Part shown: positions 1 through 37,028 of the stretch, in pieces | Layout: every line of letters starts with the position of its first letter | How positions within the stretch are numbered: the first letter of the stretch is position 1 | Origin: a virus | Taxonomy: Duplodnaviria; Heunggongvirae; Uroviricota; Caudoviricetes | Virus record (IMG/VR): IMGVR_UViG_2690316076_000004 | Direction: 5' to 3' (one strand) | DNA length: 37,028 bases | Made by a program: the position numbers and the translations under genes | The notes under the pieces: generated by a model | The model's database searches: none | What the model saw: only the letters and a program-made list of their open reading frames with translations | Told to the model about the DNA's origin: nothing

Positions 1-273
1 ATGAACATCGGTAAAGCAATCATCAACTACGCAGCACGTCGCAACATGGACATTACCTTGATTGGCGATGAGACCGTAGCGTTCTGGGAAGCGGATAACG
101 ATTGTGAATGGATGTTCTCCTACATGATTGGTAATGATGGTTTCCTCCACTTTAAAGGCAATGTGTATCTGCCGCAGGAGATTAAAGAAGAATTACCGGC
201 GTGCATCGATACAGACAAGAAGCTGAAAGAAGTAATCAACTTTATCGCTAAAGAGTTTATCAGCAAGAAGTAA
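1..273 (+). CDS. hypothetical protein (starts at window edge; possibly N-terminally truncated)
   Basis: 90-codon ORF beginning with ATG at position 1; no recognisable motif; first gene of a plus-strand run. Confidence 0.45.
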   Translation: MNIGKAIINYAARRNMDITLIGDETVAFWEADNDCEWMFSYMIGNDGFLHFKGNVYLPQEIKEELPACIDTDKKLKEVINFIAKEFISKK

Positions 274-285
274 GGCAGCAAAACA

Positions 286-672
286 ATGTTCAATATCATG
301 ATTCGTAAATTTGGTGAGATGACTTTCGAGAAAGCTGGTGTTGCGCGTACAGAAGAAGAAGCAATGGCCTTAGTTCTGGTAGCACTGAGATCATCACCTG
401 AGATTATCGACGCTGAATATGTTGCGGCTGAGGGTGAGATTAAAGAGATTAAAGCGGTAGCTAAGGAATTAGGTGTTAAAGGTTTCCGTAAGCTGAAACT
501 ATCCCGCGAGACTTATGTCATTGGACAGCAAGGACAATACCTAGATGAGAATAGCGCGATTGTCCTACTGAATAAGATCACCCGCTATGGTTTCCAGATT
601 GAGCAATATAAAACGTGTTTCGAATTATACGAAAAAGGTTTGCTGGATACTCTGACCATCGTTCGCGCTTAA
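286..672 (+). CDS. hypothetical protein
   Basis: 128-aa ORF with AAGG RBS upstream; followed by a hairpin/T-tract. Confidence 0.55.
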   Translation: MFNIMIRKFGEMTFEKAGVARTEEEAMALVLVALRSSPEIIDAEYVAAEGEIKEIKAVAKELGVKGFRKLKLSRETYVIGQQGQYLDENSAIVLLNKITRYGFQIEQYKTCFELYEKGLLDTLTIVRA

Positions 673-686
673 TTAATTTCTAATTT

Positions 687-712
687 GGTGGGTGCAATTC
701 CCACCGCTTTTT
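687..712 (+). terminator. putative intrinsic terminator
   Basis: GGTGGG-N7-CCCACC stem followed by GCTTTTT. Confidence 0.5.
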
Positions 713-980
713 AAACTGGAGAATCAAACATGTTAGCTTTTATCTCATTCGTGGGAGGTAGTCTCACAACTATGATTAGTCTTTCTTGTCTTGTCGTTAG
801 TATGGGGTGAGCAATGAAACAATTTCATGATGGCATTTCATCTAAGACATTCAAGAAAGAATATAGCGGATTGTGTATTAACTGGATTGATTTGATTGGT
901 GCGGTTGTGTTTGGTCTGGTAATTAGCATCAATTTTTAACGATATAAATATATCGTAATTCATTCAAAGAGGATTCAATT

Positions 981-1322
981 ATGAAAAAGACTATCTACGC
1001 AATTATTGTTTCTGTGTGTGTTGGTGGCATCGGTGGATTTGTTTGTGGGTATGACTATTCCGATACTCAACATCAAGAGACTATCCGGTCAAATAAGGCC
1101 GAGATTAAGGATCTGAATCAGGAGATTAGCCAGTTAGAAAATGCTCTCTCACTCAAAGACAGTGAATATAGCGAGGTTTATGCAGATAAACAAAAATATT
1201 GGAAAGAGAAAGATAATCTCGTTGTTTACGGGATGAAATTGTGTAAGAGCATGAAGGACGAGCGCAGTTGTTTAATGGAACTTGCCCTTAAAGGTAACGT
1301 GACCATCGACTTCAAAGACTAA
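981..1322 (+). CDS. membrane-anchored coiled-coil protein (i-spanin-like or superinfection-exclusion-like)
   Basis: N-terminal hydrophobic helix (IYAIIVSVCVGGIGGFVCG) then coiled-coil-type region; AAGAGGA RBS. Confidence 0.55.
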   Translation: MKKTIYAIIVSVCVGGIGGFVCGYDYSDTQHQETIRSNKAEIKDLNQEISQLENALSLKDSEYSEVYADKQKYWKEKDNLVVYGMKLCKSMKDERSCLMELALKGNVTIDFKD

Positions 1323-1351
1323 TTAATTCAAATAACAAAGAGGATTCTATT

Positions 1352-1597
1352 ATGAAAAAGATTATCGCTGGTATCGTTCTTGCTCTGGGTTTGGTTGGTG
1401 CTGCAAATGCCGAACAATATGTACAGGGTGATAGTGTCAAGCGTGCTGCCGTTGCACCTTCTTTAAATCAACTGTGTACTGAATTAGCACAGGTTGCCGG
1501 AGTTGGTGACGATGACGACTTTATTACTGCGTGTGTATGGAGTCATATCGAGGATATTAATAAACGTGATGCAAAACTAACTGGAAAGAAATATTAA
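1352..1597 (+). CDS. small secreted protein with signal peptide
   Basis: MKKIIAGIVLALGLVGAANA-E signal-peptide pattern with AxA site; 3 Cys in mature part; no lipobox Cys; same leader/RBS as the 981 gene. Confidence 0.55.
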   Translation: MKKIIAGIVLALGLVGAANAEQYVQGDSVKRAAVAPSLNQLCTELAQVAGVGDDDDFITACVWSHIEDINKRDAKLTGKKY

Positions 1598-1613
1598 TGA
1601 CTTACTAACCAAT

Positions 1614-1653
1614 GCCCCTATCGTTATAATACGCGGTAGGGGCGTTTTTGTTT
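1614..1653 (+). terminator. putative intrinsic terminator
   Basis: GCCCCTA...TAGGGGC stem followed by GTTTTTGTTT. Confidence 0.5.
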
Positions 1654-1662
1654 GGAAATGGT

Positions 1663-3342
1663 ATGAAAACTAAACTGTATTCGTATATTCGCTTCTCGTC
1701 TATGCGTCAGAATGATGGTTCGAGTTATGAACGACAAATCAGGATGGCGAGAGAGGTTGCGGCAAAGTATGACCTTGAACTGGTAAATGATTATCAGGAT
1801 CTGGGTGTATCTGCGTTTAAGGGTGCTAACTCTAAAACAGGGGCGCTATCTCGTTTCCTTGATGCAATTGGTAGATCCGTTCCTGTTGGTAGCTGGCTAT
1901 TCATTGAAAACTTGGACCGCTTATCCCGTGCCGATATTGTCAGTGCGCAGGAGTTATTCCTTTCAATCATCCGTAGGGGGATAACCATTGTTACTGGCAT
2001 GGATAACAAGATCTACTCGCTGGATACTGTTACCGCTAACCCGATGGACCTGATGTTCTCCATCCTTTTATTCATCCGTGGTAATGAGGAAAGCCAGACT
2101 AAGCGCAATCGTACTAACTCAAGCGCACTGATTAAGATTAAAGCTCATCAAGAAAATCCACAAAATCCGGCAGTGGCAATCGAGGAAGTTGGAAAGAATA
2201 TGTGGTGGACTGATACCACTTCCGGTTATGTGTTGCCTCATCCTACATACTTCCCTGTTGTTCAGGAGATTGTGGAATTACGGAAGAATGGACGTTCAAC
2301 CGCCGAAATACTGGATCACCTTAACGAGACATATACACCGCCACCAGCAGTAAGCAACAAGAAGCATTCAAAATGGTCACGGGCAATGGTTGAAAGGTTG
2401 TTCCATACCCGCGCTTTGATTGGTATCAAGGAAGTCTCTGTAGATGGTGTTAACTATGAGTTAAAGGATTATTACCCTCGTGTTATTGATGATGCTACGT
2501 TCTATCACCTTAAGAAAAATATTGGTGCTAGAGCATGGAACTTTGGAGACAAGGAAGAAGTTAAACCGATCCCCCTGCTTAGTGGTATTGGCCTATTGAA
2601 ATGTGATCATTGCGGTTGCGCTATGGTTAAAGTGAAGGGAACGAACAAACGTTCTGACCAGTATCGTTATACATGTGATGCGACCCGTTCACGTAGACTT
2701 GATTGCGAGCATCCAAACTGGAGTTTTCGAGGTGATCAATTAGAGAAAGCTGTATTGCAATTGCTGGCTGATAAAATATGGATTGCTGAGGACAAGGCTA
2801 ATCCGGTTCCGGCGTTGAAAGTACAGGTTGATGAAATATCACGCAAGATTGATAACCTGATTGCCCTTTCTGCTATGACAGGAGCAACGAAGGAGCTAGC
2901 CGATCAGATTACTACCCTCAATAGCGAGCGTGAAACACTCTACAATCAGATCAAGATGGCAGAAGAGGAAATGTATTCTGTGGACTCTCAAGGCTGGGAG
3001 AAGCTCGCAGAATTTGATTTAGAAGATGTTTATAACGAGGAACGACTAAAGGTCCGGTTTAAGATTAAGCAAGCTCTAAAGCGGATCGGGTGTAGCAGGA
3101 TTGACAGAAACAAAAACTTGTTTGTACTGGAATACATCGATGGAAAAACCCAGAGAGTTGTAATAGAAAATTCAAGAGGAACGAGGAAAGGCCGGATCTT
3201 CATTGATTTGAAGACTATCAATGATAGGCAGATTCTGGAGAGCAACGGGCTTGTTCTGCATCCATGTTTAGACATGCTGACAGATAAGAACTGGAAACCA
3301 GAAGAGGAAATACCAGGTCCATTACAGGAATTTGGAATTTAA
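1663..3342 (+). CDS. large serine recombinase (resolvase/integrase family)
   Basis: N-terminal resolvase catalytic pattern (YSYIRFSS...Q), recombinase domain, Cys-rich zinc ribbon (CDHCGC...CDATRSRRLDCEH), C-terminal coiled-coil; track start at 1648 is TTG, ATG at 1663 preferred. Confidence 0.85.
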   Translation: MKTKLYSYIRFSSMRQNDGSSYERQIRMAREVAAKYDLELVNDYQDLGVSAFKGANSKTGALSRFLDAIGRSVPVGSWLFIENLDRLSRADIVSAQELFLSIIRRGITIVTGMDNKIYSLDTVTANPMDLMFSILLFIRGNEESQTKRNRTNSSALIKIKAHQENPQNPAVAIEEVGKNMWWTDTTSGYVLPHPTYFPVVQEIVELRKNGRSTAEILDHLNETYTPPPAVSNKKHSKWSRAMVERLFHTRALIGIKEVSVDGVNYELKDYYPRVIDDATFYHLKKNIGARAWNFGDKEEVKPIPLLSGIGLLKCDHCGCAMVKVKGTNKRSDQYRYTCDATRSRRLDCEHPNWSFRGDQLEKAVLQLLADKIWIAEDKANPVPALKVQVDEISRKIDNLIALSAMTGATKELADQITTLNSERETLYNQIKMAEEEMYSVDSQGWEKLAEFDLEDVYNEERLKVRFKIKQALKRIGCSRIDRNKNLFVLEYIDGKTQRVVIENSRGTRKGRIFIDLKTINDRQILESNGLVLHPCLDMLTDKNWKPEEEIPGPLQEFGI

Positions 3343-3376
3343 GCGGCCTAAATCGACGTATAACGAGCTAAAACAG

Positions 3377-3405
3377 TTAAGGGGTACATCCGTACCCCTT
3401 TTTAA
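3377..3405. terminator. intrinsic terminator between convergent genes
   Basis: GGGGTAC-ATCC-GTACCCC stem followed by TTTTTAATTT. Confidence 0.65.
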
Positions 3406-3415
3406 TTTAATTGCA

Positions 3416-4414
3416 TTAAAGAGCCTCTAAAGGGCTTAAATCGAGTTCTAAGTCTTCCGGTGTTAAATCAGCTAACGGTGCATTCATCCACTGCGATAAA
3501 TCTCGTTCTATGTCTTCATCACTAATGTAGTTGTTCAGATTGATTGCGTTGGTATCATCAAAATACATTGGCTTAGATGGGTTGATGTGGATGTATTCAT
3601 TGATGAATGATTTAACATCTTTCAGCTTGCTAATCGGTAGCGTTTCTGTGAATCCGCTATTCATTACCTTACGTGGGATTTTCTTGCCCTGAATATTCTT
3701 TTTAATCCCCATTTCTAAATCACCAGCTTTCCATCCAATGTTAAACAAATGTGAGCATTCAAAGGTGATTTTCTCGCTGGTGTGCTTCTGGTGTTCTCTT
3801 ACCCGTTGCATCGGATCTTTGCGAGTGGTAATTCCATATTTGAAAAACTTCTCGCCAACACGAATTAGATAAAAGTGCATAGGGCGCTGTGCAAACTTGT
3901 TTCTGATAACCTGTTTTCTACCATTCTGAATTGATTTAAGTACACCCCTAACCAAAGGGCATGTTAACCCGCCTTGTCTGCGGTTATTGTGTAAATCACC
4001 TTTCTTGTGAATCTTTCCGTGGCACTTACAACGAAGAATTAGTTTAGTGTCAACACCCTGATAAGGTTCAGCCAGACCTAACACATCCCACCCTATCGGC
4101 TTGTAGAACTTGCGAGCGTTTTCTAAGTGTTCTTCTTCGGTAAATCTAAACTTCTTCTTAGGCGGTGATACTCTATCTTTGCCAGTAAACTGACCAGTTA
4201 GAACATGACTAATACATGGCGTTTTAACCTTTCCATTAACTTCTATGCAAACTTTAGTGTTCTGGAATGGTTTCTTTACAGGAAGCACAAAACCACTGTA
4301 TAACCATCCATGCGCTTGACAAACTTTAATGATTCTGGTTTCATATTCGACCGGAGGGGTCGCACGTTTGCTTTTTGCGGTAAATTCGATATCCTTTGCT
4401 AAAGTAGTATTCAT
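3416..4414 (-). CDS. T5orf172 (GIY-YIG-like) domain protein with Cys/His cluster; putative homing-endonuclease-like DNA-binding protein
   Basis: segment HFYLIRVGEKFFKYGITTR...MQRVREH resembles T5orf172/GIY-YIG-like fold; CKCHGKIHKKGDLH...CPL Cys/His cluster; family assignment from memory. Confidence 0.5.
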   Translation of the reverse strand: MNTTLAKDIEFTAKSKRATPPVEYETRIIKVCQAHGWLYSGFVLPVKKPFQNTKVCIEVNGKVKTPCISHVLTGQFTGKDRVSPPKKKFRFTEEEHLENARKFYKPIGWDVLGLAEPYQGVDTKLILRCKCHGKIHKKGDLHNNRRQGGLTCPLVRGVLKSIQNGRKQVIRNKFAQRPMHFYLIRVGEKFFKYGITTRKDPMQRVREHQKHTSEKITFECSHLFNIGWKAGDLEMGIKKNIQGKKIPRKVMNSGFTETLPISKLKDVKSFINEYIHINPSKPMYFDDTNAINLNNYISDEDIERDLSQWMNAPLADLTPEDLELDLSPLEAL

Positions 4415-4450
4415 AGTAGTGAATCCTCAATAAAATAATATTCACTACTA
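4415..4450 (-). promoter_or_regulatory. 5'-UTR stem-loop masking the translation initiation region of the 3416-4414 gene
   Basis: perfect inverted repeat AGTAGTGAAT (4415-4424) / ATTCACTACT (4440-4449); GAGG RBS lies in the loop next to the 3' arm, ATG directly after the stem. Confidence 0.5.
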
Positions 4451-4460
4451 TTTATAAGAA

Positions 4461-4862
4461 TTAATTATTGTAGTTTTGGAAACCAGTAAGATCGCAAAAT
4501 GAATCAGTGTCATGTGCTGGGGAACGATGTTCTGCTTCGTCAGAGAAAATGTTGGCTACCGGAGATTCTACTTTAACTTCCGGTGCTTCTTCAACATCTG
4601 ACTTAACTTCTTCGACCACTGGTTCAACTGCTGGAGATTCTTCTTTTGTTTCTTCAATGACGATCTCAGGTTCTTTCATTGCTTCAACCAGAGACGGATC
4701 AACTTCGTCGAATACCACTTTATCATCTGCGGTATATTTGTCTATAATGAAAAAATGGTCAGAAATATAGCTAACGTCGCCAGCATATTCTAACAAAAAA
4801 GCGCCCACTAGAGGCGCTTTTGTTTTATCCATTCCACCGTGATTTTTTTGATCTGGAATCAA
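4461..4862 (-). CDS. acidic low-complexity protein (E/V/P-rich); start uncertain
   Basis: track start at 4862 is TTG and the first 12 codons overlap the endolysin 3' end and a terminator hairpin; in-frame ATGs at 4832 and about 4679; poor RBS. Confidence 0.3.
   Translation of the reverse strand: MIPDQKNHGGMDKTKAPLVGAFLLEYAGDVSYISDHFFIIDKYTADDKVVFDEVDPSLVEAMKEPEIVIEETKEESPAVEPVVEEVKSDVEEAPEVKVESPVANIFSDEAEHRSPAHDTDSFCDLTGFQNYNN
4797..4821. terminator. bidirectional intrinsic terminator after endolysin gene
   Basis: AAAA-GCGCC-N7-GGCGC-TTTT with T-tracts on both strands, immediately 3' of the endolysin stop. Confidence 0.6.
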
Positions 4863-5178
4863 TATGCGTAAAGGTTTTATATTTTCCTAAGCCGTATTGA
4901 GTAGGATATTTCCCATCAAGATAAGCATGAACAATATCAGGCGAGACACCCTTGATAACAATGTCAGCCGCGCGGCCTCGAACGTGATAGCTATTGGCTG
5001 CCCCGCCTACATTCTTGTTATGAGTCGGGCAACGGTTGCCACTGTTAATAATCACTGGTTTACCGAAGTGCTCTCGTACATCCTCAAGAATCACCAGTAA
5101 TTCAGCGTCGATTGTATCATAATCACATTTTCCGCATTTACATTTAAATTCCTTGCGAGAAAAATGCTTACTTAACAT
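4825..5178 (-). CDS. endolysin, peptidase M15 family (L-alanyl-D-glutamate peptidase-like)
   Basis: zinc-ligand pattern SYHVRGRAAD ... THID typical of M15 phage peptidases; AAGGGGG RBS. Confidence 0.7.
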   Translation of the reverse strand: MLSKHFSRKEFKCKCGKCDYDTIDAELLVILEDVREHFGKPVIINSGNRCPTHNKNVGGAANSYHVRGRAADIVIKGVSPDIVHAYLDGKYPTQYGLGKYKTFTHIDSRSKKSRWNG

Positions 5179-5187
5179 ATTACCCCC

Positions 5188-5535
5188 TTAGATCATTTCG
5201 AAGATATAACCAATAAAGCGCATACCCTTGATATAATAAGGAGCAGTGCCTACACACACCGCGCGTGCATCGCCCAGACAGTTAAAGCTATAAGGATTAA
5301 CCACATCAACTTCTTGTCCGACACGAAAACGATACTTAGGACGTTTAGCCAATGTAGCGACACAAAACACGGTCCCTTTTTCATGATCGCGGATACATTC
5401 TTTATATTGTTTATGTTTAACTCTCTTCGCCTCAAAATCATGTGTCATAGATTCTGGGCTAATGCCATTAATAAAAATACCGGAAAGCTGATCGACCGGA
5501 TAAGTAGGAAATTCAGTGAAAATATTTTTAGCCAT
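5188..5535 (-). CDS. hypothetical protein
   Basis: 115-aa ORF with GGGGG RBS; no recognisable motif. Confidence 0.55.
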   Translation of the reverse strand: MAKNIFTEFPTYPVDQLSGIFINGISPESMTHDFEAKRVKHKQYKECIRDHEKGTVFCVATLAKRPKYRFRVGQEVDVVNPYSFNCLGDARAVCVGTAPYYIKGMRFIGYIFEMI

Positions 5536-5573
5536 GTTATACCCCCATAAGTTTCTATGAGGGTATTTATGGA

Positions 5574-6257
5574 TTAAACGTATTTCATGCGCGATTTAAT
5601 GTGCTTATTGATGTTTTCAAGCATCATTGCTTCGTTGCTTTCCCACGATCCTAGCGTCGAATAACGAGTAGAAATTTTATCCGATTTAACGGCAACAATT
5701 CGCTTGCTCTGTTTCTGTATGCGTTTCTCTAAGCGACGTTTTGCCACCGCCGATCCATTCCTAGCGCGTTTGGTTCGGGATTTCTTAGGCTTGTACTTCT
5801 TCATGATAAAAGTCCCTTCCTTGTTCTCTACCTTGATGAAGTTGCCGTTTTCGAGGTTACGCATCATCTTACCGCCTTTGATGGCCTTAATGTTCCCGTG
5901 GGCGTCTAAGACCTTACCGTTGGCGATTGGAACTAGCTTATTGATTTTGCCCCCATCGAAATAGTGTTTCAGATAGTCGTCCTGACTGCCGATCTTCTTA
6001 TCCTTATCCCTTGCGCCCTTGATGAAGATTTGGTGTCTCGTCCCTGATCGGTTCTTGTAGTTGGTATTACCTACAGCTTGCTGAGTCCAGCGAGTAGGTC
6101 TATCAACATTCTTGTTAATCTTCTTCTGGAGTGCTCTGGAAGCAAAGATCGCCCCTTCCCCTAGTGCCCTTTCGAATGTATCGGTTGCCTTTTCAGACCA
6201 TTGCCGTAACGCTTTCTTAGTCCTTAGAGCGTTTCGTTTATTGGTACTGGTTGCCAT
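5574..6257 (-). CDS. hypothetical basic (Lys/Arg-rich) protein
   Basis: 227-aa ORF with AGGGGG RBS; strongly basic composition. Confidence 0.55.
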   Translation of the reverse strand: MATSTNKRNALRTKKALRQWSEKATDTFERALGEGAIFASRALQKKINKNVDRPTRWTQQAVGNTNYKNRSGTRHQIFIKGARDKDKKIGSQDDYLKHYFDGGKINKLVPIANGKVLDAHGNIKAIKGGKMMRNLENGNFIKVENKEGTFIMKKYKPKKSRTKRARNGSAVAKRRLEKRIQKQSKRIVAVKSDKISTRYSTLGSWESNEAMMLENINKHIKSRMKYV

Positions 6258-6258
6258 G

Positions 6259-6429
6259 TTAGCCCCCTAATAACGAAAAGACCCCCGCCAGTGTCCTTAG
6301 CAATTGTTCATCCACGGTCATAGCCGGGAGTTCAAGCCCAAAGGACGTAAGCAGAGGTCTAATTGCTACGTTATAAGTGAGGGCGACAATCAAGAGATAA
6401 CCAAAATATTTCTTAAGTTTATTCTTCAT
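6259..6429 (-). CDS. small membrane protein (possible lysis-associated)
   Basis: ATG at 6429 with GGGGTGA RBS preferred over track start 6501 (which overlaps upstream gene); one hydrophobic helix; no Cys, so not a lipoprotein o-spanin. Confidence 0.4.
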   Translation of the reverse strand: MKNKLKKYFGYLLIVALTYNVAIRPLLTSFGLELPAMTVDEQLLRTLAGVFSLLGG

Positions 6430-6448
6430 ATATTCACCCCTTTTATTA

Positions 6449-6727
6449 TTATTTTTGTTTGAGTATGTCGAGAACTTGGTCAAATTTGGCGTCCATCGCA
6501 ACCACTTTCTTCTCTATACCGTGTAGTGTTTGTTCCATTTGGTAAACACGTTCAGCAATCTGAGTATGGTTATTCTGCATCGTCTCAAACTTCTGGTTTA
6601 ACAATGCGTCGCTGGATTCCAATTTCGACAATCTATTTTCTGTGGCTAATTGATTTCGGTGAAGTCTCCAAAGCCCACCACAAATTAAGGCGATAACACC
6701 GATACCGCCATATATAATTTCAGTCAT
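6449..6727 (-). CDS. membrane-anchored coiled-coil protein (holin- or i-spanin-like)
   Basis: N-terminal TM helix (IYGGIGVIALICGGLW) followed by coiled-coil-type region; GGGGG RBS. Confidence 0.45.
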   Translation of the reverse strand: MTEIIYGGIGVIALICGGLWRLHRNQLATENRLSKLESSDALLNQKFETMQNNHTQIAERVYQMEQTLHGIEKKVVAMDAKFDQVLDILKQK

Positions 6728-6770
6728 TACGCCCCCGATATTTTTATATAATTTAATGGCAGAATTATTT

Positions 6771-6814
6771 AGATAAAAATAATCCCGCCTAACTCAAAAG
6801 AATTAAGCGGGATT
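6771..6814 (-). terminator. intrinsic terminator downstream of J-like gene
   Basis: AATCCCGC ... GCGGGATT stem followed on minus strand by ATTTTTATCT. Confidence 0.55.
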
Positions 6815-6832
6815 AATTATTAGAATTAAATT

Positions 6833-9800
6833 TTAAGAAACAGAAATACCAGTAGCGGCTTTCTTAGTTACCATTACCGTTAGATCGCTGATATATGCAC
6901 TTGGGTTATAGTTGTTAACGCCCTTACAGTAAACTTCAAAAGTCATTGTTACTGCCCCGTGTCCGGCTGGCATGTCAATAACTCCACTGTACATACAGCC
7001 AGAAGTTGCAGTGCGATCATATAGAACACCACCATTTTTCTTAACGATTAGTCGGCAAGTATCCCAATGATCGCTACTTTCGCCACGACGAACAGACCCG
7101 TTATGATGAATCGCTGGAATCACTATTTGGCGATCGAATGGATGATCATCTTCGACCCTTACAGTGATTGCACCATCAGGCCAGTTTGGTTGGCGATGTG
7201 GGAAACTCCTACCAACCACTTTCACGAAGTCACCACGCACCTGATTAGCATCAAGCATACCCAAAATGCGGCAACTTGAATTAATCGTTACGTTGTTCAT
7301 TTCGCCGGAATCAGCCACCAAATGACCACGAATATTAGCGTGTCTAAAATGACAAGTGCCATCTTTGCCGATATACCATCCATCGTTACCATTCCAGTTA
7401 TAAGACTGGATATAGTTACCAATTTTAGCATTATCGATAGAGCCATCAATGATATGACCTGTTCCGATCTGTGCGTGTTGGATGTGAGCGCCGTTAATCT
7501 GGGCTGTGCCGATCTTAGCCGTGGTGATACTAGCATCACTAATCTGGGCTGTGCCAATTGCAGCATTACGAATCATCGCATTATCAAGATAAACTTTGTT
7601 ATCTTCGATGCCAAACGGACAAACTTCTGATCCGTCTTGTGGAGCTACCGCGATTTTATCAGCCGTAAAGATGATTCTTGTCGGTTCTGCCGGATCATTG
7701 GTTGCGCTCATATGAATACCAGCCACGCGACCATCTGCATTAACTGCCAGATTATATTTGCTGTTAATGGTTCCCTTCAAAGCATCGATTTTTACATCTG
7801 CTTCCTGATTCACACCAGCAATCTTGCCATCCATTTCTACCCGAACTTGATCAATCTTACTTGCGCTTGCTGCCTCACTGGTAGCAATTGCTTGTTTCAG
7901 GGTAGTAGCGGATGCGCTAACTTCTTTGGTGATATCGCCTTTCAGTTCAGCTTTAACCTGATCAATCTTAGTTGCGCTGGCTTGCTCACTGGTAGCAATC
8001 AGACTCTTGAGAGTATCGGCTGAGGCTTGGACCGTCTGCCCTGTCTCGGTAGTAATCTGTTTATGCATTGCATCAATCTTAGCATCGGCATTAGCGCCAG
8101 CTTGAGCAATAGCATCCGCGATGGTTTCATCTAAGCGATCTTGTAAACCAATCAGGTCTTCCAGTGCTTCTTTGTCCTGATCGTCCCAGCTAATGGTAGA
8201 TTTCATTTGCATGAAATACGGTTCAGACCAAACAGCATCATCCATACCGAAAATATCATAGTGAGCACCACGGATATAATAATCACCGTCAGCCAAATCA
8301 AAGGAAGTATGACTAACGCTATTGGTAGTCACTGCCCTTGCATCGGAGAAAGTATTATCGGTTGCATACTGGATGATTGACCCTGCATAGTCATGTTCTA
8401 CGTCATCCGCCCAGCTAACAAACGCAGTATTAAAGCCACCACGCGCACTAAAACCTTTCATCGGCTTATGTTGTGGGTTGATAGCCACTAAACGCGCTGG
8501 GGCGCTCTCTGAGTTGTTATAGCCCTTGACTGATACTTCTACCGTCAATTCACGGGAAAGGCCGTTAAACTGGTTCATATCAAGCGTATAAGTCCATGAT
8601 TCAGGATCGCGGGTACGGTACTGAATAGACTTACCAGCCTTGTTAGTTACCTTGATAATGTATGCTTCAAACAGGTCACTAAACTTGTTAGCTTCACCGT
8701 TGATCATCACATCTAATTGTTGCTGATTTTCCCATTCGATAATCAGATCATTGCCTTCGAAAGTACCAGGGGAGCTACCCTGATTTTTGATTCGAATAAC
8801 CGGAGTCGGCAATTCATAGGTAACAGTAGGATTCTGGTTAACCAGTTCCACCCATTCGGAACGAGCAATAATACCGAAAGCACAAACGCGGTAATCGTAG
8901 GAGCGATCTTTTGCCAGTGCATTGATATTGAAAATTTGCTGTGAAGTCTGTCCCAGCTTAATCCAGTTAGGTGATCCACTCACACGATAATCAATCTGGA
9001 AACCGTAGCGGTTGAAATCTTCCGGTGCATCCCATGTCAAAGTTACGTTTTTACCGTGGATGGTTTCACCAGTTGCCTTAATTCTGAAATTAGTAGGCTT
9101 CTGTACTGTCATTGAATCCGGTAAACCACTTGGTCGGTTATCTGGGTTAGCCGCATAGTTTAGGTCAGTATAAACCTGAGAATTATATTCTGTAGCGGTG
9201 ATAGTCATCATCCCAGCAATACCAGAATCAATAGAGCGATCAATTGCAGTAATACGCCAAAGTGAATTATTCAGTTTTAATTCATCATAGGTTACGCTGA
9301 TAACGTCCCATACTTCGGCGGTGAATGCGTCAGTAGTCATAAAGCTGATAACCTGAGTGATACGAGATTTATTTCGTTCTACACTCGCAAGTTTATCAAT
9401 CTGGGCTTTAGACTTAACAAAACGATATTCAATATCTTTAGCGATAATTCGACCATCTTGACGAATAGTAGCATCGTTTTCAGCATCAGCCGGATAACGT
9501 AGCATTTGCTCTGAATAGTCGATTGATGGTTCTTGATACATCGCGTTAATGGTATTGAAATAACCGTTAGTGCCACCTGTTTTCAGTGATACTTTTCCCA
9601 TCATGATATTGTCTTCATTGAAGGTATGCTTAACAATATCAGGAGCATCCAGTTTCAGCGTAATACGTCCAAAGGATTCGAACATCACCCCGCCGAAAGT
9701 CTGCATAAGGCTAGTTAAGTTCTCTTTAAAGCTGGCGTTCGGATCACATGCACCGTTGGAATGTAAATCCATCTGGCGTACTTGTTTACGCACTTTCAGG

Positions 9801-17829: not shown

Positions 17830-20800
17830 TTAACCAAATAATTTTGCTTCAATAGCAGCAAGACGTTCACGAAGGATTTTATTTTCTTCGCTCATTTCTT
17901 GAATTGCTTTGATTAAAAGCGCGTTCACTGCGGAGTTTGAAATTGTTAAAATCTCTTCTGGGTTATCAAGACCACCAATTTTTGCGGTTTTAACAGCTTC
18001 CGGTAATACCTCTTGTAAATCCTGTGCGATAATACCAATCTCATGACCTATAACTTCTCGGTCATTAAGAGATTTAACTTTATCGTAGGTTTTAACTTTG
18101 AGTTTATTTACCTTATCTACCGCATTTTCTTCGTAGTCTTCAACATTAATTTTCAGACGACGGTCGGAACGAATATACACATCGTTAAAGTTACCATTAC
18201 CTGGAGAATAGAAAGTGCCATCATGATGGAACTCGTAGACAGCTTGAGGATGACCAGCAGCAGGTGAGTTTTCCGCAGATCCAACACGAATAATTGCTTG
18301 TCCCCAATTGTTGGGGACACGACGCATACCAAAATCGACGGCAGTTGTATACCCTTGATTGGTTATTAAACTTCTTCCTTTGATAATCGGATAATAACAG
18401 TCCTGTGAAACATAACCATGATCGACGAATATTGGAGCTTCTAATGACCATTGGTCATTCCATGCGCCAGATTGGCTAGCAGTCCAACGTTCACCGTGAA
18501 CATAGAATCGAACGTTATTGACATGAGTCATTTCGACGCCTTTCGGACTTAGCGCGATATCCCCCGCATTTGTAATGTTTATGGCAGCATTAGTAGCATA
18601 GCTATAGAACGCTAATCCATTATCAGCGCCACCTTTACCGATATACCAGTTGTTATTATCAGCACAAGTACCCAACAAATATATAGACGAATCTCCACTT
18701 TCGGCATTCATGATGATTGCGTCAGATCCACGATTAACTTTCAGTTTCCCGAAAAATGTGTTTTTAATGGTATTATCACCCAATCGTTCAAATTCTGCGA
18801 AAAATCCTTTTGAGTCACGAAGACTTAAAACGTTATTTCGACCTGTATTGCTTGCCCCCCAATGGACGAGTTCCATATAGTCCATAGATTGACGAGAACC
18901 AGCTTTAAACAAAAGGTTGTCTTCGAGACGAGTGCTACCATCAATCCCAAGATGTAAACACCGAGCGGTCGTTGTGCCCCCTAGATCCAATCCACCCTCA
19001 GCGAAATCATAACTAAATGGTCTACGATTATTCCAATTTCCAAAAGAATCTTTTAAATCGGTAGTCAGTATATGGAAACCAGTACCATCATTTCTAAAAA
19101 TTAAGCCATAATTGCCACCTTTAACAGCCAAACGCGCATTTTCAGATAATGCAACTTCGCTATTCATTACAATTTTCTGGCCTTTACCACCAGTAATATG
19201 TAATTCACCATCTTCAATCAGGTTTATCGAGTTTTGACCGTTATCGTTCCACCAAATAAAATCTTTGGTCTGACCATCACCGAAGCCAAACCAGCCATTA
19301 CGAACATCTGTACCAGTGCGATAATCAAAGAAGTTTAAATGACATGATTCATTTGGACCACGACGAAAATCAATTGCTGAGTTTCCACCTAAACCGCCAT
19401 CAATGGTCATTCTACGAATATGCAAACCGGATGCAGCCGACAGCAATAATTGTTGGTTTACATCATCGTATCCAGTAGCAAGACGATAATTCTGATCATC
19501 TACAGTTTCATGCCAGATAGTAGCGGGTGCGGAACTACGGAAGCGACGCAACTTTTTCTTAGCATTTGTTTGTTGTTCGTTCAAATGCTCAATGTCATAT
19601 TGGCCTTGATGGTTTCCACCAAAATTTAACGTTCCACGGTTGCTAAAGTTATTGAATGATGAAATGTTAAGAGCATCAAAAATTTCATCTGCAACAGGTT
19701 TTTCACCACCCAGATATTCAGGAGTATCCAACAGGTTTAAAGAAACACCACCGGACGAAACTTGATATTCTGCTAAAACAAATCCTGTATGTGCACCGTA
19801 GTAAGCGTAAAGATCGTAATTATCGCCATCGGTAGGAATTGCGCAAAAATATTGTTCGTAATACCAAATGCTATAATAAGCATTGAATACAACACCTTTC
19901 GGGCTATTGTTGCCGCAACGGATCACCAGTTCAATAACATTGGCTTGTCCATTCTGTCCGACGTTATAACCGTTACCACCAACCAAACGAATCTTAGCGG
20001 TGCGACCGTGTTGTTGTGGCATTGTCAAAGTGCCTAGTTTAAACCAACCGCCCTCGATACCAAAATTAAGCGTCTTCTGGAACAGTCGGTCAATTTCTGC
20101 TTTCGAATATGCGCCAATTTCGGCAGGAGTAGGTTTATCACCTTCATGATACATGCGGTGAGAATATGCCAAATGACCCAATTCATCATAGCCGTATGTT
20201 CTTACCGTAGCATGTGGATTAGACCCATAAGTGAACTCAAAACCACGAGCATGATTAACACCGGATGGATGTGGAACATGCAAGATCATAGCAATATGAT
20301 CAGCTAGATCATTGGTACGGAATGCACCAAAGTAATCAAGATTACGAGCACCTGGATCATCAAAATAGTTTGCGGTCTTAGACAGCAAATAACCATCAGT
20401 ATAAGTGTTTACGTGTTTTTTGATGTACTTACCGTCACTAGATCCATCGGCTGCATCAATACGGCTTTCTAAACGTGCAAGTTCGGAATCGGTGTAAGAC
20501 TTGTTATTGTCAACTTTGCTATGAATTGCTGAATTTTTGGCTTCAACATCACGGGTTAATGCTGCGACGTTATCCGCTGCCTCTTGCTTATTGGCTGCAA
20601 TCACACCAGTAAGGTTATTGTAGGTGTCAGTTAACTGATTTTCCGCATAGGCTTTATTTGCTGCGATAGTCCGATCAGTCTCGGCCTTAATCAAATCAAC
20701 CTTGTCATTGATTGCTTTGTCATTGCTTGCGATGGTTGCATCGGTACGGGATTTAATATCATCAACTTTTTTATTGATGCGGGTGTCCAGTTCCTGTGTT

Positions 20801-21243
20801 GCTACAGCAGCCGCATTTTTATTAGCGTTGATAGTATCCGACAATTCAGCTTTAACACCAGCAAGGTCGGAAGCAGCTTTATTTTTATTGGCATCGATTG
20901 TCGCGTCGGTTTCGCGTTTAATTACATCAACTTTATTGTTAATTTCTACGTGATTTGCTGCGATGGTTGCATCAGTAGTTTGTTTAATTTCATCTACTTT
21001 AGCGTGAATATTGCGGTCATTTACTGCAATTGTACTATCCAGTTCTTGTTTGTTAGCATCAACTTTAGATTCTAGTGCCGCGTGAGTTTCAGGAGAAACA
21101 GAGATTTGAACTACTTCATGATCTCGGTCTTTGGTAAAAATAACATGGTCTTTAAGGTTGATTGCTACCTCACCGACCTGTAATTGTTCCGGCGTTGGTT
21201 TTTTGCCAGAAACATTTGTTCGTTTAAATTGGATCGACTGCAT
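17830..21243 (-). CDS. side tail fibre with C-terminal intramolecular chaperone (peptidase S74-type) domain
   Basis: C-terminal ~112 aa (SDRRLKINVEDY...AIQEMSEENKILRERLAAIEAKL) matches S74 chaperone-domain pattern, encoded at about 17833-18168; fibre-like repeats in N-terminal third; GAGGTGA RBS. Confidence 0.85.
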   Translation of the reverse strand: MQSIQFKRTNVSGKKPTPEQLQVGEVAINLKDHVIFTKDRDHEVVQISVSPETHAALESKVDANKQELDSTIAVNDRNIHAKVDEIKQTTDATIAANHVEINNKVDVIKRETDATIDANKNKAASDLAGVKAELSDTINANKNAAAVATQELDTRINKKVDDIKSRTDATIASNDKAINDKVDLIKAETDRTIAANKAYAENQLTDTYNNLTGVIAANKQEAADNVAALTRDVEAKNSAIHSKVDNNKSYTDSELARLESRIDAADGSSDGKYIKKHVNTYTDGYLLSKTANYFDDPGARNLDYFGAFRTNDLADHIAMILHVPHPSGVNHARGFEFTYGSNPHATVRTYGYDELGHLAYSHRMYHEGDKPTPAEIGAYSKAEIDRLFQKTLNFGIEGGWFKLGTLTMPQQHGRTAKIRLVGGNGYNVGQNGQANVIELVIRCGNNSPKGVVFNAYYSIWYYEQYFCAIPTDGDNYDLYAYYGAHTGFVLAEYQVSSGGVSLNLLDTPEYLGGEKPVADEIFDALNISSFNNFSNRGTLNFGGNHQGQYDIEHLNEQQTNAKKKLRRFRSSAPATIWHETVDDQNYRLATGYDDVNQQLLLSAASGLHIRRMTIDGGLGGNSAIDFRRGPNESCHLNFFDYRTGTDVRNGWFGFGDGQTKDFIWWNDNGQNSINLIEDGELHITGGKGQKIVMNSEVALSENARLAVKGGNYGLIFRNDGTGFHILTTDLKDSFGNWNNRRPFSYDFAEGGLDLGGTTTARCLHLGIDGSTRLEDNLLFKAGSRQSMDYMELVHWGASNTGRNNVLSLRDSKGFFAEFERLGDNTIKNTFFGKLKVNRGSDAIIMNAESGDSSIYLLGTCADNNNWYIGKGGADNGLAFYSYATNAAINITNAGDIALSPKGVEMTHVNNVRFYVHGERWTASQSGAWNDQWSLEAPIFVDHGYVSQDCYYPIIKGRSLITNQGYTTAVDFGMRRVPNNWGQAIIRVGSAENSPAAGHPQAVYEFHHDGTFYSPGNGNFNDVYIRSDRRLKINVEDYEENAVDKVNKLKVKTYDKVKSLNDREVIGHEIGIIAQDLQEVLPEAVKTAKIGGLDNPEEILTISNSAVNALLIKAIQEMSEENKILRERLAAIEAKLFG

Positions 21244-21254
21244 CGAATCACCTC

Positions 21255-21291
21255 ACTATAAAACAGGAATAAGGGAGGCGTTAACCTCCCG
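21255..21291 (-). terminator. putative terminator between 277-aa gene and fibre gene
   Basis: GGGAGG-N6-CCTCCC stem followed on minus strand by U-rich tract. Confidence 0.45.
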
Positions 21292-21316
21292 CGTCATGTT
21301 TTATTTAGAGAAGCAA

Positions 21317-22150
21317 TCAGTATTCCCCGAAGTCGATCCGGTCATGGATAGAAACGGCTTCAATCTCGGCTGGTGTCGGTTTTTCTTCTGTGGAATACAC
21401 TTTCACCCATCCAGAATTACCGTCTTTCTGGACTGTGCGAACTCGTAAACGTGGTGCGCCGGAAGCGGTGCAAGTTAATTGCCATCCACCATCTTCATTA
21501 GGTTGAACGTGAATTAGTGAAGTATCAGCACTAAATGGATTAGATACGCTCGATCCCTGATAAGTTACGAAACGGTTTCCGGCTAATGCTTCGCTATCAA
21601 TCGGACCTGTGAATGGATGTACACCAGCGCCCAAACCAAAATCACCTTGACGTAAGATCCGGCCTTCGGTGGCAATACCACGGTCGAGAATCCCACCATC
21701 AGGATCTAATTTAAATTCGATGGTAGTAACTTTGTTATCGCTACCACGGGTTTTGTGTGATGTGACGTATGCATCAAAAATGACGTAGTATCCTGTGTTA
21801 GCAGCACTATAGCCAGAGTTCACAACATAGAACATACGGAAGCGTAAAGGGGTTTTATCCTCTACCGCTTTCATCAACATTGCTTGATGTTCATCATCCA
21901 GAACACGGTTTACTGTGAGTGTTGTTGATTCAAGTTTACGATAGCCAGCCAACTTACCAGTAACATCATGGTTATATTCTTCTAACGTCTGGATCTCTGT
22001 GGATTCGGTGATCGTAGGGAATGCTGCGATGTTCTCGATAGGACTAAATGCAGGATCGAAAAAGTCCGGCTGGTTATCCACCATAGTAGACACGGAGACT
22101 TCAACATGCGACCCCGTGAAAATGTCTAAGTTATCTTGTGTAATATTCAT
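21317..22150 (-). CDS. hypothetical virion protein (possible fibre-associated/collar protein)
   Basis: 277 aa; shares KPTPAEI motif with the fibre; located between U-like and fibre genes; function not recognisable. Confidence 0.45.
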   Translation of the reverse strand: MNITQDNLDIFTGSHVEVSVSTMVDNQPDFFDPAFSPIENIAAFPTITESTEIQTLEEYNHDVTGKLAGYRKLESTTLTVNRVLDDEHQAMLMKAVEDKTPLRFRMFYVVNSGYSAANTGYYVIFDAYVTSHKTRGSDNKVTTIEFKLDPDGGILDRGIATEGRILRQGDFGLGAGVHPFTGPIDSEALAGNRFVTYQGSSVSNPFSADTSLIHVQPNEDGGWQLTCTASGAPRLRVRTVQKDGNSGWVKVYSTEEKPTPAEIEAVSIHDRIDFGEY

Positions 22151-22159
22151 TATTACCCC

Positions 22160-22582
22160 TTAAAAACGCGCTACATAAGAAAATTTAAGGCTAAGTGTCC
22201 CAACGATACCCCCATCACTAGAATCATCGTCATAATCGGTATTAGAGGCTACTGGAGTGATATCTGAAATAGAGAAGCCCAAATCTTTAAAACGTGGGTT
22301 ATCCGGCTGAATCTGGATTATCTGGCAAATACCCTCATGAATTTTGGTTTCATGATTCTGAGAATACAACTGCATTTCGATAACGCATTCAGCTTGCATT
22401 GCATTACCACCACGGACCCTAGTGTAAGTCTCATTCATTCCAGTAATCCAACAAACCACGTCATCACTAAAGCCTTGCTGAGTTTGTTCTACGTTTAAAG
22501 CCAGACCTAAATCTTGTTCGATAATATCCTGCAAGGCGCGTTTGATTTTCAGTCTAGGCATATTATTAACGGTAGCGAGCAT
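22160..22582 (-). CDS. tail terminator protein, lambda U-like (tentative)
   Basis: ATG at 22582 with AGGGGG RBS preferred (track start 22663 overlaps upstream gene by ~100 nt); C-terminal acidic DYDDDSSDGG stretch resembles lambda U pattern. Confidence 0.45.
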   Translation of the reverse strand: MLATVNNMPRLKIKRALQDIIEQDLGLALNVEQTQQGFSDDVVCWITGMNETYTRVRGGNAMQAECVIEMQLYSQNHETKIHEGICQIIQIQPDNPRFKDLGFSISDITPVASNTDYDDDSSDGGIVGTLSLKFSYVARF

Positions 22583-22856
22583 GTGTACCCCCTGCACGAG
22601 CAATAAAGCAATCAGAAGTATTATCACCATTGCGCTTAACGTATTGAACTTTGAAGCGTTCACCGTCTACAATGACAACATCACCCTGATTTAAGTCTCC
22701 CTCACGACAAAATAGAAATTCTGATTCTGTAATTACCCCTTGTTCGTCGGTAGTAGTAATTTCATGATAAGCACGAATTGATTTACCACCTTCCACCGAA
22801 AATACAGGAGCACTCTTAAACATTCTTGATAATTGTGATTCTGATAATTTGAACAT
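22566..22856 (-). CDS. head-tail joining protein, lambda FII-like
   Basis: QGDVVIVDGERFKVQYVKRNGDNTSDCF resembles remembered FII C-terminal pattern; first gene after capsid; AAGGGGG RBS. Confidence 0.5.
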   Translation of the reverse strand: MFKLSESQLSRMFKSAPVFSVEGGKSIRAYHEITTTDEQGVITESEFLFCREGDLNQGDVVIVDGERFKVQYVKRNGDNTSDCFIARAGGTHARYR

Positions 22857-22882
22857 AGTTACCCCCTTTATGGAGTATTTAC

Positions 22883-22913
22883 ATACAAAAAAGCCCCACC
22901 GTTAGGCAGGGCT
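22883..22913 (-). terminator. intrinsic terminator downstream of capsid gene
   Basis: minus-strand AGCCCUGCC-UAAC-GGUGGGGCU followed by UUUUUUGU. Confidence 0.65.
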
Positions 22914-23050
22914 AATTATTATTTTGCTTTAGTCTTACGTTCTTTTTTAACTGTGGCTTTCGCCGTAACCTCTTGAACTTCTTCTTCCTGAGATGGAATC
23001 AGATTTTCTTCCCCCAAATCGGGGGAAGGTTCAGAAGGTTCTACGTTAGT

Positions 23051-25054
23051 TCATTCAGAGACGTGAAGAACTTTCAGAGCTTCCGGCTGGGTAACTACAT
23101 AATCCAGATCTACCCAGATACGCGGAACGATCGCGCCCTGTGCTCTGTAGGTTGAATCGTCCAGATCTAGCTCAAGACCGCCCCATTCACCGATGGTAAT
23201 AGCGGAGAAGTCACCCAGAACGATGTGGTCTACCGGAATAACACCAGAAGTAACTACTTCGTAACCAGCCAGTTTACCGTTTTCGATGATATAACCGGAA
23301 ACGCCGTTATCTTTCAGGGTAGATTCCAGTTCAGCAGCAGTTGCACCGCTCATCGCAAACTTGATCGCCTGAGCAGGAACGCCAGCGTCGGTCAGTTTAG
23401 CGATTTCTTTCAGGAAGTCTTTGTAAGAGAAAGCAGCTTTCTTCTCAACACGGCTTGCATCAACCAGTTGTTTAATCACACCAGCCGGACCACGAGCATT
23501 ATCTTTATCAGACAGAATCAGTTGTTCCAGTTTGATGCGAACAGCCTGGTTAATGTGATCAGTGATCAGGGTAGCGATGCCCGGAACGGTTTTCAGAGAC
23601 TGACGGCTGATCGGGTTGCCACCAGCAAAAGTTTTCGGAGCCATTTTCACGTTTGCAAATTCTGCTTTACCTTCCGGTGCAGCACCGTTTTCATCAACGA
23701 AGCCGAAAGATTCAACGCTGGAAGCGGTCATTTTAGGAATAGCGGTCGGCGAAGTCAGACCAGACAGGACTTTCACACCAAGACGACCCAGAACGGATTC
23801 CGGTAACAGCATCGCTACATAGGAATCATTCAGCAGTTTTTCGTCGGTTACAGCTTCCAGAGTAGTTTTGGTGTTACCATCAGCAGCAGCACGCATAGCA
23901 GCAGTCGGAACGAATACAGAGCCACCACGAGCAGCACGACCACGCTGCATTGCAGCACCAGCAGCCATAGCAGAAAACTCGGCTTCGTTAGCACCCAGAG
24001 CAGCACCATCTACCAGAGAGCGAATTACGTTGTTCAGGTCAAAAGTTTTTTCCATTTTAGAGTCCTTAATTTGTTCGTTATTACGTTGAGCATTGGTAAT
24101 GTTATTTAGTGCCTTAGTGCGGAATGCTTCCGGCGTCATTTCTTTATTTGCCAATGCGCGTTTCAATTCTTCGTCGTCAATATTTAGTTCCCGCGCGATC
24201 TCGCGGATTTCTAATTCGTCTTCTTCGGAACGTTCAGCCACTTCCTCGATTTCTTCTTCTTCAACCGGAGCAGCTTCACGTTCTTCTTTTATTTCTTCTG
24301 TTTCCCGAACAGTTGAACTATCATCATCAACACTTTCAGGATGTTCAGCGTCTTTTCCGTCTTCGAGATTTTCATTTTCTTCATTCTCTTCAGCTTGGCG
24401 CTCTTGAGTTTCTTCAACTTCCGGTTCTTTATTTTCTTCTACCGGAGTTTCTTCAACCTGAGCGACTTCTTTTTCTTCGTCTTTAACTTGTTCGATTTGT
24501 TCTTTAGTCATATCGCGTTTAGCCTCCAAATTAACTGTGATAGTATTTAGAGAGCGATTTAAACCGACCGAATCGTCAGCAGGAACTGTCACAAATGAAA
24601 TTTCAAAGGGTGCCCACTTAGTAACAATCAATTGTCCTTTAGCGTAATCGATGTGATACTCTTTAATGTCATAGCCGACCGATATTTTTTCCATCGTACC
24701 TTCAATGACTTTATTACGAATATCATTAGCCAAAGTCCCATGCTTAGAGAATTTAACCAGAGCACGGCCTACGTTATCCGCATCGATTCGAGCGTTACAG
24801 ACAACACCAATGTGATTATCGAAATTATGATTGAACAGCAACGGAGCGTTATTATTCAGGCGAGACAGATCAACCGCTTCCGGTGTATGTACCAGAATTT
24901 CATCTAATACCACCATTTCTTGATTTTGCTCATCCCAGAATTGGCGCTGGTAAGGCTGGGTACTGGAGAAAGCAATTTCAAATTCGTATTGATCGTTATG
25001 CCCTTCGTTAATAACTCCACCGTAACCGTTAAGATCGCGGCGAAATTTAAGCAT
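23051..25054 (-). CDS. fused prohead protease - scaffold-like acidic linker - HK97-fold major capsid protein
   Basis: N-terminal ~200 aa with prohead-protease-like His/Ser motifs, central Glu-rich coiled region, C-terminal ~330 aa capsid-like; AAAGGTGA RBS. Confidence 0.8.
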   Translation of the reverse strand: MLKFRRDLNGYGGVINEGHNDQYEFEIAFSSTQPYQRQFWDEQNQEMVVLDEILVHTPEAVDLSRLNNNAPLLFNHNFDNHIGVVCNARIDADNVGRALVKFSKHGTLANDIRNKVIEGTMEKISVGYDIKEYHIDYAKGQLIVTKWAPFEISFVTVPADDSVGLNRSLNTITVNLEAKRDMTKEQIEQVKDEEKEVAQVEETPVEENKEPEVEETQERQAEENEENENLEDGKDAEHPESVDDDSSTVRETEEIKEEREAAPVEEEEIEEVAERSEEDELEIREIARELNIDDEELKRALANKEMTPEAFRTKALNNITNAQRNNEQIKDSKMEKTFDLNNVIRSLVDGAALGANEAEFSAMAAGAAMQRGRAARGGSVFVPTAAMRAAADGNTKTTLEAVTDEKLLNDSYVAMLLPESVLGRLGVKVLSGLTSPTAIPKMTASSVESFGFVDENGAAPEGKAEFANVKMAPKTFAGGNPISRQSLKTVPGIATLITDHINQAVRIKLEQLILSDKDNARGPAGVIKQLVDASRVEKKAAFSYKDFLKEIAKLTDAGVPAQAIKFAMSGATAAELESTLKDNGVSGYIIENGKLAGYEVVTSGVIPVDHIVLGDFSAITIGEWGGLELDLDDSTYRAQGAIVPRIWVDLDYVVTQPEALKVLHVSE

Positions 25055-25096
25055 TTAATCACCTTTAATTAATTGGGGGCATTGCGCCCCCGTTGG

Positions 25097-26611
25097 TTAT
25101 TGGGGATCGGTTTGAGAAGGGTTATCCTTGCTCTCACCATCAACGATAATATTTAGTGCGCTCTTTTCGGCTTGAATCTCTGAGAATACTTTTTCAGGAT
25201 CATCACCACGTTCTAATATAACGGCAGTACGTGATTTAAGTCCTTTATCAATTAAAGCAATCTCGGCGTTTACGTCTTTAATAGGATCGACGGATTCAAA
25301 ACGCGGACGAATAATAGTAGTGTTGTCGATAATATGCGGAATTGCAGTAATACGAATCGGAACAATACCACGCGCGGAATAATGGCGTAGATATGCTTCG
25401 AAAATTGGCAATACCACGGTTTCAATCAATTTGTTTTGCAGTGCTTTAACACGGTTACGCTGAGTTAATTCACCAAAACGCGCGGCTGAGTAGTTAATCT
25501 GGGAAGTGTCACCAGTCAAGCCCTGTTTAAACACGCCAAGACCCATCGCTATATGGGTGAACATGCCATCGTTGAAGCTGATAAAGTCATCACCGTTTTG
25601 CGTCGCCTGAATACTCTTGATCGTTGCCCCTTCCGGCAATTCCTGAATAGTACCAGGTGCAAAATCCTGTACTACTTCCGGCGCTTGATATTGTTCATCC
25701 TCTTCACCAGTATCAAAATCGTCACCAGAATCTTTCGGACGTTCAATAAAGCCCATAGAGCTAGCTGCAATACGTTTCTGGATGATCGCGGTTTCGCGGA
25801 ACGCTTCTTGATGAGCAATATCCTTAATCACTGGCAGGAAGTCAGTCACACCACGTAAACTTTCCGCGCACAGTGGCTGGTAGTAGTGGCACACCTGAGA
25901 AGCATCTACGCGATAATTTTCGCCAGTGTAGGTCTGAGTCAGTAGATTGATTTTTCTAAACCAGTATGCTACAGGGCGCATTGTTTCTACGTCATACTCA
26001 ATCCCTTGAAAGATCGCGCGGTCTTTGCTTATTTCACGACTAAGCGACCAGTCGCACCTATCAGCAGACAGAATAGAAACTTGTAACTCGTTGTTTTCTT
26101 TGGTTAAAACGATGAAGCATTCTCCACCCTGAACACGTTCAGATTCTGCCATTGCCAGCATTTCACGGAAGTTAAAGCGACCGTTGCGAGAGAAGCGTTT
26201 AGCACTCTGCGCCCACTTCCAGAAAGCATTCTCGATCTGCTTATTCAGTGCGGTGTCAAGTTTGCCATTTGATTTAACGATTGATGGTTTCGGATCAAGC
26301 CCCGTACCAACAACTTGGTCAACGATATACTGCTTGTATCGCTTGCCTACAGCATTGTTTATAGCCAGAGTACGACCCTGATCATAAAGGCGCTTACCGT
26401 TCGATTTGAGAGCCTTATTGAACGTTCCGGTGATAGTATCTTGTTGAAGCTGTCCATCAATTCGATCACCGACTAAGCCCAAAGAACGCTTAGACAAATC
26501 TTTCTGGAATTTTTCTACTTGTTTGTCGATAAAGATTTTTTGTTGTTGCTGGCGGTGATTAGTTTTAACTGGAGTTTCTACCGCCTTTTTGCGTCGAAAA
26601 AGATTAAACAT
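25097..26611 (-). CDS. portal protein, lambda gpB-like
   Basis: IAMGLGV...YSAARF segment resembles remembered gpB (IAAGLGVSYEQL...YSTAR); 504 aa; between W-like and capsid genes. Confidence 0.85.
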   Translation of the reverse strand: MFNLFRRKKAVETPVKTNHRQQQQKIFIDKQVEKFQKDLSKRSLGLVGDRIDGQLQQDTITGTFNKALKSNGKRLYDQGRTLAINNAVGKRYKQYIVDQVVGTGLDPKPSIVKSNGKLDTALNKQIENAFWKWAQSAKRFSRNGRFNFREMLAMAESERVQGGECFIVLTKENNELQVSILSADRCDWSLSREISKDRAIFQGIEYDVETMRPVAYWFRKINLLTQTYTGENYRVDASQVCHYYQPLCAESLRGVTDFLPVIKDIAHQEAFRETAIIQKRIAASSMGFIERPKDSGDDFDTGEEDEQYQAPEVVQDFAPGTIQELPEGATIKSIQATQNGDDFISFNDGMFTHIAMGLGVFKQGLTGDTSQINYSAARFGELTQRNRVKALQNKLIETVVLPIFEAYLRHYSARGIVPIRITAIPHIIDNTTIIRPRFESVDPIKDVNAEIALIDKGLKSRTAVILERGDDPEKVFSEIQAEKSALNIIVDGESKDNPSQTDPQ

Positions 26612-26621
26612 GATTTACCCC

Positions 26622-27119
26622 TTATCGCGTAAGACGTAATTTGATATTTTTAATCGGGCTAATTCCCTGTTTACGTCGTTCGGCTTGAATTAATTTTGAT
26701 AACTGACGTTCATAATCAGTCTTTAATTGCTGGAGAACACCTAATGACTCATAGGCGAAAGTATTCCCTTTCACTGTCATTTGAGATAATGCGGCTTCGT
26801 CCCCAGATAAACGGGCGAAAATAACTTGCTCGATTAAGGTGATAGTTTCCCGCAGATATTCTTTTTTGGATTGTTTGGCGAATACTGGTAAAACAGTTAA
26901 TTCCTGCATTGATATCAGTTCTTCTTCCAAAGTTATTACGATGGTATATTTACCTTCGGCAAAATCTAAGGTTTTAATCTCATGATTAGCCGGAGAATCA
27001 TCAACCTGATAGATGATACCTTTATTATTATTTCCTACCTGAATTGTTACACCCTCTTCATTCGCCAGCGTGACTTTTTCGCCTTTACGAATTACTAAGG
27101 GAATTAGTTCTAAACTCAT
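26622..27119 (-). CDS. head-tail joining protein (W-like) with N-terminal extension (tentative)
   Basis: position between terL and portal as for lambda W; no firm motif. Confidence 0.35.
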   Translation of the reverse strand: MSLELIPLVIRKGEKVTLANEEGVTIQVGNNNKGIIYQVDDSPANHEIKTLDFAEGKYTIVITLEEELISMQELTVLPVFAKQSKKEYLRETITLIEQVIFARLSGDEAALSQMTVKGNTFAYESLGVLQQLKTDYERQLSKLIQAERRKQGISPIKNIKLRLTR

Positions 27120-27191
27120 AATTACCCCTTATTTAATTGTTATTGGATTAACAATATTTAGGAGTAAGCCGCCCCGAAGGACGGCGAGTTA

Positions 27192-29099
27192 TTAGAACGA
27201 TGTTACCCAGCTACGGCCTCTATTTGGGCGTCTGGCGATGTTTTGACGTTGCGGTCGTGTGATTGGCTTAGTTTCTTCTATTTGCTCGTCAGATTGCGAT
27301 TTAGGAGCTTCTACGGATTCTTCGACAACACGGTTTAAGCTGTCTTTCATTGCAATGAGTTTATCCCATGACATTTTTGAAAGAACGTAGCGAGAAGCAG
27401 CATAGCTATAAACCAGACAGTCGAGAGCCTCGTTTCGGGTACTACCTGGATTTTTCACCCAACGCACGCCAGTAGTAGTACGCTTGATGGATTCACTCAA
27501 AAGCTGATCGAGATAATCATCAGGAACGGTTTCTGATATTTCTAAGCCAATATGAGGATTATCTTTCAGGTTTCTAACCAGCATTTCACGAACAGCGGAT
27601 TTCCCAACGTTAACACCCAGCATAAGCAATTCATGACCACCTGTACGGGTAGGTTTAACCGGAATCACTGGAGCATTACCAGATGAACTACCTTTGATAG
27701 CGTGTAGGTTCTTCCACTTGCCGCAAATACGGTATCCGGCTTGAGTGAATCGACCGTTCGATGTATCAAGGAAACTGGCGAGCATTGGTACACGTTCACC
27801 ATTAACGTTATAGAATTTGGTTTTCTTGAAGTTAACCAGACGATCCCAAACAGGTGATTCATATCGTTCACAGTTATGATCGTAAAAGCTGCGGTGATCC
27901 AGAATGTAAACCTTATCTTTCGCTACACCTAAGATGGTAGATTCTGCGCGGTCCAATTGCTGGTCAATTCCTGAGCACAAGAAAATCACGTCATCAGGGA
28001 TATTCTCGATAGAAACATCTGTTTTGAGTTGTTCCAGTTCATTTGCTTCTACTGCCGTGTCCTGATCGTCGTATACCTTGCCTAACACGGTGTTATAAAA
28101 TGATTGTAAATCAAAGGATTGCCACGCATGGCTAAAATCAACAACACAAGCGCGGATCGTGCTGAAAGGTGAATACAGACGGCTAATCCAGAATCCAGCT
28201 ACTTCACTTTCTCTCGTTACTCGCCATTCACCAGCAGCCACCGCCCTGATCCGCTCTCCTTCTGTCCATGCGTTCTTACAGTGGGGGCAAATATAACGAG
28301 CGGTATCAGGATCGGGTAAGTTCTTACCATCGATGTTACGCCATTCAAATTGAACGTTTTCCCACTCGATCACCTGGTGTTCCCCGCAATGAGGACACGG
28401 AACAAAAAACATACGCATATCGCTTGATAACCATTGCTGGTTAATGCTTCCGAGCTTACTGGTCGGGGTGCTGGATACGACTAATCGACCTTCATCGCCA
28501 AAGGTAGTTAAACGGTTAGCAGCCAGTGCCACCGGATCACCTTCTTCTGAGGCTGTAGCAGCATCGATTTCGTCAAGTAATCCAACCTTTGCGGTCTTAC
28601 CGCGTAGGGTTGATGGACTGGTAAGCGATACCATGTAAAGGAAGTGATTCGTTTTTAGCTGTAGCTGGTTATTGTTGTTAACCGCATTGCGATCATTCTT
28701 GTCTGTAACAACGTCTTTTAATGCATCACATGCTTCGATAGACGGTCGGATCTTACCAGCGAGATATTGAGACATTTCTTTAGCGGTTGATTGTCCGATA
28801 ATCATATTGCATGGATCGTTAGCCATCTGGTTAAACAGGATACCGTTCAGGATGGTAGTCTTTCCGATCTGTGCACTGGTCATCAGGACATACTTTTTCT
28901 TGTTCTCAAGGAAAGGTGCATCAATCATGCCTTTTTGGAATGACAACAATTTAACTTTATCCCCAGCTTGAGGACCATCTACCAGCACCATATTCGCTTC
29001 GCACCATTCAGACGGAAGGAGTTTAGGCGGTGGAGTGATATATTTTGCGGCATTTTTAAGAATCTTTTTTAATTTGGCCTTGTTCGAAATCAGTTTCAT
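27192..29099 (-). CDS. terminase large subunit, lambda gpA-like
   Basis: [26 protein letters not shown] (Walker A-like), [21 protein letters not shown] all mirror remembered gpA motifs; ATG at 29099 with GAGGG RBS preferred over track start 29174. Confidence 0.93.
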
Positions 29100-29142
29100 G
29101 TAATTACCCTCATTACGAAATATGAAGGTATTTATTAAATTG

Positions 29143-29170
29143 TTGATATTTTGATAAATACGGGTATTAA
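29143..29170 (+). promoter_or_regulatory. candidate sigma70-type promoter in divergent terL/HTH-gene intergenic region
   Basis: TTGATA (29143-29148), 16-nt spacer, TATTAA (29165-29170), about 15 nt upstream of the 29185 ATG. Confidence 0.35.
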
Positions 29171-29184
29171 TCAAAGGGGGTTGT

Positions 29185-29787
29185 ATGCTAATTAATCAGC
29201 AAGAAAGAGATGAATTAGAATTAGCCTTGTCTTGTACCGATCATGAATATCGTTTGCCAGTTAAGCACCATCACAAGAAGACTGATTACACAACATCCGG
29301 CTTTAGTCGCGAGGAAGCGAAGCAAATTTTAATAGAGTTGTATCGCGATCAGGGATATACAGATATTCACAACTTCTTTAAGAAGCACCGAACATCACAG
29401 ACAGAGTTCCAGAGAGTCCGTGAATGGTTTGATTTTGATATCAAGCGTTATTATCGAGTGGATGACGGTCCGATCTATCGGTTGCAGTGGACACCGATCA
29501 GGGAAGTGTTGAAACAGAAGAGACTAAATCACGCTATTACACGCTATCGTAACGTGGCTTTTAAGAAAGGATATGGTGATACAAGGGAACTATTCGTTGA
29601 ACTCGCTAACGTGCGATATAGCCATTATTACAGGAATCCTAAAGAGTTCTTCGAAGTGCTGCGCAAGGTTGATATAAGTCGGGGTACATACTATTCACGG
29701 TTGAAGAAGTACGGGATTAAGGCAGAGTTCTTTATGAGTATTGACGATGGAGAACTTTTTCCGATAAAATGTAAGTCCTCTAAATAA
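29185..29787 (+). CDS. HTH DNA-binding protein (C-terminal resolvase-type helix-turn-helix)
   Basis: C-terminal [15 protein letters not shown] resembles Hin/resolvase-type HTH; AAGGGGG RBS. Confidence 0.5.
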
Positions 29788-29815
29788 AGGTGAACATTCA
29801 CTTTAATTTGGAGAA

Positions 29816-30046
29816 ATGACTATGACTACTAAAGCTACTCGCGGTCGTCCTTGCCGTTTTGATCGTGAACAACTGGCAGCGATTGTAAAAGCGTACTATC
29901 AAGCACCGAAAGGTAAAGCCGAAAAAGAGCAAGTATTGAGTGAACACGGTATTTCAATCGCTCAATTCTACAAATCACTCCATAAAGTTGATTTGAAATT
30001 CTTTGTTCAGGTTGACGGTGAAATGGTAGAAGCAACAGGAATTTGA
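29816..30046 (+). CDS. small HTH protein, paralog of 33578-33757
   Basis: RGRPCRFDREQL ... GISIAQFYKSL parallels MARPVKFTREMI ... GIDRSGFYKLM in the 33578 gene; GGAG RBS. Confidence 0.5.
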   Translation: MTMTTKATRGRPCRFDREQLAAIVKAYYQAPKGKAEKEQVLSEHGISIAQFYKSLHKVDLKFFVQVDGEMVEATGI

Positions 30047-30053
30047 TTCTCTA

Positions 30054-30082
30054 GGCCAATCCTTCGGGGTTGGCCTTTTTTA
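30054..30082 (+). terminator. intrinsic terminator
   Basis: GGCCAATCC-TTCG-GGGTTGGCC stem followed by TTTTTTA. Confidence 0.8.
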
Positions 30083-30086
30083 TATC

Positions 30087-30314
30087 CGCTCAAAACTGAG
30101 CACATCTCTAAGTCATTGATTCTTCCGATGAGTCCAGATTTGGACTGATCTATAGATGCCCTCAAAACTGAGGAGATGTGCTTAAAGTTCAGCGTATCTA
30201 TCTAAGTGGTTGATTCTTTCGAGAAATTCAAACTTGAATCAATCGGCGCAAAACTGCGCTCATCTCTAACCTATTGATTCTTCCGATAAATCCAAATCTG
30301 GATGCATCAGATAC
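30087..30314. repeat. three-unit degenerate repeat (~70-85 bp each) with IHF-consensus motifs and short palindromes
   Basis: units start CAAAACTG(A/C)G; each contains ATTGATTCTT whose complement fits WATCAANNNNTTR, followed by GTCCAGATTTGGAC / ATTCAAACTTGAAT / ATCCAAATCTGGAT near-palindromes. Confidence 0.7.
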
Positions 30315-30344
30315 AAAAAAGCCCAGCGCAATTATGCGCTGGGC
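30314..30344 (-). terminator. intrinsic terminator after Rha-like gene
   Basis: perfect 10-bp stem GCCCAGCGCA-ATTA-TGCGCTGGGC followed on minus strand by TTTTTTGT. Confidence 0.85.
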
Positions 30345-30350
30345 GATTAA

Positions 30351-31184
30351 TCAGATCCCAAAATCAACAAGGGAAATTACGTTACCTGATTCACGAATCT
30401 GTTTAGCAGCTTTGTTTTGAATCAGAATAGTGTTATTTGGCTGCGGCAGTTTAAGAGTTGCTTTCTGTTCTTCTTCCAAAACGCCCAATTCAACCAGCAC
30501 CGGAAGAACATCAACAGTAAACTCAAGCTGGTAATGAGCATTCATGCGGCAGAAAGACAGAGAAGAGTCATTAGCAACATACCCACACGGCTTGTTATTT
30601 TCATCATAGACGCGCTCAATGTAGCCAGCAGTACGTAAGGCCGTCAGTGCTTGTTTAACCTTCGTAGCGCCCTTTTTAGCGCCTAACAGACGTGTCATAG
30701 AATGGCTATCTACGGATTTGCGAATGTGTAGCTCAATCAGTTTTTTATTTTTGCGTTTTTCATCTAATGCCAGTTCGATCCAGTCGGTTTCTTCAAAGTC
30801 CGCATACGGGTTAACAGGAGTATTATTGGCGGTTTTCAGTTTCTCTTCCAGATAATTCCAACGGTCAACCAGTTGGCGAGTAAATTCCGGTACGTTTTGA
30901 GCAATCAAGACAATCGAATCTAAGCGACCTTGCTCACCCTCAAACACATAATCTTTAACAGTAACAGCAAACCCTAAGTTATTGATTTTCTCGAAATTCT
31001 GCGTTGCAGGTTTTCGGATAACTTGGCGTTCAACCAGTCGGTTCATAGAAGTTTCAAGGTTTGAAAAACGAACTCCAATAAGGTCGGCAATTTCACGAAG
31101 AGTCATTTTTGCAACTTCGTTATCAACAACCAGAGACACGGAAGCAGTTTTAACAGCAGTATTCATAGTAGTAACAGTATTCAT
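30351..31184 (-). CDS. Rha/ORF6N-type phage regulatory protein (antirepressor-like)
   Basis: N-terminal MTLREIADLIGVRFSNLETSMNRL resembles Rha/ORF6N DNA-binding pattern; family call from memory. Confidence 0.5.
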   Translation of the reverse strand: MNTVTTMNTAVKTASVSLVVDNEVAKMTLREIADLIGVRFSNLETSMNRLVERQVIRKPATQNFEKINNLGFAVTVKDYVFEGEQGRLDSIVLIAQNVPEFTRQLVDRWNYLEEKLKTANNTPVNPYADFEETDWIELALDEKRKNKKLIELHIRKSVDSHSMTRLLGAKKGATKVKQALTALRTAGYIERVYDENNKPCGYVANDSSLSFCRMNAHYQLEFTVDVLPVLVELGVLEEEQKATLKLPQPNNTILIQNKAAKQIRESGNVISLVDFGI

Positions 31185-31273
31185 AGTAAAAATTCCCCTT
31201 AAACGGTTTAATGATTTGGTCCTCCTAGTTCCGGCATCACCACCGGAACAATTTTATTTATAATAGAAATTTA

Positions 31274-31606
31274 TTACCAATCGATTTCTACTTGGTCTTC
31301 TTCATAATAAGGAATCGCATATTCATAACGCCAGTTTTCGATGATTTCACGTTCTTCATTAGTAAGAAGGTGATTGCTAACTGGAGTTGCATTGTGATTA
31401 CCAGCTTCGAATTGCTCGCGAACTTCCAGCATTGCATGAATACCAGTTAAGGACATCAGATCAAACGGAACATGCATACTACGGGAGATAGTTTCACGGG
31501 ATACACCCCAATCATTTTCTACATGGCTAGGGGTTACAGAAACGGTTTTGCCGGAGATTTTAACAGTCCAGTCATACAGGGATTTAGTGATGGTAAATTC
31601 TTTCAT
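31274..31606 (-). CDS. hypothetical protein
   Basis: 110-aa ORF with AAGAGGA RBS; preceded by a strong promoter-like element. Confidence 0.55.
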   Translation of the reverse strand: MKEFTITKSLYDWTVKISGKTVSVTPSHVENDWGVSRETISRSMHVPFDLMSLTGIHAMLEVREQFEAGNHNATPVSNHLLTNEEREIIENWRYEYAIPYYEEDQVEIDW

Positions 31607-31662
31607 GTTACATCCTCTTTACAAATCTAGGTCAAATAGGTTCAAAGTTGTCAAGTGCGATA

Positions 31663-31704
31663 ATCATAAAAAAGTCATAAAATTTTGTCAATACCCCTTG
31701 ACAA
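31663..31704 (-). promoter_or_regulatory. sigma70-type promoter with overlapping palindromic operator
   Basis: minus strand TTGACA (31686-31691), 17-nt spacer, TATGAT (31663-31668); inverted repeat TTGTCAA-N6-TTGACAA (31685-31704) overlaps the -35. Confidence 0.5.
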
Positions 31705-31726
31705 GACGCCAAAGGGTTGACCTAAC

Positions 31727-32185
31727 TTACAGCATATCTAAGCCTTCATCGTAACCGTAGAAGCCATTCTGAGAAGAGAAACAGATTGGAGCGTAGTCTT
31801 CGTCTTCCTCATCTTCTTCATCTTGTTCTGGGGCTTCCTGAGCGGGTTGTTTACCGTAATCAGCCATAATCTGGTCAAGATCGGCGATCCCATAGTAAGA
31901 GCCTAAATCAACATCGTATTCACGAACATCAAACGGCAGGTCATCACGAACAATAATTGCTGGTAGATTCTGGTATTGTTCACGATCTTCATCAGTGAAG
32001 CAGTCAACTACCACCGTAGGACGACCATTGCGTTTAAGAGCATAGAAAGCAGTTGAATAGTTGGAGTCTTCGGAATGACGAATGATGTTATAACCACGAT
32101 TAGCGAAAACTTCTAGCATATGGAAGTTGCCGTAGTTTTCAGAGTCCAGACCCAGAAGTACGAAAGGAGTTTTAGTATTGATCAT
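31727..32185 (-). CDS. acidic protein (C-terminal Asp/Glu run)
   Basis: 152-aa ORF with AGAGGA RBS; C-terminus EAPEQDEEDEEDEDY. Confidence 0.55.
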   Translation of the reverse strand: MINTKTPFVLLGLDSENYGNFHMLEVFANRGYNIIRHSEDSNYSTAFYALKRNGRPTVVVDCFTDEDREQYQNLPAIIVRDDLPFDVREYDVDLGSYYGIADLDQIMADYGKQPAQEAPEQDEEDEEDEDYAPICFSSQNGFYGYDEGLDML

Positions 32186-32766
32186 AGTGGTATCCTCTAA
32201 AAAGAAAGTGAATCAATCTAATATTATTTATAAAGAGAAAATTCTTGTTATTATGAAAGGTGATTGGATTCAGTCGGCTTCGCCTCCTTCATGATTTTTG
32301 ATTAAATCATCGTCAAAACGAAGAAGTATCTTTAGAATATAAGAATCTTTCTTTTGGAGAAATAATAATCAGGAAGCAATTTAGCAACCGAAGGTTGCAA
32401 TCCCGAAGGGATACCAATACCTTTCATGATCATTAAAGTGATTATTACTATCTTTCTAGAATCAGTTAGTAACTAGTTTAAAATCCCTTTCGAGAAAATC
32501 CTTTCAGAAGTGATTCTCGATGCCACGCAGTGGCGTCGCAGACGTTTGAGAGTGAGCGAAGCGAGCGAGCAAACTAGTTAATTCCTTCTAAGACCATCTA
32601 GTATCATCTAGTTTAAATTAGTTGTTACTAGAAGCAATTGGTTGGCGCTTCGCGCAGTCGGGCTAAAGCCCTCCTAATATCTTTCTGGTTATTTGTTGTT
32701 TTTAGTTTTACACATGAGCGTAGCGAATGTGTTATATAATATCTATGCACGCCGAATCCCTGCTTT

Positions 32767-33010
32767 TGCCCCTCGCTAAGTTAATGTTTTATAAAGAGTT
32801 TTTCTCACCAATTCCTTTCAGGGGCAAATTTCAGGGGCAAAAATTAGATTTTCAGGGGCAATTATTGGCATTTCAGGGGCAAAAATGAGGGGCAAAATCA
32901 CCGTTTCCCAGAATTTCAGGGGCAAAAATATAGGGTTTCAGGGGCAAAAATGGGATGTGGAATCTAGGGGATTTTGGTTCAGGGGCAAAAATTCAGAATT
33001 TCAGGGGCAA
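32767..33010. repeat. iteron-like array of TTCAGGGGCAA
   Basis: exact 11-mers at 32817, 32830, 32851, 32872, 32915, 32937, 32978, 33000, variants at 32886 and ~32963, one inverted core at 32767-32775; spacing mostly 21-22 bp or multiples. Confidence 0.85.
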
Positions 33011-33100
33011 TTCCCATCAAATATTTTGATAGAAAATTCCTGTATATTATTTAATCAAAAAATCACCAAAAAGCGGCGTAAGTTAATGATTTAAAAAGAA

Positions 33101-33126
33101 TTGTCAAAAGGTCTCCGTGCTATAAT
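33101..33126 (+). promoter_or_regulatory. possible extended -10 promoter
   Basis: TTGTCA then TGC-TATAAT (TGnTATAAT) at 33118-33126; -35 spacing suboptimal (14 nt). Confidence 0.3.
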
Positions 33127-33206
33127 AGGTTATAAAGGTTGATAATCCTGCTCTACCATTTTCAAACAAAAATTTTGATAGTCATTTCTCGCTTAGGTCA
33201 AGTGTA

Positions 33207-33235
33207 TTGACAACTGTCAAGGATTATTTTATACT
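33207..33235 (+). promoter_or_regulatory. strong sigma70-type promoter
   Basis: TTGACA (33207-33212), 17-nt spacer, TATACT (33230-33235); overlaps TTGACAA/TGTCAA near-palindrome. Confidence 0.5.
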
Positions 33236-33371
33236 TTTTCTCACTGGTGGGGGTTGAAATTTTCTAAACAGTCCCCATATAGATGATAAGCAAGAATTTC
33301 CACGTTATAAATACATGTGTGAAATGATTGTTCACTTCTGAAAATCTCCTGATTCACTGCTAATTCATACA

Positions 33372-33400
33372 GCACTGGTTAGATATACAGTGCTTTTTCG
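33372..33400 (+). terminator. hairpin + T-tract (leader terminator/attenuator 1)
   Basis: AGCACTG-GTTAGATATA-CAGTGCT followed by TTTT. Confidence 0.4.
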
Positions 33401-33457
33401 GTTGAATATTGTACGAATTGATTAATAATTAATCTTCTCTTTAGCAATTCGTGCTCC

Positions 33458-33484
33458 CACTGATCGGATATACAGTGGTTTTAC
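33458..33484 (+). terminator. hairpin + T-tract (leader terminator/attenuator 2)
   Basis: CCACTG-ATCGGATATA-CAGTGG followed by TTTTA; same CACTG..GATATA..CAGTG architecture as 33372. Confidence 0.4.
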
Positions 33485-33523
33485 AGGGTTTTCTGAAAAT
33501 CATTTTATAAATACAAGTGTTCA

Positions 33524-33544
33524 GAGCGAAATGCTCTTTTTTAA
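33524..33544 (+). terminator. hairpin + T-tract directly upstream of small HTH gene
   Basis: AGAGC-GAAAT-GCTCT followed by TTTTTT, about 20 nt before the RBS of the 33578 gene. Confidence 0.45.
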
Positions 33545-33577
33545 GAAATTATTAATCCACATGTGAGGAATCGACTG

Positions 33578-33757
33578 ATGGCTAGACCTGTTAAGTTCAC
33601 TCGTGAAATGATTGTTGATATTGCTAAACGCTTTTACAGCGACACTGAGCGAGGCGGGGAAAACTTCTTTAAGAAGGAAGGAATTGATAGAAGCGGATTC
33701 TACAAGCTAATGAAGAAATACGAAATTCAGGTAAAGATTAACGTTCAAGTTTGTTAA
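33578..33757 (+). CDS. small HTH protein, paralog of 29816-30046
   Basis: ATG at 33578 with TGAGGAA RBS (track start 33563 is GTG); sequence parallels the 76-aa protein. Confidence 0.5.
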   Translation: MARPVKFTREMIVDIAKRFYSDTERGGENFFKKEGIDRSGFYKLMKKYEIQVKINVQVC

Positions 33758-33871
33758 TCCACTTTCACTGAGAATTATATGATGGCTTTAAAAAAGAAAA
33801 AGCCTCCTTTGCTGCAACAAGGGAGGCTTGAAATGAACAATTAAAACTAACTTTCCACAGGAGTATTTATA

Positions 33872-34834
33872 ATGTTATTTTCCGCTAACTTTTTCACTAA
33901 CGAAGTAACCAACGCTAAAGCAGTTATCAAATTTGGCACCGAAGCAAACAAGAAGATTCAGCCGAAAGTTGTTGCTCATGTTTCCTTTGCGCAGCAGAAA
34001 TCCGCTTTCGCTGGCTTTAAAGCACATCGTGAAGCACTGATCGCGGCTGGCTTTGGTGTTGACGGTAAACTGCCTAACGGCATTCGTAAAGCAATCGACC
34101 GCGTTAAACCTGCTAAAGACGTTGCAGTAGACCACATCGTTACTTTCACCGTTAAGAACTCTTCTGAACTGTTCCACCTAGTGATTGCTGGTGATACTGC
34201 TATCGTTTCCGCTCCTAACATGGATTTTCAGGATACCGCTGATTGCAACATTACCTTTGGTCGTCGTAAAGAAGTTACCGGAAAAGCTAAACTGAACTTC
34301 ACCAAATCCGGCAATCCTTACTTTGCTGTATTCTTTAACAGCCACGCTACTGAGAAAGAAGTAGTAGAACTGGTTGCATATGAAGGTGAAGAAAAAGCAC
34401 GTATTGAATCTTGCGACGCTTTCGTAGAACTGGAAGCACAGGTTAATGCTGTTTCTCCGGTTGCTGTTGAAGATCGTTTCTCTGCACTGGAAGCACAGAT
34501 CGCAGAACTGAAAGCTGCACTGAAAGAAAAAGACCAGATCATCGAAGCACAGAAAGCTGAGATTGAAGAACTGAAAGCTAAAGAAGTTGCTCCGGTTGCT
34601 GTTGAAGCAGATCGGGAAGTTGAATCTAAAGACTTCTTTACTCAAGCGGTTGAATCTAAAGACAAACAAGCTCTTTGGATTCTGCTTAACGAAAAGCGTA
34701 CTGTTGCAGACGTTGCAGAATGGAACAAATACCTGATTAAGAAAAATGGTTCTTCCGTTCAATTCATCGATTTAATGACAGTTAAAGTTTTTGATGCGTT
34801 CGAAAATGTGTTCGACGTTCGCAAAGCAGCTTAA
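33872..34834 (+). CDS. hypothetical protein with host-like high-expression codon usage and central coiled-coil
   Basis: 320-aa ORF with AGGAG RBS; codons dominated by CTG, CGT, GGT, AAC, GAC, ACC unlike the AT-rich structural genes; coiled-coil EAQIAELKAALKEKDQIIEAQKAEIEELKAK. Confidence 0.65.
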   Translation: MLFSANFFTNEVTNAKAVIKFGTEANKKIQPKVVAHVSFAQQKSAFAGFKAHREALIAAGFGVDGKLPNGIRKAIDRVKPAKDVAVDHIVTFTVKNSSELFHLVIAGDTAIVSAPNMDFQDTADCNITFGRRKEVTGKAKLNFTKSGNPYFAVFFNSHATEKEVVELVAYEGEEKARIESCDAFVELEAQVNAVSPVAVEDRFSALEAQIAELKAALKEKDQIIEAQKAEIEELKAKEVAPVAVEADREVESKDFFTQAVESKDKQALWILLNEKRTVADVAEWNKYLIKKNGSSVQFIDLMTVKVFDAFENVFDVRKAA

Positions 34835-34860
34835 TTTTTAATTTAATTGGAGACCCTACT

Positions 34861-35202
34861 ATGGCAACTTTAAACGAAAAAGCACTGTCCCGTAAAACTC
34901 TGAAAGAGAAAAACATGATTCTTTCTGAAACGCTAAAACAGACTAATGCTGAGTGTGAATTTTTGACCATTAAACTTTCGATTAAAGAGAAAGAATGCAA
35001 TGAGCTAATGGAAAAGTACAAATCCTTACATGATAATTACGTGAAACTTGGTGAAGGATTTAAAGCCATGCAAGAAGACTACAAGAAATCATTGAGGGAA
35101 CAGATTAAACTACTTGAAGAATTGAAAGGGTATAGAGAAAAGTCCGTTAAAGAAAAGAAAATACAGAAGATGAAAAACAAAGGATTGCGTCTTGTTGCTT
35201 AA
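34861..35202 (+). CDS. coiled-coil protein
   Basis: 113-aa Lys/Glu-rich ORF with GGAG RBS. Confidence 0.55.
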   Translation: MATLNEKALSRKTLKEKNMILSETLKQTNAECEFLTIKLSIKEKECNELMEKYKSLHDNYVKLGEGFKAMQEDYKKSLREQIKLLEELKGYREKSVKEKKIQKMKNKGLRLVA

Positions 35203-35204
35203 GA

Positions 35205-35232
35205 CAATAAAAAAGGGACTCCGAAGAGTCCC
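35205..35232. terminator. intrinsic terminator (strong on minus strand)
   Basis: GGGACTC-CGAA-GAGTCCC; minus-strand downstream TTTTTTATTG. Confidence 0.65.
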
Positions 35233-35304
35233 TAGTAAGTTTAGGTTAGGTTTGCACAACAAAGATGAGGTTATAATGAACATAATGCTACATTATTCTT
35301 TAAA

Positions 35305-35335
35305 GCCAGAAAAATAACCGCCCCGAAGGGGCGGG
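35305..35335 (-). terminator. intrinsic terminator of leftward terS transcript
   Basis: CCGCCCC-GAAG-GGGCGG; minus-strand downstream TTATTTTTCTGG. Confidence 0.6.
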
Positions 35336-35492
35336 AGGATTAACACTCAATCTATACTTGTTATGTTTTTATGTTGTATAGATCACTGACTATGAAAACA
35401 CTGTACTGGAGTGTGTTTTATGGCTTTTAATCGGGAATCCTCAAAGAAGATCCCCTGTTAATAACCATAAGGAGAAAAGGCAGATTACACTA

Positions 35493-35777
35493 TTATTTAG
35501 TCTGTTTGAAAACAAACGTTAAAAATTCGATTAAGCAATATACCCAGAGTACGGTCATCATCAAATGCATAGCAATAGTTGGATGGAAGTTAAAAAGTGT
35601 CATACTAACTAGGCCAACAATATAAGAAATTCCTTCGACAATTAACGCAAGGCTAGCAAATGCAACAAACGCACCTAAGAATAATTCGCCTCGTTCTTTC
35701 GGTTCGGTTCCGAGTTTATAAGCAGAGATAGCAGCCAGAATAGTAATGATGACAGCATAGGTAATAAAAGTAGCCAT
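35493..35777 (-). CDS. small 3-TMD membrane protein (possible holin)
   Basis: 94 aa, three hydrophobic helices; AAGAGGA RBS; no firm family assignment. Confidence 0.5.
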   Translation of the reverse strand: MATFITYAVIITILAAISAYKLGTEPKERGELFLGAFVAFASLALIVEGISYIVGLVSMTLFNFHPTIAMHLMMTVLWVYCLIEFLTFVFKQTK

Positions 35778-35871
35778 AGTTTTATATCCTCTTAAAAGTT
35801 AAGCGGGGGATGTTCTCCCCCGTAGGCGTTGACCCGTTCAACACCCTTCATACATTTATTTATAACGCGTT

Positions 35872-36426
35872 TTAAGACACATCAAATTCATCGTCTTCAT
35901 CTGGTTCTTGTTCCGGTTCATCGATTAATGGTAATTCTTCTTCCTCGTCTTCTCCCAAATCCGCATTTTCGAACAAGTCCCCTACTTCATTTAAACGACG
36001 CTCGATGATCTCCCTTAGCTTATTCTTCAATGTTTTCTGGTCGGTGGCAGATTCTAAAATTTCTAAAGCATCGATTGTGGCGATCTGCAAAATAGTCTGT
36101 TTCACTTTCCCGCAATATTCCGCTAGTTCCTGTTCTACATAACCGACCGGAATCAGGAGGTTCATTGCTTCCTGGTTCTCTCGTTCGGCTGCATCTGCCA
36201 ATGCTCTCTCACGGCGTAATTTCTCTACGTCGATTTGTTCTTTGATGGAAGTGTTTTTTAACGGGTTAATGATGTTCTTTAGCACCCAATCGCAACCTTC
36301 TTTGGCTGGAACACGTCGTGTGTTGGTGTTAAATGGCAATCCCCTTTCTATCCATCGCTTACCGCCACCATTCAATGAATAGCCGTATAAACGGGAAATT
36401 TCTGTAAGGGTTAATTCTTCTTTCAT
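35872..36426 (-). CDS. terminase small subunit, lambda Nu1-like
   Basis: N-terminal LTLTEISRLYGYSLNGGGKRWIERGLPF and EKLRRERALADA resemble remembered Nu1 (QLADIFGASIRTIQNW...RGGGKG... ENEKLRRE); acidic C-terminus; GGAGGA RBS. Confidence 0.75.
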   Translation of the reverse strand: MKEELTLTEISRLYGYSLNGGGKRWIERGLPFNTNTRRVPAKEGCDWVLKNIINPLKNTSIKEQIDVEKLRRERALADAAERENQEAMNLLIPVGYVEQELAEYCGKVKQTILQIATIDALEILESATDQKTLKNKLREIIERRLNEVGDLFENADLGEDEEEELPLIDEPEQEPDEDDEFDVS

Positions 36427-36546
36427 TGGTTATCCTCCATTAAATTTGCGTAATTTTATTTATTGGTTTTACGCACAATCTAAGCGCCTAAATCGCATTC
36501 TAACGAAGGGAAAGATCCAGTAATGGTAAGGGCTAGGAAGTGGGTT

Positions 36547-36573
36547 AATAGTCGCGTAGCGACCGCGCTAGGA
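36547..36573. other. candidate cos-type cleavage region (GC-rich, partly symmetric)
   Basis: AATAGTCGCGTAGCGACCGCGCTAGGA is a GC-rich island with internal GTCGC..GCGAC symmetry, ~120 bp upstream of the Nu1-like gene start; GCGACC echoes the lambda cohesive end. Confidence 0.25.
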
Positions 36574-36722
36574 CTGCACTGATCACGTTTTAAAATCTCA
36601 CACGCGTATCAAATACCGGGGTGCCGAAAACTCCCTTTATTTCACCCGTGGAACAGTACCTTTTGATTTTGTCAAGTCTTTTTTATAAATAATCGAAAAT
36701 ATTTTTCACACGAGGGCAAATC

Positions 36723-37028
36723 ATGAAGACTAAAGATATTAAGATTGAATTTGAAACTGTTGATGACGTTCGGGAACATCGCATTGATTCTACTGGCTGC
36801 ATCTTCCAGCTTACTAACTCCCCTATTGGATTGATTATCTATGTAGCAGAAGATGACGTGTACGCTATATGGGATGGACAGGATGAGTTTAAAGGCGGGA
36901 ATAGCCATCTGATCAATACTCATGAGGGATTTGATCCGACTCCTGTCTGTATGCTTGCTTATCACGTAACACTGGATGAACTACCGGAAGCAAGCGCGCG
37001 TATCCGTAGAATGAAAGACATTAAGTGA
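36723..37028 (+). CDS. hypothetical protein
   Basis: 101-aa ORF with GAGGG RBS, preceded by TATAAATA-containing promoter-like region; stop at last bases of window. Confidence 0.55.
   Translation: MKTKDIKIEFETVDDVREHRIDSTGCIFQLTNSPIGLIIYVAEDDVYAIWDGQDEFKGGNSHLINTHEGFDPTPVCMLAYHVTLDELPEASARIRRMKDIK

What the first reader, a model, noticed from the sequence alone, without database searches (positions are those of the whole stretch)
725..1400. Unannotated small hydrophobic ORFs, a palindrome, and duplicated translation-initiation regions
Two short ORFs below the track threshold encode hydrophobic peptides: about 730-810 (MLAFISFVGGSLTTMISLSCLVVSMG) and about 815-940 (41 aa with a C-terminal TM helix). 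A palindrome CGATATA-AA-TATATCG (940-955) lies just upstream of the 981 gene. The 981 and 1352 genes share nearly identical leaders and first codons (CAAAGAGGATTC-A/T-ATTATGAAAAAG), suggesting duplication or a recombination module boundary. Small membrane peptides of this kind can be toxins, holin modulators or superinfection-exclusion factors.
Basis: seen in the sequence. Interest (0 to 1): 0.4.

Follow-up and report, generated by a model that had tools for sequence, protein, structure and literature searches.

The report
Two hidden prophage membrane-peptide genes
Two tiny, almost never annotated genes next to a prophage integrase are real, conserved genes for small membrane peptides, and the repeated ribosome-binding leaders beside them are the seams where accessory genes get swapped in and out; what the peptides do is still unknown.

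Summary

**Small ORFs.** ORF1 (730-810, 26 aa) and ORF2 (814-939, 41 aa) are genuine genes.
- They are kept in every relative found, in E. coli and at least two other enterobacterial host groups, always just upstream of the same large serine integrase.
- ORF2 shows purifying selection (omega 0.07-0.31), an in-frame 3-nt indel and an almost invariant N-terminal motif, M[KR]QFHxGISSKT.
- ORF1 keeps its length, hydrophobicity and a few residues at about 50% nucleotide identity.
- Neither matches any known family.

**Repeated leaders.** They mark the edges of a 368-nt cassette carrying gene 981.
- Most relatives lack this cassette.
- Natural recombinants with crossovers in either repeat exist (L019, L015).
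- The same leader, usually with the same signal peptide, precedes at least five unrelated cargo genes.

**Palindrome.** It sits only where cargo follows ORF2. Its three variants all keep RNA pairing, but that is weak evidence.

**Function.** Not shown. My best guess is envelope-acting accessory proteins, possibly superinfection exclusion. A role in lysis is unlikely. Overall this is a new member of a known kind and moderately interesting.

The parts
686..713 (+). Hairpin plus T-run (terminator-like) between gene B (286-672) and ORF1
   Evidence: - The terminator scan and RNA fold (-11.3 kcal/mol centroid) both find it.
- It is 96% conserved between the window and L004 although ORF1 is only 62% identical.
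- In L007 the stem is kept by compensatory change but the T-run is lost.
- It is absent in L034-L041, where ORF1 overlaps the upstream gene.
730..810 (+). ORF1: 26-aa uncharged hydrophobic peptide, one predicted membrane helix; GGAG Shine-Dalgarno at 718-721
   Evidence: - It is kept as a 25-27-codon ATG/GTG ORF in every lineage examined, at about 50% nucleotide identity.
- S6, F7, S17 and V22 are invariant, and Y20 is present in all but the window's own allele.
- GRAVY is 1.6-2.3 and only this frame is open.
- It is coupled to its neighbours by ATGA or TAATG overlaps in L034-L041.
- Gene callers have called it once among about 15 billion proteins.
814..939 (+). ORF2: 41-aa peptide with a basic N-terminal 17 residues (MKQFHDGISSKTFKKEY) followed by a C-terminal membrane helix
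   Evidence: - NG86 omega is 0.07-0.31.
- There is an in-frame 3-nt indel (41 vs 40 aa).
- The first 15 residues are identical between the window and the other-host loci L034, L035 and L038 across 5 synonymous changes and a Ser codon-family switch.
- Only this frame is open in 7 lineages.
- The family has only 11 clusters at 90% identity and 9 representatives at 50% identity.
939..956 (+). Palindrome / small hairpin (core 940-955) directly after the ORF2 stop codon
   Evidence: - It is unique in the window and folds at -5.7 kcal/mol, z -2.6.
- It is present only in loci where a cargo gene follows ORF2.
- Three variants all keep pairing: C940T gives U-G, and L038 has an A-U to U-A swap plus an added G-U pair.
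- This is not statistically significant: only 3 distinct sequences, and 179/500 shuffles do as well.
956..962 (+). TAATTCA, left copy of the 7-nt direct repeat flanking the 981 cassette
   Evidence: Relatives without gene 981 have a single TAATTCA here.
965..989 (+). Leader 'gamma' plus first codons of gene 981
   Evidence: - Pattern search finds it.
- It stays identical in L042, where the 981-like protein is only 60% identical.
981..1322 (+). Gene 981: 113-aa protein with an N-terminal membrane helix, a coiled coil and a C-terminal Cys pair; optional cargo
   Evidence: - It is present with gene 1352 in 8 of 58 E. coli genomes that carry the locus.
- It is frameshifted in L016.
- All homologues found lie in this same slot.
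- The only family hits are weak: PHROG Rz-like spanin E=0.0024, and PADLOC RTasSLATT and RTasRmuC (E=5e-4 and 7e-4), read as compositional.
1324..1330 (+). TAATTCA, right copy of the direct repeat
   Evidence: Start-to-start spacing is 368 nt, which matches the length missing in strain ES2.
1336..1360 (+). Leader 'beta' plus first codons of gene 1352; looks like a chimera of the common 'alpha' leader and 'gamma'
   Evidence: - Shown.
- In L042 the same gene carries the alpha leader instead.
1352..1597 (+). Gene 1352: 81-aa secreted protein. The signal peptide (1352-1411) is MKKIIAGIVLALGLVGAANA; the mature part is a two-Cys helical hairpin.
   Evidence: - The AlphaFold model has helices at 27-49 and 55-77 with pLDDT 75-91.
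- There is no fold match in the PDB.
- Homologues are found in E. coli only.
- The leader and signal peptide are shared at DNA level with RB49-like phages.
1611..1646 (+). Strong intrinsic terminator closing the unit, upstream of the integrase gene (1663-3342)
   Evidence: - Found by the scan; folds at -23.7 kcal/mol, z -5.1.
- It is conserved, with compensatory stem changes, in L035 and L039.

Best explanation
**Setting.** The interval is the integrase-proximal accessory operon of an uncharacterised temperate phage of Enterobacteriaceae.

**(1) The small ORFs.** ORF1 and ORF2 are real, translated core genes of this prophage family.
- ORF1 is a 26-aa uncharged single-helix membrane peptide.
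- ORF2 is a roughly 40-aa peptide with a short, basic, almost invariant cytoplasmic N-terminus and a C-terminal membrane anchor.
- Both are translationally coupled to their neighbours.

**(2) The cargo slots.** Around the two ORFs lie slots that hold variable cargo, mostly small Sec-exported periplasmic proteins.
- Conserved non-coding seams (hairpin plus SD, palindrome plus TAATTCA plus leader, terminator) and a shared signal peptide act as homology anchors for swapping cargo.
- Gene 981 is one such 368-nt cassette with its own leader.
- The near-identical leaders of 981 and 1352 are the cassette's edges, and recombination between them deletes it.

**(3) The palindrome.** It is most likely a small intercistronic RNA hairpin at the 5' edge of the post-ORF2 slot.

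**(4) Function (inferred, not shown).** The two peptides act in the inner membrane together with the exported cargo to change the cell envelope, most plausibly to exclude other phages.

**Sub-confidences:** (1) about 0.9, (2) about 0.85, (3) about 0.4, (4) about 0.35.
For: **(1) Coding**
- The locus is in 58 of 5426 complete E. coli genomes and 26 IMG/VR contigs.
- It is also in prophages of hosts whose ycdY is only 79% or about 66-71% identical to E. coli, with integrases about 70% identical.
- ORF2: omega 0.07-0.31, an in-frame indel, a conserved N-terminal motif despite synonymous changes, and only this frame open.
- ORF1: length, hydrophobicity and motif kept at about 50% nucleotide identity.
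- ATGA or TAATG overlaps with neighbouring genes and SD-like sequences are present in all lineages.
- Two independent natural stop-codon mutations fuse ORF1 to ORF2 in frame.

**(2) Cassette seams**
- ES2 lacks exactly the 368-nt unit between the TAATTCA repeats.
- L019 carries the 981 leader fused to the 1352 coding sequence, and also shares the window's rare SLSC allele of ORF1.
- L015 carries the other possible product.
- The same leader precedes 81-, 75-, 137/139- and 27+82-aa genes and a 348-aa endonuclease gene.
- Between the window and L004, seams are 96-100% identical, against 62-81% for the coding pieces between them and 97.5% for the integrase.

**(3) Palindrome**

**(4) Function**
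- Most cargo carries a Sec signal peptide.
- One relative carries an OmpW/Ail-like barrel gene in the same region.
- ORF1 and the ORF2 anchor are unusually diverse within E. coli.
Against: - There are no expression or proteomic data.
- No sigma-70-like promoter was detected on this strand. In the integrated state the operon abuts attL, so expression in lysogens is doubtful. That fits a lysogenic-conversion or exclusion role poorly unless there is an undetected promoter or the genes act early after infection.
- ORF1 lies in T-rich sequence, where several frames give hydrophobic peptides. In L027 a frameshifted version is still open and hydrophobic.
- The hairpin evidence rests on three distinct sequences and is not significant. 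A DNA-level role as a protein-binding site is not excluded.
- No homology or fold similarity links any protein here to a known exclusion factor.
Confidence: 0.55

Rival explanations
1. The small ORFs are chance open frames in a T-rich non-coding leader and are not translated.
For: - PGAP leaves the region unannotated in 56 of 58 genomes.
- ORF1 was called once among about 15 billion proteins.
- A frameshifted ORF1 in L027 is still open and hydrophobic.
Against: - ORF2 has omega 0.07-0.31 and an in-frame indel.
- Its N-terminal motif is unchanged between the window and L034/L035/L038 across synonymous changes, and varies at only a few positions family-wide.
- Only the proposed frames stay open in 6-7 diverged lineages.
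- Start codons, SD sequences and overlaps with neighbouring genes are conserved.
Confidence: 0.04
2. ORF1, ORF2 and gene 981 belong to the lysis system, as holin, antiholin or spanin-like components.
For: - The endolysin (4825-5178, minus strand) has no membrane-protein neighbour.
- Gene 981 weakly matches the PHROG Rz-like spanin family at E=0.0024.
- These are small membrane peptides.
Against: - They lie in a different operon, on the other strand, next to the integrase.
- Gene 981 is absent from most relatives.
- Its neighbour 1352 has a signal-peptidase-I type signal and no lipobox, so no outer-membrane spanin partner is present.
- A 94-aa three-TM protein with a charged C-terminus (35493-35777) fits a class I holin better.
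- As far as I recall, peptides of 26 and 41 aa are smaller than any described holin.
Confidence: 0.08
3. ORF1 and/or ORF2 are membrane-depolarising toxins of the type I toxin or abortive-infection kind.
For: Their size and hydrophobicity resemble Ibs, TisB and ShoB-type toxins (recalled, not tested here).
Against: - There is no promoter or long structured 5' UTR of their own.
- No conserved antisense promoter was found: the single minus-strand hit at 1030-1002 is below chance expectation.
- The ORFs are coupled in an operon by overlapping stops and starts.
- There is no Rfam hit and no PADLOC hit.
Confidence: 0.07
4. The peptides act when lysogeny is established, co-expressed with the integrase from the circular genome. 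Possible roles are modulating a membrane protease as lambda CIII does with FtsH, or tethering or regulating the integrase or its directionality factor.
For: - ORF2 is linked to the serine integrase gene in every member found.
- In the prophage the operon abuts attL, so an upstream phage promoter could reach it only after circularisation.
- The invariant cytoplasmic motif suggests a specific cytoplasmic partner.
Against: - There is no similarity to CIII or to any known directionality factor.
- A strong terminator separates the unit from int.
- The exported cargo is not explained by this idea.
Confidence: 0.13
5. The leader similarity is only convergence on a strong ribosome-binding site plus an MKK start, not shared ancestry or a recombination site.
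For: Unrelated gene starts in the window reach 24/37 identity.
Against: - Gene 981 is present or absent exactly at the repeats.
- Natural recombinants L019 and L015 exist.
- The gamma leader is unchanged where the protein has diverged to 60% identity.
Confidence: 0.04
6. The palindrome works at the DNA level, as an operator or part of a moron promoter that drives the cargo gene in lysogens.
For: - It is perfectly symmetric, AT-rich and contains TATAAA.
- It lies 26-41 nt upstream of the cargo start codon.
- It is present only when cargo follows ORF2.
Against: - No acceptable -35/-10 pair was found.
- There is no second copy or half-site elsewhere in the window.
- The common C940T variant breaks DNA symmetry but keeps a U-G pair in RNA.
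Confidence: 0.3

Closest known systems
Phage morons and lysogenic-conversion cassettes next to int/att (for example lambda bor and lom, gtr and oac genes of Shigella and Salmonella phages, HK97 gp15); from general knowledge
   Same: - Optional envelope-directed genes sit in a hot spot beside the integrase.
- They are bounded by terminators and are present or absent among otherwise near-identical prophages.
   Different: - No promoter of their own was detected.
- The cassettes share one leader and often one signal peptide.
- Two tiny core genes are always present alongside the variable ones.
Boundary or linker sequences of mosaic lambdoid phages (modular exchange by recombination at short conserved junctions); from general knowledge
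   Same: - Conserved short non-coding seams flank variable coding modules.
- Natural recombinants have crossovers inside the seams.
   Different: - Here the seam is a translation-initiation region that can extend through a signal peptide.
- It is also shared over about 50 nt with lytic RB49-like phages.
Small bacterial inner-membrane regulatory proteins (AcrZ, MgtS, MgrB, KdpF, PmrR, CydX); from general knowledge
   Same: They have a similar size (about 26-50 aa) and a single membrane helix, and gene callers usually miss them.
   Different: - There is no sequence similarity.
- These peptides are phage-encoded.
- No partner is known.
T4 Imm and Sp (membrane plus periplasmic superinfection-exclusion proteins); from general knowledge
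   Same: Both combine small membrane protein(s) with a small signal-peptide periplasmic protein.
   Different: - No sequence or fold similarity was found.
- Function was not tested.
Type I toxins (Ibs, TisB, ShoB, Hok)
   Same: They are small hydrophobic peptides.
   Different: The ORFs here are coupled in an operon, have no antisense RNA or dedicated promoter, and ORF1 carries no charged residue at all.
Rz/Rz1 spanins (for gene 981 only)
   Same: Gene 981 has an N-terminal membrane helix, a coiled coil and C-terminal cysteines.
   Different: - It is not in a lysis cassette.
- It has no lipoprotein partner.
- It is optional within the family.
- The profile hit is weak (E=0.0024).

Membership tests
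Protein-coding small gene (ORF2) | Purifying selection in the proposed frame; indels in multiples of three; other frames closed | tested here: met
   - Omega is 0.07-0.31.
- Forms of 41 and 40 aa occur.
- All five other frames carry stops in every one of 7 lineages.
Protein-coding small gene (ORF1) | ORF, start codon, SD, length and residue pattern kept beyond nucleotide-level conservation | tested here: met
   - It is 25-27 codons long in 8 variants at about 50% nucleotide identity.
- S6, F7, S17 and V22 are invariant.
- Omega is 0.14-0.6 where it could be computed.
- Caveat: the sequence is T-rich, and L027 has a frameshifted but still open form.
Protein-coding small gene (both) | Direct evidence of translation | not testable with these tools
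   No ribosome profiling or proteomics data are available here.
Moron / lysogenic-conversion cassette | Variable presence in otherwise similar prophages, at a fixed site | tested here: met
   Gene 981, the 81-aa, 75-aa and 137/139-aa genes, the 348-aa endonuclease gene, or no gene at all occupy the same slot.
Moron / lysogenic-conversion cassette | Own promoter and terminator allowing expression from the prophage | tested here: inconclusive
   - Terminators are present at 686-713 and 1611-1646.
- No promoter passed the consensus scan on the + strand.
Holin | Encoded with or near the endolysin, with at least one TM and a charged C-terminal tail; essential for lysis | tested here: not met
   - The ORFs lie 4 kb from the endolysin, on the other strand.
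- ORF1 has no charge.
- ORF2 has its charged part at the N-terminus.
- A better candidate lies at 35493-35777.
- Essentiality is not testable here.
Two-component spanin (gene 981 plus gene 1352) | Inner-membrane component with TM and coiled coil | tested here: met
   This is read from the sequence. The profile hits are to coiled-coil families only.
Two-component spanin (gene 981 plus gene 1352) | Partner outer-membrane lipoprotein with a lipobox Cys; conserved in the phage family | tested here: not met
   - The 1352 signal peptide ends in ANA|E, with no Cys.
- Gene 981 is absent from most relatives.
Type I toxin-antitoxin | Own promoter, antisense or overlapping small RNA, toxicity | tested here: not met
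   - No promoter or conserved antisense element was found.
- The ORFs are coupled within an operon.
- There is no Rfam hit.
- Toxicity is not testable here.
Known anti-phage defence or exclusion protein families | Profile or fold similarity to a described family | tested here: not met
   - PADLOC, Pfam, NCBIfam and PHROGs give nothing for ORF1, ORF2 or 1352 beyond two marginal N-terminal hits for 1352 (E=0.03 and 0.096).
- Foldseek against the PDB gives nothing for 1352.
Structured RNA hairpin (palindrome) | Pairing kept through compensatory or wobble changes | tested here: inconclusive
   - All 21 cells (100%) pair.
- There is 1 double change and 2 wobble changes.
- Only 3 distinct sequences exist, and 179/500 shuffles do as well.

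The most novel reading that the evidence does not exclude
ORF2 would be a membrane-tethered partner of the large serine integrase (or of its unknown directionality factor), tying integration or excision to the cell membrane or to the infection state. ORF1 would be its membrane co-factor. Three observations prompt this:
- ORF2 has a nearly invariant 15-residue cytoplasmic motif.
- It is found only, and always, directly upstream of this integrase across host genera.
- Its operon can be joined to an upstream phage promoter only after the genome circularises.
Probability: 0.06. Interest if true: 0.7.

Novelty: new member of a known kind. Interest (0 to 1): 0.4.

Why it matters
- **Missing annotation.** Two conserved gene families are effectively missing from annotation. 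ORF1 was called once in about 15 billion predicted proteins. ORF2 is annotated in 2 of 58 complete E. coli genomes that carry it.
- **Gene swapping.** The locus shows clearly how a translation-initiation region plus signal peptide can serve as a universal seam for swapping exported accessory genes. The seam is shared even between temperate prophages and lytic T4-like phages.
- **Possible payoff.** If the peptides prove to mediate exclusion or to regulate lysogeny, they would be among the smallest phage effectors known.
- **Limits.** The family is narrow, confined to one prophage lineage of Enterobacteriaceae, and no function has been shown.

Tried and rejected
**Profile and RNA searches**
- Pfam, PHROGs, NCBIfam and PADLOC gave no hit for ORF1 or ORF2 and only marginal N-terminal hits for 1352. 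Gene 981 gave only weak hits: coiled-coil families, PHROG spanin, and PADLOC RTasSLATT/RTasRmuC at E of about 5e-4 to 7e-4, read as compositional.
- Rfam on 500-1800 gave only sub-threshold chance hits.

**Structure**
- The AlphaFold model of the 1352 protein is a helical hairpin, and Foldseek against the PDB found no match with E below 4.
- A single-sequence model of the natural ORF1-ORF2 fusion shows two helices with a break at residues 36-38. This is uninformative.

**Wider searches**
- One genome per GTDB species held no ORF2 relative.
- The ORF1 alignment was too variable to scan the viral contigs.
- Integrase and large terminase against isolated phages gave a best match of 32% and 43% identity, so no characterised relative exists to borrow annotation from.
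- Promoter scans found nothing above chance.

**Literature**
- Two searches found nothing on this prophage family or these peptides. The PdpSau paper (PMC10127798) describes a 278-aa protein in a lysis module and is not a close analogue.

**An error I corrected**
- I first read the RB49 matches as hits to ORF1. They use query coordinates, so they fall on window 1331-1384, the leader and signal peptide of gene 1352.
Full report
**Context**

The window is a 37-kb temperate phage or prophage.
- It carries a large serine recombinase gene at 1663-3342 (Resolvase, Recombinase and Zn_ribbon_recom domains; PHROG integrase, E=1e-63).
- Tail, head and terminase genes lie on the minus strand.
- Near-identical DNA sits in E. 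coli chromosomes as a prophage inserted in ycdX, hicB or next to ybgA/phr. The window's position 1 lies about 40 nt from the left junction.
- No isolated phage is close: the best integrase match is 32% identical and the best large terminase match 43%.
- The stretch in question is one unit on the plus strand. It lies between a hairpin with a T-run (686-713) and a strong terminator (1611-1646, -23.7 kcal/mol, z -5.1), directly upstream of the integrase gene.

**Observation**

- ORF1 lies at 730-810 (26 aa) and ORF2 at 814-939 (41 aa).
- The palindrome at 940-955 is unique in the window.
- The 25-nt leader with first codons occurs at 965-989 and 1336-1360, with 0 expected by chance. This is the most similar pair among 741 pairs of gene starts in the window, although unrelated pairs reach 24/37 identity.

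**The small ORFs are genes**

*Distribution.*
- The region is present in 58 of 5426 complete E. coli genomes at 93-99.6% identity, plus one at 76%, and in 26 IMG/VR contigs.
- A profile search of 5.8 billion proteins found only 11 ORF2 clusters. An exhaustive HMMER search of 1.84 billion representatives found 9.
- Every member whose context I could fetch lies just upstream of the same integrase in the same prophage family.
- Two host groups differ from E. coli: their ycdY is 79% or about 66-71% identical to the E. coli gene, and their integrases are about 70% identical to the window's.

*ORF2.*
- Pairwise omega is 0.07-0.31.
- It has an in-frame 3-nt indel (41 vs 40 aa).
- Its first 15 residues are unchanged between the window and the other-host loci L034, L035 and L038. 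Across that comparison there are 5 synonymous substitutions and a TCT to AGC serine switch.
- Only this frame is free of stops in 7 lineages.
- The family signature is M[KR]QFH[DEQ]GISSKT[FY], followed by a 17-19-residue hydrophobic stretch ending in S-I-N or similar.

*ORF1.*
- Nucleotide identity between lineages is only about 50%.
- Even so, a 25-27-codon ORF with a start codon and SD is always present. Its GRAVY is 1.6-2.3 and it keeps S6, F7, S17, Y20 (C in the window) and V22.

*Coupling and fusions.*
- In the more distant loci the ORFs are joined to their neighbours by ATGA or TAATG overlaps.
- In the E. coli lineage ORF1 and ORF2 share one frame, separated by TGA GCA.
- Two independent natural stop-codon mutations fuse them: TGA to TGG in P0003 and TGA to GGA in WP_096837455.1. 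This is a weak hint that they work together.

*Annotation status and caveats.*
- PGAP annotates ORF2 in 2 of 58 genomes and ORF1 in none.
- ORF1 was called once in about 15 billion proteins.
- The ORF1 region is T-rich, and a frameshifted form in L027 is still open.
- There is no direct evidence of translation.

**The repeated leaders are cassette seams**

- Strain ES2 lacks exactly the 368-nt unit that carries gene 981, and it has a single TAATTCA where the window has two (956-962 and 1324-1330).
- Across the loci there are three leader types:
  - alpha, the commonest (CAAGAGGAAATTCTACTATG);
  - gamma, always found with the 981 family, even where that protein is only 60% identical;
  - beta, the window's 1352 leader, which looks like an alpha/gamma chimera.
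- L019 has the gamma leader fused to the 1352 coding sequence. The crossover lies within ATTATGAAAAAGA. L019 also shares the window's rare SLSC allele of ORF1.
- L015 has the other expected product.
- So the two repeats do recombine in nature and delete gene 981.

*The slot after ORF2 holds many alternatives*:
- the 81-aa gene;
- a 137/139-aa gene;
- a 75-aa gene;
- a 27-aa plus 82-aa pair;
- gene 981 with or without the 81-aa gene;
- a 348-aa homing-endonuclease-like gene;
- nothing at all.

Most of these share the leader and the signal peptide MKKIIAGIVLALGLVGAANA.

*Further points.*
- A second slot lies between ORF1 and ORF2 in distant relatives. It holds a 62-aa protein and a 75-77-aa secreted two-Cys protein.
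- The leader plus about 10 codons is also shared at 85-88% DNA identity with a gene of RB49-like lytic phages, RB49p262.
- Between the window and L004, seams are 96-100% identical and the integrase 97.5%. ORF1 is only 62%, the ORF2 anchor 74% and the mature part of 1352 81%. This is a mosaic of variable modules between conserved junctions.

**The palindrome**

- It is found only when a cargo gene follows ORF2, directly after the ORF2 stop codon.
- As RNA it forms a 7-bp hairpin of -5.7 kcal/mol (z -2.6).
- The three known variants all keep pairing. The common C940T change gives U-G. L038 has an A-U to U-A swap and an extra G-U pair.
- I lean towards an RNA element on this basis, because T at 940 breaks the DNA symmetry.
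- With three distinct sequences the count is not significant (179/500 shuffles).
- A DNA-level role is not excluded. No promoter was detected by consensus.

**Function**

- Nothing here matches a known family convincingly.
- The 1352 protein models as a disulfide-capable helical hairpin with no fold match.
- Lysis is unlikely:
  - the M15 endolysin is at 4825-5178 on the other strand;
  - gene 981 is optional and has no lipoprotein partner;
  - a 94-aa three-TM protein at 35493-35777 is the better holin candidate.
- A type I toxin is unlikely, given the coupling within an operon and the absence of an antisense element.
- My best guess has probability about 0.35. It rests on the exported cargo, an OmpW/Ail-like barrel gene in the same region of one relative, and the high allelic diversity of the membrane parts. 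The guess is that the peptides act in the inner membrane with the periplasmic cargo to alter the envelope, most plausibly against other phages.
- Against this, the operon abuts attL in the prophage and no promoter is visible. It may therefore be expressed only from the circular genome, early after infection or after excision.
- That would fit early exclusion or a role in establishing lysogeny.

**Verdict**

- The two peptide families are new, but they belong to a known kind: small phage membrane proteins in an accessory hot spot with recombination seams.
- Interest is moderate.

Noticed in passing
window 808-816; P0003; P0047 (WP_096837455.1): ORF1 and ORF2 are in the same frame, separated only by TGA GCA. 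Two independent natural stop-codon mutations (TGA to TGG and TGA to GGA) fuse them into 68- and 69-aa two-helix proteins.
   Followed up: partly
window 1602-1646: The terminator before the integrase gene carries a perfect TATAAT (1625-1630) in its loop, with TTACTA 17 nt upstream. This could be an integrase promoter embedded in the terminator. The TATAAT is kept in L034, L035 and L039 but not in L041.
   Followed up: partly
window 1013-1020; L016: Gene 981 contains a (TG)4 run. In L016 one TG is missing and the gene is frameshifted.
   Followed up: no
L001, L003-L007, L043: Prophages with 95-97% identical integrase genes sit in three different host sites: inside ycdX, inside the antitoxin gene hicB, and next to ybgA/phr.
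   Followed up: no
window 32186-33562: This 1.4-kb stretch has few ORFs and contains iteron-like repeats of TTTCAGGGGCAAA at 32816-32886. It may be a replication origin or regulatory region.
   Followed up: partly
window 4461-5535 and 35493-35777: The M15-type endolysin (4825-5178, minus strand) has no membrane-protein or spanin-like neighbour. The only holin-like gene is a 94-aa three-TM protein about 30 kb away, next to a small-terminase-like gene that is itself separated from the large terminase.
   Followed up: partly
window 3416-4414 (-), 11045-11815 (-); L012 578-1624: Homing-endonuclease-like genes lie next to the integrase and inside the tail region. In L012 a paralogue occupies the cargo slot behind the common leader.
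   Followed up: partly
window 1331-1384; L002 (RB49) 1497-1551: The leader and signal-peptide DNA of gene 1352 is 85-88% identical to the start of RB49p262 in 47 T4-like (Krischvirus) records. The mature proteins are unrelated.
   Followed up: partly
window 686-706; L007 2386-2404: The hairpin upstream of ORF1 keeps its stem by compensatory change and keeps its loop (TGCAATT) in L007 but loses the T-run. It may therefore do something other than terminate transcription.
   Followed up: no
L041 4604-5353: One distant relative carries an OmpW/Ail-like outer-membrane barrel gene in the same integrase-proximal region.
   Followed up: no

Follow-up and report, generated by a model that had tools for sequence, protein, structure and literature searches.

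Organization of the int locus

The stretch of DNA analysed here (the window; 37,028 nucleotides, IMG/VR record IMGVR_UViG_2690316076_000004) carries near its left end the gene of a large serine recombinase, for which we use the name int, with Int for its product. The gene is preceded by two cassettes of cargo genes and followed by a gene of opposite orientation, as listed below.

1-672, + strand: first of the cargo cassettes that separate int from the left end of the prophage
1-273 and 286-672, + strand: ORFs of the first cassette (90 and 128 aa), whose sole family matches are phrog_6147 and phrog_14908, families without an assigned function
686-706: terminator-like hairpin closing the first cassette (terminator scan)
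981-1597, + strand: second cargo cassette, which differs between related prophages
981-1322, + strand: ORF of 113 aa with a hydrophobic N-terminal stretch (read from the translation)
1352-1597, + strand: ORF of 81 aa with a signal-peptide-like N-terminus (read from the translation)
1611-1656 (stem 1611-1646), + strand: upstream terminator-like hairpin with T-tract (terminator scan, fold)
1663-3342, + strand: int, 559 aa
1663-2157, + strand: catalytic domain of Int (about residues 1-165), with the Ser12 codon at 1696-1698
2170-2562, + strand: recombinase domain (about residues 170-300; Pfam, alignments)
from 2575, + strand: zinc-ribbon domain (from about residue 305; Pfam, alignments)
2806-2976, + strand: coiled coil inserted in the zinc ribbon (residues 382-438; long paired helices in the AlphaFold2 model)
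about residues 451-559 of Int, + strand: C-terminal beta-rich extension (AlphaFold2 model)
3379-3405 (stem 3379-3400), + strand: downstream terminator-like hairpin with TTTTT (terminator scan, fold)
3416-4414, - strand: convergent nuclease-like gene, 332 aa (phrog_681 'endonuclease', 4e-20)

The genes on both sides of int are variable. At the position of the second cassette, relatives with an identical Int have a 139-aa ORF instead, or the 81-aa ORF alone. The convergent gene, annotated as a GIY-YIG nuclease at the equivalent position in the ycdX prophage of strain BS74R-D, is replaced or absent in the relatives L010 and L051; it stands outside the integration system and delimits the int unit on its right side. 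The window gave no matches in Rfam and tRNA scans, and scans of the genes near int for defence systems and NCBIfam families yielded none over threshold.

The recombinase

When called mechanically, the int ORF extends from a TTG at 1648 to 3342; homologues and RefSeq use the ATG at 1663, which gives the protein of 559 aa. The presence of a large serine recombinase gene at this place had been proposed in a preliminary description made from the sequence letters, and profiles and alignments confirm that the gene is intact and that its product possesses the catalytic serine, the Arg and Asp residues that accompany it and a zinc ribbon with four Cys. Three Pfam domains exceed their cut-offs, i.e. 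Resolvase (PF00239; 9e-15, 55 bits with a cut-off of 23), Recombinase (PF07508; 4e-9) and Zn_ribbon_recom (PF13408; 1e-10), and the best-fitting PHROGs family is phrog_95 'integrase' (4e-63). The motif YIRFS holds R10 and S12, and ENLDRLSR holds D85, R86 and R89. In an alignment of 42 Int homologues with identities down to 27%, R10, D85, R86 and R89 as well as C314, C317, C338 and C348 of the zinc ribbon do not vary, and at least 90% of the sequences have S12.

The fold leads to the same family. Searching with the AlphaFold2 model of Int (pLDDT 81.7), Foldseek returned large serine integrases for all of the top 19 PDB matches (SPbeta, phiC31, Bxb1, LI), with E values of 3e-17 to 3e-9 for full-length solved integrases, and a profile based on Int reaches the integrases of SPbeta, phiC31, TP901-1 and Bxb1. 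Int is not a developmental excision recombinase of the XisF type, as its score with NF041201 is 52 bits against an equivalog cut-off of 375. By family, fold and intact catalytic residues, the product of int is a large serine recombinase, which presumably is catalytically active and would exchange strands by the chemistry outlined below. The earlier remark that the window lacks a tyrosine integrase also holds, since every ORF of at least 250 aa has been accounted for and none was found to encode one.

Hairpins and probable insulation of int

The hairpin and T-tract elements that had been noticed on both sides of the gene are unusually stable. The upstream one folds with a dG of -23.1 kcal/mol (z -3.8) and ends 6 nt 5' of the int start codon; the downstream one, 37 nt 3' of the stop codon and between int and the convergent gene, folds with -14.5 (z -4.0). 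For neither did any of 200 shuffled sequences fold as well. The region as a whole is rich in such structures, with 14 terminator-like sites observed in positions 1-6000 of the window where 4.6 were expected from the scan.

Both hairpins are kept in relatives, including Salmonella prophages with an Int that is only 71-75% identical. The upstream hairpin is present whatever gene precedes it, and contains in its loop a perfect TATAAT (1625-1630); the hairpin in Salmonella is shorter, still with TATAAT in the loop, and relative L141 has a different hairpin at this position, which lacks the proposed promoter. Downstream, the Salmonella relatives have kept the stem with a different loop, and the structure is missing solely in L010, in which another gene has taken the place of the convergent one. 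The two hairpins and their conservation support the view, already put forward in the preliminary description, that int is an insulated single-gene unit. It may well act as a separate cassette, in which a strong upstream terminator would keep transcription of the variable cargo genes from running into int and the downstream terminator would close the unit. Transcription of int itself could start from a promoter with its -10 box in the loop of the upstream terminator, for which the -35 box matches at only 3-4 of 6 positions and which was not reported by the promoter scan.

Integration sites and crossover

Prophage junctions in bacterial genomes had been suggested as a means of defining attP and attB, and these junctions were indeed found and defined both sites. 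A match to the leftmost 4 kb of the window is present in 60 of 5,426 complete E. coli genomes, in each case on the chromosome; the junction counts for complete genomes are about 27 (ycdX), 31 (hicB) and 2 (codB). A plasmid or phage-plasmid lifestyle was rejected on the ground that none of 72,556 plasmids gave a match to the same 4 kb. In relatives whose Int is identical or 99.6% identical to that of the window, the prophage splits ycdX, as in strain GN4741, where the two halves of this gene flank the element. Among the matches listed, the exact Int of the window adjoins csgG-ycdZ-ycdY-ycdX' in eight out of eight cases; seven of these eight share the first 60 bases of the window, and all seven have the same attL, which ends 42 bases before position 1. 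The Salmonella prophages mentioned above use the same position in ycdX.

Occupied and empty ycdX sites have only TT in common. Three independent comparisons of occupied with empty sites gave the overlaps TT (ycdX), TT (hicB) and TTACC (codB), which coincide in position when the homologous attP sequences are compared. The attP rebuilt from the relatives, TTAGTTATTGGGGGTTGACTACGTTCGGG-TT-CCCTAATATCATGTACCCACAAT, is an imperfect palindrome with 18 of 28 symmetric positions, as compared to 8-11 of 28 in the attB sites; the predicted attP is also given as GGGGTTGACTACGTTCGGG-TT-CCCTAATATCATGTACCC. As judged from the relatives' junctions, the att sites are simple, the crossover spans 2 bp and there is no long core in common.

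The absence of a visible attP next to int, which had been noted before, is due to the way in which the window was cut. Because it runs from the ATG of the first gene to the stop codon of the last, the att half-sites are located just outside, and they were taken from the relatives that carry an identical or 99.6% identical Int. In these, the 42 bases from the TT to window position 1 are filled by the P' arm of attP, and the window end is about 87 bases away from the right-hand TT. A search with each att arm, allowing up to 3 mismatches, found none inside the window. The repeats at 30087-30314 and 32186-32760, which had been put forward as candidate recombination sites, are therefore not substrates of the att type. 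A literature search on ycdX, hicB or codB as prophage sites produced nothing relevant.

Role of Int and alternative explanations

The window is almost the whole of a temperate prophage, an element of about 37.2 kb, and int very probably encodes the integrase of this siphovirus-like prophage. Three roles had been considered in the preliminary description; the integrase is the one that stands, with strong evidence from prophage junctions, and neither the DNA invertase nor the resolvase gained support. In the proposed mechanism, Int dimers would bind to attP (some 50-55 bp, imperfectly palindromic around the TT) and to attB inside ycdX, after which Int would synapse the sites, cut with a 2-bp stagger at TT by means of Ser12, rotate subunits and religate. 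Insertion would split ycdX at about codon 134 of 245, and the non-palindromic TT would fix its orientation. Target choice is probably set in the recombinase and zinc-ribbon domains, as variant alleles of these domains are found at hicB or codB. For excision, a directionality factor encoded by the phage is expected to be necessary; to our knowledge, such factors do not belong to a common family.

The alternative that survives best, and which we nevertheless regard as unlikely, is that the gene is intact but resides in a fixed, defective remnant of a prophage, Int having acted formerly or being kept for some other purpose. Several observations fit such a remnant: contigs with an intact attP, which would be a sign of excised or virion DNA, were found neither in IMG/VR (two patterns) nor in the JGI metagenomes (one pattern); the phage collection that was searched contains no isolated phage of this type, the matches being short patches with T-even phages and a TerL with 43% identity in DCP80, an odd record; and IS elements are present inside some copies of the prophage. 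Furthermore, no gene for a repressor, for replication or for a directionality factor was recognised in the element, so it could be unusual, or defective in some hosts. However, the structural module is complete, and a full-length, identical Int occurs in 130 blocks of the assembly collection. In Salmonella and in numerous E. coli strains that are not related to one another, the element occupies the same nucleotide position, and two further sites are occupied, each with its own Int allele, a pattern that requires many recent integration events.

It is very improbable that Int serves as a resolvase of multimers arising in phage replication or recombination while integration is brought about by something else. 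The catalytic domain is indeed of the resolvase family, and homologues of the YbcK type (31.6% identical) are located far from att in their phages and are described in the records only as YbcK-like or hypothetical; lambdoid phages with YbcK-like genes integrate by other means. The element studied here, however, encodes no other integrase, its junctions with only 2 bp in common are the signature of a serine recombinase, and the target tracks the DNA-binding domains of Int itself, which also differs in size and domain architecture from the resolvases of the Tn3/gamma-delta type, small enzymes that work on a res site of several subsites beside their own gene. Least credible of all is a DNA invertase that flips a phage segment, such as a tail-fibre host-range switch like those of Mu Gin and P1 Cin: even though the element has two large fibre or tip genes (6833-10579 and 17830-21243; PHROGs) and phrog_125 'DNA invertase' is a weak second hit of Int, over the catalytic domain common to all serine recombinases, a protein of 559 aa with recombinase, zinc-ribbon and coiled-coil regions is unlike the small invertases (Hin, Gin, Cin, Pin), which are about 190 aa long and carry a helix-turn-helix at the C-terminus, neither att arm is copied within the window, and its longest inverted repeats (18-38 nt, 71-92% complementary) are scattered, with none bracketing the end of a fibre gene and no credible flanking pair.

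Related integration systems

By profile (E 2e-18) as well as by fold (E 3e-17), the best match of Int is SprA (YokA) of the B. subtilis phage SPbeta, which has the same order of domains, i.e. catalytic, recombinase and zinc ribbon with inserted coiled coil. Nevertheless, the two proteins are only 13-14% identical in a structural alignment, the host phylum is different, and Int has an extra beta-rich region of some 100 residues at the C-terminus. SPbeta integrates inside the host gene spsM, which is thereby disrupted, and uses SprB as directionality factor. The integrases of phiC31, Bxb1, TP901-1 and A118/LI are further fold matches (E 2e-16 to 3e-9). They share with Int the Y-x-R-x-S motif, with serine at position 12 as in phiC31 itself, and with the Int system a 2-bp crossover, an imperfectly palindromic attP and a less symmetric attB, whereas the hosts of these four phages are Gram-positive, their integrases are 14-17% identical to Int and their att sequences are unrelated.

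Closer relatives are found in the phage database, gp1 of Burkholderia phage JC1 and the recombinases of Bcep22 and Bcep176 being among the nearest; these are 28-30% identical to Int over 85-94% of the protein, with 28% for JC1. The JC1 record places the recombinase gene at the genome end (positions 23-1651), and JC1 was reported to form stable integrants in rimO, the site having been mapped by way of the intergenic region adjoining this gene. JC1 is the nearest phage relative with experimental support. These three phages are podoviruses of a different host, however, and the shared att core reported for JC1 is 18 bp, as compared to 2 bp here. The nearest coliphage homologues are the YbcK-like recombinases of lambdoid E. 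coli phages such as 4A7 and Perceval, to which Int is 31.6% identical over 81% of its length; by contrast, int is the sole integrase gene of its element, at 1.7 kb from the junction. Among species-representative genomes, the nearest relatives of Int are only 40% identical and so were of no use in defining att sites. Int is an ordinary kind of enzyme, but its family is undescribed, and its close variants target different host genes.

Target choice of Int alleles

The allele of Int and the target of the prophage are linked. Residues 170-370, the DNA-binding region, track the target whichever catalytic-domain allele is attached, with no linkage between catalytic-domain allele and target. Alleles in which the DNA-binding region is 84% identical to that of the window are found in hicB, and an allele with 75% identity in codB. 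Sixteen residues between positions 203 and 349, all in the recombinase and zinc-ribbon domains, tell ycdX-type from hicB-type Int (in this order: I203V, K208R, E222A, V230A, N232H, K234R, K237N, I275L, T279E, N286S, A289V, W292C, I309V, D332N, D347A/E and E349V). It is conceivable, and we propose it tentatively as somewhat less than an even chance, that these proteins form a retargeting series, in which at most 16 substitutions move Int from the attB in ycdX to the very dissimilar one in hicB with a near-constant attP and an exchangeable catalytic domain. If the 16 residues suffice, they would provide a ready map of attB reading separate from attP, and if the proposal is true, two orthogonal integrases for enteric bacteria would be at hand.

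A general pattern of different target genes among close relatives had already been reported in the large survey of Durrant et al. (2022). The att arms and the N-terminus of Int are absent from the text of its supplement, in a version that is possibly incomplete, and Int may still be present in the database of that study.

The analysis settles the role of the gene and identifies the window as a temperate prophage instead of a fragment of a lytic phage. Well-studied serine integrases are mostly from Gram-positive hosts. Int, whose native hosts are E. coli and Salmonella, is directly testable as a tool, since sequence alone suffices to derive attP and the three attB sites. The allelic series, in which attP is shared, attB sites differ, 16 residues are diagnostic and catalytic domains are interchangeable, could help to explain how large serine integrases choose their targets; it includes one double lysogen, BS74R-D, in which each Int allele is found at its own site.

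The recombinase

In the mechanical ORF list the frame starts at a TTG (1648-3342, 564 aa), and the ATG at 1663, which is the start of all close homologues and of the RefSeq annotation of related genomes, gives a protein of 559 aa (Int) that begins MKTKLYSYIRFSS. Its three Pfam domains stand in the order that is expected for a large serine recombinase:

Residues 6-153, Resolvase domain
Residues 198-287, Recombinase domain
Residues 310-368, Zn_ribbon_recom domain

In PHROGs, Int is assigned to phrog_95, 'integrase' (4e-63). In alignments of 21 and later 41 homologues, with identities down to 27%, R10 is invariant and S12 is kept in at least 90% of the sequences, both within Y-x-R-x-S, the nucleophile-bearing motif of large serine recombinases. 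Also invariant are D85, R86 and R89 (within ENLDRLSR), E143, S144, K147 and R150, as well as all four zinc-ribbon cysteines (C314, C317, C338, C348). Solved structures found with the single sequence were all distant; a profile built from the alignment matches the integrases of SPbeta (E 2e-18), phiC31, TP901-1 and Bxb1. In the AlphaFold2 model (mean pLDDT 81.7) the catalytic domain leads into a long helix (127-164), after which come a domain of mixed alpha/beta structure, a small one rich in beta strands, a pair of long antiparallel helices (382-438) and a C-terminal part that is again beta-rich. A Foldseek search of the PDB with this model gives a large serine integrase for each of the 19 best matches (E 3e-17 to 9e-7).

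By all criteria that can be tested Int belongs to the large serine integrases, and we infer that it is active. The preliminary description had named an inactive or truncated enzyme as the finding that would speak against it; the conserved catalytic residues and cysteines and the profile and structure matches argue against such an enzyme. It had also left the choice between an integrase, a DNA invertase and a resolvase, of which only the integrase is supported, on the basis of the domains and of the prophage junctions. Invertases and resolvases are small, have a C-terminal helix-turn-helix and act on inverted or directly repeated phage sites; the architecture of Int rules against both, and the inverted pairs in the window are unconvincing. 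The element contains no second integrase that could free Int for another task.

A prophage trimmed at gene boundaries

The left 4 kb of the window matches 60 of 5,426 complete E. coli genomes with 88-98% identity, in every case in the chromosome, and has no plasmid match. In strain GN4741 the element lies between C-terminal and N-terminal fragments, about 35 kb apart, of the zinc phosphatase gene ycdX, and the gene content between them agrees with that of the window:

int (1663-3342, +) and a lysis gene
J-like tail tip
Tape measure
T4-like distal fibre
Major tail protein
Fused protease-capsid protein
Portal
27192-29174, -, lambda gpA-like TerL
29185-37028, early region of about 8 kb
35872-36426, -, TerS-like gene at the far end (phrog_57, 6e-11)

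The first codon of the window is ATG and the last TGA, so the window is a prophage trimmed at gene boundaries. Proviruses trimmed in this way number 28 in IMG/VR, and in all of them int lies 0.9-2.6 kb from one contig end or is cut by it.

Among 50,697 phage records no close relative of the window was found, and T-even phages match in short patches only. The best TerL match (43% identical) is in an odd 141-kb record (GenBank PQ671644, 'Escherichia phage DCP80') that is filed as a T-even phage. Its first part (positions 1-26000) is a block of siphovirus-like structural genes, about 25 kb, in the gene order of the window; T4-type genes come after it, with duplicates among them (rIIA twice), and the record has the look of a chimeric or mixed assembly.

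Attachment sites and crossover

The impression that no attP-like palindrome stands beside the recombinase was correct; both att half-sites lie just outside the window, and neither the P nor the P' arm of attP is present in it within 3 mismatches. The search for prophage junctions in bacterial genomes that had been proposed as a check did define attP and attB, from junctions in ycdX, hicB and codB. When the GN4741 junctions are aligned with the uninterrupted ycdX of K-12, attL matches the host through ...CATATTTGGGATT and continues with CCCTAATATCATGTACCCACAATAAC..., and attR reads ...TTATTGGGGGTTGACTACGTTCGGG and matches the host from TTTCCGGGATGG... onwards; the two host-matching stretches overlap by exactly 2 bases, TT. 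The same procedure again gave a 2-bp overlap, TT, for a relative in hicB (strain EC416), and for a relative in codB (39EVA) it gave TTACC, with TT at the equivalent place of a recognisably homologous attP. A 2-base overlap without a longer common core is the trace of the 2-bp staggered cut of a serine recombinase. The rebuilt attP is an imperfect palindrome with 18 of 28 positions symmetric about TT (distal block GTTATTG-GGG, proximal block TT-GGG), whereas the attB sites have only 8-11 of 28. Few bases differ between the attP sites of the ycdX and hicB types; their attB sites have 19 of 41 flanking positions in common (hand count).

The enzymes of GN4741 and UTME-9, both in ycdX, are 99.6% identical to the window's Int. 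The exact window protein occurs in 130 blocks of the assembly collection, and in all eight loci displayed it lies downstream of csgDEFG-ycdZ-ycdY. Seven of these eight also contain the first 60 bases of the window, directly preceded by ...TTTGGGATT (in two of the seven TTTCGGATT) and then CCCTAATATCATGTACCCACAATAACACGAGGGGGTACAACA. Since the junction is the same in seven loci, the 42 bases that precede window position 1 are taken up by the P' arm of attP. On the other side, a relative (94% identical) that also has the last gene of the window shows the end of the P arm 87 bases past the window's last base.

Target choice

Comparison of the alleles shows that int has a mosaic structure. There are two alleles of the catalytic domain (residues 1-165), one window-like and one 81% identical, each of which is found joined to either type of DNA-binding region, and the choice of attB tracks the DNA-binding region (residues 170-370).

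Target genes, attL junctions in complete E. coli genomes, and identity of the DNA-binding region to that of the window
ycdX: about 27 junctions (12 full-length, 15 with the same junction but a different first gene); 98-100%, 90.5% and 87.6%
hicB: 31 junctions; 84%
codB: 2 junctions; 62%

Strain BS74R-D has two prophages, one in ycdX with a ycdX-type and one in hicB with a hicB-type DNA-binding region. Salmonella prophages with an Int that is 71-75% identical occupy the same nucleotide position of Salmonella ycdX. Sixteen positions, all within residues 203-349, do not vary among four E. coli ycdX-type enzymes and have the same residue in none of 49 hicB-type sequences, which were grouped by DNA-binding region with attB directly checked for six of those alleles; six of the sixteen residues (I203, E222, N232, N286, W292, D347) are also present in the Salmonella ycdX-type enzymes.

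In the hicB-type relatives (L010/L011 in E. coli EC416 and loci L049-L051) the insertion interrupts the antitoxin gene, which has 138 codons, near codon 102, so that hicA, the toxin gene, keeps the N-terminal part of hicB beside it and the C-terminal part is split off.

It may be doubted whether the element is still mobile. An intact attP was not found in virome or metagenome contigs, nor was an isolated phage of this type, and no repressor, replication gene or directionality factor could be recognised in the element. Two things speak against a loss of mobility: the element has inserted many times independently, at three sites that each have their matching Int allele, and the Int protein is perfectly conserved.

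Of the nearest relatives with functional information, the serine recombinase of Burkholderia phage JC1 is 28% identical to Int, and mapping placed the integration of that phage into rimO beside its gene; lambdoid coliphages have uncharacterised YbcK-like genes that are 31.6% identical. Full-text searches gave no account of this enzyme in a prophage integrated in ycdX, hicB or codB. That close relatives can use different target genes was found in a survey of large serine integrases (Durrant et al. 2022). Int is of interest as an enzyme native to enteric bacteria, with sites that are now defined and a natural series of alleles with different targets.

Terminators and transcription of int

The hairpin/T-tract elements that had been noticed on both sides of the recombinase gene are present as described, and none of 200 shuffles folds as well as either of them:

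Stem 1611-1646, upstream hairpin, followed by a T-tract ending 6 nt before the int start codon (dG -23.1 kcal/mol, z -3.8)
Stem 3379-3400, downstream hairpin, followed by TTTTT (dG -14.5, z -4.0)

Three cassettes in a row, each closed by a terminator, make up the left arm of the prophage:

1-672, +, ORFs of cassette 1, closing hairpin 686-706
981-1597, +, ORFs of cassette 2, closing hairpin 1611-1646
1663-3342, +, int as cassette 3, closing hairpin 3379-3400

Prophages with identical Int carry differing cargo cassettes, and the stretch that starts with the 5' edge of the upstream hairpin and runs up to the int start codon is unchanged, whatever gene precedes it. The Salmonella hairpin is shorter with the same outer stem, and one E. 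coli relative, with a nuclease-like gene inserted upstream of int, has an unrelated hairpin at the same place. The predicted terminator immediately before int is thus a retained feature, because it is kept across cargo changes, in the Salmonella version and as an unrelated hairpin in one relative. This, with the second hairpin that closes the unit, supports the suggestion of a separate transcription unit. In the hairpins flanking int changes are confined to loops and lengths and there is no co-variation, so the evidence for the hairpins is conservation and not covariation.

The loop of both the E. coli and the Salmonella upstream hairpin contains a perfect TATAAT (1625-1630 in the window). A transcript begun a few bases 3' of it would start too late to contain the hairpin's 5' arm and so would escape termination. 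The -35 matches are weak (3/6 in E. coli, 4/6 in Salmonella; hand count) and the site is not among the promoters reported by a promoter scan; that this candidate promoter in the terminator loop drives int is a tentative and rather doubtful proposal.

Other genes of the prophage and its relatives

Within the ORF 4461-4862 (-), a 256-bp patch (4478-4735) is 97-98% identical to the gene for the inhibitor of prohead protease (inh) of RB49-like T-even phages. The DNA on either side does not match those phages, which points to recent exchange between the prophage and virulent T-even phages. Positions 17547-20380 have 84% DNA identity to the distal long-tail-fibre gene of T-even phage KFS-EC and overlap the 1137-aa fibre gene 17830-21243 (-); the siphovirus-like prophage bears a predicted T4-type receptor-binding fibre. 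Two nuclease-like selfish genes, of a kind present or absent among otherwise alike prophages, are a phrog_314 homing endonuclease between tail genes (11045-11815, -) and a phrog_681 endonuclease-like gene adjoining int (3416-4414, -).

No repressor, replication protein or excision factor is recognisable in the early region, which includes a Rha/Ant-like regulator (30351-31184, -) and a nearly ORF-free stretch (32186-33870) with a 21-bp tandem repeat at 32827-32886. The products of 29816-30046 (+) and 33563-33757 (+) and the C-terminal part of that of 29185-29787 (+) have, by eye, a short motif in common (R-x-x-x-F/RF ... G-I ... x-I) that resembles a small helix-turn-helix. They have no family match and look like paralogues, and their size and position make them candidate regulators or a candidate directionality factor. 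The TerS-like gene is close to the attR junction (about 0.7 kb) and well apart from TerL (about 7 kb).

In six related loci (L132-L134 of Salmonella; L136, L137 and L141 of E. coli) UvsW-like helicase genes lie 1.5-5 kb downstream of int, and four of these (L132-L134, L141) have UvsY-like genes too; UvsW and UvsY are typical of T4-type recombination-dependent replication.

Follow-up and report, generated by a model that had tools for sequence, protein, structure and literature searches.

A 37-kb integrative siphovirus-like element in E. coli ycdX carries, at its recombinase-proximal end, a nuclease gene that likely encodes a homing-endonuclease-like enzyme whose production is gated by a T4-style combination of late promoter and hairpin. 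The element is the whole window, by which we mean the complete 37,028-nucleotide stretch of DNA that was analysed. The nuclease locus and its flanks contain the following features.

3379 to 3400, no strand assigned: bidirectional terminator hairpin separating the nuclease gene from the serine recombinase gene, which is convergent with it
3416 to 4414, minus strand: nuclease gene, an open reading frame (ORF) of 332 amino acids (aa)
about aa 18-75 and 93-155 of the nuclease: two CapR-like repeats
about aa 175-280 of the nuclease: T5orf172/GIY-YIG-fold domain
aa 286-332 of the nuclease: C-terminal tail, acidic and hydrophobic
4412 to 4414, minus strand: nuclease start codon, AUG
4413 to 4451, minus strand: RNA hairpin of 12 bp, with its 5' arm at 4440-4451, its 3' arm at 4413-4424, and a 15-nt loop holding GAGG
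4425 to 4428, minus strand: Shine-Dalgarno (SD) sequence GAGG at the junction of loop and 3' arm, 10 nt before the AUG
4449 to 4456, minus strand: TATAAATA, a T4-late-type promoter box that overlaps the 5' arm of the hairpin by 3 nt
4461 to 4832, minus strand: Inh-like ORF, 123 aa from its ATG, upstream of the nuclease gene
4478 to 4735, minus strand: patch 97-98% identical to inh of Krischvirus (RB49/Phi1-like) phages

A preliminary description of this DNA had proposed a T5orf172-type endonuclease-like gene, and profile comparisons bore this out despite sub-threshold Pfam scores. The protein matched PHROG 681 'endonuclease' (E 4e-20), and its residues 18-278 aligned with the endonuclease of T5 gene T5.141 at a probability of 99.6% (hhalign), giving profile-level homology to an accepted T5orf172/GIY-YIG member together with the GIY-YIG fold. 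Pfam T5orf172 (PF10544) and GIY-YIG both stayed below threshold in the nuclease, where only MUG113 appeared (E 0.076, 14.1 bits against a cut-off of 22.3), and T5orf172 was matched in one of the 18 members of the nuclease family (E 6e-4). Pfam CapR (PF21817) scored under its cut-off on the nuclease (E 0.015, 15.9 bits against 24.2) and was matched in 7 of the 18 members, at best with an E of 5e-20; T5.141, when aligned to the nuclease, showed two CapR domains at E 2e-24. The Cys/His cluster seen earlier in the protein (C129, C131, H132, and C152) falls within the second CapR-like repeat, and its three Cys are invariant or nearly so. Y182, K192, G194, R204, and E257-T258 are invariant in 18 of 18 family sequences and may, by analogy only, correspond to the GIY-YIG catalytic core (Tyr motifs, Arg, and catalytic Glu). 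A search of PDB sequences with the family profile gave no match. We describe the product as a putative free-standing, homing-endonuclease-like DNA nuclease, whose activity and target we infer.

The gene begins at the foot of a hairpin. The perfect 10-bp stem reported in the preliminary description (4440-4449 with 4415-4424) is present and extends to 12 bp, so that the final 3 nt of TATAAATA and the AU of the start codon are paired as well; the GAGG at the loop-stem junction and the AUG at the end of the stem are likewise where they had been placed. The minimum free energy of the hairpin was -14.9 to -15.2 kcal/mol. On a 76-nt stretch its z-score was -3.75, with 1 of 200 shuffles folding as well, and on a 48-nt stretch it was -4.85, with no shuffle out of 200 as stable. 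The hairpin was then compared among 11 homologous loci, whose nuclease proteins are 36-84% identical to that of the window. The layout of box, 5' arm, GAGG loop, 3' arm, and ATG was present in nine loci, and the stems were weak in two, L011 (protein 50% identical) and L012 (49%). A purine-rich GAGG/AGG was retained in all 11, and the AT-rich element that had been said to abut the 5' arm does so in every homologue. In the alignment of the 11 loci, 84% of cells were paired, a value that fell to 20-65% in a control in which the 3' partners were slid. G-C to A-U double changes were found at three pairs, plus four G·U pairs, and the covariation score of 0.225 (0.144 in shuffles) was reached by none of 500 shuffles.

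Since the repeat directly abuts the promoter box, it might instead act as a DNA-level operator, for example in autorepression by the nuclease, which has DNA-binding repeats. I-TevI, as cited in PMC3014915, is a known autorepressor at its own late promoter. We find an operator improbable. The four G·U-compatible substitutions preserve RNA pairing but break DNA symmetry, and therefore an RNA helix fits where a DNA palindrome does not. Also, in the homologous loci the ribosome-binding site (RBS) always sits in the loop and the 3' arm always finishes at the start codon, and unrelated genes in the window show the same hairpin geometry with a different sequence. We therefore prefer an RNA hairpin. 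An intrinsic terminator was considered and rejected because the stem is AU-rich, a U-tract is absent after it, and the 3' arm ends in the start codon. An Rfam scan of the whole window matched no family.

The box itself belongs to a class of sites found throughout the element. At the nuclease homologues it reads NATAAATA in nine loci and ACTAAATA in two (L011 and L013). In T4 late promoters the box spans -13 to -6 (PMC2988020). If the same holds here, transcription is predicted to start near 4443, inside the 5' arm, so that 4 of its 12 bases would remain; the 11 loci showed this geometry too. Exact copies of TATAAATA number nine in the window compared to 2.5 expected, and none of 100 shuffles reached nine. 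The 7-mer core ATAAATA occurs at 16 sites, comprising the nine exact copies and seven NATAAATA variants with A (four), G (two), or C (one) at the first position. These first-position variants match the A(-13) variant pattern of T4, which has 32 perfect late-promoter sites, 9 with A(-13) (PMC2988020). Every one of the 16 is intergenic and faces either a downstream gene or a short terminator-ended (sRNA-like) unit, and those not heading such a unit lie 24-79 nt before a start codon. The same promoter precedes nearly every operon of the element. In the diverged element L008, 13 of 13 ATAAATA sites are also intergenic and correctly oriented.

Enrichment of the motif in intergenic versus coding DNA, a check named in the preliminary description, was strongly positive. 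Coding DNA held no ATAAATA site where 8.9 +/- 3.0 were expected, and non-coding DNA held 15 where 3.0 +/- 1.8 were expected, the 16th site straddling a stop codon. Neither value was matched in any of 300 shuffles. The recurrence of the motif upstream of other genes, which had also been claimed, held with some correction: positions 36684 and 35857 were exact, while the motifs listed at 945, 33307, and 33507 are there but 1-2 nt away, at 943, 33306, and 33506. Three further copies of TATAAATA, at 31255, 32225, and 33864 on the minus strand, had been absent from that list.

One could also read the boxes as ordinary sigma-70 -10 elements, in which TATAAA matches TATAAT at five of six positions, AT-rich upstream DNA helps, and the pattern merely reflects AT-rich intergenic DNA. 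The DNA upstream of the boxes is indeed T-rich. However, the invariant core is ATAAATA (with the 8-mer TATAAATA at 9 of 16 sites) and not TATAAT, so that conservation runs two bases past the six that align with the -10 hexamer. The box is without a conserved T at -7, a -35 element, or a TG extension; a logo of the 16 window sites and 13 L008 sites showed no conserved -35 element, and beyond the box just a T at -14/-15. No sigma-70-type promoter was called at 4449-4456. The enrichment survives dinucleotide-preserving shuffles of the non-coding DNA alone, the motif is purged from coding DNA, and gp55 is required at T4 late promoters of this sequence (PMC2988020). Ordinary sigma-70 elements are, therefore, an improbable account of these sites, and we treat them as T4-late-type promoters.

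Four further promoter-abutting RBS hairpins were found in the window, with z-scores of -3.5 to -6.7.

5530 to 5571, minus strand: second module, CATAAATA abutting a 12-bp hairpin (z = -5.16)
11810 to 11858, minus strand: third module, AATAAATA with a hairpin over RBS and AUG (z = -4.06)
13098 to 13165, minus strand: terminator-like 15-bp hairpin with GATAAATA in its loop (z = -6.73)
29094 to 29136, minus strand: fourth module, AATAAATA with an RBS hairpin before the large terminase gene (z = -3.49)

The hairpin at 5530-5571 buries the GGGGG RBS of a 115-aa gene heading the endolysin operon, and the one at 13098-13165 holds the GGGGG RBS of the distal-tail-protein gene in its 3' arm; both are conserved in L008. 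The module at 11810-11858 precedes a NUMOD3 homing-endonuclease gene (11045-11815), for which no near-identical T4-like source was found, just 50-nt motif matches.

We propose that RNA reading through from the upstream endolysin/Inh-like operon would carry both arms of the 12-bp nuclease hairpin, which would occlude the SD sequence and AUG, and thus this RNA would be poorly translated. RNA from the gene's own TATAAATA promoter would begin about 6 nt past the box, inside the 5' arm, and, being unable to form the hairpin, would be translated. With read-through RNA silent and own-promoter RNA translated, the nuclease would be made only while a polymerase form recognising (N)ATAAATA is active. This promoter class would drive nearly all operons of the element, and the same promoter-hairpin arrangement would guard at least four other genes, namely the one heading the endolysin operon and those for the distal tail protein, the large terminase, and a second homing endonuclease. 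Promoter activity, start site, and translational gating are all predicted here from the DNA.

That a start downstream of the AT-rich element would lack the 5' arm and free the start site had been suggested before, and tests on the sequence supported it. The computed accessibility (mean unpaired probability) of the SD-AUG stretch rose from 0.18 in the read-through RNA to 0.45 in the short RNA. The gain was 1.6- to 5-fold in 9 of 11 loci when an RNA starting 6-9 nt past the box was compared to read-through. Counting against gating, the short RNA still leaves the SD-AUG stretch just about 45% unpaired. No terminator was found between the Inh-like ORF and the nuclease gene, and read-through transcripts likely stem from transcription of that ORF. 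If the promoter at 5564, upstream, belongs to this class too and both fire simultaneously, the hairpin would not be a T4-like timing switch. It would then only uncouple dosage or silence stray transcription.

The promoters could be read by an unrecognised factor of the element or by the machinery of a superinfecting T4-like phage. Searches with Pfam, PHROGs, and NCBIfam, covering all small and regulatory ORFs, found no gp55, gp33, or other sigma-like protein in the element, and phmmer --max with Phi1 gp55 as the query found nothing among the ORFs of 40 aa or more in either the window or L008. It is quite possible, though short of probable, that the boxes are read by an element-encoded specificity factor, so far unrecognised, and that the element is a temperate phage in its own right, controlling a late regulon of its own. 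The likeness to T4 would then be convergent or come from a remote common ancestor, and the hairpin logic would be unchanged. This agrees with the element's full virion gene set, lysis genes, and serine recombinase, its iteron-type origin region, and several small HTH proteins of unknown family that it encodes. In addition, its control region has two strong sigma-70-like promoters (11/12 matches), which could drive early regulators. It agrees less well with the failure to detect a sigma-like or gp55-like protein with four profile libraries and phmmer, or with the finding that a collection of 50,697 isolated-phage genomes holds no phage resembling the element, yet 62 of 5,426 complete E. coli genomes (about 1%) contain it. 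An IMG/VR scan for relatives of the nuclease returned proviral copies of the same element only, and literature searches on ycdX prophages, TATAAATA-bearing prophages, and satellites of T4-like phages yielded no account of it. That this genome is integrated and prophage-like, as opposed to that of a T4-like phage, was not in the preliminary description.

Next to the nuclease gene lies DNA whose origin is the hoc-inh-uvsW locus of Krischvirus (T4-like) phages. In the window the inh patch ends 22 nt before the promoter box, and among copies of the element the upstream flank varies, being an Inh', Hoc', or UvsW fragment or full-length UvsW with UvsW.1. The closest phage-borne homologue of the nuclease, a protein of 361 aa, is encoded between uvsW and uvsW.1 of Krischvirus JK32 (gp173) and Whisky. 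Copies of the element whose recombinases are 99% identical have nucleases that are only 36-57% identical, which indicates that nuclease alleles have been swapped. At least 80% of the nuclease region was kept in 18 of the 55 E. coli genomes matching 3300-4900, and in most copies the nuclease gene was lost by deletion. The gene thus shows the sporadic presence and the horizontal allele exchange relative to flanking genes that are expected of a homing endonuclease gene (HEG). In the 'empty' alleles L018 and L019 the final nuclease codons survive as an in-frame fusion with the Inh-like ORF, which marks these alleles as deletion derivatives; we rejected them as intact homing target sites, and no intact HEG-less cognate target allele was found. 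The nuclease lineage probably lives in the hoc-inh-uvsW-uvsW.1 region of Krischvirus and cuts there, and we infer that the gene marks a boundary of DNA exchange between Krischvirus phages and the element.

Given a virion-encoding element with T4-like late promoters and no late sigma of its own found, the element might be a bacterial counterpart of the provirophages, switched on when a superinfecting Krischvirus supplies its gp55/gp33/gp45 machinery. We offer this tentatively and think it rather unlikely. In such a scheme, the structural, lysis, nuclease, and recombinase operons would all carry a T4-like late promoter, the RBS hairpins would prevent stray host transcription from expressing toxic genes, and the nuclease and its adjacent Krischvirus-derived homology would serve to cut the helper genome and recombine with it. 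Such helper dependence agrees with the inh patch, the UvsW genes of relatives, a tail-fibre region that is 80-84% identical, the absence of isolated-phage relatives, and DCP80, a GenBank 'T4-like' record with a syntenic 26-kb module bearing the same promoters. DCP80 was rejected as a genuine hybrid phage, as its T4-like blocks are duplicated and inverted and the record looks misassembled. Krischvirus DNA is said to have unmodified cytosine.

The nuclease might also be a domesticated weapon and not a selfish HEG, turned on by the late machinery of a superinfecting T4-like phage, which it would cut, whether for defence or to help the element exploit that phage. The gene is under strong purifying selection (dN/dS about 0.1), its position beside the recombinase gene is fixed in elements of E. 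coli, Salmonella, and Proteus, and the conserved acidic, hydrophobic tail of its product is absent from the Krischvirus homologue. HEG-derived proteins are also known from satellite-phage conflicts, namely PLE CapR and ICP1 Odn (PMC8096241, PMC10055350). On the other hand, known defence families were not matched, PADLOC defence profiles giving only a 22-residue PD-Lambda-1 match (E 0.005) and nothing meaningful. The deletion of the gene from most copies and the swapping of its alleles, as for selfish HEGs, also speak against a weapon, a role that we consider conceivable but not likely.

At the level of the gene, the device is textbook T4 biology, and it therefore provides a ready annotation for the nuclease gene and four other genes of the element. 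What matters is that a promoter class requiring gp55 would form the regulon of a temperate, integrated, siphovirus-like element in which gp55 is undetected and which trades DNA with Krischvirus. The element's unknown proteins may conceal a new promoter-specificity factor. Alternatively, the element may be wired for expression by a lytic T4-like phage, and this, if true, would amount to a novel form of phage-on-phage parasitism or defence in E. coli. The locus also offers a clean natural case of a nuclease gene positioned at an exchange boundary between prophage and lytic-phage DNA.

Among known systems, the T4 genes e, soc, 49, I-TevI/II/III, and segB and Aeh1 mobE have late promoters inside RBS-sequestering hairpins (PMC3014915). 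The preliminary description had not named this device as a parallel. The element and T4 have in common the 8-bp TATAAATA box and the absence of a -35 element (PMC2988020), and in both the box lies at or within the DNA encoding the 5' strand of the helix that buries the SD sequence and AUG (PMC3014915). Read-through RNA is silent and promoter-proximal RNA translatable in T4 (PMC3014915), as is predicted here from sequence, and both systems use the arrangement especially for homing endonucleases and lysis genes (PMC3014915; PMC2988020). They differ in that ours is an integrative siphovirus-like prophage in which gp55, gp33, and gp45 were not detected. In addition, upstream transcription here probably comes from promoters of the same class, and thus the hairpin may not time early and late expression.

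The nuclease also resembles the CapR-type T5orf172 HEGs (the ICP1 HEGs, T5.141, and those like RB49 ORF238c/239c) and 'HEG islands' in its repeated CapR-like zinc-finger-type domains and its domain of the T5orf172 type, a subfamily of GIY-YIG. It shares with them a sporadic distribution, swapped alleles, a position at a boundary of DNA exchange, and links between phage and integrated element (PMC8096241, PMC10055350). In contrast to these HEGs, it falls below both Pfam thresholds, has the extra conserved acidic C-terminal tail, and resides in a prophage-like element and not a lytic phage. The homologue in JK32 (gp173) and Whisky is full-length, with 34% identity to the P0014 allele (E 1e-64) and 35% identity to the nuclease domain of the window's protein. 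It shares the N-terminus M-x-L-x-F-A-K-D-I, and its surroundings are the hoc-inh-uvsW-uvsW.1 neighbourhood that also flanks the gene in the element. Unlike the window's nuclease, it has no acidic tail and belongs to a lytic phage genome. The JK32 gene has neither a TATAAATA box nor an RBS hairpin and instead has a terminator-like hairpin and a GGAGG site upstream.

Provirophages such as Mavirus are integrated and carry capsid genes of their own, with promoters matching the late promoter of the large lytic virus whose infection brings about their expression. The element differs from them in being bacterial and not eukaryotic, and in also having sigma-70-like promoters and an iteron origin. The likeness to Mavirus-type provirophages would hold if the element does depend on a helper phage.

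The preliminary description had claimed a 10-bp stem at the 5' end of the nuclease gene, where the minus strand reads ...ttcTTATAAATAGTAGTGAATattattttattGAGGATTCACTACTATGaat...; this stem is exact in the sequence and extends further, to 12 bp.

3416-4414, minus strand: nuclease ORF, 332 aa
4440-4451, minus strand: 5' arm of the hairpin, with the stem extended to 12 bp
4413-4424, minus strand: 3' arm of the hairpin, with the stem extended to 12 bp
4425-4428, minus strand: GAGG closing the hairpin loop

Within the 12-bp stem fall the final three bases of the promoter box, TATAAATA, and the start codon's AU. The hairpin has a minimum free energy of -14.9 kcal/mol (z = -4.85), and none of 200 dinucleotide shuffles was equally stable. 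By computed folding, SD-AUG accessibility in the window rose from 0.18 in read-through RNA to 0.45 in RNA starting 6-9 nt past the box, and 9 of 11 loci showed a 1.6- to 5-fold increase in the shorter RNA. The proposed mechanism, in which a transcript starting just past the box would lack the 5' arm and free the start codon, is supported to the limit of sequence evidence and agrees with a known T4 device. We infer promoter activity and a start site at the nuclease gene.

The nuclease family comprises just 18 clusters, found in E. coli, Salmonella, and Proteus, and its gene keeps a constant position, with the recombinase gene on one side and endolysin-side cargo on the other. The layout of box, 5' arm, GAGG loop, 3' arm, and ATG was kept in the 10 loci that were compared with the window; stems were weak in two loci, L011 and L012. 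In the stem alignment, 84% of cells were paired, with G-C to A-U double changes at three stem pairs and four G·U pairs besides. The covariation score, based on 11 mutually related sequences, exceeded 500 of 500 shuffles and all slid controls. The four G·U pairs speak for a helix in RNA rather than an operator in DNA.

Nine copies of TATAAATA were found in the window compared to 2.5 expected. All 16 copies of the ATAAATA core are intergenic, and each faces either a short terminator-ended unit or a start codon lying 24-79 nt downstream. In the comparison of coding with intergenic DNA that the preliminary description had proposed, the core was absent from coding DNA (0 vs 8.9 ± 3.0 expected) and abundant in non-coding DNA (15 vs 3.0 ± 1.8 expected), values equaled in 0 of 300 shuffles. 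Gene calls for this test, which made up 88.5% of the window, were our own ORF-based calls checked against the PGAP annotation of near-identical copies. In a diverged element, L008, 13 of 13 sites were placed in the same intergenic, gene-facing manner. In T4 late promoters the box is 8 bp long and lies roughly one helical turn upstream of the start; a -35 element is lacking, and the commonest variant has A for T at -13 (PMC2988020). The window's box class fits this description. We found no conserved -35 element upstream of the boxes, and a sigma-70 scan made no call at the nuclease promoter; plain sigma-70 is an improbable reader of the 16 promoters. The element was searched for gp55, gp33, and any other sigma-like protein with Pfam, PHROGs, NCBIfam, and phmmer, and none was found. 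The reader may, tentatively, be a factor of the element's own that we did not recognize. Another possible explanation, which we consider rather unlikely, is that the gp55 machinery of a superinfecting T4-like phage reads them. These three readings together do not take up the whole probability, and we give the remainder to no particular candidate.

The window is one whole element of ~37 kb in E. coli ycdX, not the genome of a T4-like phage, and 62 of 5,426 complete E. coli genomes contain it. Its genes encode a large serine recombinase (1648-3342), a lambda-gpA-type terminase, a portal, a fused protease-capsid, siphovirus tail proteins, and an M15 endolysin, and no isolated phage resembling it was found in a collection of 50,697 genomes. 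The recombinase gene has no box of its own and is apparently the third gene of an operon starting at the TATAAATA box at 943 (943-3342), so it would also depend on a late-type promoter. The operon from the TATAAATA box at 36684 runs past the right end of the prophage (36684-37028), and the first two left-end genes (1-273 and 286-672) lack any promoter of their own. Excision and circularization would be needed to join this operon and these genes into a single transcription unit.

A control region lies toward the right end, with the following features.

32186-33900: non-coding control region, 1.7 kb
32829-33010: at least nine iterons, TTTCAGGGGCAA(AA), spaced ~21-22 bp
33207-33235, plus strand: strong sigma-70-like promoter
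31691-31663, minus strand: second strong sigma-70-like promoter, just outside the region
33306-33400, plus strand: short unit from a TATAAATA box to a terminator-like hairpin, without an ORF
33871-33790, minus strand: a second such unit from a TATAAATA box, without an ORF

The iteron array is a probable replication origin; no replication initiator was recognized. The two box-to-terminator units, both conserved in L008, are candidate small RNAs, and no Rfam family matched either.

The window's nuclease gave sub-threshold Pfam matches and matched PHROG 681, "endonuclease" (E 4e-20). The family profile aligned over aa 18-278 with the T5.141 endonuclease of T5, which contains two CapR homology domains, at a probability of 99.6%. 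Residues Y182, K192, G194, R204, and E257 are invariant in the family, and dN/dS is ~0.1. Within GIY-YIG, the T5orf172 subfamily is characteristic of homing endonucleases from phages, whose CapR-type repeats serve as DNA-binding modules (PMC8096241, PMC10055350). The gene is best read as homing-endonuclease-like, of the Krischvirus uvsW-region lineage, with a predicted nuclease activity and target. A conserved acidic, hydrophobic tail (PLADLEPEDLELDLSPLEAL) lies C-terminal to the nuclease domain.

3416-3556 (aa 286-332): acidic, hydrophobic C-terminal tail (PLADLTPEDLELDLSPLEAL)

Conservation of the tail between alleles is far above that of the nuclease core. It recalls, by analogy, the clamp-binding tails of T4 gp33, gp55, and gp43. 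A 152-aa ORF (31727-32185) has a similar C-terminal end, DEGLDML.

Immediately upstream of the nuclease gene is an Inh-like ORF, with 97-98% identity to Krischvirus inh over 4478-4735. What stands at this position differs among the other copies: an Inh' fragment that is older (75% identity), a fragment of Hoc', an N-terminal fragment of UvsW (78% identity at the nt level), or the whole of UvsW together with UvsW.1. Each of these flanks is colinear with Phi1 hoc-inh-uvsW-uvsW.1 read as its reverse complement. The full-length T4-type UvsW helicase gene is in L011, L014, and L024 (Salmonella and E. coli relatives), with UvsW.1 also in L014, and in all three a second, small CapR+T5orf172 gene adjoins the nuclease gene. 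Among phages, the nearest homologue, of 361 aa (E 1e-64 against the P0014 allele), is carried by Krischvirus JK32 and Whisky, where it is inserted with uvsW on one side and uvsW.1 on the other; unlike the element's nuclease, it has neither the acidic tail nor the switch. Among elements whose recombinases are 99% identical, nuclease alleles share only 36-57% identity and the tail-coding ends 77-79%; the nuclease core is thus exchanged horizontally, with one boundary inside the 3' end of the gene. The nuclease gene is best read as marking a phage-prophage exchange boundary. The "empty" copies derive from deletions, and in them the Inh-like ORF is joined in frame to the final nuclease codons.

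L018, 1600-1700: "empty" allele, ORF of at most 65 aa with the Inh-like N-terminus fused (..KEPE/DLELDLS..)
L019, 1586-1783: "empty" allele of the same form

This in-frame fusion points to deletion at a short repeat. A tail-fiber gene and three small upstream ORFs (16869-20380) match the long-tail-fiber region of T4-like phages, Krischvirus among them, at 80-84% DNA identity; judged from its sequence, this is a second exchange tract with such phages.

GenBank PQ671644, "Escherichia phage DCP80" (L010), is classed as a T4-like Gaprivervirus. Its first 26 kb (1-26300) are a siphovirus-like module that is syntenic with the element at 30-54% aa identity and also uses terminator-plus-TATAAATA units. 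The remainder contains duplicated and inverted T4-like blocks, and the record therefore appears misassembled; it is evidence of co-occurrence in one sample and nothing beyond.

Promoter-abutting RBS hairpins were found at four further places in the window.

5530-5571: 115-aa gene heading the endolysin operon, z = -5.16
11810-11858: NUMOD3 homing endonuclease, z = -4.06
29094-29136: large terminase, z = -3.49
13098-13165: distal tail protein, z = -6.73, with the box within the loop of a terminator-like stem

The NUMOD3 gene (11045-11815, minus strand), which is preceded by a AATAAATA box and RBS hairpin of its own, is inserted between a DUF6950 gene and the following tail gene and is missing in the otherwise near-identical UTME-8 and 23CRST001 copies. 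The pairing of an RBS hairpin with a late promoter has been reviewed for T4 e, soc, 49, I-TevI, I-TevII, I-TevIII, and segB and for Aeh1 mobE (PMC3014915), and the window's modules are the same device.

Follow-up and report, generated by a model that had tools for sequence, protein, structure and literature searches.

The window, that is, the whole stretch of 37,028 nucleotides that was analyzed, represents a temperate siphovirus prophage of E. coli of about 36 kb with two tube-type genes. The gene order on the minus strand is capsid, FII-like protein (96 aa), probable tail terminator (140 aa), a 277-aa protein (21317–22150), a 1137-aa fibre (17830–21243), three paralogs of about 100 aa each, tube protein (156 aa), G, T, and tape measure. 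All open reading frames of the fibre block lie on the minus strand, as do all features for which coordinates are given below. The initial annotation had placed the block at 17830–22150, but of the genes of the block, this range takes in just those of the 277-aa protein and the fibre, and the block extends down to 16884.

The genes flanking the block were assigned with different degrees of certainty. The 96-aa protein (22566–22856) is an FII-like head-tail joining protein according to matches to Pfam Phage_attach (gpFII; E 2.5e-5, with a score of 25.2 bits, just below the curated cut-off of 26) and to the head closure family phrog_161 (1.7e-3). The 140-aa protein (22160–22582) is a probable, if weakly matched, U-like tail terminator: 2 of 10 members of its family matched PHROG tail-terminator families weakly (phrog_78, 1.1e-3; phrog_176, 0.025), and searches against Pfam and PDB sequences yielded no match. 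The longest open reading frame of this gene begins at 22663 (140/167 aa), and PGAP gives 140 aa in relatives. On the other side of the block, the 156-aa protein (16360–16830) is the canonical tail tube protein (phrog_158 major tail protein, 3.5e-20; Pfam Phage_TTP_12, 7.3e-5), whose gene immediately precedes G/T and the tape measure gene, and a terminator-like hairpin with a T run follows its gene (16332–16351, hairpin search). A 102-aa protein matched Phage_TAC_13 (1.9e-4), a 113-aa protein matched Phage_tail_T (2e-4), and an 810-aa protein was assigned as the tape measure by position only. A gene in the W position is also present; its W-like reading was made by eye only. A J-like protein bearing the lambda GpJ C-terminal domain is encoded as well. 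In lambda, the side-fibre genes Stf/Tfa are located after J, whereas the fibre genes here lie between the terminator-like and the tube genes. The order of the open reading frames thus bears out the initial proposal that the fibre module occupies a site at which lambda lacks one.

The 277-aa protein's N-terminal part turned out to be a second tube-type domain. The protein matched the major tail protein family phrog_158 with 1.1e-8, as did 20 of 20 of its homologs, and BLASTP against the 156-aa tube protein gave an E value of 1e-5 over the whole tube domain at about 20% identity; searches of Pfam and NCBIfam with the 277-aa protein yielded no match. In the AF2 model, the block-mean pLDDT over residues 11–160 was mostly 72–94, with values of about 50 at residues 51–70 and of 58 at residues 111–120. 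The best Foldseek matches of this domain were major tube proteins, with 80alpha (3.6e-7) and lambda gpV (8.8e-7) having target-normalised TM scores of 0.59–0.67, and the tube matches as a group (80alpha, lambda, SaPI1, monocin) covered about 155 aligned positions with E values of 4e-7 to 1e-5 and target-normalised TM scores of 0.55–0.67. Hcp proteins were also among the fold matches. Residues ~11–160 (21671–22120), therefore, have the fold of a tail tube protein, in which a beta-sandwich is combined with a flanking helix and a long hairpin, and are a paralog of the 156-aa tube protein. Thus, the fibre genes are flanked by two tube-type genes. The initial annotation had considered that the protein might be a conserved connector, e.g. 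Z-like; the structural matches together with phrog_158 and BLASTP make it a tube-protein paralog instead.

Two other roles are conceivable for a protein with this fold. It could, in the U or Z position, serve as the tail terminator or as some other head-tail connector and bear neck fibres, as its gene occupies the place of lambda U, the tube-protein fold is common to terminators, and the 140-aa neighbour has weak terminator matches only, which keeps a terminator role for the 277-aa protein a candidate. However, the best structural matches are to polymerising tube proteins and not to terminators, the protein falls into one PHROG with the tube protein, and a minimal connector set is already provided by the W-position gene, the FII-like gene, and the 140-aa gene. 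We regard a connector role as quite unlikely.

The second possibility is that the tube contains the 277-aa protein as a major or co-major subunit. Its C-terminal domain would then decorate the whole tail, like the Ig domain of lambda gpV or like SPP1 gp17.1*, and fibres or empty sockets would be spread along the tube. Its full-length tube fold, from the same family as the 156-aa protein, is in line with this reading, and so is a terminator-like hairpin directly after its gene, which could mean expression above that of the fibre. This hairpin, GGGAGG-TTAA-CGCCTCCC (21273–21290), has a stem of 7 bp, 5 of them G-C, and is followed by TTATTCCTGTTTTAT; its T tract is weak. A hairpin at the junction of the two genes recurs in distant relatives with unrelated sequences, so that the structure is kept. 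The initial annotation had described a terminator-like hairpin belonging to the block; it is present, but it is internal, separating the 277-aa gene from the fibre gene, and not at the end of the block. Several results argue against a major tube subunit. The canonical place immediately before the G/T chaperones and the tape measure belongs to the 156-aa protein, while between the 277-aa gene and G lie the genes for the fibre, for the three paralogs, and for the 156-aa protein. The 156-aa protein also has the far better tube-family score, and its gene is followed by a strong terminator. In addition, 25 related loci encode a fusion of the same tube domain to a fibre of 472–1351 aa, which is hard to fit on every ring, and the identity of only about 20% between the two paralogs makes mixed rings unlikely. 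On balance, a major tube subunit appears unlikely.

The C-terminal part of the 277-aa protein, residues ~161–277, connects it to fibres. It consists of a fibre-type globular domain (residues ~161–249, 21404–21670) and a gp36-type docking tail, KVYSTEEKPTPAEIEAVSIHDRIDFGEY (residues 250–277, 21320–21403), and its terminus reads ...KPTPAEIEAVSIHDRIDFGEY. The globular domain matched residues 298–380 of the fibre (BLASTP E 1e-3), and the C-terminal parts of homologs matched tail-fibre PHROGs, e.g. phrog_16472 with 7e-20; the AF2 model of the C-terminal domain was poor (pLDDT 31–54). The final 28 residues align end to end with the 28 C-terminal residues of Krischvirus gp36 (46% identity, E 3e-5), and they carry the gp36-type pattern ...KPT-x-x-[DE]...D-F-G-aromatic, which closes the protein. 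The C-terminus of T4 gp36, ...DSVQDFGYY, shares the D-F-G-aromatic ending, but the likeness of T4 gp36 is confined to this terminal motif, and BLAST yielded only an internal KPxxA motif. The N-terminal 160 residues showed no homology to Krischvirus or T4 gp36, with BLAST giving short KPT motifs only. Because these 160 residues form a tube fold, the 277-aa protein is not a member of the gp36 family, but carries a gp36-type end.

The initial annotation had pointed to a KPTPAEI motif common to the 277-aa protein and the fibre, and from it had suggested an attachment or adaptor role. The motif was confirmed at residues 257–263 of the 277-aa protein (21362–21382) and at residues 370–376 of the fibre (20116–20136), and an exact common 7-mer occurred in 13 of 20,000 shuffles. 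It belongs to a genuine homology with fibre joints, which includes the BLASTP match, the gp36 tail, and the gp37-type N-terminus of the fibre. The adaptor role is likewise supported, by the match of the tail to gp36 and by its co-occurrence with a plug-bearing fibre (see below), and judged by these similarities, the 277-aa protein is very probably an attachment adaptor.

The 1137-aa protein is a gp37-type fibre, with matches to phrog_1699 (long tail fiber distal subunit, 6e-129) and to Pfam Peptidase_S74 (3.3e-15) and Gp34_trimer (6e-12). Its N-terminal domain, the "plug" (residues 1–50, 21094–21243), is of the gp37 type: the first ~60 residues of the fibre match residues 4–61 of T4 gp37 with 39% identity over 64 residues (E 9e-16). 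The plug is conserved in all relatives, whereas the remainder of the fibre varies, and in E. coli relatives conservation ends near residue 68. It is followed by a repeat-rich, probably coiled-coil spacer (residues ~51–267, 20443–21093; sequence repeats and a weak Apolipoprotein-type match), which is specific to the prophage lineage. A Proteus relative has a split fibre, in which the spacer segment is encoded as a separate 198-aa protein comprising a plug, a coiled coil, and the C-terminus ...DLIMDFGTF, while a 675-aa piece opens with another plug. This reuse of both the socket and the plug motif indirectly supports gp36-type binding.

The distal fibre (residues ~288–1137, 17833–20382) is common to Krischvirus gp37, with about 84% nucleotide identity to KFS-EC gp37 and to G37-3, and contains an S74 intramolecular chaperone (Peptidase_S74; residues 1026–1085, 17989–18168). 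Downstream of it are the small paralogs 1 (98 aa, 17494–17790), 2 (101 aa, 17186–17491; 35% identity to paralog 1, with the motif FDIPNGW in both), and 3 (100 aa, 16884–17186; 26% identity to paralog 1), and G37-3 has paralogs 2 and 3 in the same order. The distal fibre and the three paralogs form a cassette that is about 84% identical at the nucleotide level to Krischvirus gp37 and its downstream small open reading frames. The distal two thirds of the fibre, with the self-cleaving S74 chaperone, and the three jelly-roll paralogs are probably a host-range cassette swapped with T4-like Krischvirus phages, and the paralogs may be tip-associated binding or accessory proteins. A C1q-like heterotrimeric tip built from the three paralogs is a speculation.

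The initial annotation had viewed the block as an insertion that interrupts a lambda-like gene order. On such a view, the whole block would be a recently acquired, moron-like side-fibre module of foreign origin in an otherwise lambda-like tail operon. The high nucleotide identity of the cassette to T4-like phages and the variable content between the 277-aa gene and the tube gene among relatives are compatible with this view. However, the synteny comparison does not bear it out. The order connector genes, 277-aa gene, fibre, and tube gene was kept in all of the ~90 related loci with enough readable sequence, from E. coli, Salmonella, Proteus, more distant Enterobacterales, and metagenome contigs, and the 277-aa protein, the N-terminus of the fibre, and their position were conserved down to about 26–40% protein identity. 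The gene order is, therefore, the norm for the phage group, a possibility that the initial annotation had also raised, and not the outcome of a recent insertion. Moreover, the 277-aa protein is paralogous to the tube protein that the phage itself encodes. A foreign origin of the whole block is thus highly unlikely, and as far as nucleotide identity tells, the recently exchanged part is the distal fibre and the three paralogs only.

The comparison of related loci also revealed a pattern of co-occurrence for the 277-aa protein's tail and the fibre. Of 59 distinct loci, 34 had both the gp36-like tail and, following it, a fibre gene with a plug, and 25 had neither, with 0 discordant cases, and the docking tail is kept in all two-gene relatives. 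In longer homologs, added fibre modules separate the first KPT motif from the conserved terminal D-x-I-D-F/L-G tail. There are also homologs of 341–1351 aa in which the same N-terminal region runs on into a fibre. These homologs could indicate that the 277-aa gene is a decaying, now functionless stub of a former full-length tube-anchored fibre. However, from E. coli to Proteus and Edwardsiella its length stays at 275–281 aa and 48 positions, including the terminal tail, are invariant, and the dN/dS of 0.11–0.19 in both domains indicates purifying selection. Together with the strict co-occurrence with a plug-bearing fibre, these results make a decaying stub extremely improbable.

We consider it likely, from homology and gene content, that a tube-paralog anchor with a gp36-type socket holds a gp37-type fibre on a lambda-like tail. 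The gp36 trimer of T4 binds gp37 in its N-terminal region (PMC3004832). The combination of a gp36-type end on the anchor and a gp37-type N-terminus on the fibre makes a socket-plug mechanism the most likely one, a proposal that draws on homology and co-occurrence only. The 277-aa protein would join the tail tube, in it or on it, via its tube domain and would probably form a dedicated ring, its gp36-like end would be the socket, and the gp37-like fibre would insert into it non-covalently, while the 156-aa protein is the ordinary tube subunit. The ring might be the tip-proximal first or the head-proximal last ring of the tail; ring formation and the number of fibres are likewise inferred. The mismatch between trimeric fibres and a hexameric tube ring counts against the mechanism.

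The proposed arrangement combines features of several known systems. It resembles the T-even phages in the homologous parts of the gp36-gp37 joint, i.e. the N-terminus of the fibre and the last 28 residues of the anchor, and the order socket, fibre, and small accessory open reading frames mirrors g36-g37-g38. In contrast to T4, the prophage is without gp34 or gp35 equivalents and without a contractile-tail baseplate, and the gp35-contacting part of gp36 is replaced by a tail-tube domain, so that the half-fibre would be attached to a siphovirus tube-type protein. A tube fold followed by an outward-facing extra domain is also found in lambda gpV with its Ig-like domain, and SPP1 gp17.1* is a tube protein with a comparable C-terminal extension. 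However, the anchor is a separate, divergent paralog and neither the tube protein itself nor a frameshift product, and it is extended by a fibre joint, or, in relatives, by an entire fibre reaching ~1350 aa, and not by an Ig or FN3 decoration. Like the lateral fibres of T5 (pb1 on p132) and lambda Stf/Tfa, the fibres would be accessory side fibres of a non-contractile tail and would complement a J-type or central-fibre receptor binder with reversible adsorption, but the anchoring protein has a tube fold and is neither an Ig-like collar protein nor J. No Tfa-like assembly gene was matched among the proteins scanned against Pfam and PHROG. An analogy exists with the "evolved" Hcp proteins (Hcp-ET) of the T6SS, in which a tube-protein paralog with a functional C-terminal extension occurs beside the ordinary tube subunit; these, however, carry a toxin cargo instead of a receptor-binding fibre and have no sequence relationship to the anchor.

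More generally, it is conceivable, with slightly less than even confidence on our part, that a widespread Enterobacterales prophage lineage of ~30–36 kb mounts its side fibres via a dedicated tube-protein paralog, either covalently, in the fusions of 472–1351 aa, or by a gp36/gp37-type socket and plug as in T4-like myoviruses. A description of fibre anchoring by a tube paralog or of the layout of this group was not found in the literature. If true, this would be a new way to mount trimeric fibres on a six-fold tube ring and would raise the structural question of how a hexameric tube-type ring can seat trimeric fibres and at which point of the tail it is placed. A function would be assigned to a conserved "hypothetical protein" that about 1% of the complete E. 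coli genomes encode and that many other prophages of Enterobacterales have as well. It is established that lambda Stf and T4 gp37 exchange fibre modules; here, a standard connector would move T-even receptor-binding cassettes directly onto siphovirus tails, and cassettes could pass between virulent T4-like myoviruses and temperate siphoviruses, as the ~84% nucleotide identity suggests, because both use the same gp36/gp37-type joint. This may be relevant for the prediction of host ranges and for the engineering of fibres by swaps at a defined plug-socket boundary.

A side-tail-fibre module lies between the connector genes and the tube gene, as the gene map confirmed, and all structural genes of the prophage are encoded on the minus strand. 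Their order is large terminase (27192–29174), an unnamed 165-aa ORF at the position of lambda W (26622–27119), portal (25097–26611), a prohead protease/major capsid fusion (23051–25054), an FII-like protein of 96 aa (22566–22856), a probable terminator of 140 aa (22160–22582), the 277-aa protein (21317–22150), the fibre of 1137 aa (17830–21243), three paralogs of about 100 aa each (17494–17790, 17186–17491, and 16884–17186), the tube protein of 156 aa (16360–16830), G-like (15969–16277), T-like (15598–15939), and the tape measure of 810 aa (13154–15586), followed by a phiJL001/GTA-type tail tip. The ORFs of the module are present as initially annotated, but the range assigned to it omitted the three paralogs. 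The 165-aa ORF between terminase and portal had no significant family matches; its C-terminal half is gpW-like by eye, with about 80 additional residues at the N-terminus.

A near-identical prophage is present in E. coli UTAK-14 (NZ_CP168998), where it interrupts ycdX, and the region was matched in 55 of 5426 complete E. coli genomes. The integrase is probably a large serine recombinase encoded at 1648–3342 on the plus strand, in which Resolvase, Recombinase, and Zn_ribbon_recom domains were recognised. At 11045–11815 (minus strand), an ORF of 256 aa resembles a homing endonuclease, with three NUMOD3 motifs (Pfam 1.1e-21). It lies between a hub-like gene (11890–12543) and a DUF6950 gene (10579–11013) and is missing at the corresponding place in UTAK-14; other relatives carry a GIY-YIG nuclease gene within the fibre/tube region.

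The 277-aa protein turned out to be a paralog of the tube protein and not a connector. The profile phrog_158 ('major tail protein') matched its residues 11–154 (1.1e-8), the 156-aa tube protein (3.5e-20), and 20 of 20 tested homologs of the 277-aa protein. Moreover, the two proteins could be aligned directly across the whole tube domain (BLASTP E 1e-5, 20% identity). In an AlphaFold2 model built on 20 homologs, the confidence means of 10-residue blocks were mostly 72–94 across residues 11–160, with drops to 58 at residues 111–120 and to about 50 in the loop 54–69, which corresponds in position to the long hairpin of tube proteins. The best Foldseek matches were polymerising tube proteins (80alpha, lambda gpV, SaPI1, and monocin; E 4e-7 to 1e-5, about 155 aligned columns). 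The YDC107 tail structure, also among the fold matches, has an ordinary lambda-like tube. Structure prediction, which the initial annotation had proposed, yielded a tube fold over most of residues 11–160 and a poor C-terminal part. Sequence searches of Pfam, NCBIfam, and PDB gave no match, and the tube domain was recognised only via PHROGs and structure prediction. The phrog_158, BLASTP, and Foldseek results led to rejection of a Z-like connector, and a pseudogene remnant was rejected because both halves of the gene are under purifying selection (dN/dS 0.11–0.28).

Judged by its sequence, the C-terminal part of about 115 residues is a fibre-type domain. It aligned with fibre residues 298–380 (E 1e-3), and the C-terminal parts of homologs matched tail-fibre PHROGs, e.g., phrog_16472 (7e-20); the model of this domain (pLDDT 31–54) was insufficient for a fold comparison. 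The KPTPAEI motif noticed initially is real and is found at residues 257–263 of the 277-aa protein and 370–376 of the fibre; a shared 7-mer occurred in 13 of 20,000 shuffles. The C-terminal end (...KVYSTEEKPTPAEIEAVSIHDRIDFGEY) could be aligned end to end with that of gp36 of the T4-like Krischvirus phages (...ELYHEGHKPTPAEVGAVPLNAVIDFGTF; 46% identity, E 3e-5). T4 gp36 ends with ...DSVQDFGYY, and a BLAST comparison of the 28-residue tail with T4 gp36 matched an internal KPxxA motif, but not the C-terminus. The N-terminus of the fibre (MQSIQFKRTNVSGKKPTPEQLQVGEVAINLKDHVIFTKD) showed 39% identity to that of T4 gp37 (E 9e-16). In T4, assembly of the distal half-fibre starts when trimeric gp36 binds gp37 at its N-terminal region (Leiman et al. 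2010, PMC3004832). The alignments of both ends, together with this binding in T4, point to a tube-type body that carries a 'socket' of the gp36 type, and to a fibre with the matching gp37-type 'plug'. The 277-aa protein would form a ring through its tube-type body, and the plug of the fibre would dock to its socket.

Besides these alignments, E. coli genomes, other assemblies, and IMG/VR provided about 110 related loci for comparison. In 34 of 59 distinct loci scored for co-occurrence, the tube-domain protein (275–699 aa) ended with D-[FLA]-G-x-x, and in 34 of these 34 the next gene encoded a fibre with the plug motif. The other 25 loci contained one tube-domain/fibre fusion (472–1351 aa), and in 25 of 25 both the D-[FLA]-G-x-x tail and a separate plug-bearing fibre were lacking; discordant loci were not found (0 of 59). 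Together with the end alignments, this co-occurrence supports the adaptor role suggested in the initial annotation. A Proteus mirabilis relative has the fibre in two pieces, a 198-aa protein (plug, coiled coil, and C-terminal ...DLIMDFGTF) and, after it, a 675-aa protein that starts with a second plug; the joint is thus used twice. Longer homologs contain additional fibre modules, placed after the first KPT motif and before the conserved tail at the end. In E. coli relatives, conservation spans the capsid gene, the 277-aa type gene, and the fibre to about residue 68 and then ends, as would be expected if an attachment domain precedes receptor-binding parts that can be exchanged.

The idea that the module is an insertion was only partly upheld. 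The synteny comparison revealed the same order in all of the approximately 90 sufficiently complete loci, i.e., capsid, FII-like, 140-aa type, tube-domain fibre protein, [fibre], [0–3 accessory genes], tube protein, G, T, and tape measure, and a recent insertion of the whole block was therefore rejected. In contrast, the distal cassette fits the idea. Fibre residues ~288–1137 and the three small ORFs are about 84% nucleotide-identical to gp37 and the downstream ORFs of the Krischvirus phages KFS-EC and vB_EcoM_G37-3, and in G37-3 these are likewise three ORFs, with sizes of 98, 101, and 100 aa and the identical order. The fibre ends with an S74 intramolecular chaperone domain (3.3e-15). In other E. 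coli relatives the distal parts and the accessory genes at the fibre locus differ (see also the 2011 paper PMC3157838). Many E. coli relatives carry a Gp38-type adhesin gene ('receptor recognizing protein Gp38', 168 aa) that separates the tube gene from G (7229–7735 in the related locus L009, and many IMG/VR loci, e.g., L025–L048). This place is another unusual site of insertion within the tail operon. The J-like protein of 1248 aa (6833–10579, minus strand) carries a C-terminal lambda GpJ receptor-binding domain (Ig_GpJ_C, 1.6e-34) in an otherwise phiJL001/GTA-type tail tip (Phage_phiJL001_Gp84_N, DUF6950); the phage thus has two separate receptor-binding devices.

The three tandem paralogs (16884–17790, minus strand; 7464–8370 and 7581–7904 in the loci L001 and L002, respectively) have in common the motif FDIPNGW and a Trp that is conserved at position 4, and their predicted fold is a C1q/TNF/CBM-like jelly-roll. 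A single ORF of KFS-EC looks like paralog 1 fused to a paralog-3-like end. The model of paralog 1 had pLDDT values of 73–90 at residues 22–98, and the N-terminal 21 residues were disordered. The predicted jelly-roll was closest to PBSX XepA (7.0), followed by C1q, TNF, and BclA heads (6.5–6.7), and also resembles viral fibre tips and C1q-domain proteins. A binding or accessory role at the tip is plausible, and a C1q-like heterotrimer of the three paralogs is speculation.

The terminator-like hairpin ascribed to the block exists at 21273–21290, but it is internal, downstream of the 277-aa gene and upstream of the fibre gene, and does not mark the block's end. It recurs in distant relatives with unrelated sequences and could attenuate expression of the fibre. 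Between paralog 1 and the stop codon of the fibre there is a strong hairpin of 9 bp (TAGCGGGGA-TTTC-TCCCCGCTA; 17802–17823). Strong hairpins of the terminator type, each with a T run, are also present after the capsid gene (22892–22913) and the tube gene (16332–16351).

Two positions of the ring on the tail can be considered. The head-proximal end is suggested by the location of the 277-aa gene, which adjoins that of the probable terminator. The side-fibre function and the precedent of tube-fold initiator rings suggest the tip-proximal end. A terminator-like role of the 277-aa protein itself is unlikely; we keep it in consideration because the 140-aa neighbour was identified as terminator by weak matches in 2 of 10 family members, and sequence and profile searches of PDB and Pfam yielded nothing for it. 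Trimeric fibres on a hexameric ring need either two fibres per ring or chains from several rings.

Comparison of the family profile with 1.84 billion representative proteins resulted in 271 matches at E <= 1e-3, more than 100 of which carry both the tube domain and the first fibre domain N-terminally in proteins of 400–1650 aa. Named members are from Enterobacter, Klebsiella, Serratia, Rouxiella, Leclercia, and Pantoea and their annotations do not go beyond hypothetical, tail fibre, or pyocin-knob protein. A megablast search of 50,697 phage records with the head and tail regions found no relative, and in a tblastn search of these records PQ671644 ('DCP80') alone encoded a protein of the 277-aa family. 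This record (PQ671644.1, 'Escherichia phage DCP80', L004/L114 among the loci) is classified as a Gaprivervirus of 141 kb. A siphovirus of the family, with a 698-aa tube-domain/fibre fusion, makes up the first ~27 kb, and T4-like genes follow, with rIIA twice in inverted orientation. The record looks like a chimeric assembly of a siphovirus and a T4-like genome. Two scans of GTDB species-representative genomes gave no match, the automatically chosen peptide patterns probably being too narrow. In the literature searched, the coverage of which was incomplete, no description of a tube-protein-anchored fibre or of a second tube protein was found. Known tube proteins with an extension likewise consist of a tube body and an extra domain, and the gp36-type end and gp37-type start of the T-even fibre joint are also present in this phage. 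Each of the two is known, and it is their combination, a tube protein with an extension and a T-even fibre joint, that appears to be new.

Follow-up and report, generated by a model that had tools for sequence, protein, structure and literature searches.

Does the TGA that ends the capsid gene of a siphovirus-like E. coli prophage release every ribosome, or do some of them continue in the same frame toward the transcription terminator that follows? A first-pass annotation of the window, by which we mean the whole 37,028-nucleotide stretch of viral DNA analyzed here (IMG/VR record IMGVR_UViG_2690316076_000004), had proposed that low-level read-through of this TGA could yield a C-terminally extended capsid subunit. 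Here we report an analysis of the capsid gene, its stop codon and the open frame behind it, both in the window and in 66 related prophage sequences. The comparison of relatives supports the proposal, and we put the probability at roughly 0.6 that UGA is misread at a low level by tRNA-Trp, which would give a minor capsid subunit with a short C-terminal extension.

The capsid gene and its stop codon

The capsid gene lies on the minus strand (23054..25054; 25054..23051 with its stop) and appears in the list of open reading frames as a 667-codon ORF, in which an HK97-type prohead protease, an acidic scaffold-like linker, and a major capsid protein (MCP) are fused. Its matches in PHROGs are phrog_617 'major head protein' (3.9e-91) and phrog_4523 'major head and protease protein', and the gene of relatives is annotated in RefSeq as 'phage major capsid protein'. 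The MCP domain (23054..24055, minus strand, 334 codons) has an internal in-frame ATG at 24055 with AAGGA upstream, and its nearest solved structure is the MCP of roseophage R4C (8GTA_A, E 1.5e-24), with a T=7 head and 415 copies. The Fop of this domain, 0.81, is the highest of the window and amounts to very strong E. coli codon optimization, with values of 0.51-0.59 in all other window genes and in the 5' half of the capsid ORF itself.

The capsid stop TGA (23051..23053, minus strand) is followed by an A at 23050 and by the codon ACT, so that the region around it reads ...CAC GTC TCT GAA TGA ACT. TAA closes 35 of the 38 genes in the window, and the TGA of the capsid gene is anomalous in that the gene with the highest Fop does not end on TAA. 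UAA is the favored stop in highly expressed genes, and in E. coli tRNA-Trp misreads UGA-A with particular ease (PMC5289835). A tRNA scan of the window found no tRNA genes, and thus no phage-encoded suppressor.

The in-frame extension, its hairpin and the terminator

Behind the TGA the capsid frame remains open on the minus strand for 43 sense codons (22922..23050), whose translation, TNVEPSEPSPDLGEENLIPSQEEEVQEVTAKATVKKERKTKAK, is identical to the peptide given in the first-pass annotation, where the frame was said to be open down to a TAA at 22919-22921. The open stretch described there stands; its length of 46 codons does not, as there are 43 sense codons, or 45 codons when the TGA and the first TAA are included. 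The encoded peptide consists of an acidic, Pro-rich linker with a net charge of -9 followed by the basic tail TAKATVKKERKTKAK with a charge of +6. The extension ends at a tandem stop, TAA TAA (22916..22921, minus strand; TAA 22921-22919 and TAA 22918-22916), and the stem of an intrinsic terminator begins 2 nt past the second TAA (22886..22913, minus strand; 9-bp stem and 4-nt loop, with the stem-loop at 22913-22892 and the T-tract at 22891-22886). The terminator that had been placed directly after the TAA at 22919-22921 is real, with only the second TAA and 2 nt between this codon and the stem.

An RNA hairpin lies within the extension (23008..23028, minus strand), formed by an 8-bp stem, CUUCCCCC/GGGGGAAG, and the 5-nt loop GAUUU. 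It is the CCCCC/GGGGG hairpin noted previously at about 24 nt past the TGA, and it starts at 22 nt, which is too distant from the stop for a classical stimulator. The stem is identical across all 17 distinct long-form variants. Short-form relatives have another hairpin of 11-12 bp with a GAAA loop, located 10 nt past the TGA (z = -4.7) and showing compensatory changes, and in sister lineages unrelated hairpins are found 6-8 nt past the stop.

When the 129 nt of the extension were shuffled with dinucleotide composition preserved, frame 0 stayed open in 10.2% of the shuffles, in agreement with the earlier estimate of about 10%, and the window contains two more genes whose own stops are followed by 40-42 open codons. 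Given this chance of 10% for one sequence, it is only through comparison with relatives that the open frame exceeds chance.

Conservation of the arrangement among relatives

The comparison set of 66 related prophage sequences contains 35 distinct extension haplotypes and spans two capsid lineages that are only 40% identical. Each sequence was anchored on the terminator motif and followed upstream in frame to the first stop. This stop is the capsid TGA-A in 66 of 66 sequences, including those of the 40%-identical lineage, and in 35 of 35 haplotypes the extension frame stays open as far as the shared double stop near the terminator; this double stop reads TAATAA in 57 relatives, TGATAA in seven, and TAATAATAA in two. 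Extensions of 27, 28, 33, 42, 43, 44, and 45 codons form seven length classes, all in phase, and each of the 28 haplotypes tested has its +1 and +2 frames closed. Frame conservation among relatives had been suggested as a check of the read-through proposal; in these 66 sequences and 35 haplotypes, with in-phase lengths and an invariant TGA-A, its outcome is positive.

At least six indel events have occurred in the extension, each a multiple of 3, whereas the adjacent 23-nt terminator loop region varies from 22 to 25 nt through 1- and 2-nt indels, which imply at least four out-of-phase events. With the events counted by hand, the two segments differ in indel phase at a one-sided Fisher p of ~0.005, and at least 64 substitution events, each with a stop chance of ~0.04, have produced no stop (P ~0.07). 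All carriers of the extension are close relatives among recombining E. coli-type prophages, so that these events lack full independence, and the TGA may have arisen only once.

More distant relatives that do not have the extension end their capsid gene on TAA in 28 of 28 cases; since these relatives manage without it, the extension is dispensable for the capsid fold. A search for the extension peptide among 5.8 billion predicted proteins gave no candidate, and hence neither a relative whose TGA is replaced by a sense codon nor a called small ORF. Contigs representing one genome per species returned nothing by capsid profile or by terminator motif; the module is absent from these species representatives. 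The search of cultured-phage DNA yielded only a 69%-identical stretch in the record of phage DCP80, which was also found by a protein search at 40% identity, all other matches being at or below 29%. The module is present in 57 complete E. coli genomes. The extension is annotated in none of the 14 RefSeq genomes fetched.

Evolution and composition of the extension peptide

The peptide sequence of the extension is weakly constrained: its pN/pS is 0.62-0.65 vs 0.25 for the capsid, the latter on a protein-guided alignment, and the variable sites of the extension are spread over the three codon positions as 15/19/17, with no third-position excess. A charge pattern is common even to non-homologous variants, in which a linker of -4 to -9 precedes a tail of +5 to +6, and the +5/+6 charge is retained across four different tail sequences. 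The tail KKVGRPPKAK of many relatives resembles an AT-hook in having a GRP core with basic flanks, and it is matched by AT_hook (PF02178) at 13-14 bits (13.2-14.2; E 0.04-0.09), which is below the Pfam cut-off of 17.4; no such match was obtained for the tail of the window, KKERKTKAK, or for the KKQRKTKE tail. Stop context, open frame, in-phase lengths, and charge pattern are direct observations on these sequences, as is the lack of a conserved start codon.

Near-neutral amino-acid evolution is what would be expected of a decaying remnant, in which a TGA nonsense mutation had cut off a longer tail and left the downstream codons as an untranslated, still unbroken fossil. The existence of short constitutive C-terminal tails on related capsids and the close relatedness of all carriers fit this scenario as well. 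However, nucleotide diversity reaches the maximum of the locus in the extension (pi 0.19, in 35 haplotypes), compared with 0.12 in the capsid gene and 0.03 in the terminator, the most conserved segment of the region, and an extension that is more diverged than the capsid gene has had ample time to decay. Nevertheless, not one of the 66 sequences has acquired a stop or an out-of-phase indel, while the neighboring 23-nt non-coding loop has several of the latter; TGA-A has never become TAA, the stop that this genome prefers; and the tail charge has persisted over four different tails. We therefore regard a decaying remnant as unlikely.

Tails of related capsids in sister lineages

Some related capsids have short constitutive Ala/Lys/Pro tails at the C-terminus, for example TPAEAPAEAKAGK, EAEAGETRKAK, and APAGRSK, and others have a similar basic tail that follows an A_AAR slip motif and is encoded in the -1 frame. 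The slippery sequence A_AAA_AAG was found in the sister lineages L057, L086, and L087, and a pattern search of IMG/VR for further frameshift-type sisters found none beyond the two already known. The stop of the tail ORF in sister lineages is situated 3-27 nt from the terminator. Near the capsid stop of the window there is no slippery motif, and the -1 and +1 frames hold stops in 28 of 28 haplotypes. As judged from these sequences, a tail of similar kind appears to be supplied in the sister lineages either by -1 frameshifting or constitutively.

Alternative explanations for the open frame

Translation of the extension could matter while its peptide does not, if ribosomes that read through the UGA masked the 5' arm of the terminator and so let RNA polymerase pass into the tail genes, which would link read-through in translation to read-through in transcription. 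Such masking would account for the open frame, the invariant TGA-A, the weak amino-acid constraint, and the position of the extension stop, fixed against the terminator stem with TAA TAA 2-5 nt away from it. Its effect would nevertheless be small, confined to the few percent of transcripts on which the first ribosome passes the stop, and a weaker terminator would achieve as much; it also leaves the acidic-then-basic charge pattern unexplained; moreover, the adjacency of stop and terminator is not general, given the wider spacing in sister lineages. On these grounds we consider the masking explanation quite unlikely.

A similarly low likelihood applies to a purely RNA-level element, in which the 3' UTR hairpin and the terminator stabilize the capsid mRNA or yield an sRNA and the open frame is incidental. 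A stable hairpin is present in every variant, with compensatory changes in the short forms, and the unrelated hairpins behind the stops of sister lineages point in the same direction, as do weak, sub-threshold Rfam matches to Hfq-binding sRNAs that overlap the terminator. In the scan against Rfam 15, though, no family reached its gathering threshold, the top scores being 13-19 bits against thresholds of 37-137 and driven by the terminator, and the sequence outside the hairpin is hypervariable. An RNA element also gives no reason for in-phase indels, for frame 0 being open with +1 and +2 closed, or for the invariance of TGA-A. A role of the hairpin is compatible with the read-through explanation and may belong to it.

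An independent small gene, encoding a 32-aa peptide (22919..23017) from an in-frame TTG, possibly by re-initiation after the TGA, would likewise be expected to accumulate in-phase indels, and 31 of 35 haplotypes have the TTG, as codon 12 of the long forms and codon 5 of the short forms. It has been lost four times, however, with the frame remaining open (TCG twice, CTG, and TTA), and two of these losses leave Leu unchanged, which is how a sense codon inside a longer frame behaves. No Shine-Dalgarno sequence precedes the TTG, which falls within a stable hairpin, there is no ATG in the extension, and neither the gene callers applied to the 14 RefSeq genomes nor the 5.8 billion proteins offer a corresponding product, which makes a separate gene decidedly improbable. 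An antisense ORF on the plus strand (22973..23155) was considered separately and rejected, being interrupted in 2 of 28 haplotypes.

That the extension is an ordinary 3' untranslated spacer free of stops by chance would be allowed by the single-sequence probability of 0.10 and by the two window genes with comparable open stretches, but the combined comparative evidence opposes it and renders it very improbable. Selenocysteine insertion, suggested by a UGA followed by a hairpin that would serve as SECIS, can be given practically no weight, as the hairpin is 22 nt past the UGA (about 11 nt in a SECIS), the loops GAUUU and GAAA are unrelated and have no bacterial SECIS features, Rfam returned no match, and Sec would serve no plausible purpose in a capsid protein.

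Proposed read-through mechanism

According to the read-through explanation, most ribosomes would stop at the weak UGA-A and release the normal capsid protein, and a small fraction, probably ~1-5%, would decode UGA with tRNA-Trp and proceed through 43 codons to the strong UAA UAA. The event itself and its rate, as well as the incorporation, surface location, and function of the tail, are what we infer from sequence. UGA termination by the RF2 of wild E. coli is better than by the K-12 allele, and the read-through rate could for this reason be below 1%. In E. coli K-12, UGA read-through measured by a reporter is ~2% at 37 C and ~4% at 25 C, and UGA read-through in E. coli changes with temperature, growth state, and cAMP (PMC10570021), so that different host states could give virions of different tail load.

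With Trp at the UGA, the predicted junction is ...VLHVSE-W-TNVEPSEPSPDLGEENLIPSQEEEVQEVTAK, and the predicted tryptic peptide of the read-through product is VLHVSEWTNVEPSEPSPDLGEENLIPSQEEEVQEVTAK. The minor subunit would carry a tail of ~4.9 kDa, the mass added if Trp fills the UGA, that is probably disordered and is composed of an acidic, proline-rich linker and a Lys/Arg-rich segment. Over the ~415 subunits of a T=7 head, a read-through of ~1-5% would amount to between a handful and ~20 tails per virion. Judging from gp10B of T7 and the coat protein of P22, the tails would probably be located on the outer virion surface, where, as a guess, they could mediate electrostatic adhesion to polyanions or nucleic acid.

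A more elaborate model, which we consider tentative and on the whole doubtful, holds that the read-through is programmed and boosted by the hairpin at UGA-A. A set fraction of the HK97-fold subunits would then show a zwitterionic tail, with an acidic linker and a basic segment resembling an AT-hook in many of the relatives, and this tail would affect virion adhesion or stability. Such a tail type would be interchangeable within the family by way of read-through, -1 frameshifting, or constitutive fusion.

Significance

Literature searches found no report of stop-codon read-through in the capsid of a dsDNA phage, and we likewise found none of programmed read-through in the structural genes of tailed dsDNA phages. 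Recoded minor extended capsid subunits of tailed phages are known only through frameshifting (T7, T3, A2, and the Listeria phages), and the only phage capsids known to make use of stop-codon read-through are those of Qbeta and its RNA-phage relatives. A conserved tail made by UGA-A read-through on a capsid of the HK97 fold would, if true, add a third route, and together with the frameshift-type and constitutive sisters it would provide a natural series bearing on why only a few subunits per head are decorated. The feature is missed by annotation pipelines, and it is a candidate for a ready-made, tolerated, low-copy display site on the capsid of a temperate coliphage.

Comparison with known systems

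In luteovirids, the coat protein stop is read through rarely to give CP-RTD, in which a Pro-rich tract is encoded by a C-rich repeat, and the minor subunits protrude from the particle. These are eukaryotic plant RNA viruses that employ a UAG stop, long-range RNA elements, and a large folded domain. The system shares with our proposal the rare read-through of a coat stop and the proline-rich start of the extension, and differs from the window in the UAG stop and large folded domain, as opposed to a TGA and a small tail.

Phages T7 and T3 (10A/10B), Lactobacillus phage A2, and the Listeria phages A118, A500, and PSA produce a major and an extended minor capsid protein by frameshifting (PMC5009743). 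They resemble the present prophage in being tailed dsDNA phages with recoding near the 3' end of the capsid ORF and a terminator just downstream (PMC5009743). Their extensions are however reached at -1 or +1 slippery sites and lie in another frame, whereas the window has an in-frame extension and no slippery site; the L057-type sisters within the same prophage family look like the frameshift type.

The leaky coat stop of Qbeta has the same UGA-ACU context in its sequence record and is followed by a Pro-rich linker. Its A1 protein continues in frame, with a read-through fraction of 5% by the record's own annotation, and it resembles the proposed product in being a minor capsid component (PMC8880383). 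In contrast, the coat fold of Qbeta, an ssRNA phage of 4.2 kb, is unrelated, and the A1 extension is a 196-residue folded domain needed for infectivity; here, a tailed dsDNA prophage of ~36 kb with an HK97-fold capsid has extensions of 27-45 residues that are apparently disordered, weakly constrained, and absent from distant relatives. The best reading of these comparisons is that the putative extended subunit would be like Qbeta A1 in its mechanism and like T7 gp10B in its function.

Capsid stop codon and the downstream open frame

The capsid gene of the window is embedded in a siphovirus-like prophage late operon (terminase, portal, capsid, major tail protein, tape measure and tail fibres) and forms a 667-codon ORF (25054..23051, minus strand), whose product is a single chain of an HK97-type prohead protease, an acidic scaffold-like linker and the major capsid protein. 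Past its stop codon, TGA followed by A (23053-23051, minus strand), the same frame stays open for 43 sense codons (peptide TNVEPSEPSPDLGEENLIPSQEEEVQEVTAKATVKKERKTKAK) up to a tandem TAA TAA (22921-22916, minus strand), and a 9-bp intrinsic terminator (22913-22886, minus strand) starts two nucleotides past the second TAA. Within the extension, a hairpin with an 8-bp stem (CUUCCCCC/GGGGGAAG; 23028-23008, minus strand) begins 22 nt past the TGA. The in-frame extension described in the first-pass annotation is confirmed, including its peptide and its closure at a TAA next to the terminator; its length was overstated at 46 codons, and the hairpin, which is present, had been placed about 24 nt past the stop. 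The estimate that such a stretch stays open by chance in roughly 10% of cases also held, as the frame is open in 10.2% of dinucleotide-preserving shuffles. Stretches of 40-42 open codons trail two further genes of the window, and the openness of the frame in this single sequence is no more than chance.

The stop codon itself is an unusual feature even inside the window, where TAA ends 35 of the 38 genes. Codon optimisation for E. coli is far stronger in the capsid domain than anywhere else in the window (Fop 0.81 vs 0.51-0.59), even though the gene ends in TGA-A; highly expressed genes favour UAA, and tRNA-Trp of E. coli misreads UGA most readily when A comes next (PMC5289835). The only other genes ending in TGA, 30351-31184 and 21317-22150 (both minus strand), continue with T, and 40 in-frame codons are open after the former.

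Within the capsid ORF, Fop rises from 0.59 to 0.81 precisely where the protease/scaffold part gives way to the capsid domain (24055-24075, minus strand), and the motif AAGGA lies 7 nt ahead of an in-frame ATG (24055) there. The capsid domain may therefore be made separately as well, from an internal start and in far greater amounts than the entire fusion. In some databases, entries of ~335 aa occur (e.g., protein P0009). Downstream, a GTG-started ORF of 167 aa in the mechanical ORF list (22160-22663, minus strand) shares about 100 nt with the 96-aa gene upstream; in RefSeq relatives the annotated product has 140 aa (423 nt) and an overlap of only 17 nt, so the real start in the window probably lies further downstream.

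Conservation of the extension in related capsid loci

The module was found in 57 of 5,426 complete E. coli genomes, as well as in IMG/VR and gut metagenome contigs. Stop-to-stop distances are trivially multiples of three, and this circularity was avoided by anchoring the comparison on the conserved terminator motif and walking back in frame. In all 66 sequences compared (35 distinct extension haplotypes), this walk first meets an in-frame stop at the capsid TGA, with A as the next base, after 27, 28, 33, 42, 43, 44 or 45 codons, and the extension always ends in TAATAA, TGATAA or TAATAATAA directly ahead of the terminator. Stops interrupt the +1 and +2 frames in each of the 28 haplotypes tested. 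A second capsid lineage, with a protein only 40% identical (C-terminus LTVVQKKVD), has the same TGA-A and the same extension, whereas all 28 more distant relatives (~29-56% identity), namely Salmonella and other contigs, a second E. coli prophage type and the Escherichia phage DCP80 record, lack the extension and end in TAA. RefSeq annotates nothing within the extension interval in the 14 genomes fetched. One E. coli genome, NZ_OW848980.1 (H9/H23), carries IS903B in the capsid region.

The extension has undergone at least six indel events, one of 27 nt, one of 48 nt and four of 3 nt, all of which kept phase, whereas lengths from 22 to 25 nt in the adjoining 23-nt terminator stem-loop region require no fewer than four events that break phase (Fisher one-sided p ~0.005 on our own event counts). 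At least 64 substitution events created no stop, against a random expectation of about 4% per substitution (P ~0.07). Amino-acid constraint is weak: pN/pS is 0.62-0.65 in the extension vs 0.25 in the capsid domain, and variable sites by codon position (15/19/17) show no third-position excess (66/42/144 in the capsid domain). This weakness would fit a decaying remnant, in which a nonsense mutation cut off the capsid tail and left the downstream codons behind; however, the absence of stops and out-of-phase indels at a nucleotide diversity exceeding that of the capsid gene (0.19 vs 0.12; far lower, 0.03, in the terminator region) makes such decay unlikely.

The extension peptide is fast-evolving, with composition and charge retained. 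An acidic Glu/Pro-rich first part (net charge -4 to -9) is followed by an AKAT(A/V)K block and a tail of +5 to +6, a pattern common to four tails (KKERKTKAK, KKQRKTKE, KRGRKPKE and KKVGRPPKAK) and present in relatives with the shorter extension despite a sequence-unrelated linker. An AT-hook match, below threshold, is given by the KKVGRPPKAK tail but not by that of the window. Antitermination coupled to read-through, with ribosomes at the TAA TAA masking the terminator stem, would account for the layout of the locus and the low constraint on the peptide. However, it could act on only a few percent of transcripts and leaves the charge pattern unexplained, and we regard it as improbable.

Proposed route of translation and RNA hairpins

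Independent initiation within the extension is unlikely, because it contains no ATG, and its only common in-frame start-like codon, a TTG, lies inside the hairpin without a Shine-Dalgarno sequence and was lost in four separate haplotype groups with the frame still open (TCG twice, and the synonymous Leu changes CTG and TTA). The end of the window's capsid gene lacks a slippery site and the extension continues in the zero frame, so frameshifting plays no part in the window. No tRNA genes are encoded in the window. A SECIS element was rejected, as the long-form and short-form hairpins are mutually unrelated and unlike such elements. With these routes set aside, near-cognate decoding of the capsid UGA by tRNA-Trp remains, after which the ribosome would continue through the extension; UGA read-through in E. 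coli K-12 reporters is ~2% at 37 C and 4% at 25 C (PMC10570021).

The short-form hairpin begins 10 nt past the UGA (z = -4.7), and the hairpin may well belong to the recoding signal, especially in this form. A purely RNA-level role of the region would account for the conserved hairpins but not for the reading-frame signals, and is as improbable as the antitermination reading. The stop, frame and phase kept in relatives favour the low-level TGA read-through first suggested from the single sequence, and we put at roughly 60% the probability that the extension is translated in this way and maintained by selection.

A stable hairpin follows the capsid stop closely in every lineage, including the short forms (e.g., locus L011:1413-1438), with stems unrelated between lineages (CAGGAGCA/UGCUCCUG, CAGGAGAA/UUCUCCUG, GGUCUU/AAGACC, GGGGUU/GACCCC and GGAGAGA/UCUCUCC). 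Compensatory changes occur inside the short-form hairpin in L025 and L045. These hairpins may act as recoding stimulators or mRNA stabilisers.

C-terminal tails in sister capsid lineages

Some sister capsids (42-44% identical) carry constitutive short tails (TPAEVKAAQKASA, TPAEAPAEAKAGK, EAEAGETRKAK and APAGRSK). In five others (L054, L057:2470-2580, L086, L094:1620-1760 and the DCP80 record, L112:2160-2330), the capsid ends in ...EKKTGA and TAA, and a -1-frame ORF starting just upstream of the TAA continues 20-31 codons past it, encoding a basic tail such as DGSLTDTGAQAAPVRKPRALKVTK; L087 likewise has this end and an open -1 frame. All five have an A_AAR motif a few codons ahead of the stop, a dnaX-type heptamer A_AAA_AAG in three, and a hairpin of differing sequence 6-8 nt past the stop. 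These lineages look like cases of T7-10B-style -1 frameshifting delivering the same kind of tail. In L051, L056, L084 and L096, a (GCAAAA/GCGAAA)n hexanucleotide repeat of varying copy number follows the capsid TAA, reading (AK)n in the -1 frame as in SLRKAKAKAKAKAETAE; L056 has A_AAA_AAA ahead of the stop. L112 (PQ671644.1, 5789-7789) is a protease-capsid fusion gene of siphovirus-prophage type whose neighbours resemble those of the window. It lies in a 141-kb record classified as Tevenvirinae, which may be a chimeric assembly or mislabelled.

Discussion

Judging from our comparison, Lys/Ala/Pro-rich tails seem to recur as an accessory at the C-terminus of capsids in this family, supplied constitutively, by -1 frameshifting or, in the window lineage, by read-through; the putative frameshift type is represented by just five distinct sequences, so this reading is a lead. 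If the UGA is decoded as Trp, the subunit would gain a computed ~4.9 kDa from the extension. Among solved capsids, the closest is that of roseophage R4C (8GTA), a phage of similar genome size, whose T=7 shell has 415 subunits; an assumed read-through of 1-5% therefore predicts about 4-20 tailed subunits in each head. An outward orientation of the tail is probable by analogy with T7 10B, which is displayed on the capsid exterior, and with P22. The coat protein of P22 has an externalised C-terminus (PMC13433545).

The searchable literature yielded no description of a tailed phage reading through the stop codon of its capsid gene, and such read-through, if true, is apparently unreported until now. 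The leaky coat-gene stop of Qbeta has the identical UGA ACU context and is followed by a Pro-rich linker, as in the window. By descent, the extension is a member of neither the Qbeta A1 nor the T7 gp10B family; it would resemble Qbeta A1 in mechanism and T7 gp10B in outcome.

Follow-up and report, generated by a model that had tools for sequence, protein, structure and literature searches.

Does a single reading frame of an E. coli prophage encode both the prohead protease and the major capsid protein of a phage, and is one polypeptide all that such a frame would yield? The question is raised by an open reading frame (ORF) in a 37,028-nucleotide stretch of phage DNA, here called the window, which the original prediction described as a fusion of a protease-like domain, a scaffold-like linker and an HK97-fold capsid domain, maturing by its own proteolysis. 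The positions of the features discussed are given in Table 1.

The fusion gene and its neighbourhood

The ORF reads from ATG to TGA on the minus strand, which the original prediction had left unspecified, and encodes a protein of 73.4 kDa with a pI of 4.6. The element that carries it is a siphovirus-like prophage in an E. coli chromosome, whose head module has the order gpA-type terminase, W-like protein, lambda-type portal and fusion gene. The portal gene (25097..26611) is the upstream neighbour and an FII-like head-tail gene lies on the other flank. A hairpin in the gap between portal and fusion gene lacks a T-run on the coding strand; in HK97 a putative terminator is annotated at the same portal/protease junction. 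No protease and no separate scaffold protein were matched in the head module or in the other scanned ORFs of the window.

Table 1. Features of the fusion gene and its flanks (coordinates are positions in the window).
Feature	Coordinates	Strand	Evidence
GC-rich hairpin GGGGGCGCAATGCCCCC between portal gene and fusion gene	25074..25092	minus	sequence
Main-start Shine-Dalgarno AAGGTGAT, AGG core 7 nt before ATG	25058..25065	minus	upstream 60 nt read
Complete fusion ORF, 667 codons + TGA	23051..25054	minus	ORF reading, Pfam, PHROG, identical NCBI protein
Prohead protease domain, residues 21-165, S78/HK97 type, assemblin fold	24560..24994	minus	
His76 codon, predicted catalytic His	24827..24829	minus	aligns with HK97 gp4 His65 (hhalign)
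Ser125 codon, predicted catalytic Ser	24680..24682	minus	aligns with HK97 gp4 Ser114 (hhalign)
Acidic spacer, residues 176-300, length varies between relatives	24155..24529	minus	composition, alignment, AlphaFold2
Internal Shine-Dalgarno-like GGAGG, 11 nt upstream of Met182 codon	24523..24527	minus	anti-SD duplex -9.3 kcal/mol
ATG of Met182, candidate nested in-frame start	24509..24511	minus	ATG and SD statistics, Met conservation
Conserved helical region, residues 277-391, scaffold/delta-domain-like	23882..24226	minus	alignment, AlphaFold2
Arg388 codon, predicted maturation cleavage R388/A389	23891..23893	minus	conservation, HK97 analogy
HK97-fold capsid domain, residues 398-667	23054..23863	minus	Pfam, TIGR01554, PDB 8gta match, Foldseek
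In-frame open extension, 43 codons after TGA-A stop, candidate read-through tail	22922..23050	minus	
Intrinsic-terminator-like hairpin, 9-bp stem + T-run, directly after extension	22892..22913	minus	

Domain composition of the protein

In the domain-level profile search both ends of the protein exceeded their Pfam cut-offs: Peptidase_S78 (PF04586) matched residues 40-162 with 43.1 bits (cut-off 21) and Phage_capsid (PF05065) residues 411-663 with 90.3 bits (cut-off 24.2). Pfam, PHROG and the invariant residues agree on one gene in which a prohead protease, an acidic spacer and a capsid domain of the HK97 fold are fused, as had been predicted.

The N-terminal domain is by its sequence a genuine HK97-type (S78) prohead protease with predicted activity. 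Its His76 and Ser125 align with the catalytic His65 and Ser114 of HK97 gp4, and among 113 representatives at 50% identity no residue of the N-terminal domain is invariant other than these two and Glu151. Literature searches on the two HK97 residues yielded nothing usable. Foldseek placed the protease domain in the assemblin or T4 gp21-like fold with weak E-values (0.01-0.3), and a PDB sequence search with this domain alone returned only chance matches to SATB1.

The capsid domain also exceeded the TIGR01554 cut-off (69.2 bits against 27.5), and its sequence matches PDB 8gta with an E-value of 4e-24. In Foldseek the same structure was matched at E 2e-18 and the HK97, SaPI1, GTA and D3 capsids at E 1e-13 to 1e-10, with target-normalised TM scores of 0.6-0.7.

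Between the two domains lie two segments of different character. Residues 176-300 contain 43% Asp+Glu, with a net charge of -38 and a pI of 4.05. AlphaFold2, run on an alignment built from family cluster representatives, predicted residues 196-271 to be disordered (pLDDT about 40) and the region 277-391, which is conserved across the family, to form six helices (pLDDT 80-97). The linker had been described as highly acidic and coiled over about residues 190-320. The acidity is borne out; the acidic segment appears not to be coiled, since it has no heptad pattern and residues 196-271 are predicted to be disordered, and the range given merges the disordered spacer with the start of the conserved helical region. 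As a candidate, a coiled-coil linker was rejected on the basis of hydrophobic residues at only 2-3 of 8 heptad a/d positions, of prolines and of the pLDDT of about 40. The region 277-391 itself gave no coiled-coil signal and no fold match. From the alignment and the structure model, the scaffold-like part is more likely this helical region than the acidic linker.

Two explanations would deprive the fusion of its meaning. One is that a missed stop or a frameshift, by sequencing or assembly error, has joined adjacent protease and capsid genes, which are indeed separate in HK97 and most relatives. A check for such errors found no stop or frameshift parting two genes, and the population data refute the explanation: an identical 667-aa protein is present in NCBI, about 160 E. 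coli/Shigella variants all have an ORF of 652-672 aa, and the same unbroken ORF is found at 33 IMG/VR loci and in relatives of about 25% identity from unrelated hosts. The 5426 complete E. coli genomes include 49 with the gene; 44 complete chromosomes have 80% or more of its length, unbroken and annotated by RefSeq as one CDS, and the invariant residues of protease and capsid occur together in 113 of 113 aligned representatives. The other is that the N-terminal domain is a degenerate, dead protease fold serving only as extra scaffold, with no cleavage or with cleavage by a host protease or another phage protease. Such a reading could appeal to the score against the HK97 proheadase equivalog TIGR01543 (36.2 bits, under the cut-off of 59) and to the low identity to HK97 gp4, for which hhalign against that single sequence gave a probability of only 39%. 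It is nonetheless very improbable, given the invariance of His76, Ser125 and Glu151, the absence of any other protease or scaffold match in the head module or the scanned ORFs of the window, and the virion capsid chain of the related phage R4C, which is without the N-terminal 361 residues.

Known fusion relatives

The original prediction set the fusion apart from most lambda/HK97-like phages, which encode protease and capsid separately. It is too common to count as a discovery: the architecture is already known in a large family named in NCBIfam, in PHROGs and in papers (PMC8601537, PMC9671004, PMC9753647). The protein matches PHROG 617 ('major head protein') with an E-value of 3.9e-91 over residues 23-665 and profile positions 26-623 of 626; phrog_4523 bears the name 'major head and protease protein'. 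The NCBIfam model NF045541, 'prohead protease/major capsid protein fusion protein', was matched with 136 bits, which misses its cut-off of 525, and only over residues 22-351 in the N-terminal half. As the scores against both TIGR01543 and NF045541 are under their cut-offs, the gene belongs to a divergent subfamily.

The family search returned 6701 clusters at E<=1e-3 and 422 at E<=1e-30, and among the 150 best clusters 149 have a fusion length of 560-900 aa. At least 564 IMG/VR loci encode a relative of the protein. Both domains are present in at least 113 clusters at 50% identity, a call which for the 113 representatives rests on the invariant protease and capsid columns of their alignment. 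Relatives are detected at the protein level only: by megablast the gene matched none of 50,697 phage records. A homologue search with an eight-phage profile returned almost only E. coli near-duplicates.

Named fusion relatives include Dinoroseobacter phage R4C (ORF006), RcCronus, phiHAP-1, VP882, the Xanthomonas phages Murka and FoX and Pseudomonas phage PPpW-3, and the SEA-PHAGES term for such genes is 'major capsid and protease fusion protein'. They have in common with the gene described here the S78 protease with its invariant His and Ser, a variable linker, the conserved helical region and the HK97-fold capsid in one ORF, as well as a gpA terminase, a W-like protein and a lambda-type portal nearby. 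Its identity is 23-28% with six of the seven named phages in the alignment, 40% with DCP80 and 43-45% with the closest clusters beyond the E. coli clade, and its acidic spacer is much longer than in the known fusion phages aligned. A protease and a capsid protein in one ORF are also found in Lactococcus phage c2 and in the ClpP(S14)-Mu gpT fusions of Paracoccus prophages (PMC6536676); these combine an unrelated protease family (ClpP) with a different capsid family (Mu gpT).

Proposed maturation of the capsid protein

The predicted cleavage site lies at the Arg of the motif P-x-(D/E)-(V/I)-(L/M/Q)-R, with the N-arm motif GG.LV following some 10 residues later, and the equivalent of Arg388 is Arg in 107 of 113 representatives. 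In HK97, whose capsid protein is cleaved at K103/S104, a basic residue lies likewise about 10 residues before the N-arm motif. The AlphaFold2 model has low pLDDT at residues 394-407, near the predicted site. Cleavage between R388 and A389 is predicted to leave a mature capsid protein of 279 aa and 29.5 kDa.

Evidence from a virion comes from phage R4C, whose capsid has been contrasted with the cross-linked capsid of HK97 (PMC10276861). Its deposited virion capsid chain (PDB 8GTA) corresponds to exactly residues 362-629 (268 residues) of the 629-aa fusion ORF and begins 10 residues after the Arg388 equivalent, although the chain may show only the ordered residues and not the true N-terminus. 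The counterpart of the helical region is missing from it. A chain of residues 362-629 only speaks for removal of the N-terminal part in maturation.

On the proposed mechanism, the C-terminal HK97-fold domain would build the procapsid shell with the N-terminal 388 residues facing inwards. The helical region 277-391 would act as the delta (scaffold) domain does in HK97, with the disordered acidic stretch as a spacer. The protease (His76/Ser125), concentrated in the shell, would then cut the subunits at or near Arg388/Ala389, and the N-terminal parts would be degraded to leave the mature protein of about 29.5 kDa. We give a probability of about 0.8 to the reading that the gene is a member of the known family, with S78 protease, removable scaffold and HK97-fold capsid, and matures in this way; within it, the scaffold function and the precise point of cleavage are inferred.

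HK97 itself offers a comparison for the single parts. The protease family and the catalytic residues are common to both, and the scaffold (delta domain) is fused to the capsid N-terminus in gp5 as it is here (PMC10275583). The difference is that HK97 encodes its protease, which has a C-terminal targeting tail, in a gene apart from the capsid gene, whereas here it is part of the same reading frame.

A candidate nested start at Met182

In nested protease/scaffold genes, namely lambda C/Nu3, herpesvirus UL26/UL26.5 and HFTV1 gp17/gp17.5, in-frame initiation after the protease gives rise to an abundant protease-less assembly protein sharing the C-terminus (bioRxiv 10.64898/2026.09.13.751334; PMC11565193), and for HFTV1 the nested start is documented by ribosome profiling (bioRxiv 10.64898/2026.09.13.751334). 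The signals for an internal start that characterise lambda C/Nu3-type systems are present here too, read from the sequence alone. Met182 is conserved in 159 of 160 E. coli-clade proteins, with Val in the single exception, and the GAG/GGG variation in this clade preserves the purine run of the internal GGAGG; the spacing of this motif to the ATG in the window is long. Throughout the family, an in-frame ATG is found 5-60 codons past the protease motif in 52 of 54 clusters (60% identity). The median anti-SD duplex energy at these ATGs is -5.9 kcal/mol, compared to -2.6 at 584 other internal ATGs (Mann-Whitney p 4e-14). The SD-likeness is partly due to an amino-acid composition rich in Glu, Gly, Lys and Arg; it was significant when positions were permuted inside the linker (Fisher p 4e-6) and gave a moderate signal on synonymous-codon shuffling (Fisher p 0.004). 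RNA structure at the nested ATG is within the weakest 9% of gene windows (KS p 1.5e-15) and is weak also when compared to linker windows (p 2.5e-6). Synonymous diversity among 33 E. coli-clade genes is uninformative on an internal ribosome-binding site, since it is low over all codons 161-280. No usable account of an internal start in such fusion genes came out of the literature searches.

These signals lead us to favour, with some reserve, the reading that translation also starts at Met182. The predicted product (residues 182-667, 486 aa, 52.8 kDa) would be a scaffold-capsid protein without protease, the equivalent of HK97 gp5 with its delta domain. Because the internal ATG and its ribosome-binding motif are conserved, many subunits are perhaps protease-free and cleaved in trans within the procapsid. 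The gene would be nested in the manner of lambda C/Nu3 or herpesvirus UL26/UL26.5, its protease dose depending on the relative use of the two starts, with cleavage mainly in trans. Of the autoproteolytic, self-contained maturation that had been proposed, the removal of the N-terminal part is consistent with the R4C chain, while the self-contained part is at odds with the conserved internal start signals and is probably too simple.

A single product may still account for the data: all subunits would be the full 73-kDa chain from the first ATG, matured purely by self-cleavage, and the internal ATG with its SD would be a remnant of an ancestral protease/capsid gene boundary or a by-product of the Glu/Lys-rich linker. 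The strong SD at the main start, the annotation of one CDS in RefSeq and in all phage records, the moderate result of the synonymous shuffle and the phage Murka, which alone among the eight phages first examined has no SD-like motif at its first post-protease ATG, are all compatible with this. So is P2 gpO, reportedly a single full-length protease-scaffold protein according to a citation in bioRxiv 10.64898/2026.09.13.751334. Against it stands the fact that 52 of 54 clusters retain the ATG, SD complementarity and weak RNA structure at this boundary between domains, down to about 25% protein identity and in a linker not conserved elsewhere. Space inside the procapsid points the same way. With a T=7 shell and a radius of 21 nm assumed, 415 full-length subunits would bring, as a rough figure, about 18 MDa into the interior and fill about 57% of it, compared to about 9.7 MDa and 30% for the internal-start product. 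We regard the single product as a real possibility at less than even odds, and lean towards initiation at Met182 in addition to the first ATG.

Meaning of a possible nested start

The fusion as such adds nothing new: it is curated in NCBIfam and PHROGs and named in annotations, and the exact protein is in NCBI. A protease on every subunit would make for a very crowded procapsid interior, which a conserved internal start would relieve. If the nested start is true, the nested protease/scaffold strategy extends to genes with the capsid protein inside the nest; in lambda, herpesvirus and the archaeal virus HFTV1 the shared part is a free scaffold, whereas here it would be scaffold and capsid protein together. 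The annotation would also change from one CDS with one product to one with two or more.

A wider reading, which we put forward only tentatively, is that one frame yields three to four species, namely the full-length protein, the Met182 product and, in this E. coli clade, UGA read-through forms of these with a C-terminal tail of 28-45 residues, the nested start being family-wide. If this were true, translational recoding alone would set the stoichiometry of protease, scaffold, shell and surface tail, and the nested start would be an undescribed family-wide feature of hundreds of protease-capsid fusion genes.

The stop codon and the downstream extension

The E. coli clade is alone among the fusion family in having a TGA-A stop with a conserved in-frame extension; within the clade both the stop and the extension after it are conserved. 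The candidate read-through junction is LHVSE-X-TNVEPSEPSPDLGEENLIPSQ, where X is the UGA position and would most likely be Trp.

Genomic context and conservation of the fusion gene

The 667-codon fusion ORF lies in a head module whose genes are all on the minus strand. The remainder of the window contains a tape-measure gene, two large tail-fibre genes and a large serine recombinase, and from this head and tail gene set and the recombinase the window is recognised as a siphovirus-like prophage with a GC content of about 41%. An identical protein is present in NCBI as "phage major capsid protein, HK97 family [Escherichia coli]", a protein homologue search gave about 160 variants from E. coli/Shigella, 652-672 aa long, a chromosomal copy occurs in 49 of the 5426 complete E. 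coli genomes, and RefSeq annotates the gene as a single CDS. Given this agreement a frameshift or missed stop as the origin of the ORF is excluded, and the original reading as a single gene is confirmed. Two decayed copies were seen: in the IMG/VR locus L121 the ORF ends at 393 codons, and in the complete E. coli genome NZ_OW848980.1 (match H52) IS903B is inserted within the gene.

Features of the window and segments of the AlphaFold2 model of the fusion protein
Feature	Position	Strand	Remarks
Large terminase, gpA-type	27192..29174	-	head module
W-like head-tail joining protein, 165 aa		-	head module
Portal, lambda-family	25097..26611	-	head module
GC-rich hairpin GGGGGCGCAATGCCCCC	25074-25092		42-nt portal/fusion gene gap
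Fusion ORF	23051..25054	-	ATG-to-TGA, 667 codons
Glu151 codon	24602-24604	-	motif W-x-P-x-E-I-S
In-frame extension, 43 codons, TNVEPSEPSPDLGEENLIPSQEEEVQEVTAKATVKKERKTKAK	22922-23053 incl. stop	-	open from TGA-A to TAATAA
Intrinsic terminator	22892-22913	-	after TAATAA
FII-like attachment protein and major tail protein		-	same module as fusion ORF
Tail-fibre gene, very large, 1137 aa	17830-21243	-
256-aa ORF	11045-11815	-	tail module; homing-endonuclease families, phrog_314, E 8e-32
Tail-fibre gene, very large, 1248 aa	6833-10579	-
Model segment	residues 21-165		confident beta-rich domain
Model segment	residues 169-182		junction, low confidence
Model segment	residues 196-271		predicted disordered, pLDDT about 40
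Model segment	residues 277-391		six confident helices
Model segment	residues 394-407		flexible stretch
Model segment	residues ~410-667		confident HK97 fold

The protease-capsid architecture represents a family that is already known, curated and frequent, as evident from curated models, database counts and published work, and the fusion as originally described is thus not new. The protein is matched along its whole length by PHROG 617 (E 4e-91), PHROG 4523 bears the label "major head and protease protein", and the curated NCBIfam model NF045541 is named "prohead protease/major capsid protein fusion protein". The latter matches the N-terminal half with a score well under its cut-off, so our protein belongs to another subfamily. 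By tblastn the full-length architecture was found in phages of Rhodobacter, Dinoroseobacter, Halomonas, Vibrio, Xanthomonas, Pseudomonas, Achromobacter, Acinetobacter and Synechococcus, two of which carry the explicit labels "major capsid protein and protease" and "and peptidase U35". HMMER, run exhaustively against 1.84 billion cluster representatives, gave 6701 clusters at E<=1e-3 and 422 at E<=1e-30; 149 of the best 150 are 560-900 aa long, and the invariant residues of both protease and capsid are present in all 113 aligned representatives. IMG/VR contains at least 564 loci with a relative. Fused capsid-protease genes have been mentioned previously (PMC8601537; PMC9671004; PMC9753647), as have analogous ClpP-gpT fusions and phage c2 (PMC6536676).

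The closest phage record (locus L001; PQ671644.1, Escherichia phage DCP80, 1-15765) has 43% identity. DCP80 is a 141-kb genome classed in the Straboviridae/Tevenvirinae, whose first ~16 kb hold a lambda-like terminase-portal-fusion-capsid module with nearly all genes labelled hypothetical; the record looks like a chimeric assembly or a misclassification.

Domains and processing

Both enzymatic and structural domains of the original prediction were recovered by Pfam above the gathering score, Peptidase_S78 at residues 40-162 and Phage_capsid at residues 411-663, the latter with a confident HK97 fold in the AlphaFold2 model built from the alignment of the 113 representatives. In profile comparison His65 and Ser114, the catalytic residues of HK97 gp4, align with His76 and Ser125. 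Only His76, Ser125, Glu151 and Gly614 are invariant across the representatives (50% identity). In the protease domain Glu151 thus joins His76 and Ser125 as a third invariant position, and His56 is invariant only in the eight phage proteins; either of the two may complete a catalytic triad. The linker, described originally as acidic and coiled, is acidic (43% Asp plus Glu in residues 176-300, net charge -38), but these residues have no heptad pattern, are largely predicted to be disordered and differ in length from relative to relative. The conserved and helical residues 277-391 are, on the model, the scaffold-like part.

Among solved structures the nearest is that of the roseophage R4C virion capsid (PDB 8GTA; PMC10276861). 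The R4C capsid gene vBDshSR4C_006 encodes 629 residues and the deposited chain of 268 residues is exactly 362-629. The mature T=7 shell thus lacks the protease, linker and helical region, or at any rate does not show them in ordered form. Ten residues ahead of the chain start is an Arg kept in 107 of the 113 representatives, in the motif P-x-(D/E)-(V/I)-(L/M/Q)-R; its equivalent here is Arg388, followed by a low-confidence stretch. HK97 gp5 is cleaved after Lys103, which in its sequence is nine residues before the equivalent N-arm motif. From the conserved Arg and this analogy we predict cleavage at Arg388|Ala389, which would give a mature capsid protein of 279 aa and 29.5 kDa.

Candidate internal start at Met182

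The interest of the gene rests on a predicted nested start and on the in-frame extension at its 3' end. Among the eight phage genes initially examined, seven have their first in-frame ATG beyond the protease motif at a distance of 14-36 codons, in otherwise unconserved sequence, with GAGG, GGAGG or AAGGA 5-11 nt upstream. The counterpart here is Met182 (context ttGGAGGctaaacgcgatATG), where the disordered junction ends. We put the probability that translation also initiates there at roughly 0.6.

For statistics, 80 IMG/VR loci plus the phages were grouped at 60% identity into 54 clusters, and 52 of these have an in-frame ATG 5-60 codons from the protease motif. The median anti-SD duplex energy is -5.9 kcal/mol at this ATG versus -2.6 at 584 internal ATGs elsewhere in these genes (Mann-Whitney p 4e-14), and complementarity also exceeds that of codon positions drawn at random from the linker (Fisher p 4e-6, KS p 2e-11). 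When synonymous codons are shuffled with the protein fixed only a moderate signal remains (Fisher p 0.004), a weak point of the case; the choice of amino acids and the choice of codons therefore each contribute to keeping the SD-like motif. The RNA from -25 to +20 is within the least structured 9% of the gene's windows (KS p 1.5e-15), and its structure is also weaker than that of the linker's other windows (p 2.5e-6). As far as sequence can indicate, ATG, SD complementarity and weak RNA structure are what characterises a genuine start site. Met182 is present in 159 of 160 E. coli-clade proteins (Val in the remaining one), and a Glu/Gly polymorphism (GAG/GGG) in this clade leaves the purine run intact. 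Two further weak points are the SD-to-ATG spacing at Met182, which at 11 nt is long, and the case of Murka, where the first ATG that follows the protease domain lacks an SD-like motif.

Across 33 genes of the E. coli clade, codons 161-280 (24215-24574) show almost no synonymous diversity (0.00-0.04), with 0.18-0.24 in the flanks and mostly about 0.1-0.2 in the capsid domain. The block spans internal start and acidic spacer, so this population-level test gives no support specific to Met182; the low diversity could reflect a recombination mosaic or an RNA-level constraint.

Initiation at Met182 would yield residues 182-667 (52.8 kDa), an HK97-gp5-like "scaffold plus capsid" protein, and the full-length product would add the protease. 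Such an arrangement would mirror lambda C/Nu3, HSV-1 UL26/UL26.5 and gp17/gp17.5 of the archaeal virus HFTV1, the last shown by ribosome profiling (bioRxiv 10.64898/2026.09.13.751334; also PMC11565193). In a rough crowding estimate assuming 415 subunits, T=7 and a 21-nm interior radius, an all-full-length procapsid would enclose ~18 MDa (~57% of the interior) and an all-internal-start one ~9.7 MDa (30%); a mixed population fits these modelled values. Of the "self-contained autoproteolysis" originally proposed, removal of the N-terminal part is supported by the R4C chain, but "self-contained" probably hides a two-product design with cleavage in trans.

In-frame extension downstream of the stop codon

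The stop is TGA followed by A, after which frame 0 is open for 43 more codons. All 33 genes of the E. coli clade (27 unique sequences) stop at TGA-A, and past it frame 0 is open in 27/27 and frames 1 and 2 are closed in 27/27. All indels are multiples of three (48, 3, 3 and 6 nt), a conserved basic motif ends the tail, and none of the 27 has an in-frame ATG within the extension. RefSeq annotates nothing over it; in the wider family the stop is mostly TAA and extension lengths are random. In sequence terms this looks like a candidate programmed UGA read-through, which would give a minor capsid subunit with a C-terminal extension. The alternative is a tiny ORF initiating at an in-frame TTG with a poor SD.

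Other features of the window

The hairpin between portal and fusion gene has no T-run on the coding strand; it may be an attenuator or an RNA-stability element. At the corresponding portal/protease junction of HK97 a putative terminator is annotated. The 1137-aa tail-fibre gene is in an unusual position, immediately following the major tail protein gene and before the tape-measure region, and the C-terminal part of its product, from ~residue 667, matches long-tail-fibre distal-subunit families.

Follow-up and report, generated by a model that had tools for sequence, protein, structure and literature searches.

The window analysed here (IMGVR_UViG_2690316076_000004; 37,028 nucleotides) is an integrated low-GC (41%) E. 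coli prophage of siphovirus type that encodes a large serine integrase. Its terminase genes, terL (27192-29099) and terS (35872-36426), both on the minus strand, are separated by 6,772 bp, which confirms the wide spacing on one strand described in an earlier, sequence-only reading of this DNA. The genes and noncoding features of the intervening block and its flanks are given in Table 1. Outside the block, the genes of the window are those for tail, head, lysis, a homing endonuclease and the serine integrase, and no other regulatory or replication region was found there. With nothing but structural, lysis and integration genes in the remaining genome, the block between terS and terL is the sole early region of the phage.

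Table 1. Features of the terminase genes and the block between them (window coordinates).
Feature	Coordinates	Strand	Basis or remark
terL, gpA-type large terminase, 636 aa from ATG at 29099	27192..29099	-	Pfam, PHROG matches
Divergent intergenic region terL/o200, 85 bp	29100..29184	.	candidate site of presumed terL promoter
o200, 200 aa, two tandem ~50-aa o64-like HTH-like domains	29185..29787	+	core; always divergent from terL
o76, small HTH-like paralog	29816..30046	+	core gene
Three repeat units, ~75-85 bp each	30081..30311	.	between convergent terminator-like hairpins
o277, Rha/Ant-family regulator, highly mosaic	30351..31184	-	phrog_63 2.3e-15; phrog_4936 2.1e-9
o110, small protein, only in some relatives	31274..31606	-	no family
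o152, acidic C-terminus, core gene	31727..32185	-	homologs in Salmonella, Proteus
Noncoding region, ~1.4 kb	32186..33562	.	same-size gap at same position in Salmonella, Proteus relatives
Iteron array	32764..33010	+	8 exact TTCAGGGGCAA (32817-33010), one 2-mismatch copy at 32885, inverted GAGGGGCAAAA at 32764-32774
AT-rich stretch, 75% AT	33011..33110	.	directly after last iteron; candidate DNA-unwinding element
Best sigma-70-like site in block, TTGACA-17-TATACT	33207..33235	+	11/12, consensus match only; points into o64-o320-o113
o64, single-domain HTH-like paralog, upstream of o320	33563..33757	+	o200 comparison
o320, 320 aa, candidate iteron-binding initiator	33872..34834	+	allele switches with iteron sequence
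o113, coiled-coil protein, variable	34861..35202	+	in 1/23 relatives
o94, small hydrophobic protein, downstream of terS, variable slot	35493..35777	-	translation
terS, putative Nu1-like small terminase, 184 aa	35872..36426	-	phrog_57; hhalign to Nu1
Unique conserved noncoding element 5' of terS	36557..36686	-	AAAGGTWCT - N21-23 - GWGTTTYCGR ... GTGTGA..TTTT
o101, last prophage gene	36723..37028	+	divergent from terS; attR just beyond

The large subunit and the early genes

The gpA-like assignment of TerL holds. Its N-terminal part matches GpA_ATPase (PF05876; E 1.6e-56, 192 bits against a cut-off of 25.6) and its C-terminal part GpA_nuclease (PF20454; E 2.6e-44, 152 bits against 22.5), the protein also matches phrog_15 (2.4e-135), and relatives are annotated in RefSeq as 'terminase gpA endonuclease subunit'. 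The gene opens a long minus-strand late block (head-tail-lysis) and is followed by a lambda-family portal gene (25097-26611; PF05136 at 2.4e-65). The N-terminus of TerL is basic and conserved, its first 16 residues being identical in two alleles that are otherwise 46-63% identical. There is no same-strand gene upstream of terL, which therefore needs a transcription start of its own or read-through. To this extent the earlier proposal of a separate terL promoter in the divergent region at 29100-29184 stands, but the region presents no sigma-70-like match at 9/12 or better and no terL promoter was detected in it.

The block carries three small HTH-like paralogs, as the sequence-only reading had noted. 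Comparison of o200 with o64 by BLASTP reveals two copies of the o64 domain in o200, at residues 133-186 (E 1e-6) and 40-87 (E 0.005), and tblastn aligns o64 to alternative alleles from the position of o76 with 35-38% identity. Identity of o200 is 86-100% in the E. coli relatives and 69-73% in those from Proteus and Salmonella; that of o76 is 96% in Salmonella and 62% in Proteus. Neither o200 nor o110 matches a family in Pfam, PHROG or NCBIfam. The Rha-like regulator recognized earlier is o277. Its relatives are named 'Rha family transcriptional regulator' in RefSeq and its Salmonella homolog carries the Rha/Ant-family domain PF09669, while the copy in the window matches phrog_63 and falls below the Pfam threshold; alleles among relatives range from 38 to 100% identity. 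The acidic proteins that had been pointed out are represented by the C-terminus of o152, whose positional equivalents in Salmonella and Proteus (151 aa) are 40-41% identical, and by the tail of TerS.

The IHF-motif repeats of the earlier reading are also present, as the three units located between o76 and o277. Each unit consists of a hairpin (NNNCA-AAAC-TGNNN), an IHF-consensus-like core TAAGTNNTTGATTCTT and a second hairpin, and the array is enclosed by terminator-like hairpins at 30053-30076 (plus strand) and 30344-30321 (minus strand). The region folds well on both strands (z -4.7 and -3.9). Among relatives there are three, one or no copies of the unit, so the array is dispensable and variable. 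Terminator-like sites are abundant throughout the block (12, compared with 6.2 +/- 2.7 in shuffles), in line with the several terminators that had been claimed; the several promoters did not hold up as an enrichment, with 15 promoter-like sites found and 19.8 +/- 4.9 in shuffles.

The iteron array and o320

The 1.4-kb gap upstream of o64 contains the iteron array, whose presence in the block is borne out by counting: eight exact copies of TTCAGGGGCAA are found where 0.57 would be expected, and none of 100 shuffles reaches eight. Spacings are mostly 21-22 bp. Within the gap, AT content over 80 bp peaks at 77.5%, in a window that starts at 33019-33023, 9 bp past the last iteron. The DNA of the gap is partly conserved, at 33068-33541 with Salmonella and at 32430-32535 with Proteus.

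The allele of o320 switches together with the iteron sequence. This protein comprises an N-terminal specificity domain of ~190 aa, a coiled coil and a C-terminal domain. All 12 loci whose iterons are of the TTGCCCCTGAA type encode it with at least 90% identity; where the iterons differ, it is replaced by proteins of the same layout with unrelated N-termini (12/0 and 0/12; Fisher p = 7e-7, a value overstated because the two are adjacent DNA and the loci, from related genomes, are not independent). The Salmonella and Proteus proteins at this position share their N-terminal domain, and both genomes have ATCCCTAGC iterons. Alleles of o64, which lies between the iterons and o320, and those of terS and terL do not track the iteron type. 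On the strength of this co-switching, we regard o320 as a candidate iteron-binding replication initiator.

The arrangement resembles lambdoid O/ori, P1 RepA/oriR and pSC101-type plasmids in having eight to ten direct repeats spaced roughly two helical turns apart, in the AT-rich stretch that adjoins the iterons, and in a neighbouring gene whose N-terminal domain changes with the iteron sequence. It departs from lambda ori in that the iterons are intergenic, while those of lambda are inside the initiator gene. It also departs from O and RepA in that o320 has no detectable homology to either or to any replication family of Pfam or PHROG; searches of Pfam, PHROG, NCBIfam and PDB gave neither a known family nor similarity to a known initiator, only three full-length clusters were retrieved among 1.84 billion representatives, and AlphaFold prediction was unsuccessful (pLDDT 37.6). 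DnaA boxes are not enriched and, unlike in the iteron replicons compared, there is no P-like loader. The window yielded no gene for a helicase, primase or loader, so replication would rely wholly on host factors.

These departures, together with a long coiled coil in o320 like that of some segregation or regulatory proteins, could instead point to an operator array and its repressor, or to a centromere-like or incompatibility site and the protein that binds it, in which case the origin would lie elsewhere or be supplied by another mechanism. We consider this unlikely. The direct repeats abut the AT-richest segment of the gap, the specificity domain of the adjacent gene co-switches with the repeats, and the three elements together make up the standard layout of an iteron origin such as lambda O/ori or P1 RepA/oriR; moreover, a ParA-like ATPase is absent and the window presents no other origin candidate. 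An iteron origin with o320 as its initiator is thus the reading that we retain. With a candidate origin and initiator, a Rha-family regulator and the HTH-like paralogs, the regulatory and replication character ascribed to the block from its sequence is sustained.

Gene order among relatives

The order terS-early block-terL is found in 23/23 relatives from IMG/VR. Of 5,426 complete E. coli genomes, 64 match the region, all of them in the chromosome, and since the block is mosaic only two cover at least 80% of it. Two E. coli chromosomes were inspected in detail, with the gene order of strain L3Cip3 checked, and both share the order. It is likewise conserved, including the 1.4-kb gap, in the Salmonella and Proteus relatives, in which TerS is only 50-57% identical. 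The spacing between terS and terL in all these genomes (IMG/VR, the two E. coli chromosomes, Salmonella and Proteus) is 5.6-8 kb. The order being kept in every one of them, the block is a fixed core of the phage and not a recent insertion.

In neither the window nor any close relative is terS directly upstream of terL. A distant Citrobacter relative presents the other arrangement, with a terS homolog (36% identical, E 1e-19) that overlaps the start of its terL homolog (37% identical, E 4e-126). As this relative keeps the overlapping pair, the split between terS and terL is a derived, old and lineage-wide rearrangement of contiguous genes, and the derived order was already fixed before the lineages found in E. 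coli, Salmonella and Proteus split. On a circular genome, an early region that moved in and a terS that moved out are one and the same event.

The sequence-only reading had taken the block for an accessory regulatory, replication or host-takeover cassette inserted into a contiguous packaging operon. Its premise survives, as the Citrobacter pair indicates that contiguity is ancestral, and the block is indeed a mosaic within itself, with exchange of the o320/iteron pair, widely divergent o277 alleles, genes present in some relatives only (o94, o110 and o113) and zero to three copies of the repeat unit. The cassette itself is nevertheless distinctly improbable. The spacing recurs in relatives from E. 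coli, Salmonella and Proteus with the block as ordinary core, the outcome that the sequence-only reading itself had named as its refutation. The order does not vary among relatives from these three genera, even where TerS identity falls to 50%, and the lack of any other replication or regulatory region in the genome argues that the block is essential core and not accessory. Its composition equals that of the phage: all genes of the block have a GC content of 0.34-0.43 and GC3 of 0.29-0.44, values that do not differ from those elsewhere in the prophage, so none is host-like in composition and the gene with host-like codon usage that had been reported finds no support. PADLOC returned no match to a defence or takeover family in the block. 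On a circular map, moreover, an inserted block cannot be told from a relocated terS.

The small subunit and a divided terminase

Profile searches give a mixed picture of the 184-aa protein, which had been assigned earlier as Nu1-like. Residues 23-166 match phrog_57, 'terminase small subunit' (5.7e-11), and a profile of its homologs aligned by hhalign to lambda Nu1 scores 95% probability (E 3e-8, 87 columns), with an alignment that reaches through the helix that follows the HTH. Pfam, including Phage_Nu1, whose threshold is not reached, and NCBIfam gave no match at E <= 0.1. Matches to PDB profiles are weak, but three are DNA-binding domains of small terminases (6hn7, 1j9i and 7lw0; E 0.14-0.9). 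The AlphaFold model (pLDDT 71.5) predicts a strand-H-H-strand winged HTH and then a long helix (residues 41-89), in agreement with the MerR-like winged HTH and long oligomerisation helix typical of Nu1-like small terminases. Overall, the protein would run from an N-terminal winged HTH through this helix and a further helical domain to an acidic tail that is disordered; the acidic C-terminal tail is present in all homologs. Foldseek with this model gave only winged-HTH proteins of the MerR type (BmrR, RacA and BldC), with non-significant E-values. Such matches are expected, as the DNA-binding domain of Nu1 is itself MerR-like.

The Foldseek result, the lack of a Pfam or NCBIfam match and a gene position ~0.7 kb from attR and far from terL might suggest a MerR/Xis-like winged-HTH regulator, or a directionality factor serving the serine integrase encoded close by, with DNA recognition for TerL supplied from elsewhere, for example by o200/o76 (the best-conserved genes of the block, always flanking terL), but this is very hard to sustain for a protein whose phrog_57 match continues well past the HTH, whose Nu1 alignment takes in the helix after it, whose Citrobacter homolog overlaps the region of the terL start codon as coupled terminase genes do, and whose acidic tail is kept in all homologs opposite the conserved basic N-terminus of TerL. 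We thus treat the protein as a probable Nu1-like small subunit.

Taken together, the window is likely a temperate prophage with an ordinary two-subunit terminase of the lambda type, the genes of which would belong to separate transcription units around the phage's own early region. A short leftward unit adjoining attP would carry terS, the unique element upstream of it and the variable gene for a small membrane protein, while the long late block would start with terL, apart from the terS unit. The early region between them would present, from the terL side, the core HTH-like pair o200 and o76, divergent from terL, then the Rha-family regulator unit o152-o110-o277, and then an iteron-type replicon with the iterons, the AT-rich stretch, the promoter-like site, o64 and o320 as the presumed initiator. 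TerS and TerL would be made separately and would assemble in trans, possibly through contact of the acidic TerS tail with the basic TerL N-terminus.

Comparison with the lambda terminase (gpNu1 and gpA) locates the difference in gene order. TerL is of the same family, with both gpA Pfam domains, and TerS appears to share with Nu1 the winged HTH, the helix and a C-terminal partner-binding region. The lambda genes Nu1 and A are neighbours transcribed together from pR'. In the window, the two subunit genes are set apart by 6.8 kb of early genes, in which there are terminator-like sites and transcription units that oppose each other. Phage P2 has its terminase genes M and P in divergent operons. 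In the Yersinia phage PY100 the terminase genes ORF2 and ORF18 are widely separated and on opposite strands, and in PaP3 one gene lies between the subunit genes (PMC3488191). As in these three phages, non-adjacent subunit genes imply different expression units and assembly in trans. Unlike in them, the two genes here share a strand, the DNA that separates them amounts to the whole early and replication region including the candidate origin, and the arrangement can be polarised as derived. The split terS/terL is therefore an uncommon gene order and not a new kind of system.

The conserved noncoding element lies immediately 5' of terS, at the place taken by cosN-cosB in lambda. It aligns across four genera (E. 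coli, Salmonella, Proteus and Citrobacter), always 5' of terS, and shares with the upstream region of the Citrobacter terS a 14-nt exact match, GAGTTTTCGGCACC, and AAAAGGTACT at conserved spacing. A search with nhmmer finds one copy in the window (E 4e-37; next best 0.53). The element is a candidate cos/packaging site or terS (late) promoter/operator. On the other side of terS, o94 is found in about 10/23 relatives, and in locus L003 other small hydrophobic ORFs take its slot. At the outer edge of the prophage, strain L3Cip3 has a truncated hicB directly after o101, and the other half of hicB lies at the far end of that prophage.

Separation of the terminase genes

The two terminase genes lie on one strand and far apart, as the sequence-only reading had held: the distance is 6,772 bp, and profile searches favour both identities. 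By its domain and family matches terL is unambiguously a large terminase of the gpA type. The product of terS, which gives no match in Pfam or NCBIfam, matches phrog_57, and a profile of 18 homologs matches lambda Nu1 (95% probability, E 3e-8) along the winged-HTH and the helix behind it. With this profile, weak but consistent matches are also obtained to the solved TerS DNA-binding domains 6hn7, 1j9i and 7lw0 (E 0.14-0.9). The AlphaFold model of TerS (pLDDT 71.5) presents a wHTH, a 50-residue helix, a helical domain and a disordered acidic tail. Foldseek of this model against the PDB returns MerR-type wHTH proteins only, with non-significant E-values, which is consistent with a Nu1-type DNA-binding domain but non-discriminating. 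The enzyme is an ordinary lambda-type terminase, unusual in gene order only. Nearly all named database entries seen label the 184-aa TerS "hypothetical", because it is located 6.8 kb from terL, and pipelines and people expect terS immediately 5' of terL.

Comparison with relatives bears on the claim that the intervening block is an accessory or host-takeover cassette inserted into a contiguous packaging operon. All 23 IMG/VR relatives found with TerS have the same gene order at a spacing of 6.4-8 kb: terS, (o94), (o113), o320 or an analog, o64, a noncoding gap, o152, (o110), o277, o76, o200 and terL (oN, ORFs by aa length). The prophage group is fairly common in Enterobacterales: matches to the region occur in 64 of 5,426 complete E. 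coli genomes, each time in the chromosome. Coverage reaches at least 80% in only two of these 64, which fits a mosaic block content; the annotated gene order was inspected in L3Cip3. The same layout, with the noncoding gap of ~1.4 kb in the same place, recurs in Salmonella relatives at 52-57% TerS identity and in one from Proteus columbae at 50-55%. Judged from these comparisons, the split was already in place when the E. coli, Salmonella and Proteus members diverged.

Screening one genome per species gave a single more distant relative, in Citrobacter sp. 18056. There the genes for the homologs of TerS (36% identical, E 1e-19) and TerL (37%, E 4e-126) overlap at the start of terL, after which the small gene, the portal and the protease-capsid gene come in the order seen in the window. 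The overlap is independent support for the TerS assignment, and the contiguity indicates that adjacent terS and terL are ancestral and the split derived. The insertion claim is thus retained in its premise of an originally contiguous pair and abandoned in its view of the block, since the relatives keep the spacing with the module as core genes. In a circular genome, movement of the early region between terS and terL and movement of terS across the early region are one event. The genes 5' of terS in Citrobacter (473-10543 of that locus) include a 615-aa serine recombinase, a 650-aa P-loop helicase-like protein and several small lipoprotein-like genes, none related to the window's early block.

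The window is an integrated temperate E. coli prophage of 37 kb with a low GC content (41%). Related prophages in complete E. coli genomes lie between the two halves of a disrupted host gene: the one in L3Cip3 interrupts hicB, and in CFSAN061761 a truncated ycdX adjoins the prophage end bearing the window's integrase allele. The window ends are therefore attL and attR. As both lie outside terS and terL, the 6.8-kb separation exists in the circular form too, and integration was rejected as the cause of the split. The attP site is located between o101, the ORF beyond terS, and the window's first gene. Serine-integrase alleles and target genes differ among the related prophages; the terS side, with o101, is unchanged.

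Positions of the features discussed (window coordinates unless another locus is named)
Feature	Position	Strand	Description
Large serine recombinase	1648-3342		Resolvase, Recombinase and Zn_ribbon_recom domains
Late block	3416-29099	minus	One long block: endolysin, tail fibre, tape measure, major tail protein, fused protease-capsid, lambda-family portal, terL
Homing-endonuclease-like gene	11045-11815	minus	Inside the tail gene block; phrog_314, 8e-32
Major-tail-like genes	16360-16830; 21317-22150		Flank part of the block with the 1,137-aa ORF
1,137-aa ORF	17830-21243	minus	Between head-tail connector region and major-tail-like genes
terL	27192-29099	minus	GpA_ATPase 1.6e-56, GpA_nuclease 2.6e-44, phrog_15 2.4e-135
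Repeat array	30081-30311		Three ~80-bp units with IHF-consensus-like cores, between convergent terminator-like hairpins
Short GC hairpins in gap	32380-32410; 32520-32545; 32640-32680		
Conserved gap stretches	32430-32535; 33068-33541		70-75% conserved with Proteus and Salmonella relatives, outside the differing iterons
Iteron array	32764-33010		TTCAGGGGCAA: 8 exact, one 2-mismatch, one inverted copy; spacing mostly 21-22 bp
Sigma-70-like site	33207-33235		Best of the region; points into o64-o320-o113
o94	35493-35777	minus	Slot directly 3' of terS
terS	35872-36426	minus	184 aa; phrog_57 "terminase small subunit" 5.7e-11, residues 23-166
terS-proximal element	36557-36686, ~130 bp; 9843-9950 in Citrobacter sp. 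18056	minus (window)	Noncoding, bipartite, AAAGGTWCT-N21-23-GWGTTTYCGR...GTGTGA; 5' of terS
o101	36723-37028		

Terminase alleles and the element 5' of terS

Otherwise near-identical E. coli prophages (the window, L004, L016, L021 and others) carry one of two terL alleles, which are ~58% identical overall. The first 16, lysine-rich residues are identical in the two E. coli TerL alleles, which are otherwise 46-63% identical, with 71-83% identity over the last ~100 residues; the second allele resembles the Salmonella terL. This pattern is a clean mosaic replacement of the motor gene with terS unchanged. Near-identical TerS is paired with either allele (for example, L016 versus L017), and the separation of the terminase genes appears to go with free reassortment of TerS and TerL alleles. 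An acidic C-terminal tail is present in all TerS homologs, and by analogy with Nu1 and gpA it is reasonable to infer that this tail contacts the TerL N-terminus.

In the working that we propose, TerS would be produced from a short unit of its own, terS-o94, with the terminator-like hairpins of 35822-35804 and 35334-35318 as its limits. As the leading gene of the late operon, terL would be read from a start in 29100-29184 that escaped detection and probably depends on an activator, and the two subunits would assemble in trans. The several promoters predicted for the block were not borne out: promoter-like sites are not enriched, and none is found in 29100-29184. The best-conserved block genes are o200 and o76 (in Proteus and Salmonella, 69-73% identity for o200 and 62-96% for o76), which are always divergent from terL; a role for them in late-operon control is plausible. 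The o200 protein contains two copies of an o64-like domain.

The only noncoding sequence found conserved out to Citrobacter is the bipartite terS-proximal element, with a 14-nt exact match, GAGTTTTCGGCACC, and AAAAGGTACT at a conserved spacing of 21-22 nt. It is recognisable in Salmonella and Proteus, although TerS is only 36-57% identical across genera, and it accompanies terS in contiguous and split architectures alike. In the window nhmmer finds it once (E 4e-37; next best 0.53), with no second copy near terL of the kind expected from a shared late promoter. In lambda, cosN-cosB lies just 5' of Nu1, and by this analogy the element could be cos. Just as well, it could serve terS as promoter/operator, a role that in Citrobacter would make it the promoter of the late operon. 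By blastn the terS-upstream region has no long cross-genus match, and only the short bipartite motif survives; broad cross-genus conservation 5' of terS was rejected, as 20 E. coli rows dominated the 80% threshold of the 24-locus alignment.

The early region and its candidate replicon

Outside 29185-37028 and the integrase end, the genome has structural, lysis and homing-endonuclease genes only, so that the block is the phage's only early region. Its contents had mostly been recognized correctly: the iteron array, the IHF-like repeat units, a Rha-family regulator (o277, a mosaic Rha/Ant-family protein), the HTH-like paralogs and the terminator-like hairpins are real, and the hairpins are in excess (12 vs 6.2 +/- 2.7). 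A gene with host-like codon usage is absent from the block, where GC3 is 0.29-0.44 throughout. PADLOC matched none of ten block proteins to a defence family, and Rfam gave nothing significant on 28500-37028 (GcvB E 0.19, under the gathering score).

The clearest functional unit of the block would be a candidate iteron-type replicon. Eight exact copies of the iteron are present against 0.57 expected, and the 80 bp of the gap with the highest AT content (77.5%) begin immediately after the array. Twelve of 24 E. coli-type loci carry an o320 homolog (at least 90% identical), all with TTGCCCCTGAA-type iterons; the 12 loci without it have other repeats, mostly AAACCTACACTA (Fisher p = 7e-7, the loci not being independent). 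In L003, the one such locus examined, the o320 position is occupied by a 333-aa protein that is likewise built of an N-terminal domain, a coiled coil and a C-terminal domain, but has an unrelated N-terminus. Salmonella and Proteus have a common third N-terminal domain and common ATCCCTAGC iterons, in 9 and 13 copies. The o64 allele is independent of iteron type, though the gene sits between the iterons and o320, and so are the terS and terL alleles. This co-switching points to o320 as an iteron-binding protein. The iterons were rejected as TerS (cosB) sites, as their type switches while TerS stays 86-99% identical.

No relative of o320 was detected among known initiators, so its initiator role is argued from anatomy, not homology. 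Exhaustive HMMER with its N-terminal domain finds only three full-length clusters among 1.84 billion representatives; Pfam on these clusters and the positional analogs gives coiled-coil noise only, the AlphaFold model from a shallow alignment is unusable (pLDDT 37.6), and DnaA boxes are not enriched. The block would thus carry an uncharacterised initiator/iteron system with clean specificity swaps. The conserved gap stretches and the short GC hairpins may be regulatory RNA or promoter/operator sequences.

Relatives carry between 0 and 3 copies of the repeat unit at 30081-30311; the array is therefore dispensable, and was rejected as cos. On either strand its folding is far better than that of shuffled sequence (z -4.7, -3.9). 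In the first hairpin of the units the loop AAAC is constant and the stems are compensatory (GCTCA/TGAGC, CCTCA/TGAGG, GCGCA/TGCGC). Possible readings of the array are a small structured RNA, a set of protein-binding sites and a miniature repeat element.

In ~10 of 23 relatives the o94 slot is filled by a hydrophobic protein of 94 aa, and in L003 (1721-2118) by other small hydrophobic ORFs. As a variable position it resembles a moron site, with a possible function in superinfection exclusion.

Known cases and phage records

Terminase genes are also separated in phage P2. They are adjacent in nearly every tailed phage; among the exceptions, Yersinia phage PY100 has them widely separated on opposite strands, and PaP3 has one gene between them (PMC3488191). 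Unlike the other separated cases, the genes here share one strand, the spacer is the whole early region with an origin candidate, and the split is polarised against a contiguous relative. Separated terminase genes being already documented, the view of terminase mechanism is unchanged; the uncharacterised initiator/iteron modules and the conserved terS-proximal element are the more interesting by-products. The lineage offers a natural case of a recognition subunit with a candidate cos, genetically unlinked from the motor subunit and apparently reassorting, that is usable for studying TerS-TerL compatibility.

We consider it rather unlikely that a joint reading holds: that terS together with the cos-like element makes up an independent unit of packaging recognition, uncoupled from terL and placed beside attP, and that o320 and its positional analogs are a new modular family of coiled-coil iteron-binding initiators recruiting the host replication machinery without a phage-encoded loader. 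If true, TerS/cos specificity would reassort freely with TerL alleles, near-identical TerS occurring with TerL alleles only 58% identical, and TerS could be expressed on a schedule other than that of the late operon.

There is no characterised close relative among the phage records searched: megablast of 27000-37028 against 50,697 records gave no match, and tblastn of TerS gave none at 1e-3. A literature search on the prophage group (hicB / serine recombinase) found nothing relevant. The best TerL match among the phage records is 43% identical, in the 141-kb Escherichia phage DCP80 (PQ671644.1). Positions 1-8000 of that record, which is classified as a T4-like Gaprivervirus, start with this gpA-type terL and a lambda-family portal (38%). 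A T4-like genome would not be expected to start in this way, and the record may be an assembly chimera that includes a prophage broadly of this type.

Follow-up and report, generated by a model that had tools for sequence, protein, structure and literature searches.

p200, p74 and p59, a paralogous family of putative helix-turn-helix regulators in one lineage of prophages from E. coli, Salmonella and Proteus

Three genes of an uncharacterised Caudoviricetes prophage of E. coli (IMG/VR record IMGVR_UViG_2690316076_000004), contained in a 37,028-nucleotide stretch of DNA that was analysed as a whole (the window), encode the small proteins p200, p74 and p59. Judged by sequence comparison, the three are paralogous and have a module of ~60 residues in common, present in four copies in the three genes. 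They form a new family of an ordinary kind of protein, the small phage HTH proteins, and there is about an even chance that they are the prophage's own sequence-specific DNA-binding transcription regulators. The sites that they would bind are probably the same in all lineages, rather than the lineage-variable repeats. One HTH family for three hypothetical genes provides concrete regulator candidates for the prophage, and its value lies mainly in annotation and in guiding experiments.

The p200 gene (29185..29787, plus strand) encodes a 200-aa protein with an N-terminal helix followed by two tandem HTH and beta-hairpin modules. The p74 gene (29822..30046, plus strand) was placed by its start codon, RBS and homologue alignment, and p59 (33578..33757, plus strand) is a single module with the arm MARPVKFTRE. 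All three ORFs lie where the preliminary description of this DNA had located them, and contain the motifs it quoted (GISIAQFYKSL in a 76-aa ORF, GIDRSGFYKLM in p59, and a 15-residue motif in p200). With true start codons set from homologues, the 76-aa ORF is retained but shortened to 74 aa, starting at 29822, and the third protein has the guessed 59 aa, starting at 33578. The proteins are all basic (pI 9.2-9.6) and have conserved lengths (25-43 homologue clusters per protein), with dN/dS of 0.05-0.34 in comparisons with unsaturated dS (about 0.1 for p200). By these sequence criteria they are real genes under purifying selection. The 43 clusters of p200 homologues are annotated, every one, as 'hypothetical protein', with no Pfam domain.

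Paralogy had been proposed from the motifs, and is borne out by profile-profile comparison with E values from 7e-11 to 1e-5. BLASTP alone supports only the relationship of p59 to p200 (E 1e-6 against aa 133-186, E 0.005 against aa 40-87), with no significant match between the 76-aa ORF and p59. Comparison of the p74 and p59 family profiles gives E 7e-11 (prob 97%). With hhalign, the first half of p200 matches both families (aa 40-86 against p59, E 1e-8; aa 32-98 against p74, E 6e-8), as does the second half (E 1.6e-9 and 3.6e-6, respectively), and the two halves match each other (E 1e-5). HMMs of the module match p200, p74 and p59 alone among six-frame ORFs of at least 35 aa from the window and six related loci, and detect it in no further ORF of the prophage.

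In p200, module 1 (29278..29481, plus strand; aa ~32-99), delimited by hhalign and the AF2 model, has predicted helices at 42-56, 61-67 and 72-82 and strands at 86-92 and 97-99. Module 2 (29557..29760, plus strand; aa ~125-192), delimited by BLASTP and hhalign, has helices at 134-147, 152-161 and 166-176 and a strand at 180-186. Module 2 contains the 15-residue motif in which p200 had been said to end; the motif is there, but the beta-hairpin comes after it, so that it is not the C-terminal end. The N-terminal copy of the module had been overlooked. p74 consists of an RGRP arm, helices at 15-27, 32-41 and 46-55, and a beta-hairpin at 60-71, and its helix 3 (GISIAQFYK) is almost invariant in the alignment across all lineages. 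In p59, which occurs as two sequence types (I and II, about 56% identical), the arm and helix 3 are invariant and the other parts vary.

AF2 models of p200 (pLDDT 72, two modules) and p74 (pLDDT 78) contain the three-helix bundle with a helix-turn-helix that is characteristic of the HTH superfamily, with a beta-hairpin after helix 3. Trihelical DNA-binding domains rank best among the structural neighbours, though weakly. As the preliminary description stated, the family is not a recognised one: searches of Pfam, PHROGs, NCBIfam, PADLOC and PDB sequences return no match at threshold for any of the three proteins, and the failure of every member to reach a curated family threshold counts against the regulator assignment. 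Profile search of 1.84e9 proteins yields remote matches (E 4e-7 to 4e-4) to proteins made of HTH_Tnp_1, HTH_23 or HTH_7 repeats; multi-repeat proteins of the HTH_28 type are also reached, and the Pfam matches of the remote relatives include Sf6_terminase and Phage_terminase. The structure prediction and profile searches that had been proposed thus give HTH and beta-hairpin models with remote HTH links. Since the family is tied to the HTH_Tnp_1, HTH_23 and HTH_7 group by remote matches only, the earlier term 'resolvase-type HTH' is right solely at the superfamily level, and does not hold for the HTH_7 family itself, whose threshold is not reached.

The nearest Pfam model is HTH_Tnp_1 (PF01527, the N-terminal HTH of IS3-type transposase OrfA; gathering threshold 24.1 bits), matched below threshold by 5 of the 23 members (best 13 bits, E 0.017; p74 scores 12.9-13 bits), while no member attains 24.1 bits. 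At 22.9 bits, P0104, a distant relative of 55 aa, comes closer to the same cut-off, and the remote relatives from the profile search are strong HTH_Tnp_1 or HTH_23 proteins. Both domains have about 50 residues, three helices, a basic stretch before helix 1, and a hydrophobic-aromatic pattern in helix 3 (GIS..T/Q.F/Y.Y+). Unlike HTH_Tnp_1, the phage module adds a C-terminal beta-hairpin and is found stand-alone or in tandem, with no transposase and in a context of phage regulation. Three of the 23 members match HTH_7 (PF02796; threshold 23.8 bits), the best with E 0.059, which leaves these stand-alone proteins outside that family. With the resolvase/invertase domain (Hin residues 139-190), the module shares a GRP arm before helix 1, which in Hin sits in the minor groove, and helix 3 of the form GI(S/G)..(F/L)Y(K/R). 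The hhalign comparison with the Hin domain is in the expected register, at prob 7.5% and E 0.005. Unlike HTH_7 domains, the phage module has no fused catalytic domain, and the large serine recombinase of the prophage is devoid of an HTH_7-type domain.

The common module begins with an extended arm at the N-terminus (RGRPxRF in p74, ARPVKF in p59), continues with an HTH of three helices, of which helix 3 is best conserved, and closes with the C-terminal beta-hairpin. Regulatory function is favored by the basic pI, the invariant p74 helix 3 and the invariant p59 arm and helix 3, and by conserved islands in the DNA: the TerL-p200 intergenic region, the terminator and spacer around p59, and the palindrome of a leftward promoter. 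Their binding to DNA is putative, as are the sites targeted and the sign of regulation (activation or repression). Comparative data divide the cis elements into a lineage-variable set (iterons paired with a ~320-aa protein, and dispensable 80-bp repeats) and an invariant set (TATAAATA-class motif, leftward-promoter palindrome, terminase/p200 control region, and the spacer after p59). The leftward sigma-70-type promoter (31663..31704, minus strand; TTGACA-17-TATGAT) carries the palindrome TTGTCAATACCCCTTGACAA, which is conserved in all lineages, Proteus included, and on sequence grounds is a candidate invariant operator. Intergenic DNA totalling 3.2 kb contains 11 copies of the motif [TA]ATAAATA where 1.3 would be expected (0/1000 shuffles), and the motif lies at orthologous positions across diverged lineages.

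The TerL and p200 genes are separated by a divergent control region (29100..29184; alignment of 10 loci) carrying the inverted pair GTATTTAT-N18-ATAAATAC. This region forms an island of conservation common to the E. coli, Salmonella and Proteus loci: blastn identity is 82% over 29067-29242, where the flanking proteins are about 51-56% identical. An intrinsic terminator (30053..30076, plus strand), kept in all lineages, closes the p200-p74 operon. p200 and p74 form a two-gene operon that begins in an 85-bp region, conserved from E. coli to Proteus, from which the terminase/structural operon departs in the opposite direction. The two proteins may regulate that late promoter and/or dispersed TTATAAATA-class sites. 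p200, having two tandem modules, may work as a covalent pseudo-dimer. The arrangement is reminiscent of Mu Mor/C and the RinA/ArpU-type late activators, in that small HTH proteins adjoin the start of the terminase/structural operon and have a control region in common with it. Unlike the Mor and RinA families, p200 and p74 are divergently transcribed and have no similarity to these in Pfam or PHROGs, and activation is putative.

p59 belongs to a separate cassette. A strong sigma-70-type promoter (33207..33235, plus strand; TTGACA-17-TATACT), overlapping TTGACAACTGTCAA, lies 340 nt upstream of p59. In locus L010 this promoter forms one inherited block with p59 type I, and type II is found with this type of leader too. 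Directly upstream of p59 is a TTATAAATA motif followed by a hairpin (GAGCG..GCTC) and T-run (33505..33543, plus strand), whose pairing is retained in all lineages despite sequence changes. The spacer between p59 and the downstream gene (33758..33871) remains conserved in loci that have a different downstream protein. On its minus strand, TATAAATA (33864-33871) precedes a hairpin with a U-run, which together make a candidate leftward RNA of ~70 nt (about 33857 to 33789) as read from the sequence, with fold z = -2.7. The downstream gene (33872..34834, plus strand) encodes a 320-aa coiled-coil protein, a candidate iteron-binding initiator. Read rightward, the iterons are followed by the strong promoter with its 340-nt leader, the conserved terminator, p59, the conserved spacer with its candidate countertranscript, and the gene of the iteron-matched ~320-aa protein. 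As first gene of this rightward operon, p59 may act like Cro or a plasmid Cop repressor in setting transcription of the replication cassette. The plasmid Cop repressors CopR, CopG and CopB work together with countertranscript RNA; Cro and CopG have different folds, and CopR has an Xre-type HTH. The likeness of p59 to lambda Cro, P2 Cox, 186 Apl, CopR (pIP501), CopG (pMV158) and CopB (R1) is one of layout only: a small protein of DNA-binding type comes first, then a spacer whose leftward promoter-like element and terminator make a candidate antisense RNA, then an initiator-like gene matched to upstream iterons. p59 is related to these proteins in neither sequence nor fold; its autoregulation is putative, like the antisense RNA and the initiator function of the downstream protein. 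Unlike the Cro/Cop layout, a conserved terminator immediately precedes p59, which also counts against a regulatory role.

The preliminary description had proposed that the three proteins bind the flanking repeats. As specific binders of the iterons (TTCAGGGGCAAAAAT, 8-9 copies; 32810..33012, plus strand) or of three ~80-bp structured repeats downstream of p74 (30080..30312, plus strand), they would be replication or partition adaptors, in keeping with the proximity of genes and repeats and with the co-transcription of p59 with the iteron-matched protein. Comparison of 34 related prophage loci with iteron types TTCAGGGGCAAAAAT, TAGTGTAGG and CTAGGGAT makes this highly improbable. In 34/34 loci the iterons and the ~320-aa protein agree in type. 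Each of the two main iteron types is found with p59 of type I as well as of type II (type I with G 2 and with T 8; type II with G 15 and with T 8), and the iterons are accordingly rejected as the p59 target. In the related loci p59 type covaries with neither iterons, leader type nor downstream protein, so the specificity of p59 does not change with repeat sequence as expected of an iteron-binding replication or partition protein. The absence of covariation fits an invariant target, and equally a function independent of any specific DNA site. The 80-bp repeats, present in 20/58 E. coli genomes carrying the region, are missing in loci L003-5, L008 and L009, and L010 and L011 have one copy each, although all these loci keep p74 and p200; with a copy number of 0, 1 or 3, they are not the target of these conserved proteins.

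p200 and/or p74 could be the lysogeny (immunity) repressor, made in the lysogen from the conserved divergent region and shutting many dispersed operators, much as the P1 C1 repressor does with its asymmetric ones. The operators would be TTATAAATA-class sites or TTGACAA palindromes, and p200, being bipartite, would recognise an asymmetric site in monomeric form. Searches of Pfam, PHROGs, NCBIfam and PADLOC recognise no repressor gene, CI-like or other, anywhere in the prophage (a gap that weighs against the main explanation), the motif is dispersed before most operons, late ones included, and neither the leftward-promoter palindrome nor the reading heads of p74 and p59 vary. We nevertheless regard this as unlikely, given that the p200-p74 operon itself bears the motif and that the motif may be a plain -10 element; it is also a special form of the main explanation in which the sign is reversed. 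A related and slimmer prospect is that T4-late-like TTATAAATA(C/A) elements, which front nearly every operon (terminase genes, early genes, candidate antisense RNA), are read by p59, p74 and/or p200 as a promoter-recognition or silencing system, with the N-terminal RGRP/ARP arm placed in the AT-rich minor groove. If true, phages would here have a new class of control over transcription, with the family acting as an activator, as a partner in sigma appropriation or as a dispersed repressor like P1 C1.

A role of p59 or p74 as recombination directionality factor (RDF) of the 559-aa large serine integrase (1663-3342), binding the integrase instead of DNA or in addition to it, is similarly doubtful. 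The prophage has such a recombinase with no RDF annotated, and p59, as first early gene, occupies the position of P2 Cox and 186 Apl, which join Cro-like and excisionase roles. Known RDFs of large serine integrases are small and structurally diverse, have no common fold and are best found by AlphaFold-multimer pulldown (PMC12286644). No positive evidence links the proteins to the integrase; their genes are 26-32 kb distant from it, and three paralogues with four modules exceed what an RDF needs. The same p74 (WP_000208372.1) occurs with hicB-site and ycdX-site integrases, a contrast too small to decide at 92% identity, and since the hicB and ycdX variants are overall 87-100% identical, covariation with the small proteins is uninformative. 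Less probable still is that p200 is a packaging accessory, a cos/terminase specificity factor acting with TerL, and not a transcription factor. p200 adjoins TerL and diverges in step with it (identities of 51%, 75% and 68% where TerL has 56%, 80% and 56%), small-terminase DNA-binding domains are HTH domains of the same broad group, as the terminase matches of the remote relatives illustrate, and the TerS-like gene is oddly placed, 6.7 kb away. Linkage suffices for co-divergence, however, and a Salmonella recombination breakpoint lies within p200; the p200 gene points away from the packaging genes, and the separate TerS-like protein (35872-36426) matches phrog_57 with E 6e-11, while p200, p74 and p59 have no TerS match in Pfam or PHROGs.

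The family is confined to one prophage lineage, with identical synteny in the E. coli, Salmonella and Proteus prophages. This lineage lacks any cultured or annotated relative, and the whole of its 8-kb control region is annotated as 'hypothetical'. About 1% of complete E. coli genomes carry it, and it is also found in Salmonella and Proteus.

Four copies of a ~60-residue module, made up of an N-terminal arm, a three-helix HTH and a beta-hairpin, are encoded by three genes in the control region of the prophage. The three ORFs are present as described in the preliminary description, and their true products, as set by homologues, are p200 (200 aa, 29185-29787), p74 (74 aa, 29822-30046, previously taken as the 76-aa p76) and p59 (59 aa, 33578-33757), all basic (pI 9.2-9.6). 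The sole pair with BLASTP support is p59 and p200 (E 1e-6 to p200 residues 133-186, and E 0.005 to residues 40-87), while p76 versus p59 is not significant. Profile-profile comparison using one alignment per family (A1, A2 and A3) relates the p74 and p59 families (E 7e-11, probability 97%), p200 residues 40-86 to the p59 family (E 1e-8) and p200 residues 32-98 to the p74 family (E 6e-8). With p200 divided in two, the second half aligns with both p59 (E 1.6e-9) and p74 (E 3.6e-6), and also with the first half (E 1e-5). The family-profile and split-p200 matches therefore indicate that the three genes together carry one module four times, bearing out the kinship first proposed, in which three copies had been seen. 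Module HMMs searched against every six-frame ORF in the window and in six related loci matched the p200, p74 and p59 genes only, and dN/dS for the three genes is 0.05-0.34 wherever dS is unsaturated.

Structure prediction, suggested earlier as a check, gives a three-helix module with a beta-hairpin in p74 and two such modules in p200. The AlphaFold2 model of p74 (family alignment as input, pLDDT 78) contains a disordered arm (residues 1-9) followed by three helices (15-27, 32-41 and 46-55) and, over residues 60-71, a beta-hairpin, and that of p200 (pLDDT 72) contains an N-terminal helix and both modules, with a disordered linker between them. Foldseek returned nothing below E 0.1 for p74 against BFVD or p200 against PDB, the best viral match being a phage "transposase" (E 0.14, not significant). 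The three proteins match no model at threshold in Pfam, PHROGs, NCBIfam or PADLOC, and a PDB sequence profile search gave chance-level matches only. A p74 and p59 profile searched against 1.84 billion representative proteins found 12 proteins at E <= 1e-3 and no more. Matches outside the family are proteins of 4-7 or more tandem repeats with strong HTH_Tnp_1, HTH_23, HTH_28 or HTH_7 matches, and the remote matches include a 55-aa protein that falls just short of the HTH_Tnp_1 cut-off. Five of the remote matches (P0097, P0098, P0099, P0102 and P0103, 258-981 aa) carry from 4 to >10 tandem modules of HTH_Tnp_1 or HTH_23 type. Scans of species-representative genomes with the protein P0096 and with the p74 alignment gave no loci, and P0104, the distant 55-aa relative just below the HTH_Tnp_1 cut-off, was not found in viral contigs.

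Among 23 family members, sub-threshold matches are seen to HTH_Tnp_1 (5/23) and HTH_7 (3/23). By hhalign, the Hin DNA-binding domain lines up in register with the module at the GRP arm and at helix 3, though at only 7.5% probability. The label "resolvase-type HTH" is thus fair as a resemblance and not as family membership. Within the trihelical HTH superfamily, the module forms a divergent branch that lacks annotation, lies closest to the IS3-OrfA/resolvase group and has an additional C-terminal hairpin. Together, p200, p74 and p59 make up a new family with a narrow distribution; as small phage HTH proteins, they are of an ordinary kind.

The surrounding repeats were compared in 34 related loci, 10 from E. 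coli, Salmonella and Proteus genomes and 24 from IMG/VR. Gene order is alike in all of them: TerL (-), p200 and p74 (+), Rha-like, small ORF and 152-aa genes (-), ~1.3 kb of non-coding DNA, p59 and a ~320-340-aa protein (+), and further on a TerS-like gene (-). The region is strongly mosaic, which makes covariation informative. The iterons (32810-33012 in the window) come in three unrelated sequences, TTCAGGGGCAAAAAT, TAGTGTAGG and CTAGGGAT, and iteron type corresponds to the type of the ~320-340-aa protein downstream of p59 in 34/34 loci. No homology is detectable between the types of this protein, all three of which are coiled-coil. The two types of p59, about 56% identical, both occur with both main iteron types (type I with G in 2 loci and T in 8, type II with G in 15 and T in 8), and covariation of p59 with the iterons is rejected. 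Since the iterons track the ~320-aa protein while p59 types mix, they are assigned to the former, and the ~320-aa protein (33872-34834), which has no family assignment, is a likely candidate for an iteron-binding initiator. Covariation of p59 with its upstream leader and promoter is likewise rejected, as type II is found with three leader/promoter types; the window-type leader accompanies p59 of either type. Helices 1-2 of p59 vary, whereas its arm (MARPVKFTRE) and helix 3 do not, and p74 likewise keeps helix 3 unchanged between E. coli and Proteus; on the simplest reading, p59, p74 and p200 would recognize sites that are constant between lineages.

A second set of repeats, three ~80-bp units (30080-30312), lies downstream of p74 between two convergent terminators. 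Each unit contains two small hairpins with pairing kept through base changes (GCTCAAAACTGAGC / CCTCAAAACTGAGG / GCGCAAAACTGCGC). The units are confined to this prophage lineage (20/5426 E. coli genomes) and number 3, 1 or 0 among related prophages, all of which retain p74 and p200. A cos site or a p74/p200 binding array is rejected in view of this variation from 0 to 3 copies. The proposal that the three proteins bind the flanking repeats is accordingly disfavoured by the covariation of the iterons with the ~320-aa protein and by the variable 80-bp repeats.

We infer, with moderate confidence, that p200, p74 and p59 regulate transcription of the prophage itself by binding specific DNA sequences; binding, sites and sign of regulation are all part of this inference. 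The cassette around p59 consists, in order, of iterons, strong promoter, 340-nt leader, terminator, p59, candidate countertranscript and iteron-matched protein. The same layout occurs in plasmid cop-rep control units (copG-rnaII-repB, copR-rnaIII-repR and copB-copA-repA) and in lambda cro/cII-oop-O, and on this likeness a Cro/Cop-like role is proposed for p59. The p200-p74 operon starts in a conserved control region that it shares with the late operon, and p200 and p74 may regulate the late-operon promoter and/or TATAAATA-class sites, with p200 as a covalent two-headed form of the single-module proteins.

Other roles may be considered. The lack of a recognizable repressor in the prophage makes a lysogeny repressor function for p200/p74 attractive; neither a CI/Cro-type repressor nor a replication helicase or primase is recognizable across the whole window. 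One of the two smaller proteins, p59 or p74, may instead be the recombination directionality factor (RDF) of the serine integrase. RDFs have no common fold (PMC12286644), and the hicB-type and ycdX-type integrases compared for RDF covariation (87-100% identical) are too alike to discriminate. The reading of p200 as a packaging accessory draws only on its adjacency to TerL and its divergence along with TerL. The original observation of related small proteins is confirmed and extended, and its interpretation is supported in part, with repeat binding disfavoured. It is the control region around p200, p74 and p59, rather than the proteins themselves, that has the more unusual features.

Even where TerL and p200 share just ~51-56% identity, the 85-bp divergent region that separates their genes stands out as a conserved island, and it holds the inverted pair GTATTTAT-N18-ATAAATAC; the p200-p74 operon ends in a terminator at 30053-30076. 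Upstream of p59, a strong rightward promoter (33207-33235) is followed by a 340-nt untranslated leader (33242-33545), of which three alternative types exist among relatives. The leader has two CACTG-N10-CAGTG hairpins with T-runs (33373-33397 and 33458-33482) and, just ahead of p59, an intrinsic terminator (33523-33543) that is conserved, suggesting a leader RNA or control by attenuation or antitermination. Directly upstream of p59, all lineages have TATAAATA, a hairpin (pairing maintained despite sequence changes), a T-run and then ATTAATCCA ahead of the ribosome-binding site. The spacer between p59 and the candidate initiator gene stays conserved in lineages with a different downstream gene, and its minus strand carries TATAAATA, then a hairpin and U-run (fold z = -2.7). 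This TATAAATA overlaps the RBS and start of the 320-aa gene. The minus strand at ~33789-33871 is a candidate locus for a ~70-nt leftward small RNA (about 33857 to 33789), positioned like lambda oop or a plasmid countertranscript.

The palindrome TTGTCAATACCCCTTGACAA (31685-31704) overlaps the -35 of a strong leftward sigma-70-type promoter; its conservation in E. coli, Salmonella and Proteus makes it a candidate operator for a regulator that is itself invariant. The window has 8 copies of TTATAAATA versus 0.85 expected, and its intergenic DNA (3.2 kb) has 11 copies of the looser [TA]ATAAATA, which shares this core, versus 1.3 in intergenic-only shuffles (0/1000 shuffles). Its sites (starts at 943, 4449, 11851, 16878, 29129, 31255, 32225, 33306, 33506, 33864, 35857, 36457 and 36684) precede most operons, including the TerL, TerS, p200, p59, Rha-like and 152-aa genes, mostly oriented with the gene, and occupy orthologous positions in diverged lineages, including the Salmonella and Proteus relatives. 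The motif resembles both the T4 late-promoter -10 and the H-NS nucleation motif. GTGAA..TTCAC pairs downstream of TAAATA motifs (3 versus 1.1 expected) are suggestive only. TTGACAA has no window-wide enrichment (10 versus 8.7), with 6 of the 10 copies in control-region intergenic DNA, and an AATCC-type motif is not enriched near p59. Left of the iterons, ~600 bp of non-coding DNA (32186-32800) includes a 14-nt tandem AAAATCCCTTTCAG (32480-32509) and several hairpins rich in GC; conservation reaches as far as Proteus for part of it (32430-32535, 75%), and it has no Rfam match. Against Rfam, 29000-37028 gave two sub-threshold chance matches and nothing else.

The window is a complete prophage of ~37 kb, comprising a large serine recombinase (1648-3342; Resolvase, Recombinase and Zn_ribbon_recom domains), minus-strand structural genes from 3416 to 29174, the last encoding the gpA-type terminase large subunit TerL, and the 8-kb control region with p200, p74 and p59 (29185-37028), whose genes are all annotated "hypothetical protein" except one Rha-family regulator. 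The 29000-34000 region is present in 58/5426 complete E. coli genomes at 80-95% identity, chromosomal in every case, and has no megablast counterpart in INPHARED phages or PLSDB plasmids. Natural lysogens include E. coli DEC5A (NZ_CP038394) and PD23 (NZ_CP074052). In annotated genomes the element is inserted at hicB or ycdX, and a literature search for prophages of this kind integrated at either gene found nothing relevant. The large serine integrases are highly similar, yet tied to these two insertion genes (loci L002, L012 and L013), and that of the window (1663-3342) is 100% identical to the integrase of a ycdX-inserted copy. The TerS-like gene (35872-36426) is separated from TerL (27192-29174) by the 6.7-kb control region, and a GC-rich dyad upstream of it (about 36540-36590) could be cos. 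Cargo differs among prophage copies: a 113-aa coiled-coil gene (34861-35202) is found in the window only, and the L3Cip3 copy (L002, 4806-8194) has a DEAD/DEAH helicase and GIY-YIG nuclease adjoining the integrase, and an IS3 inside a tail-fibre gene.
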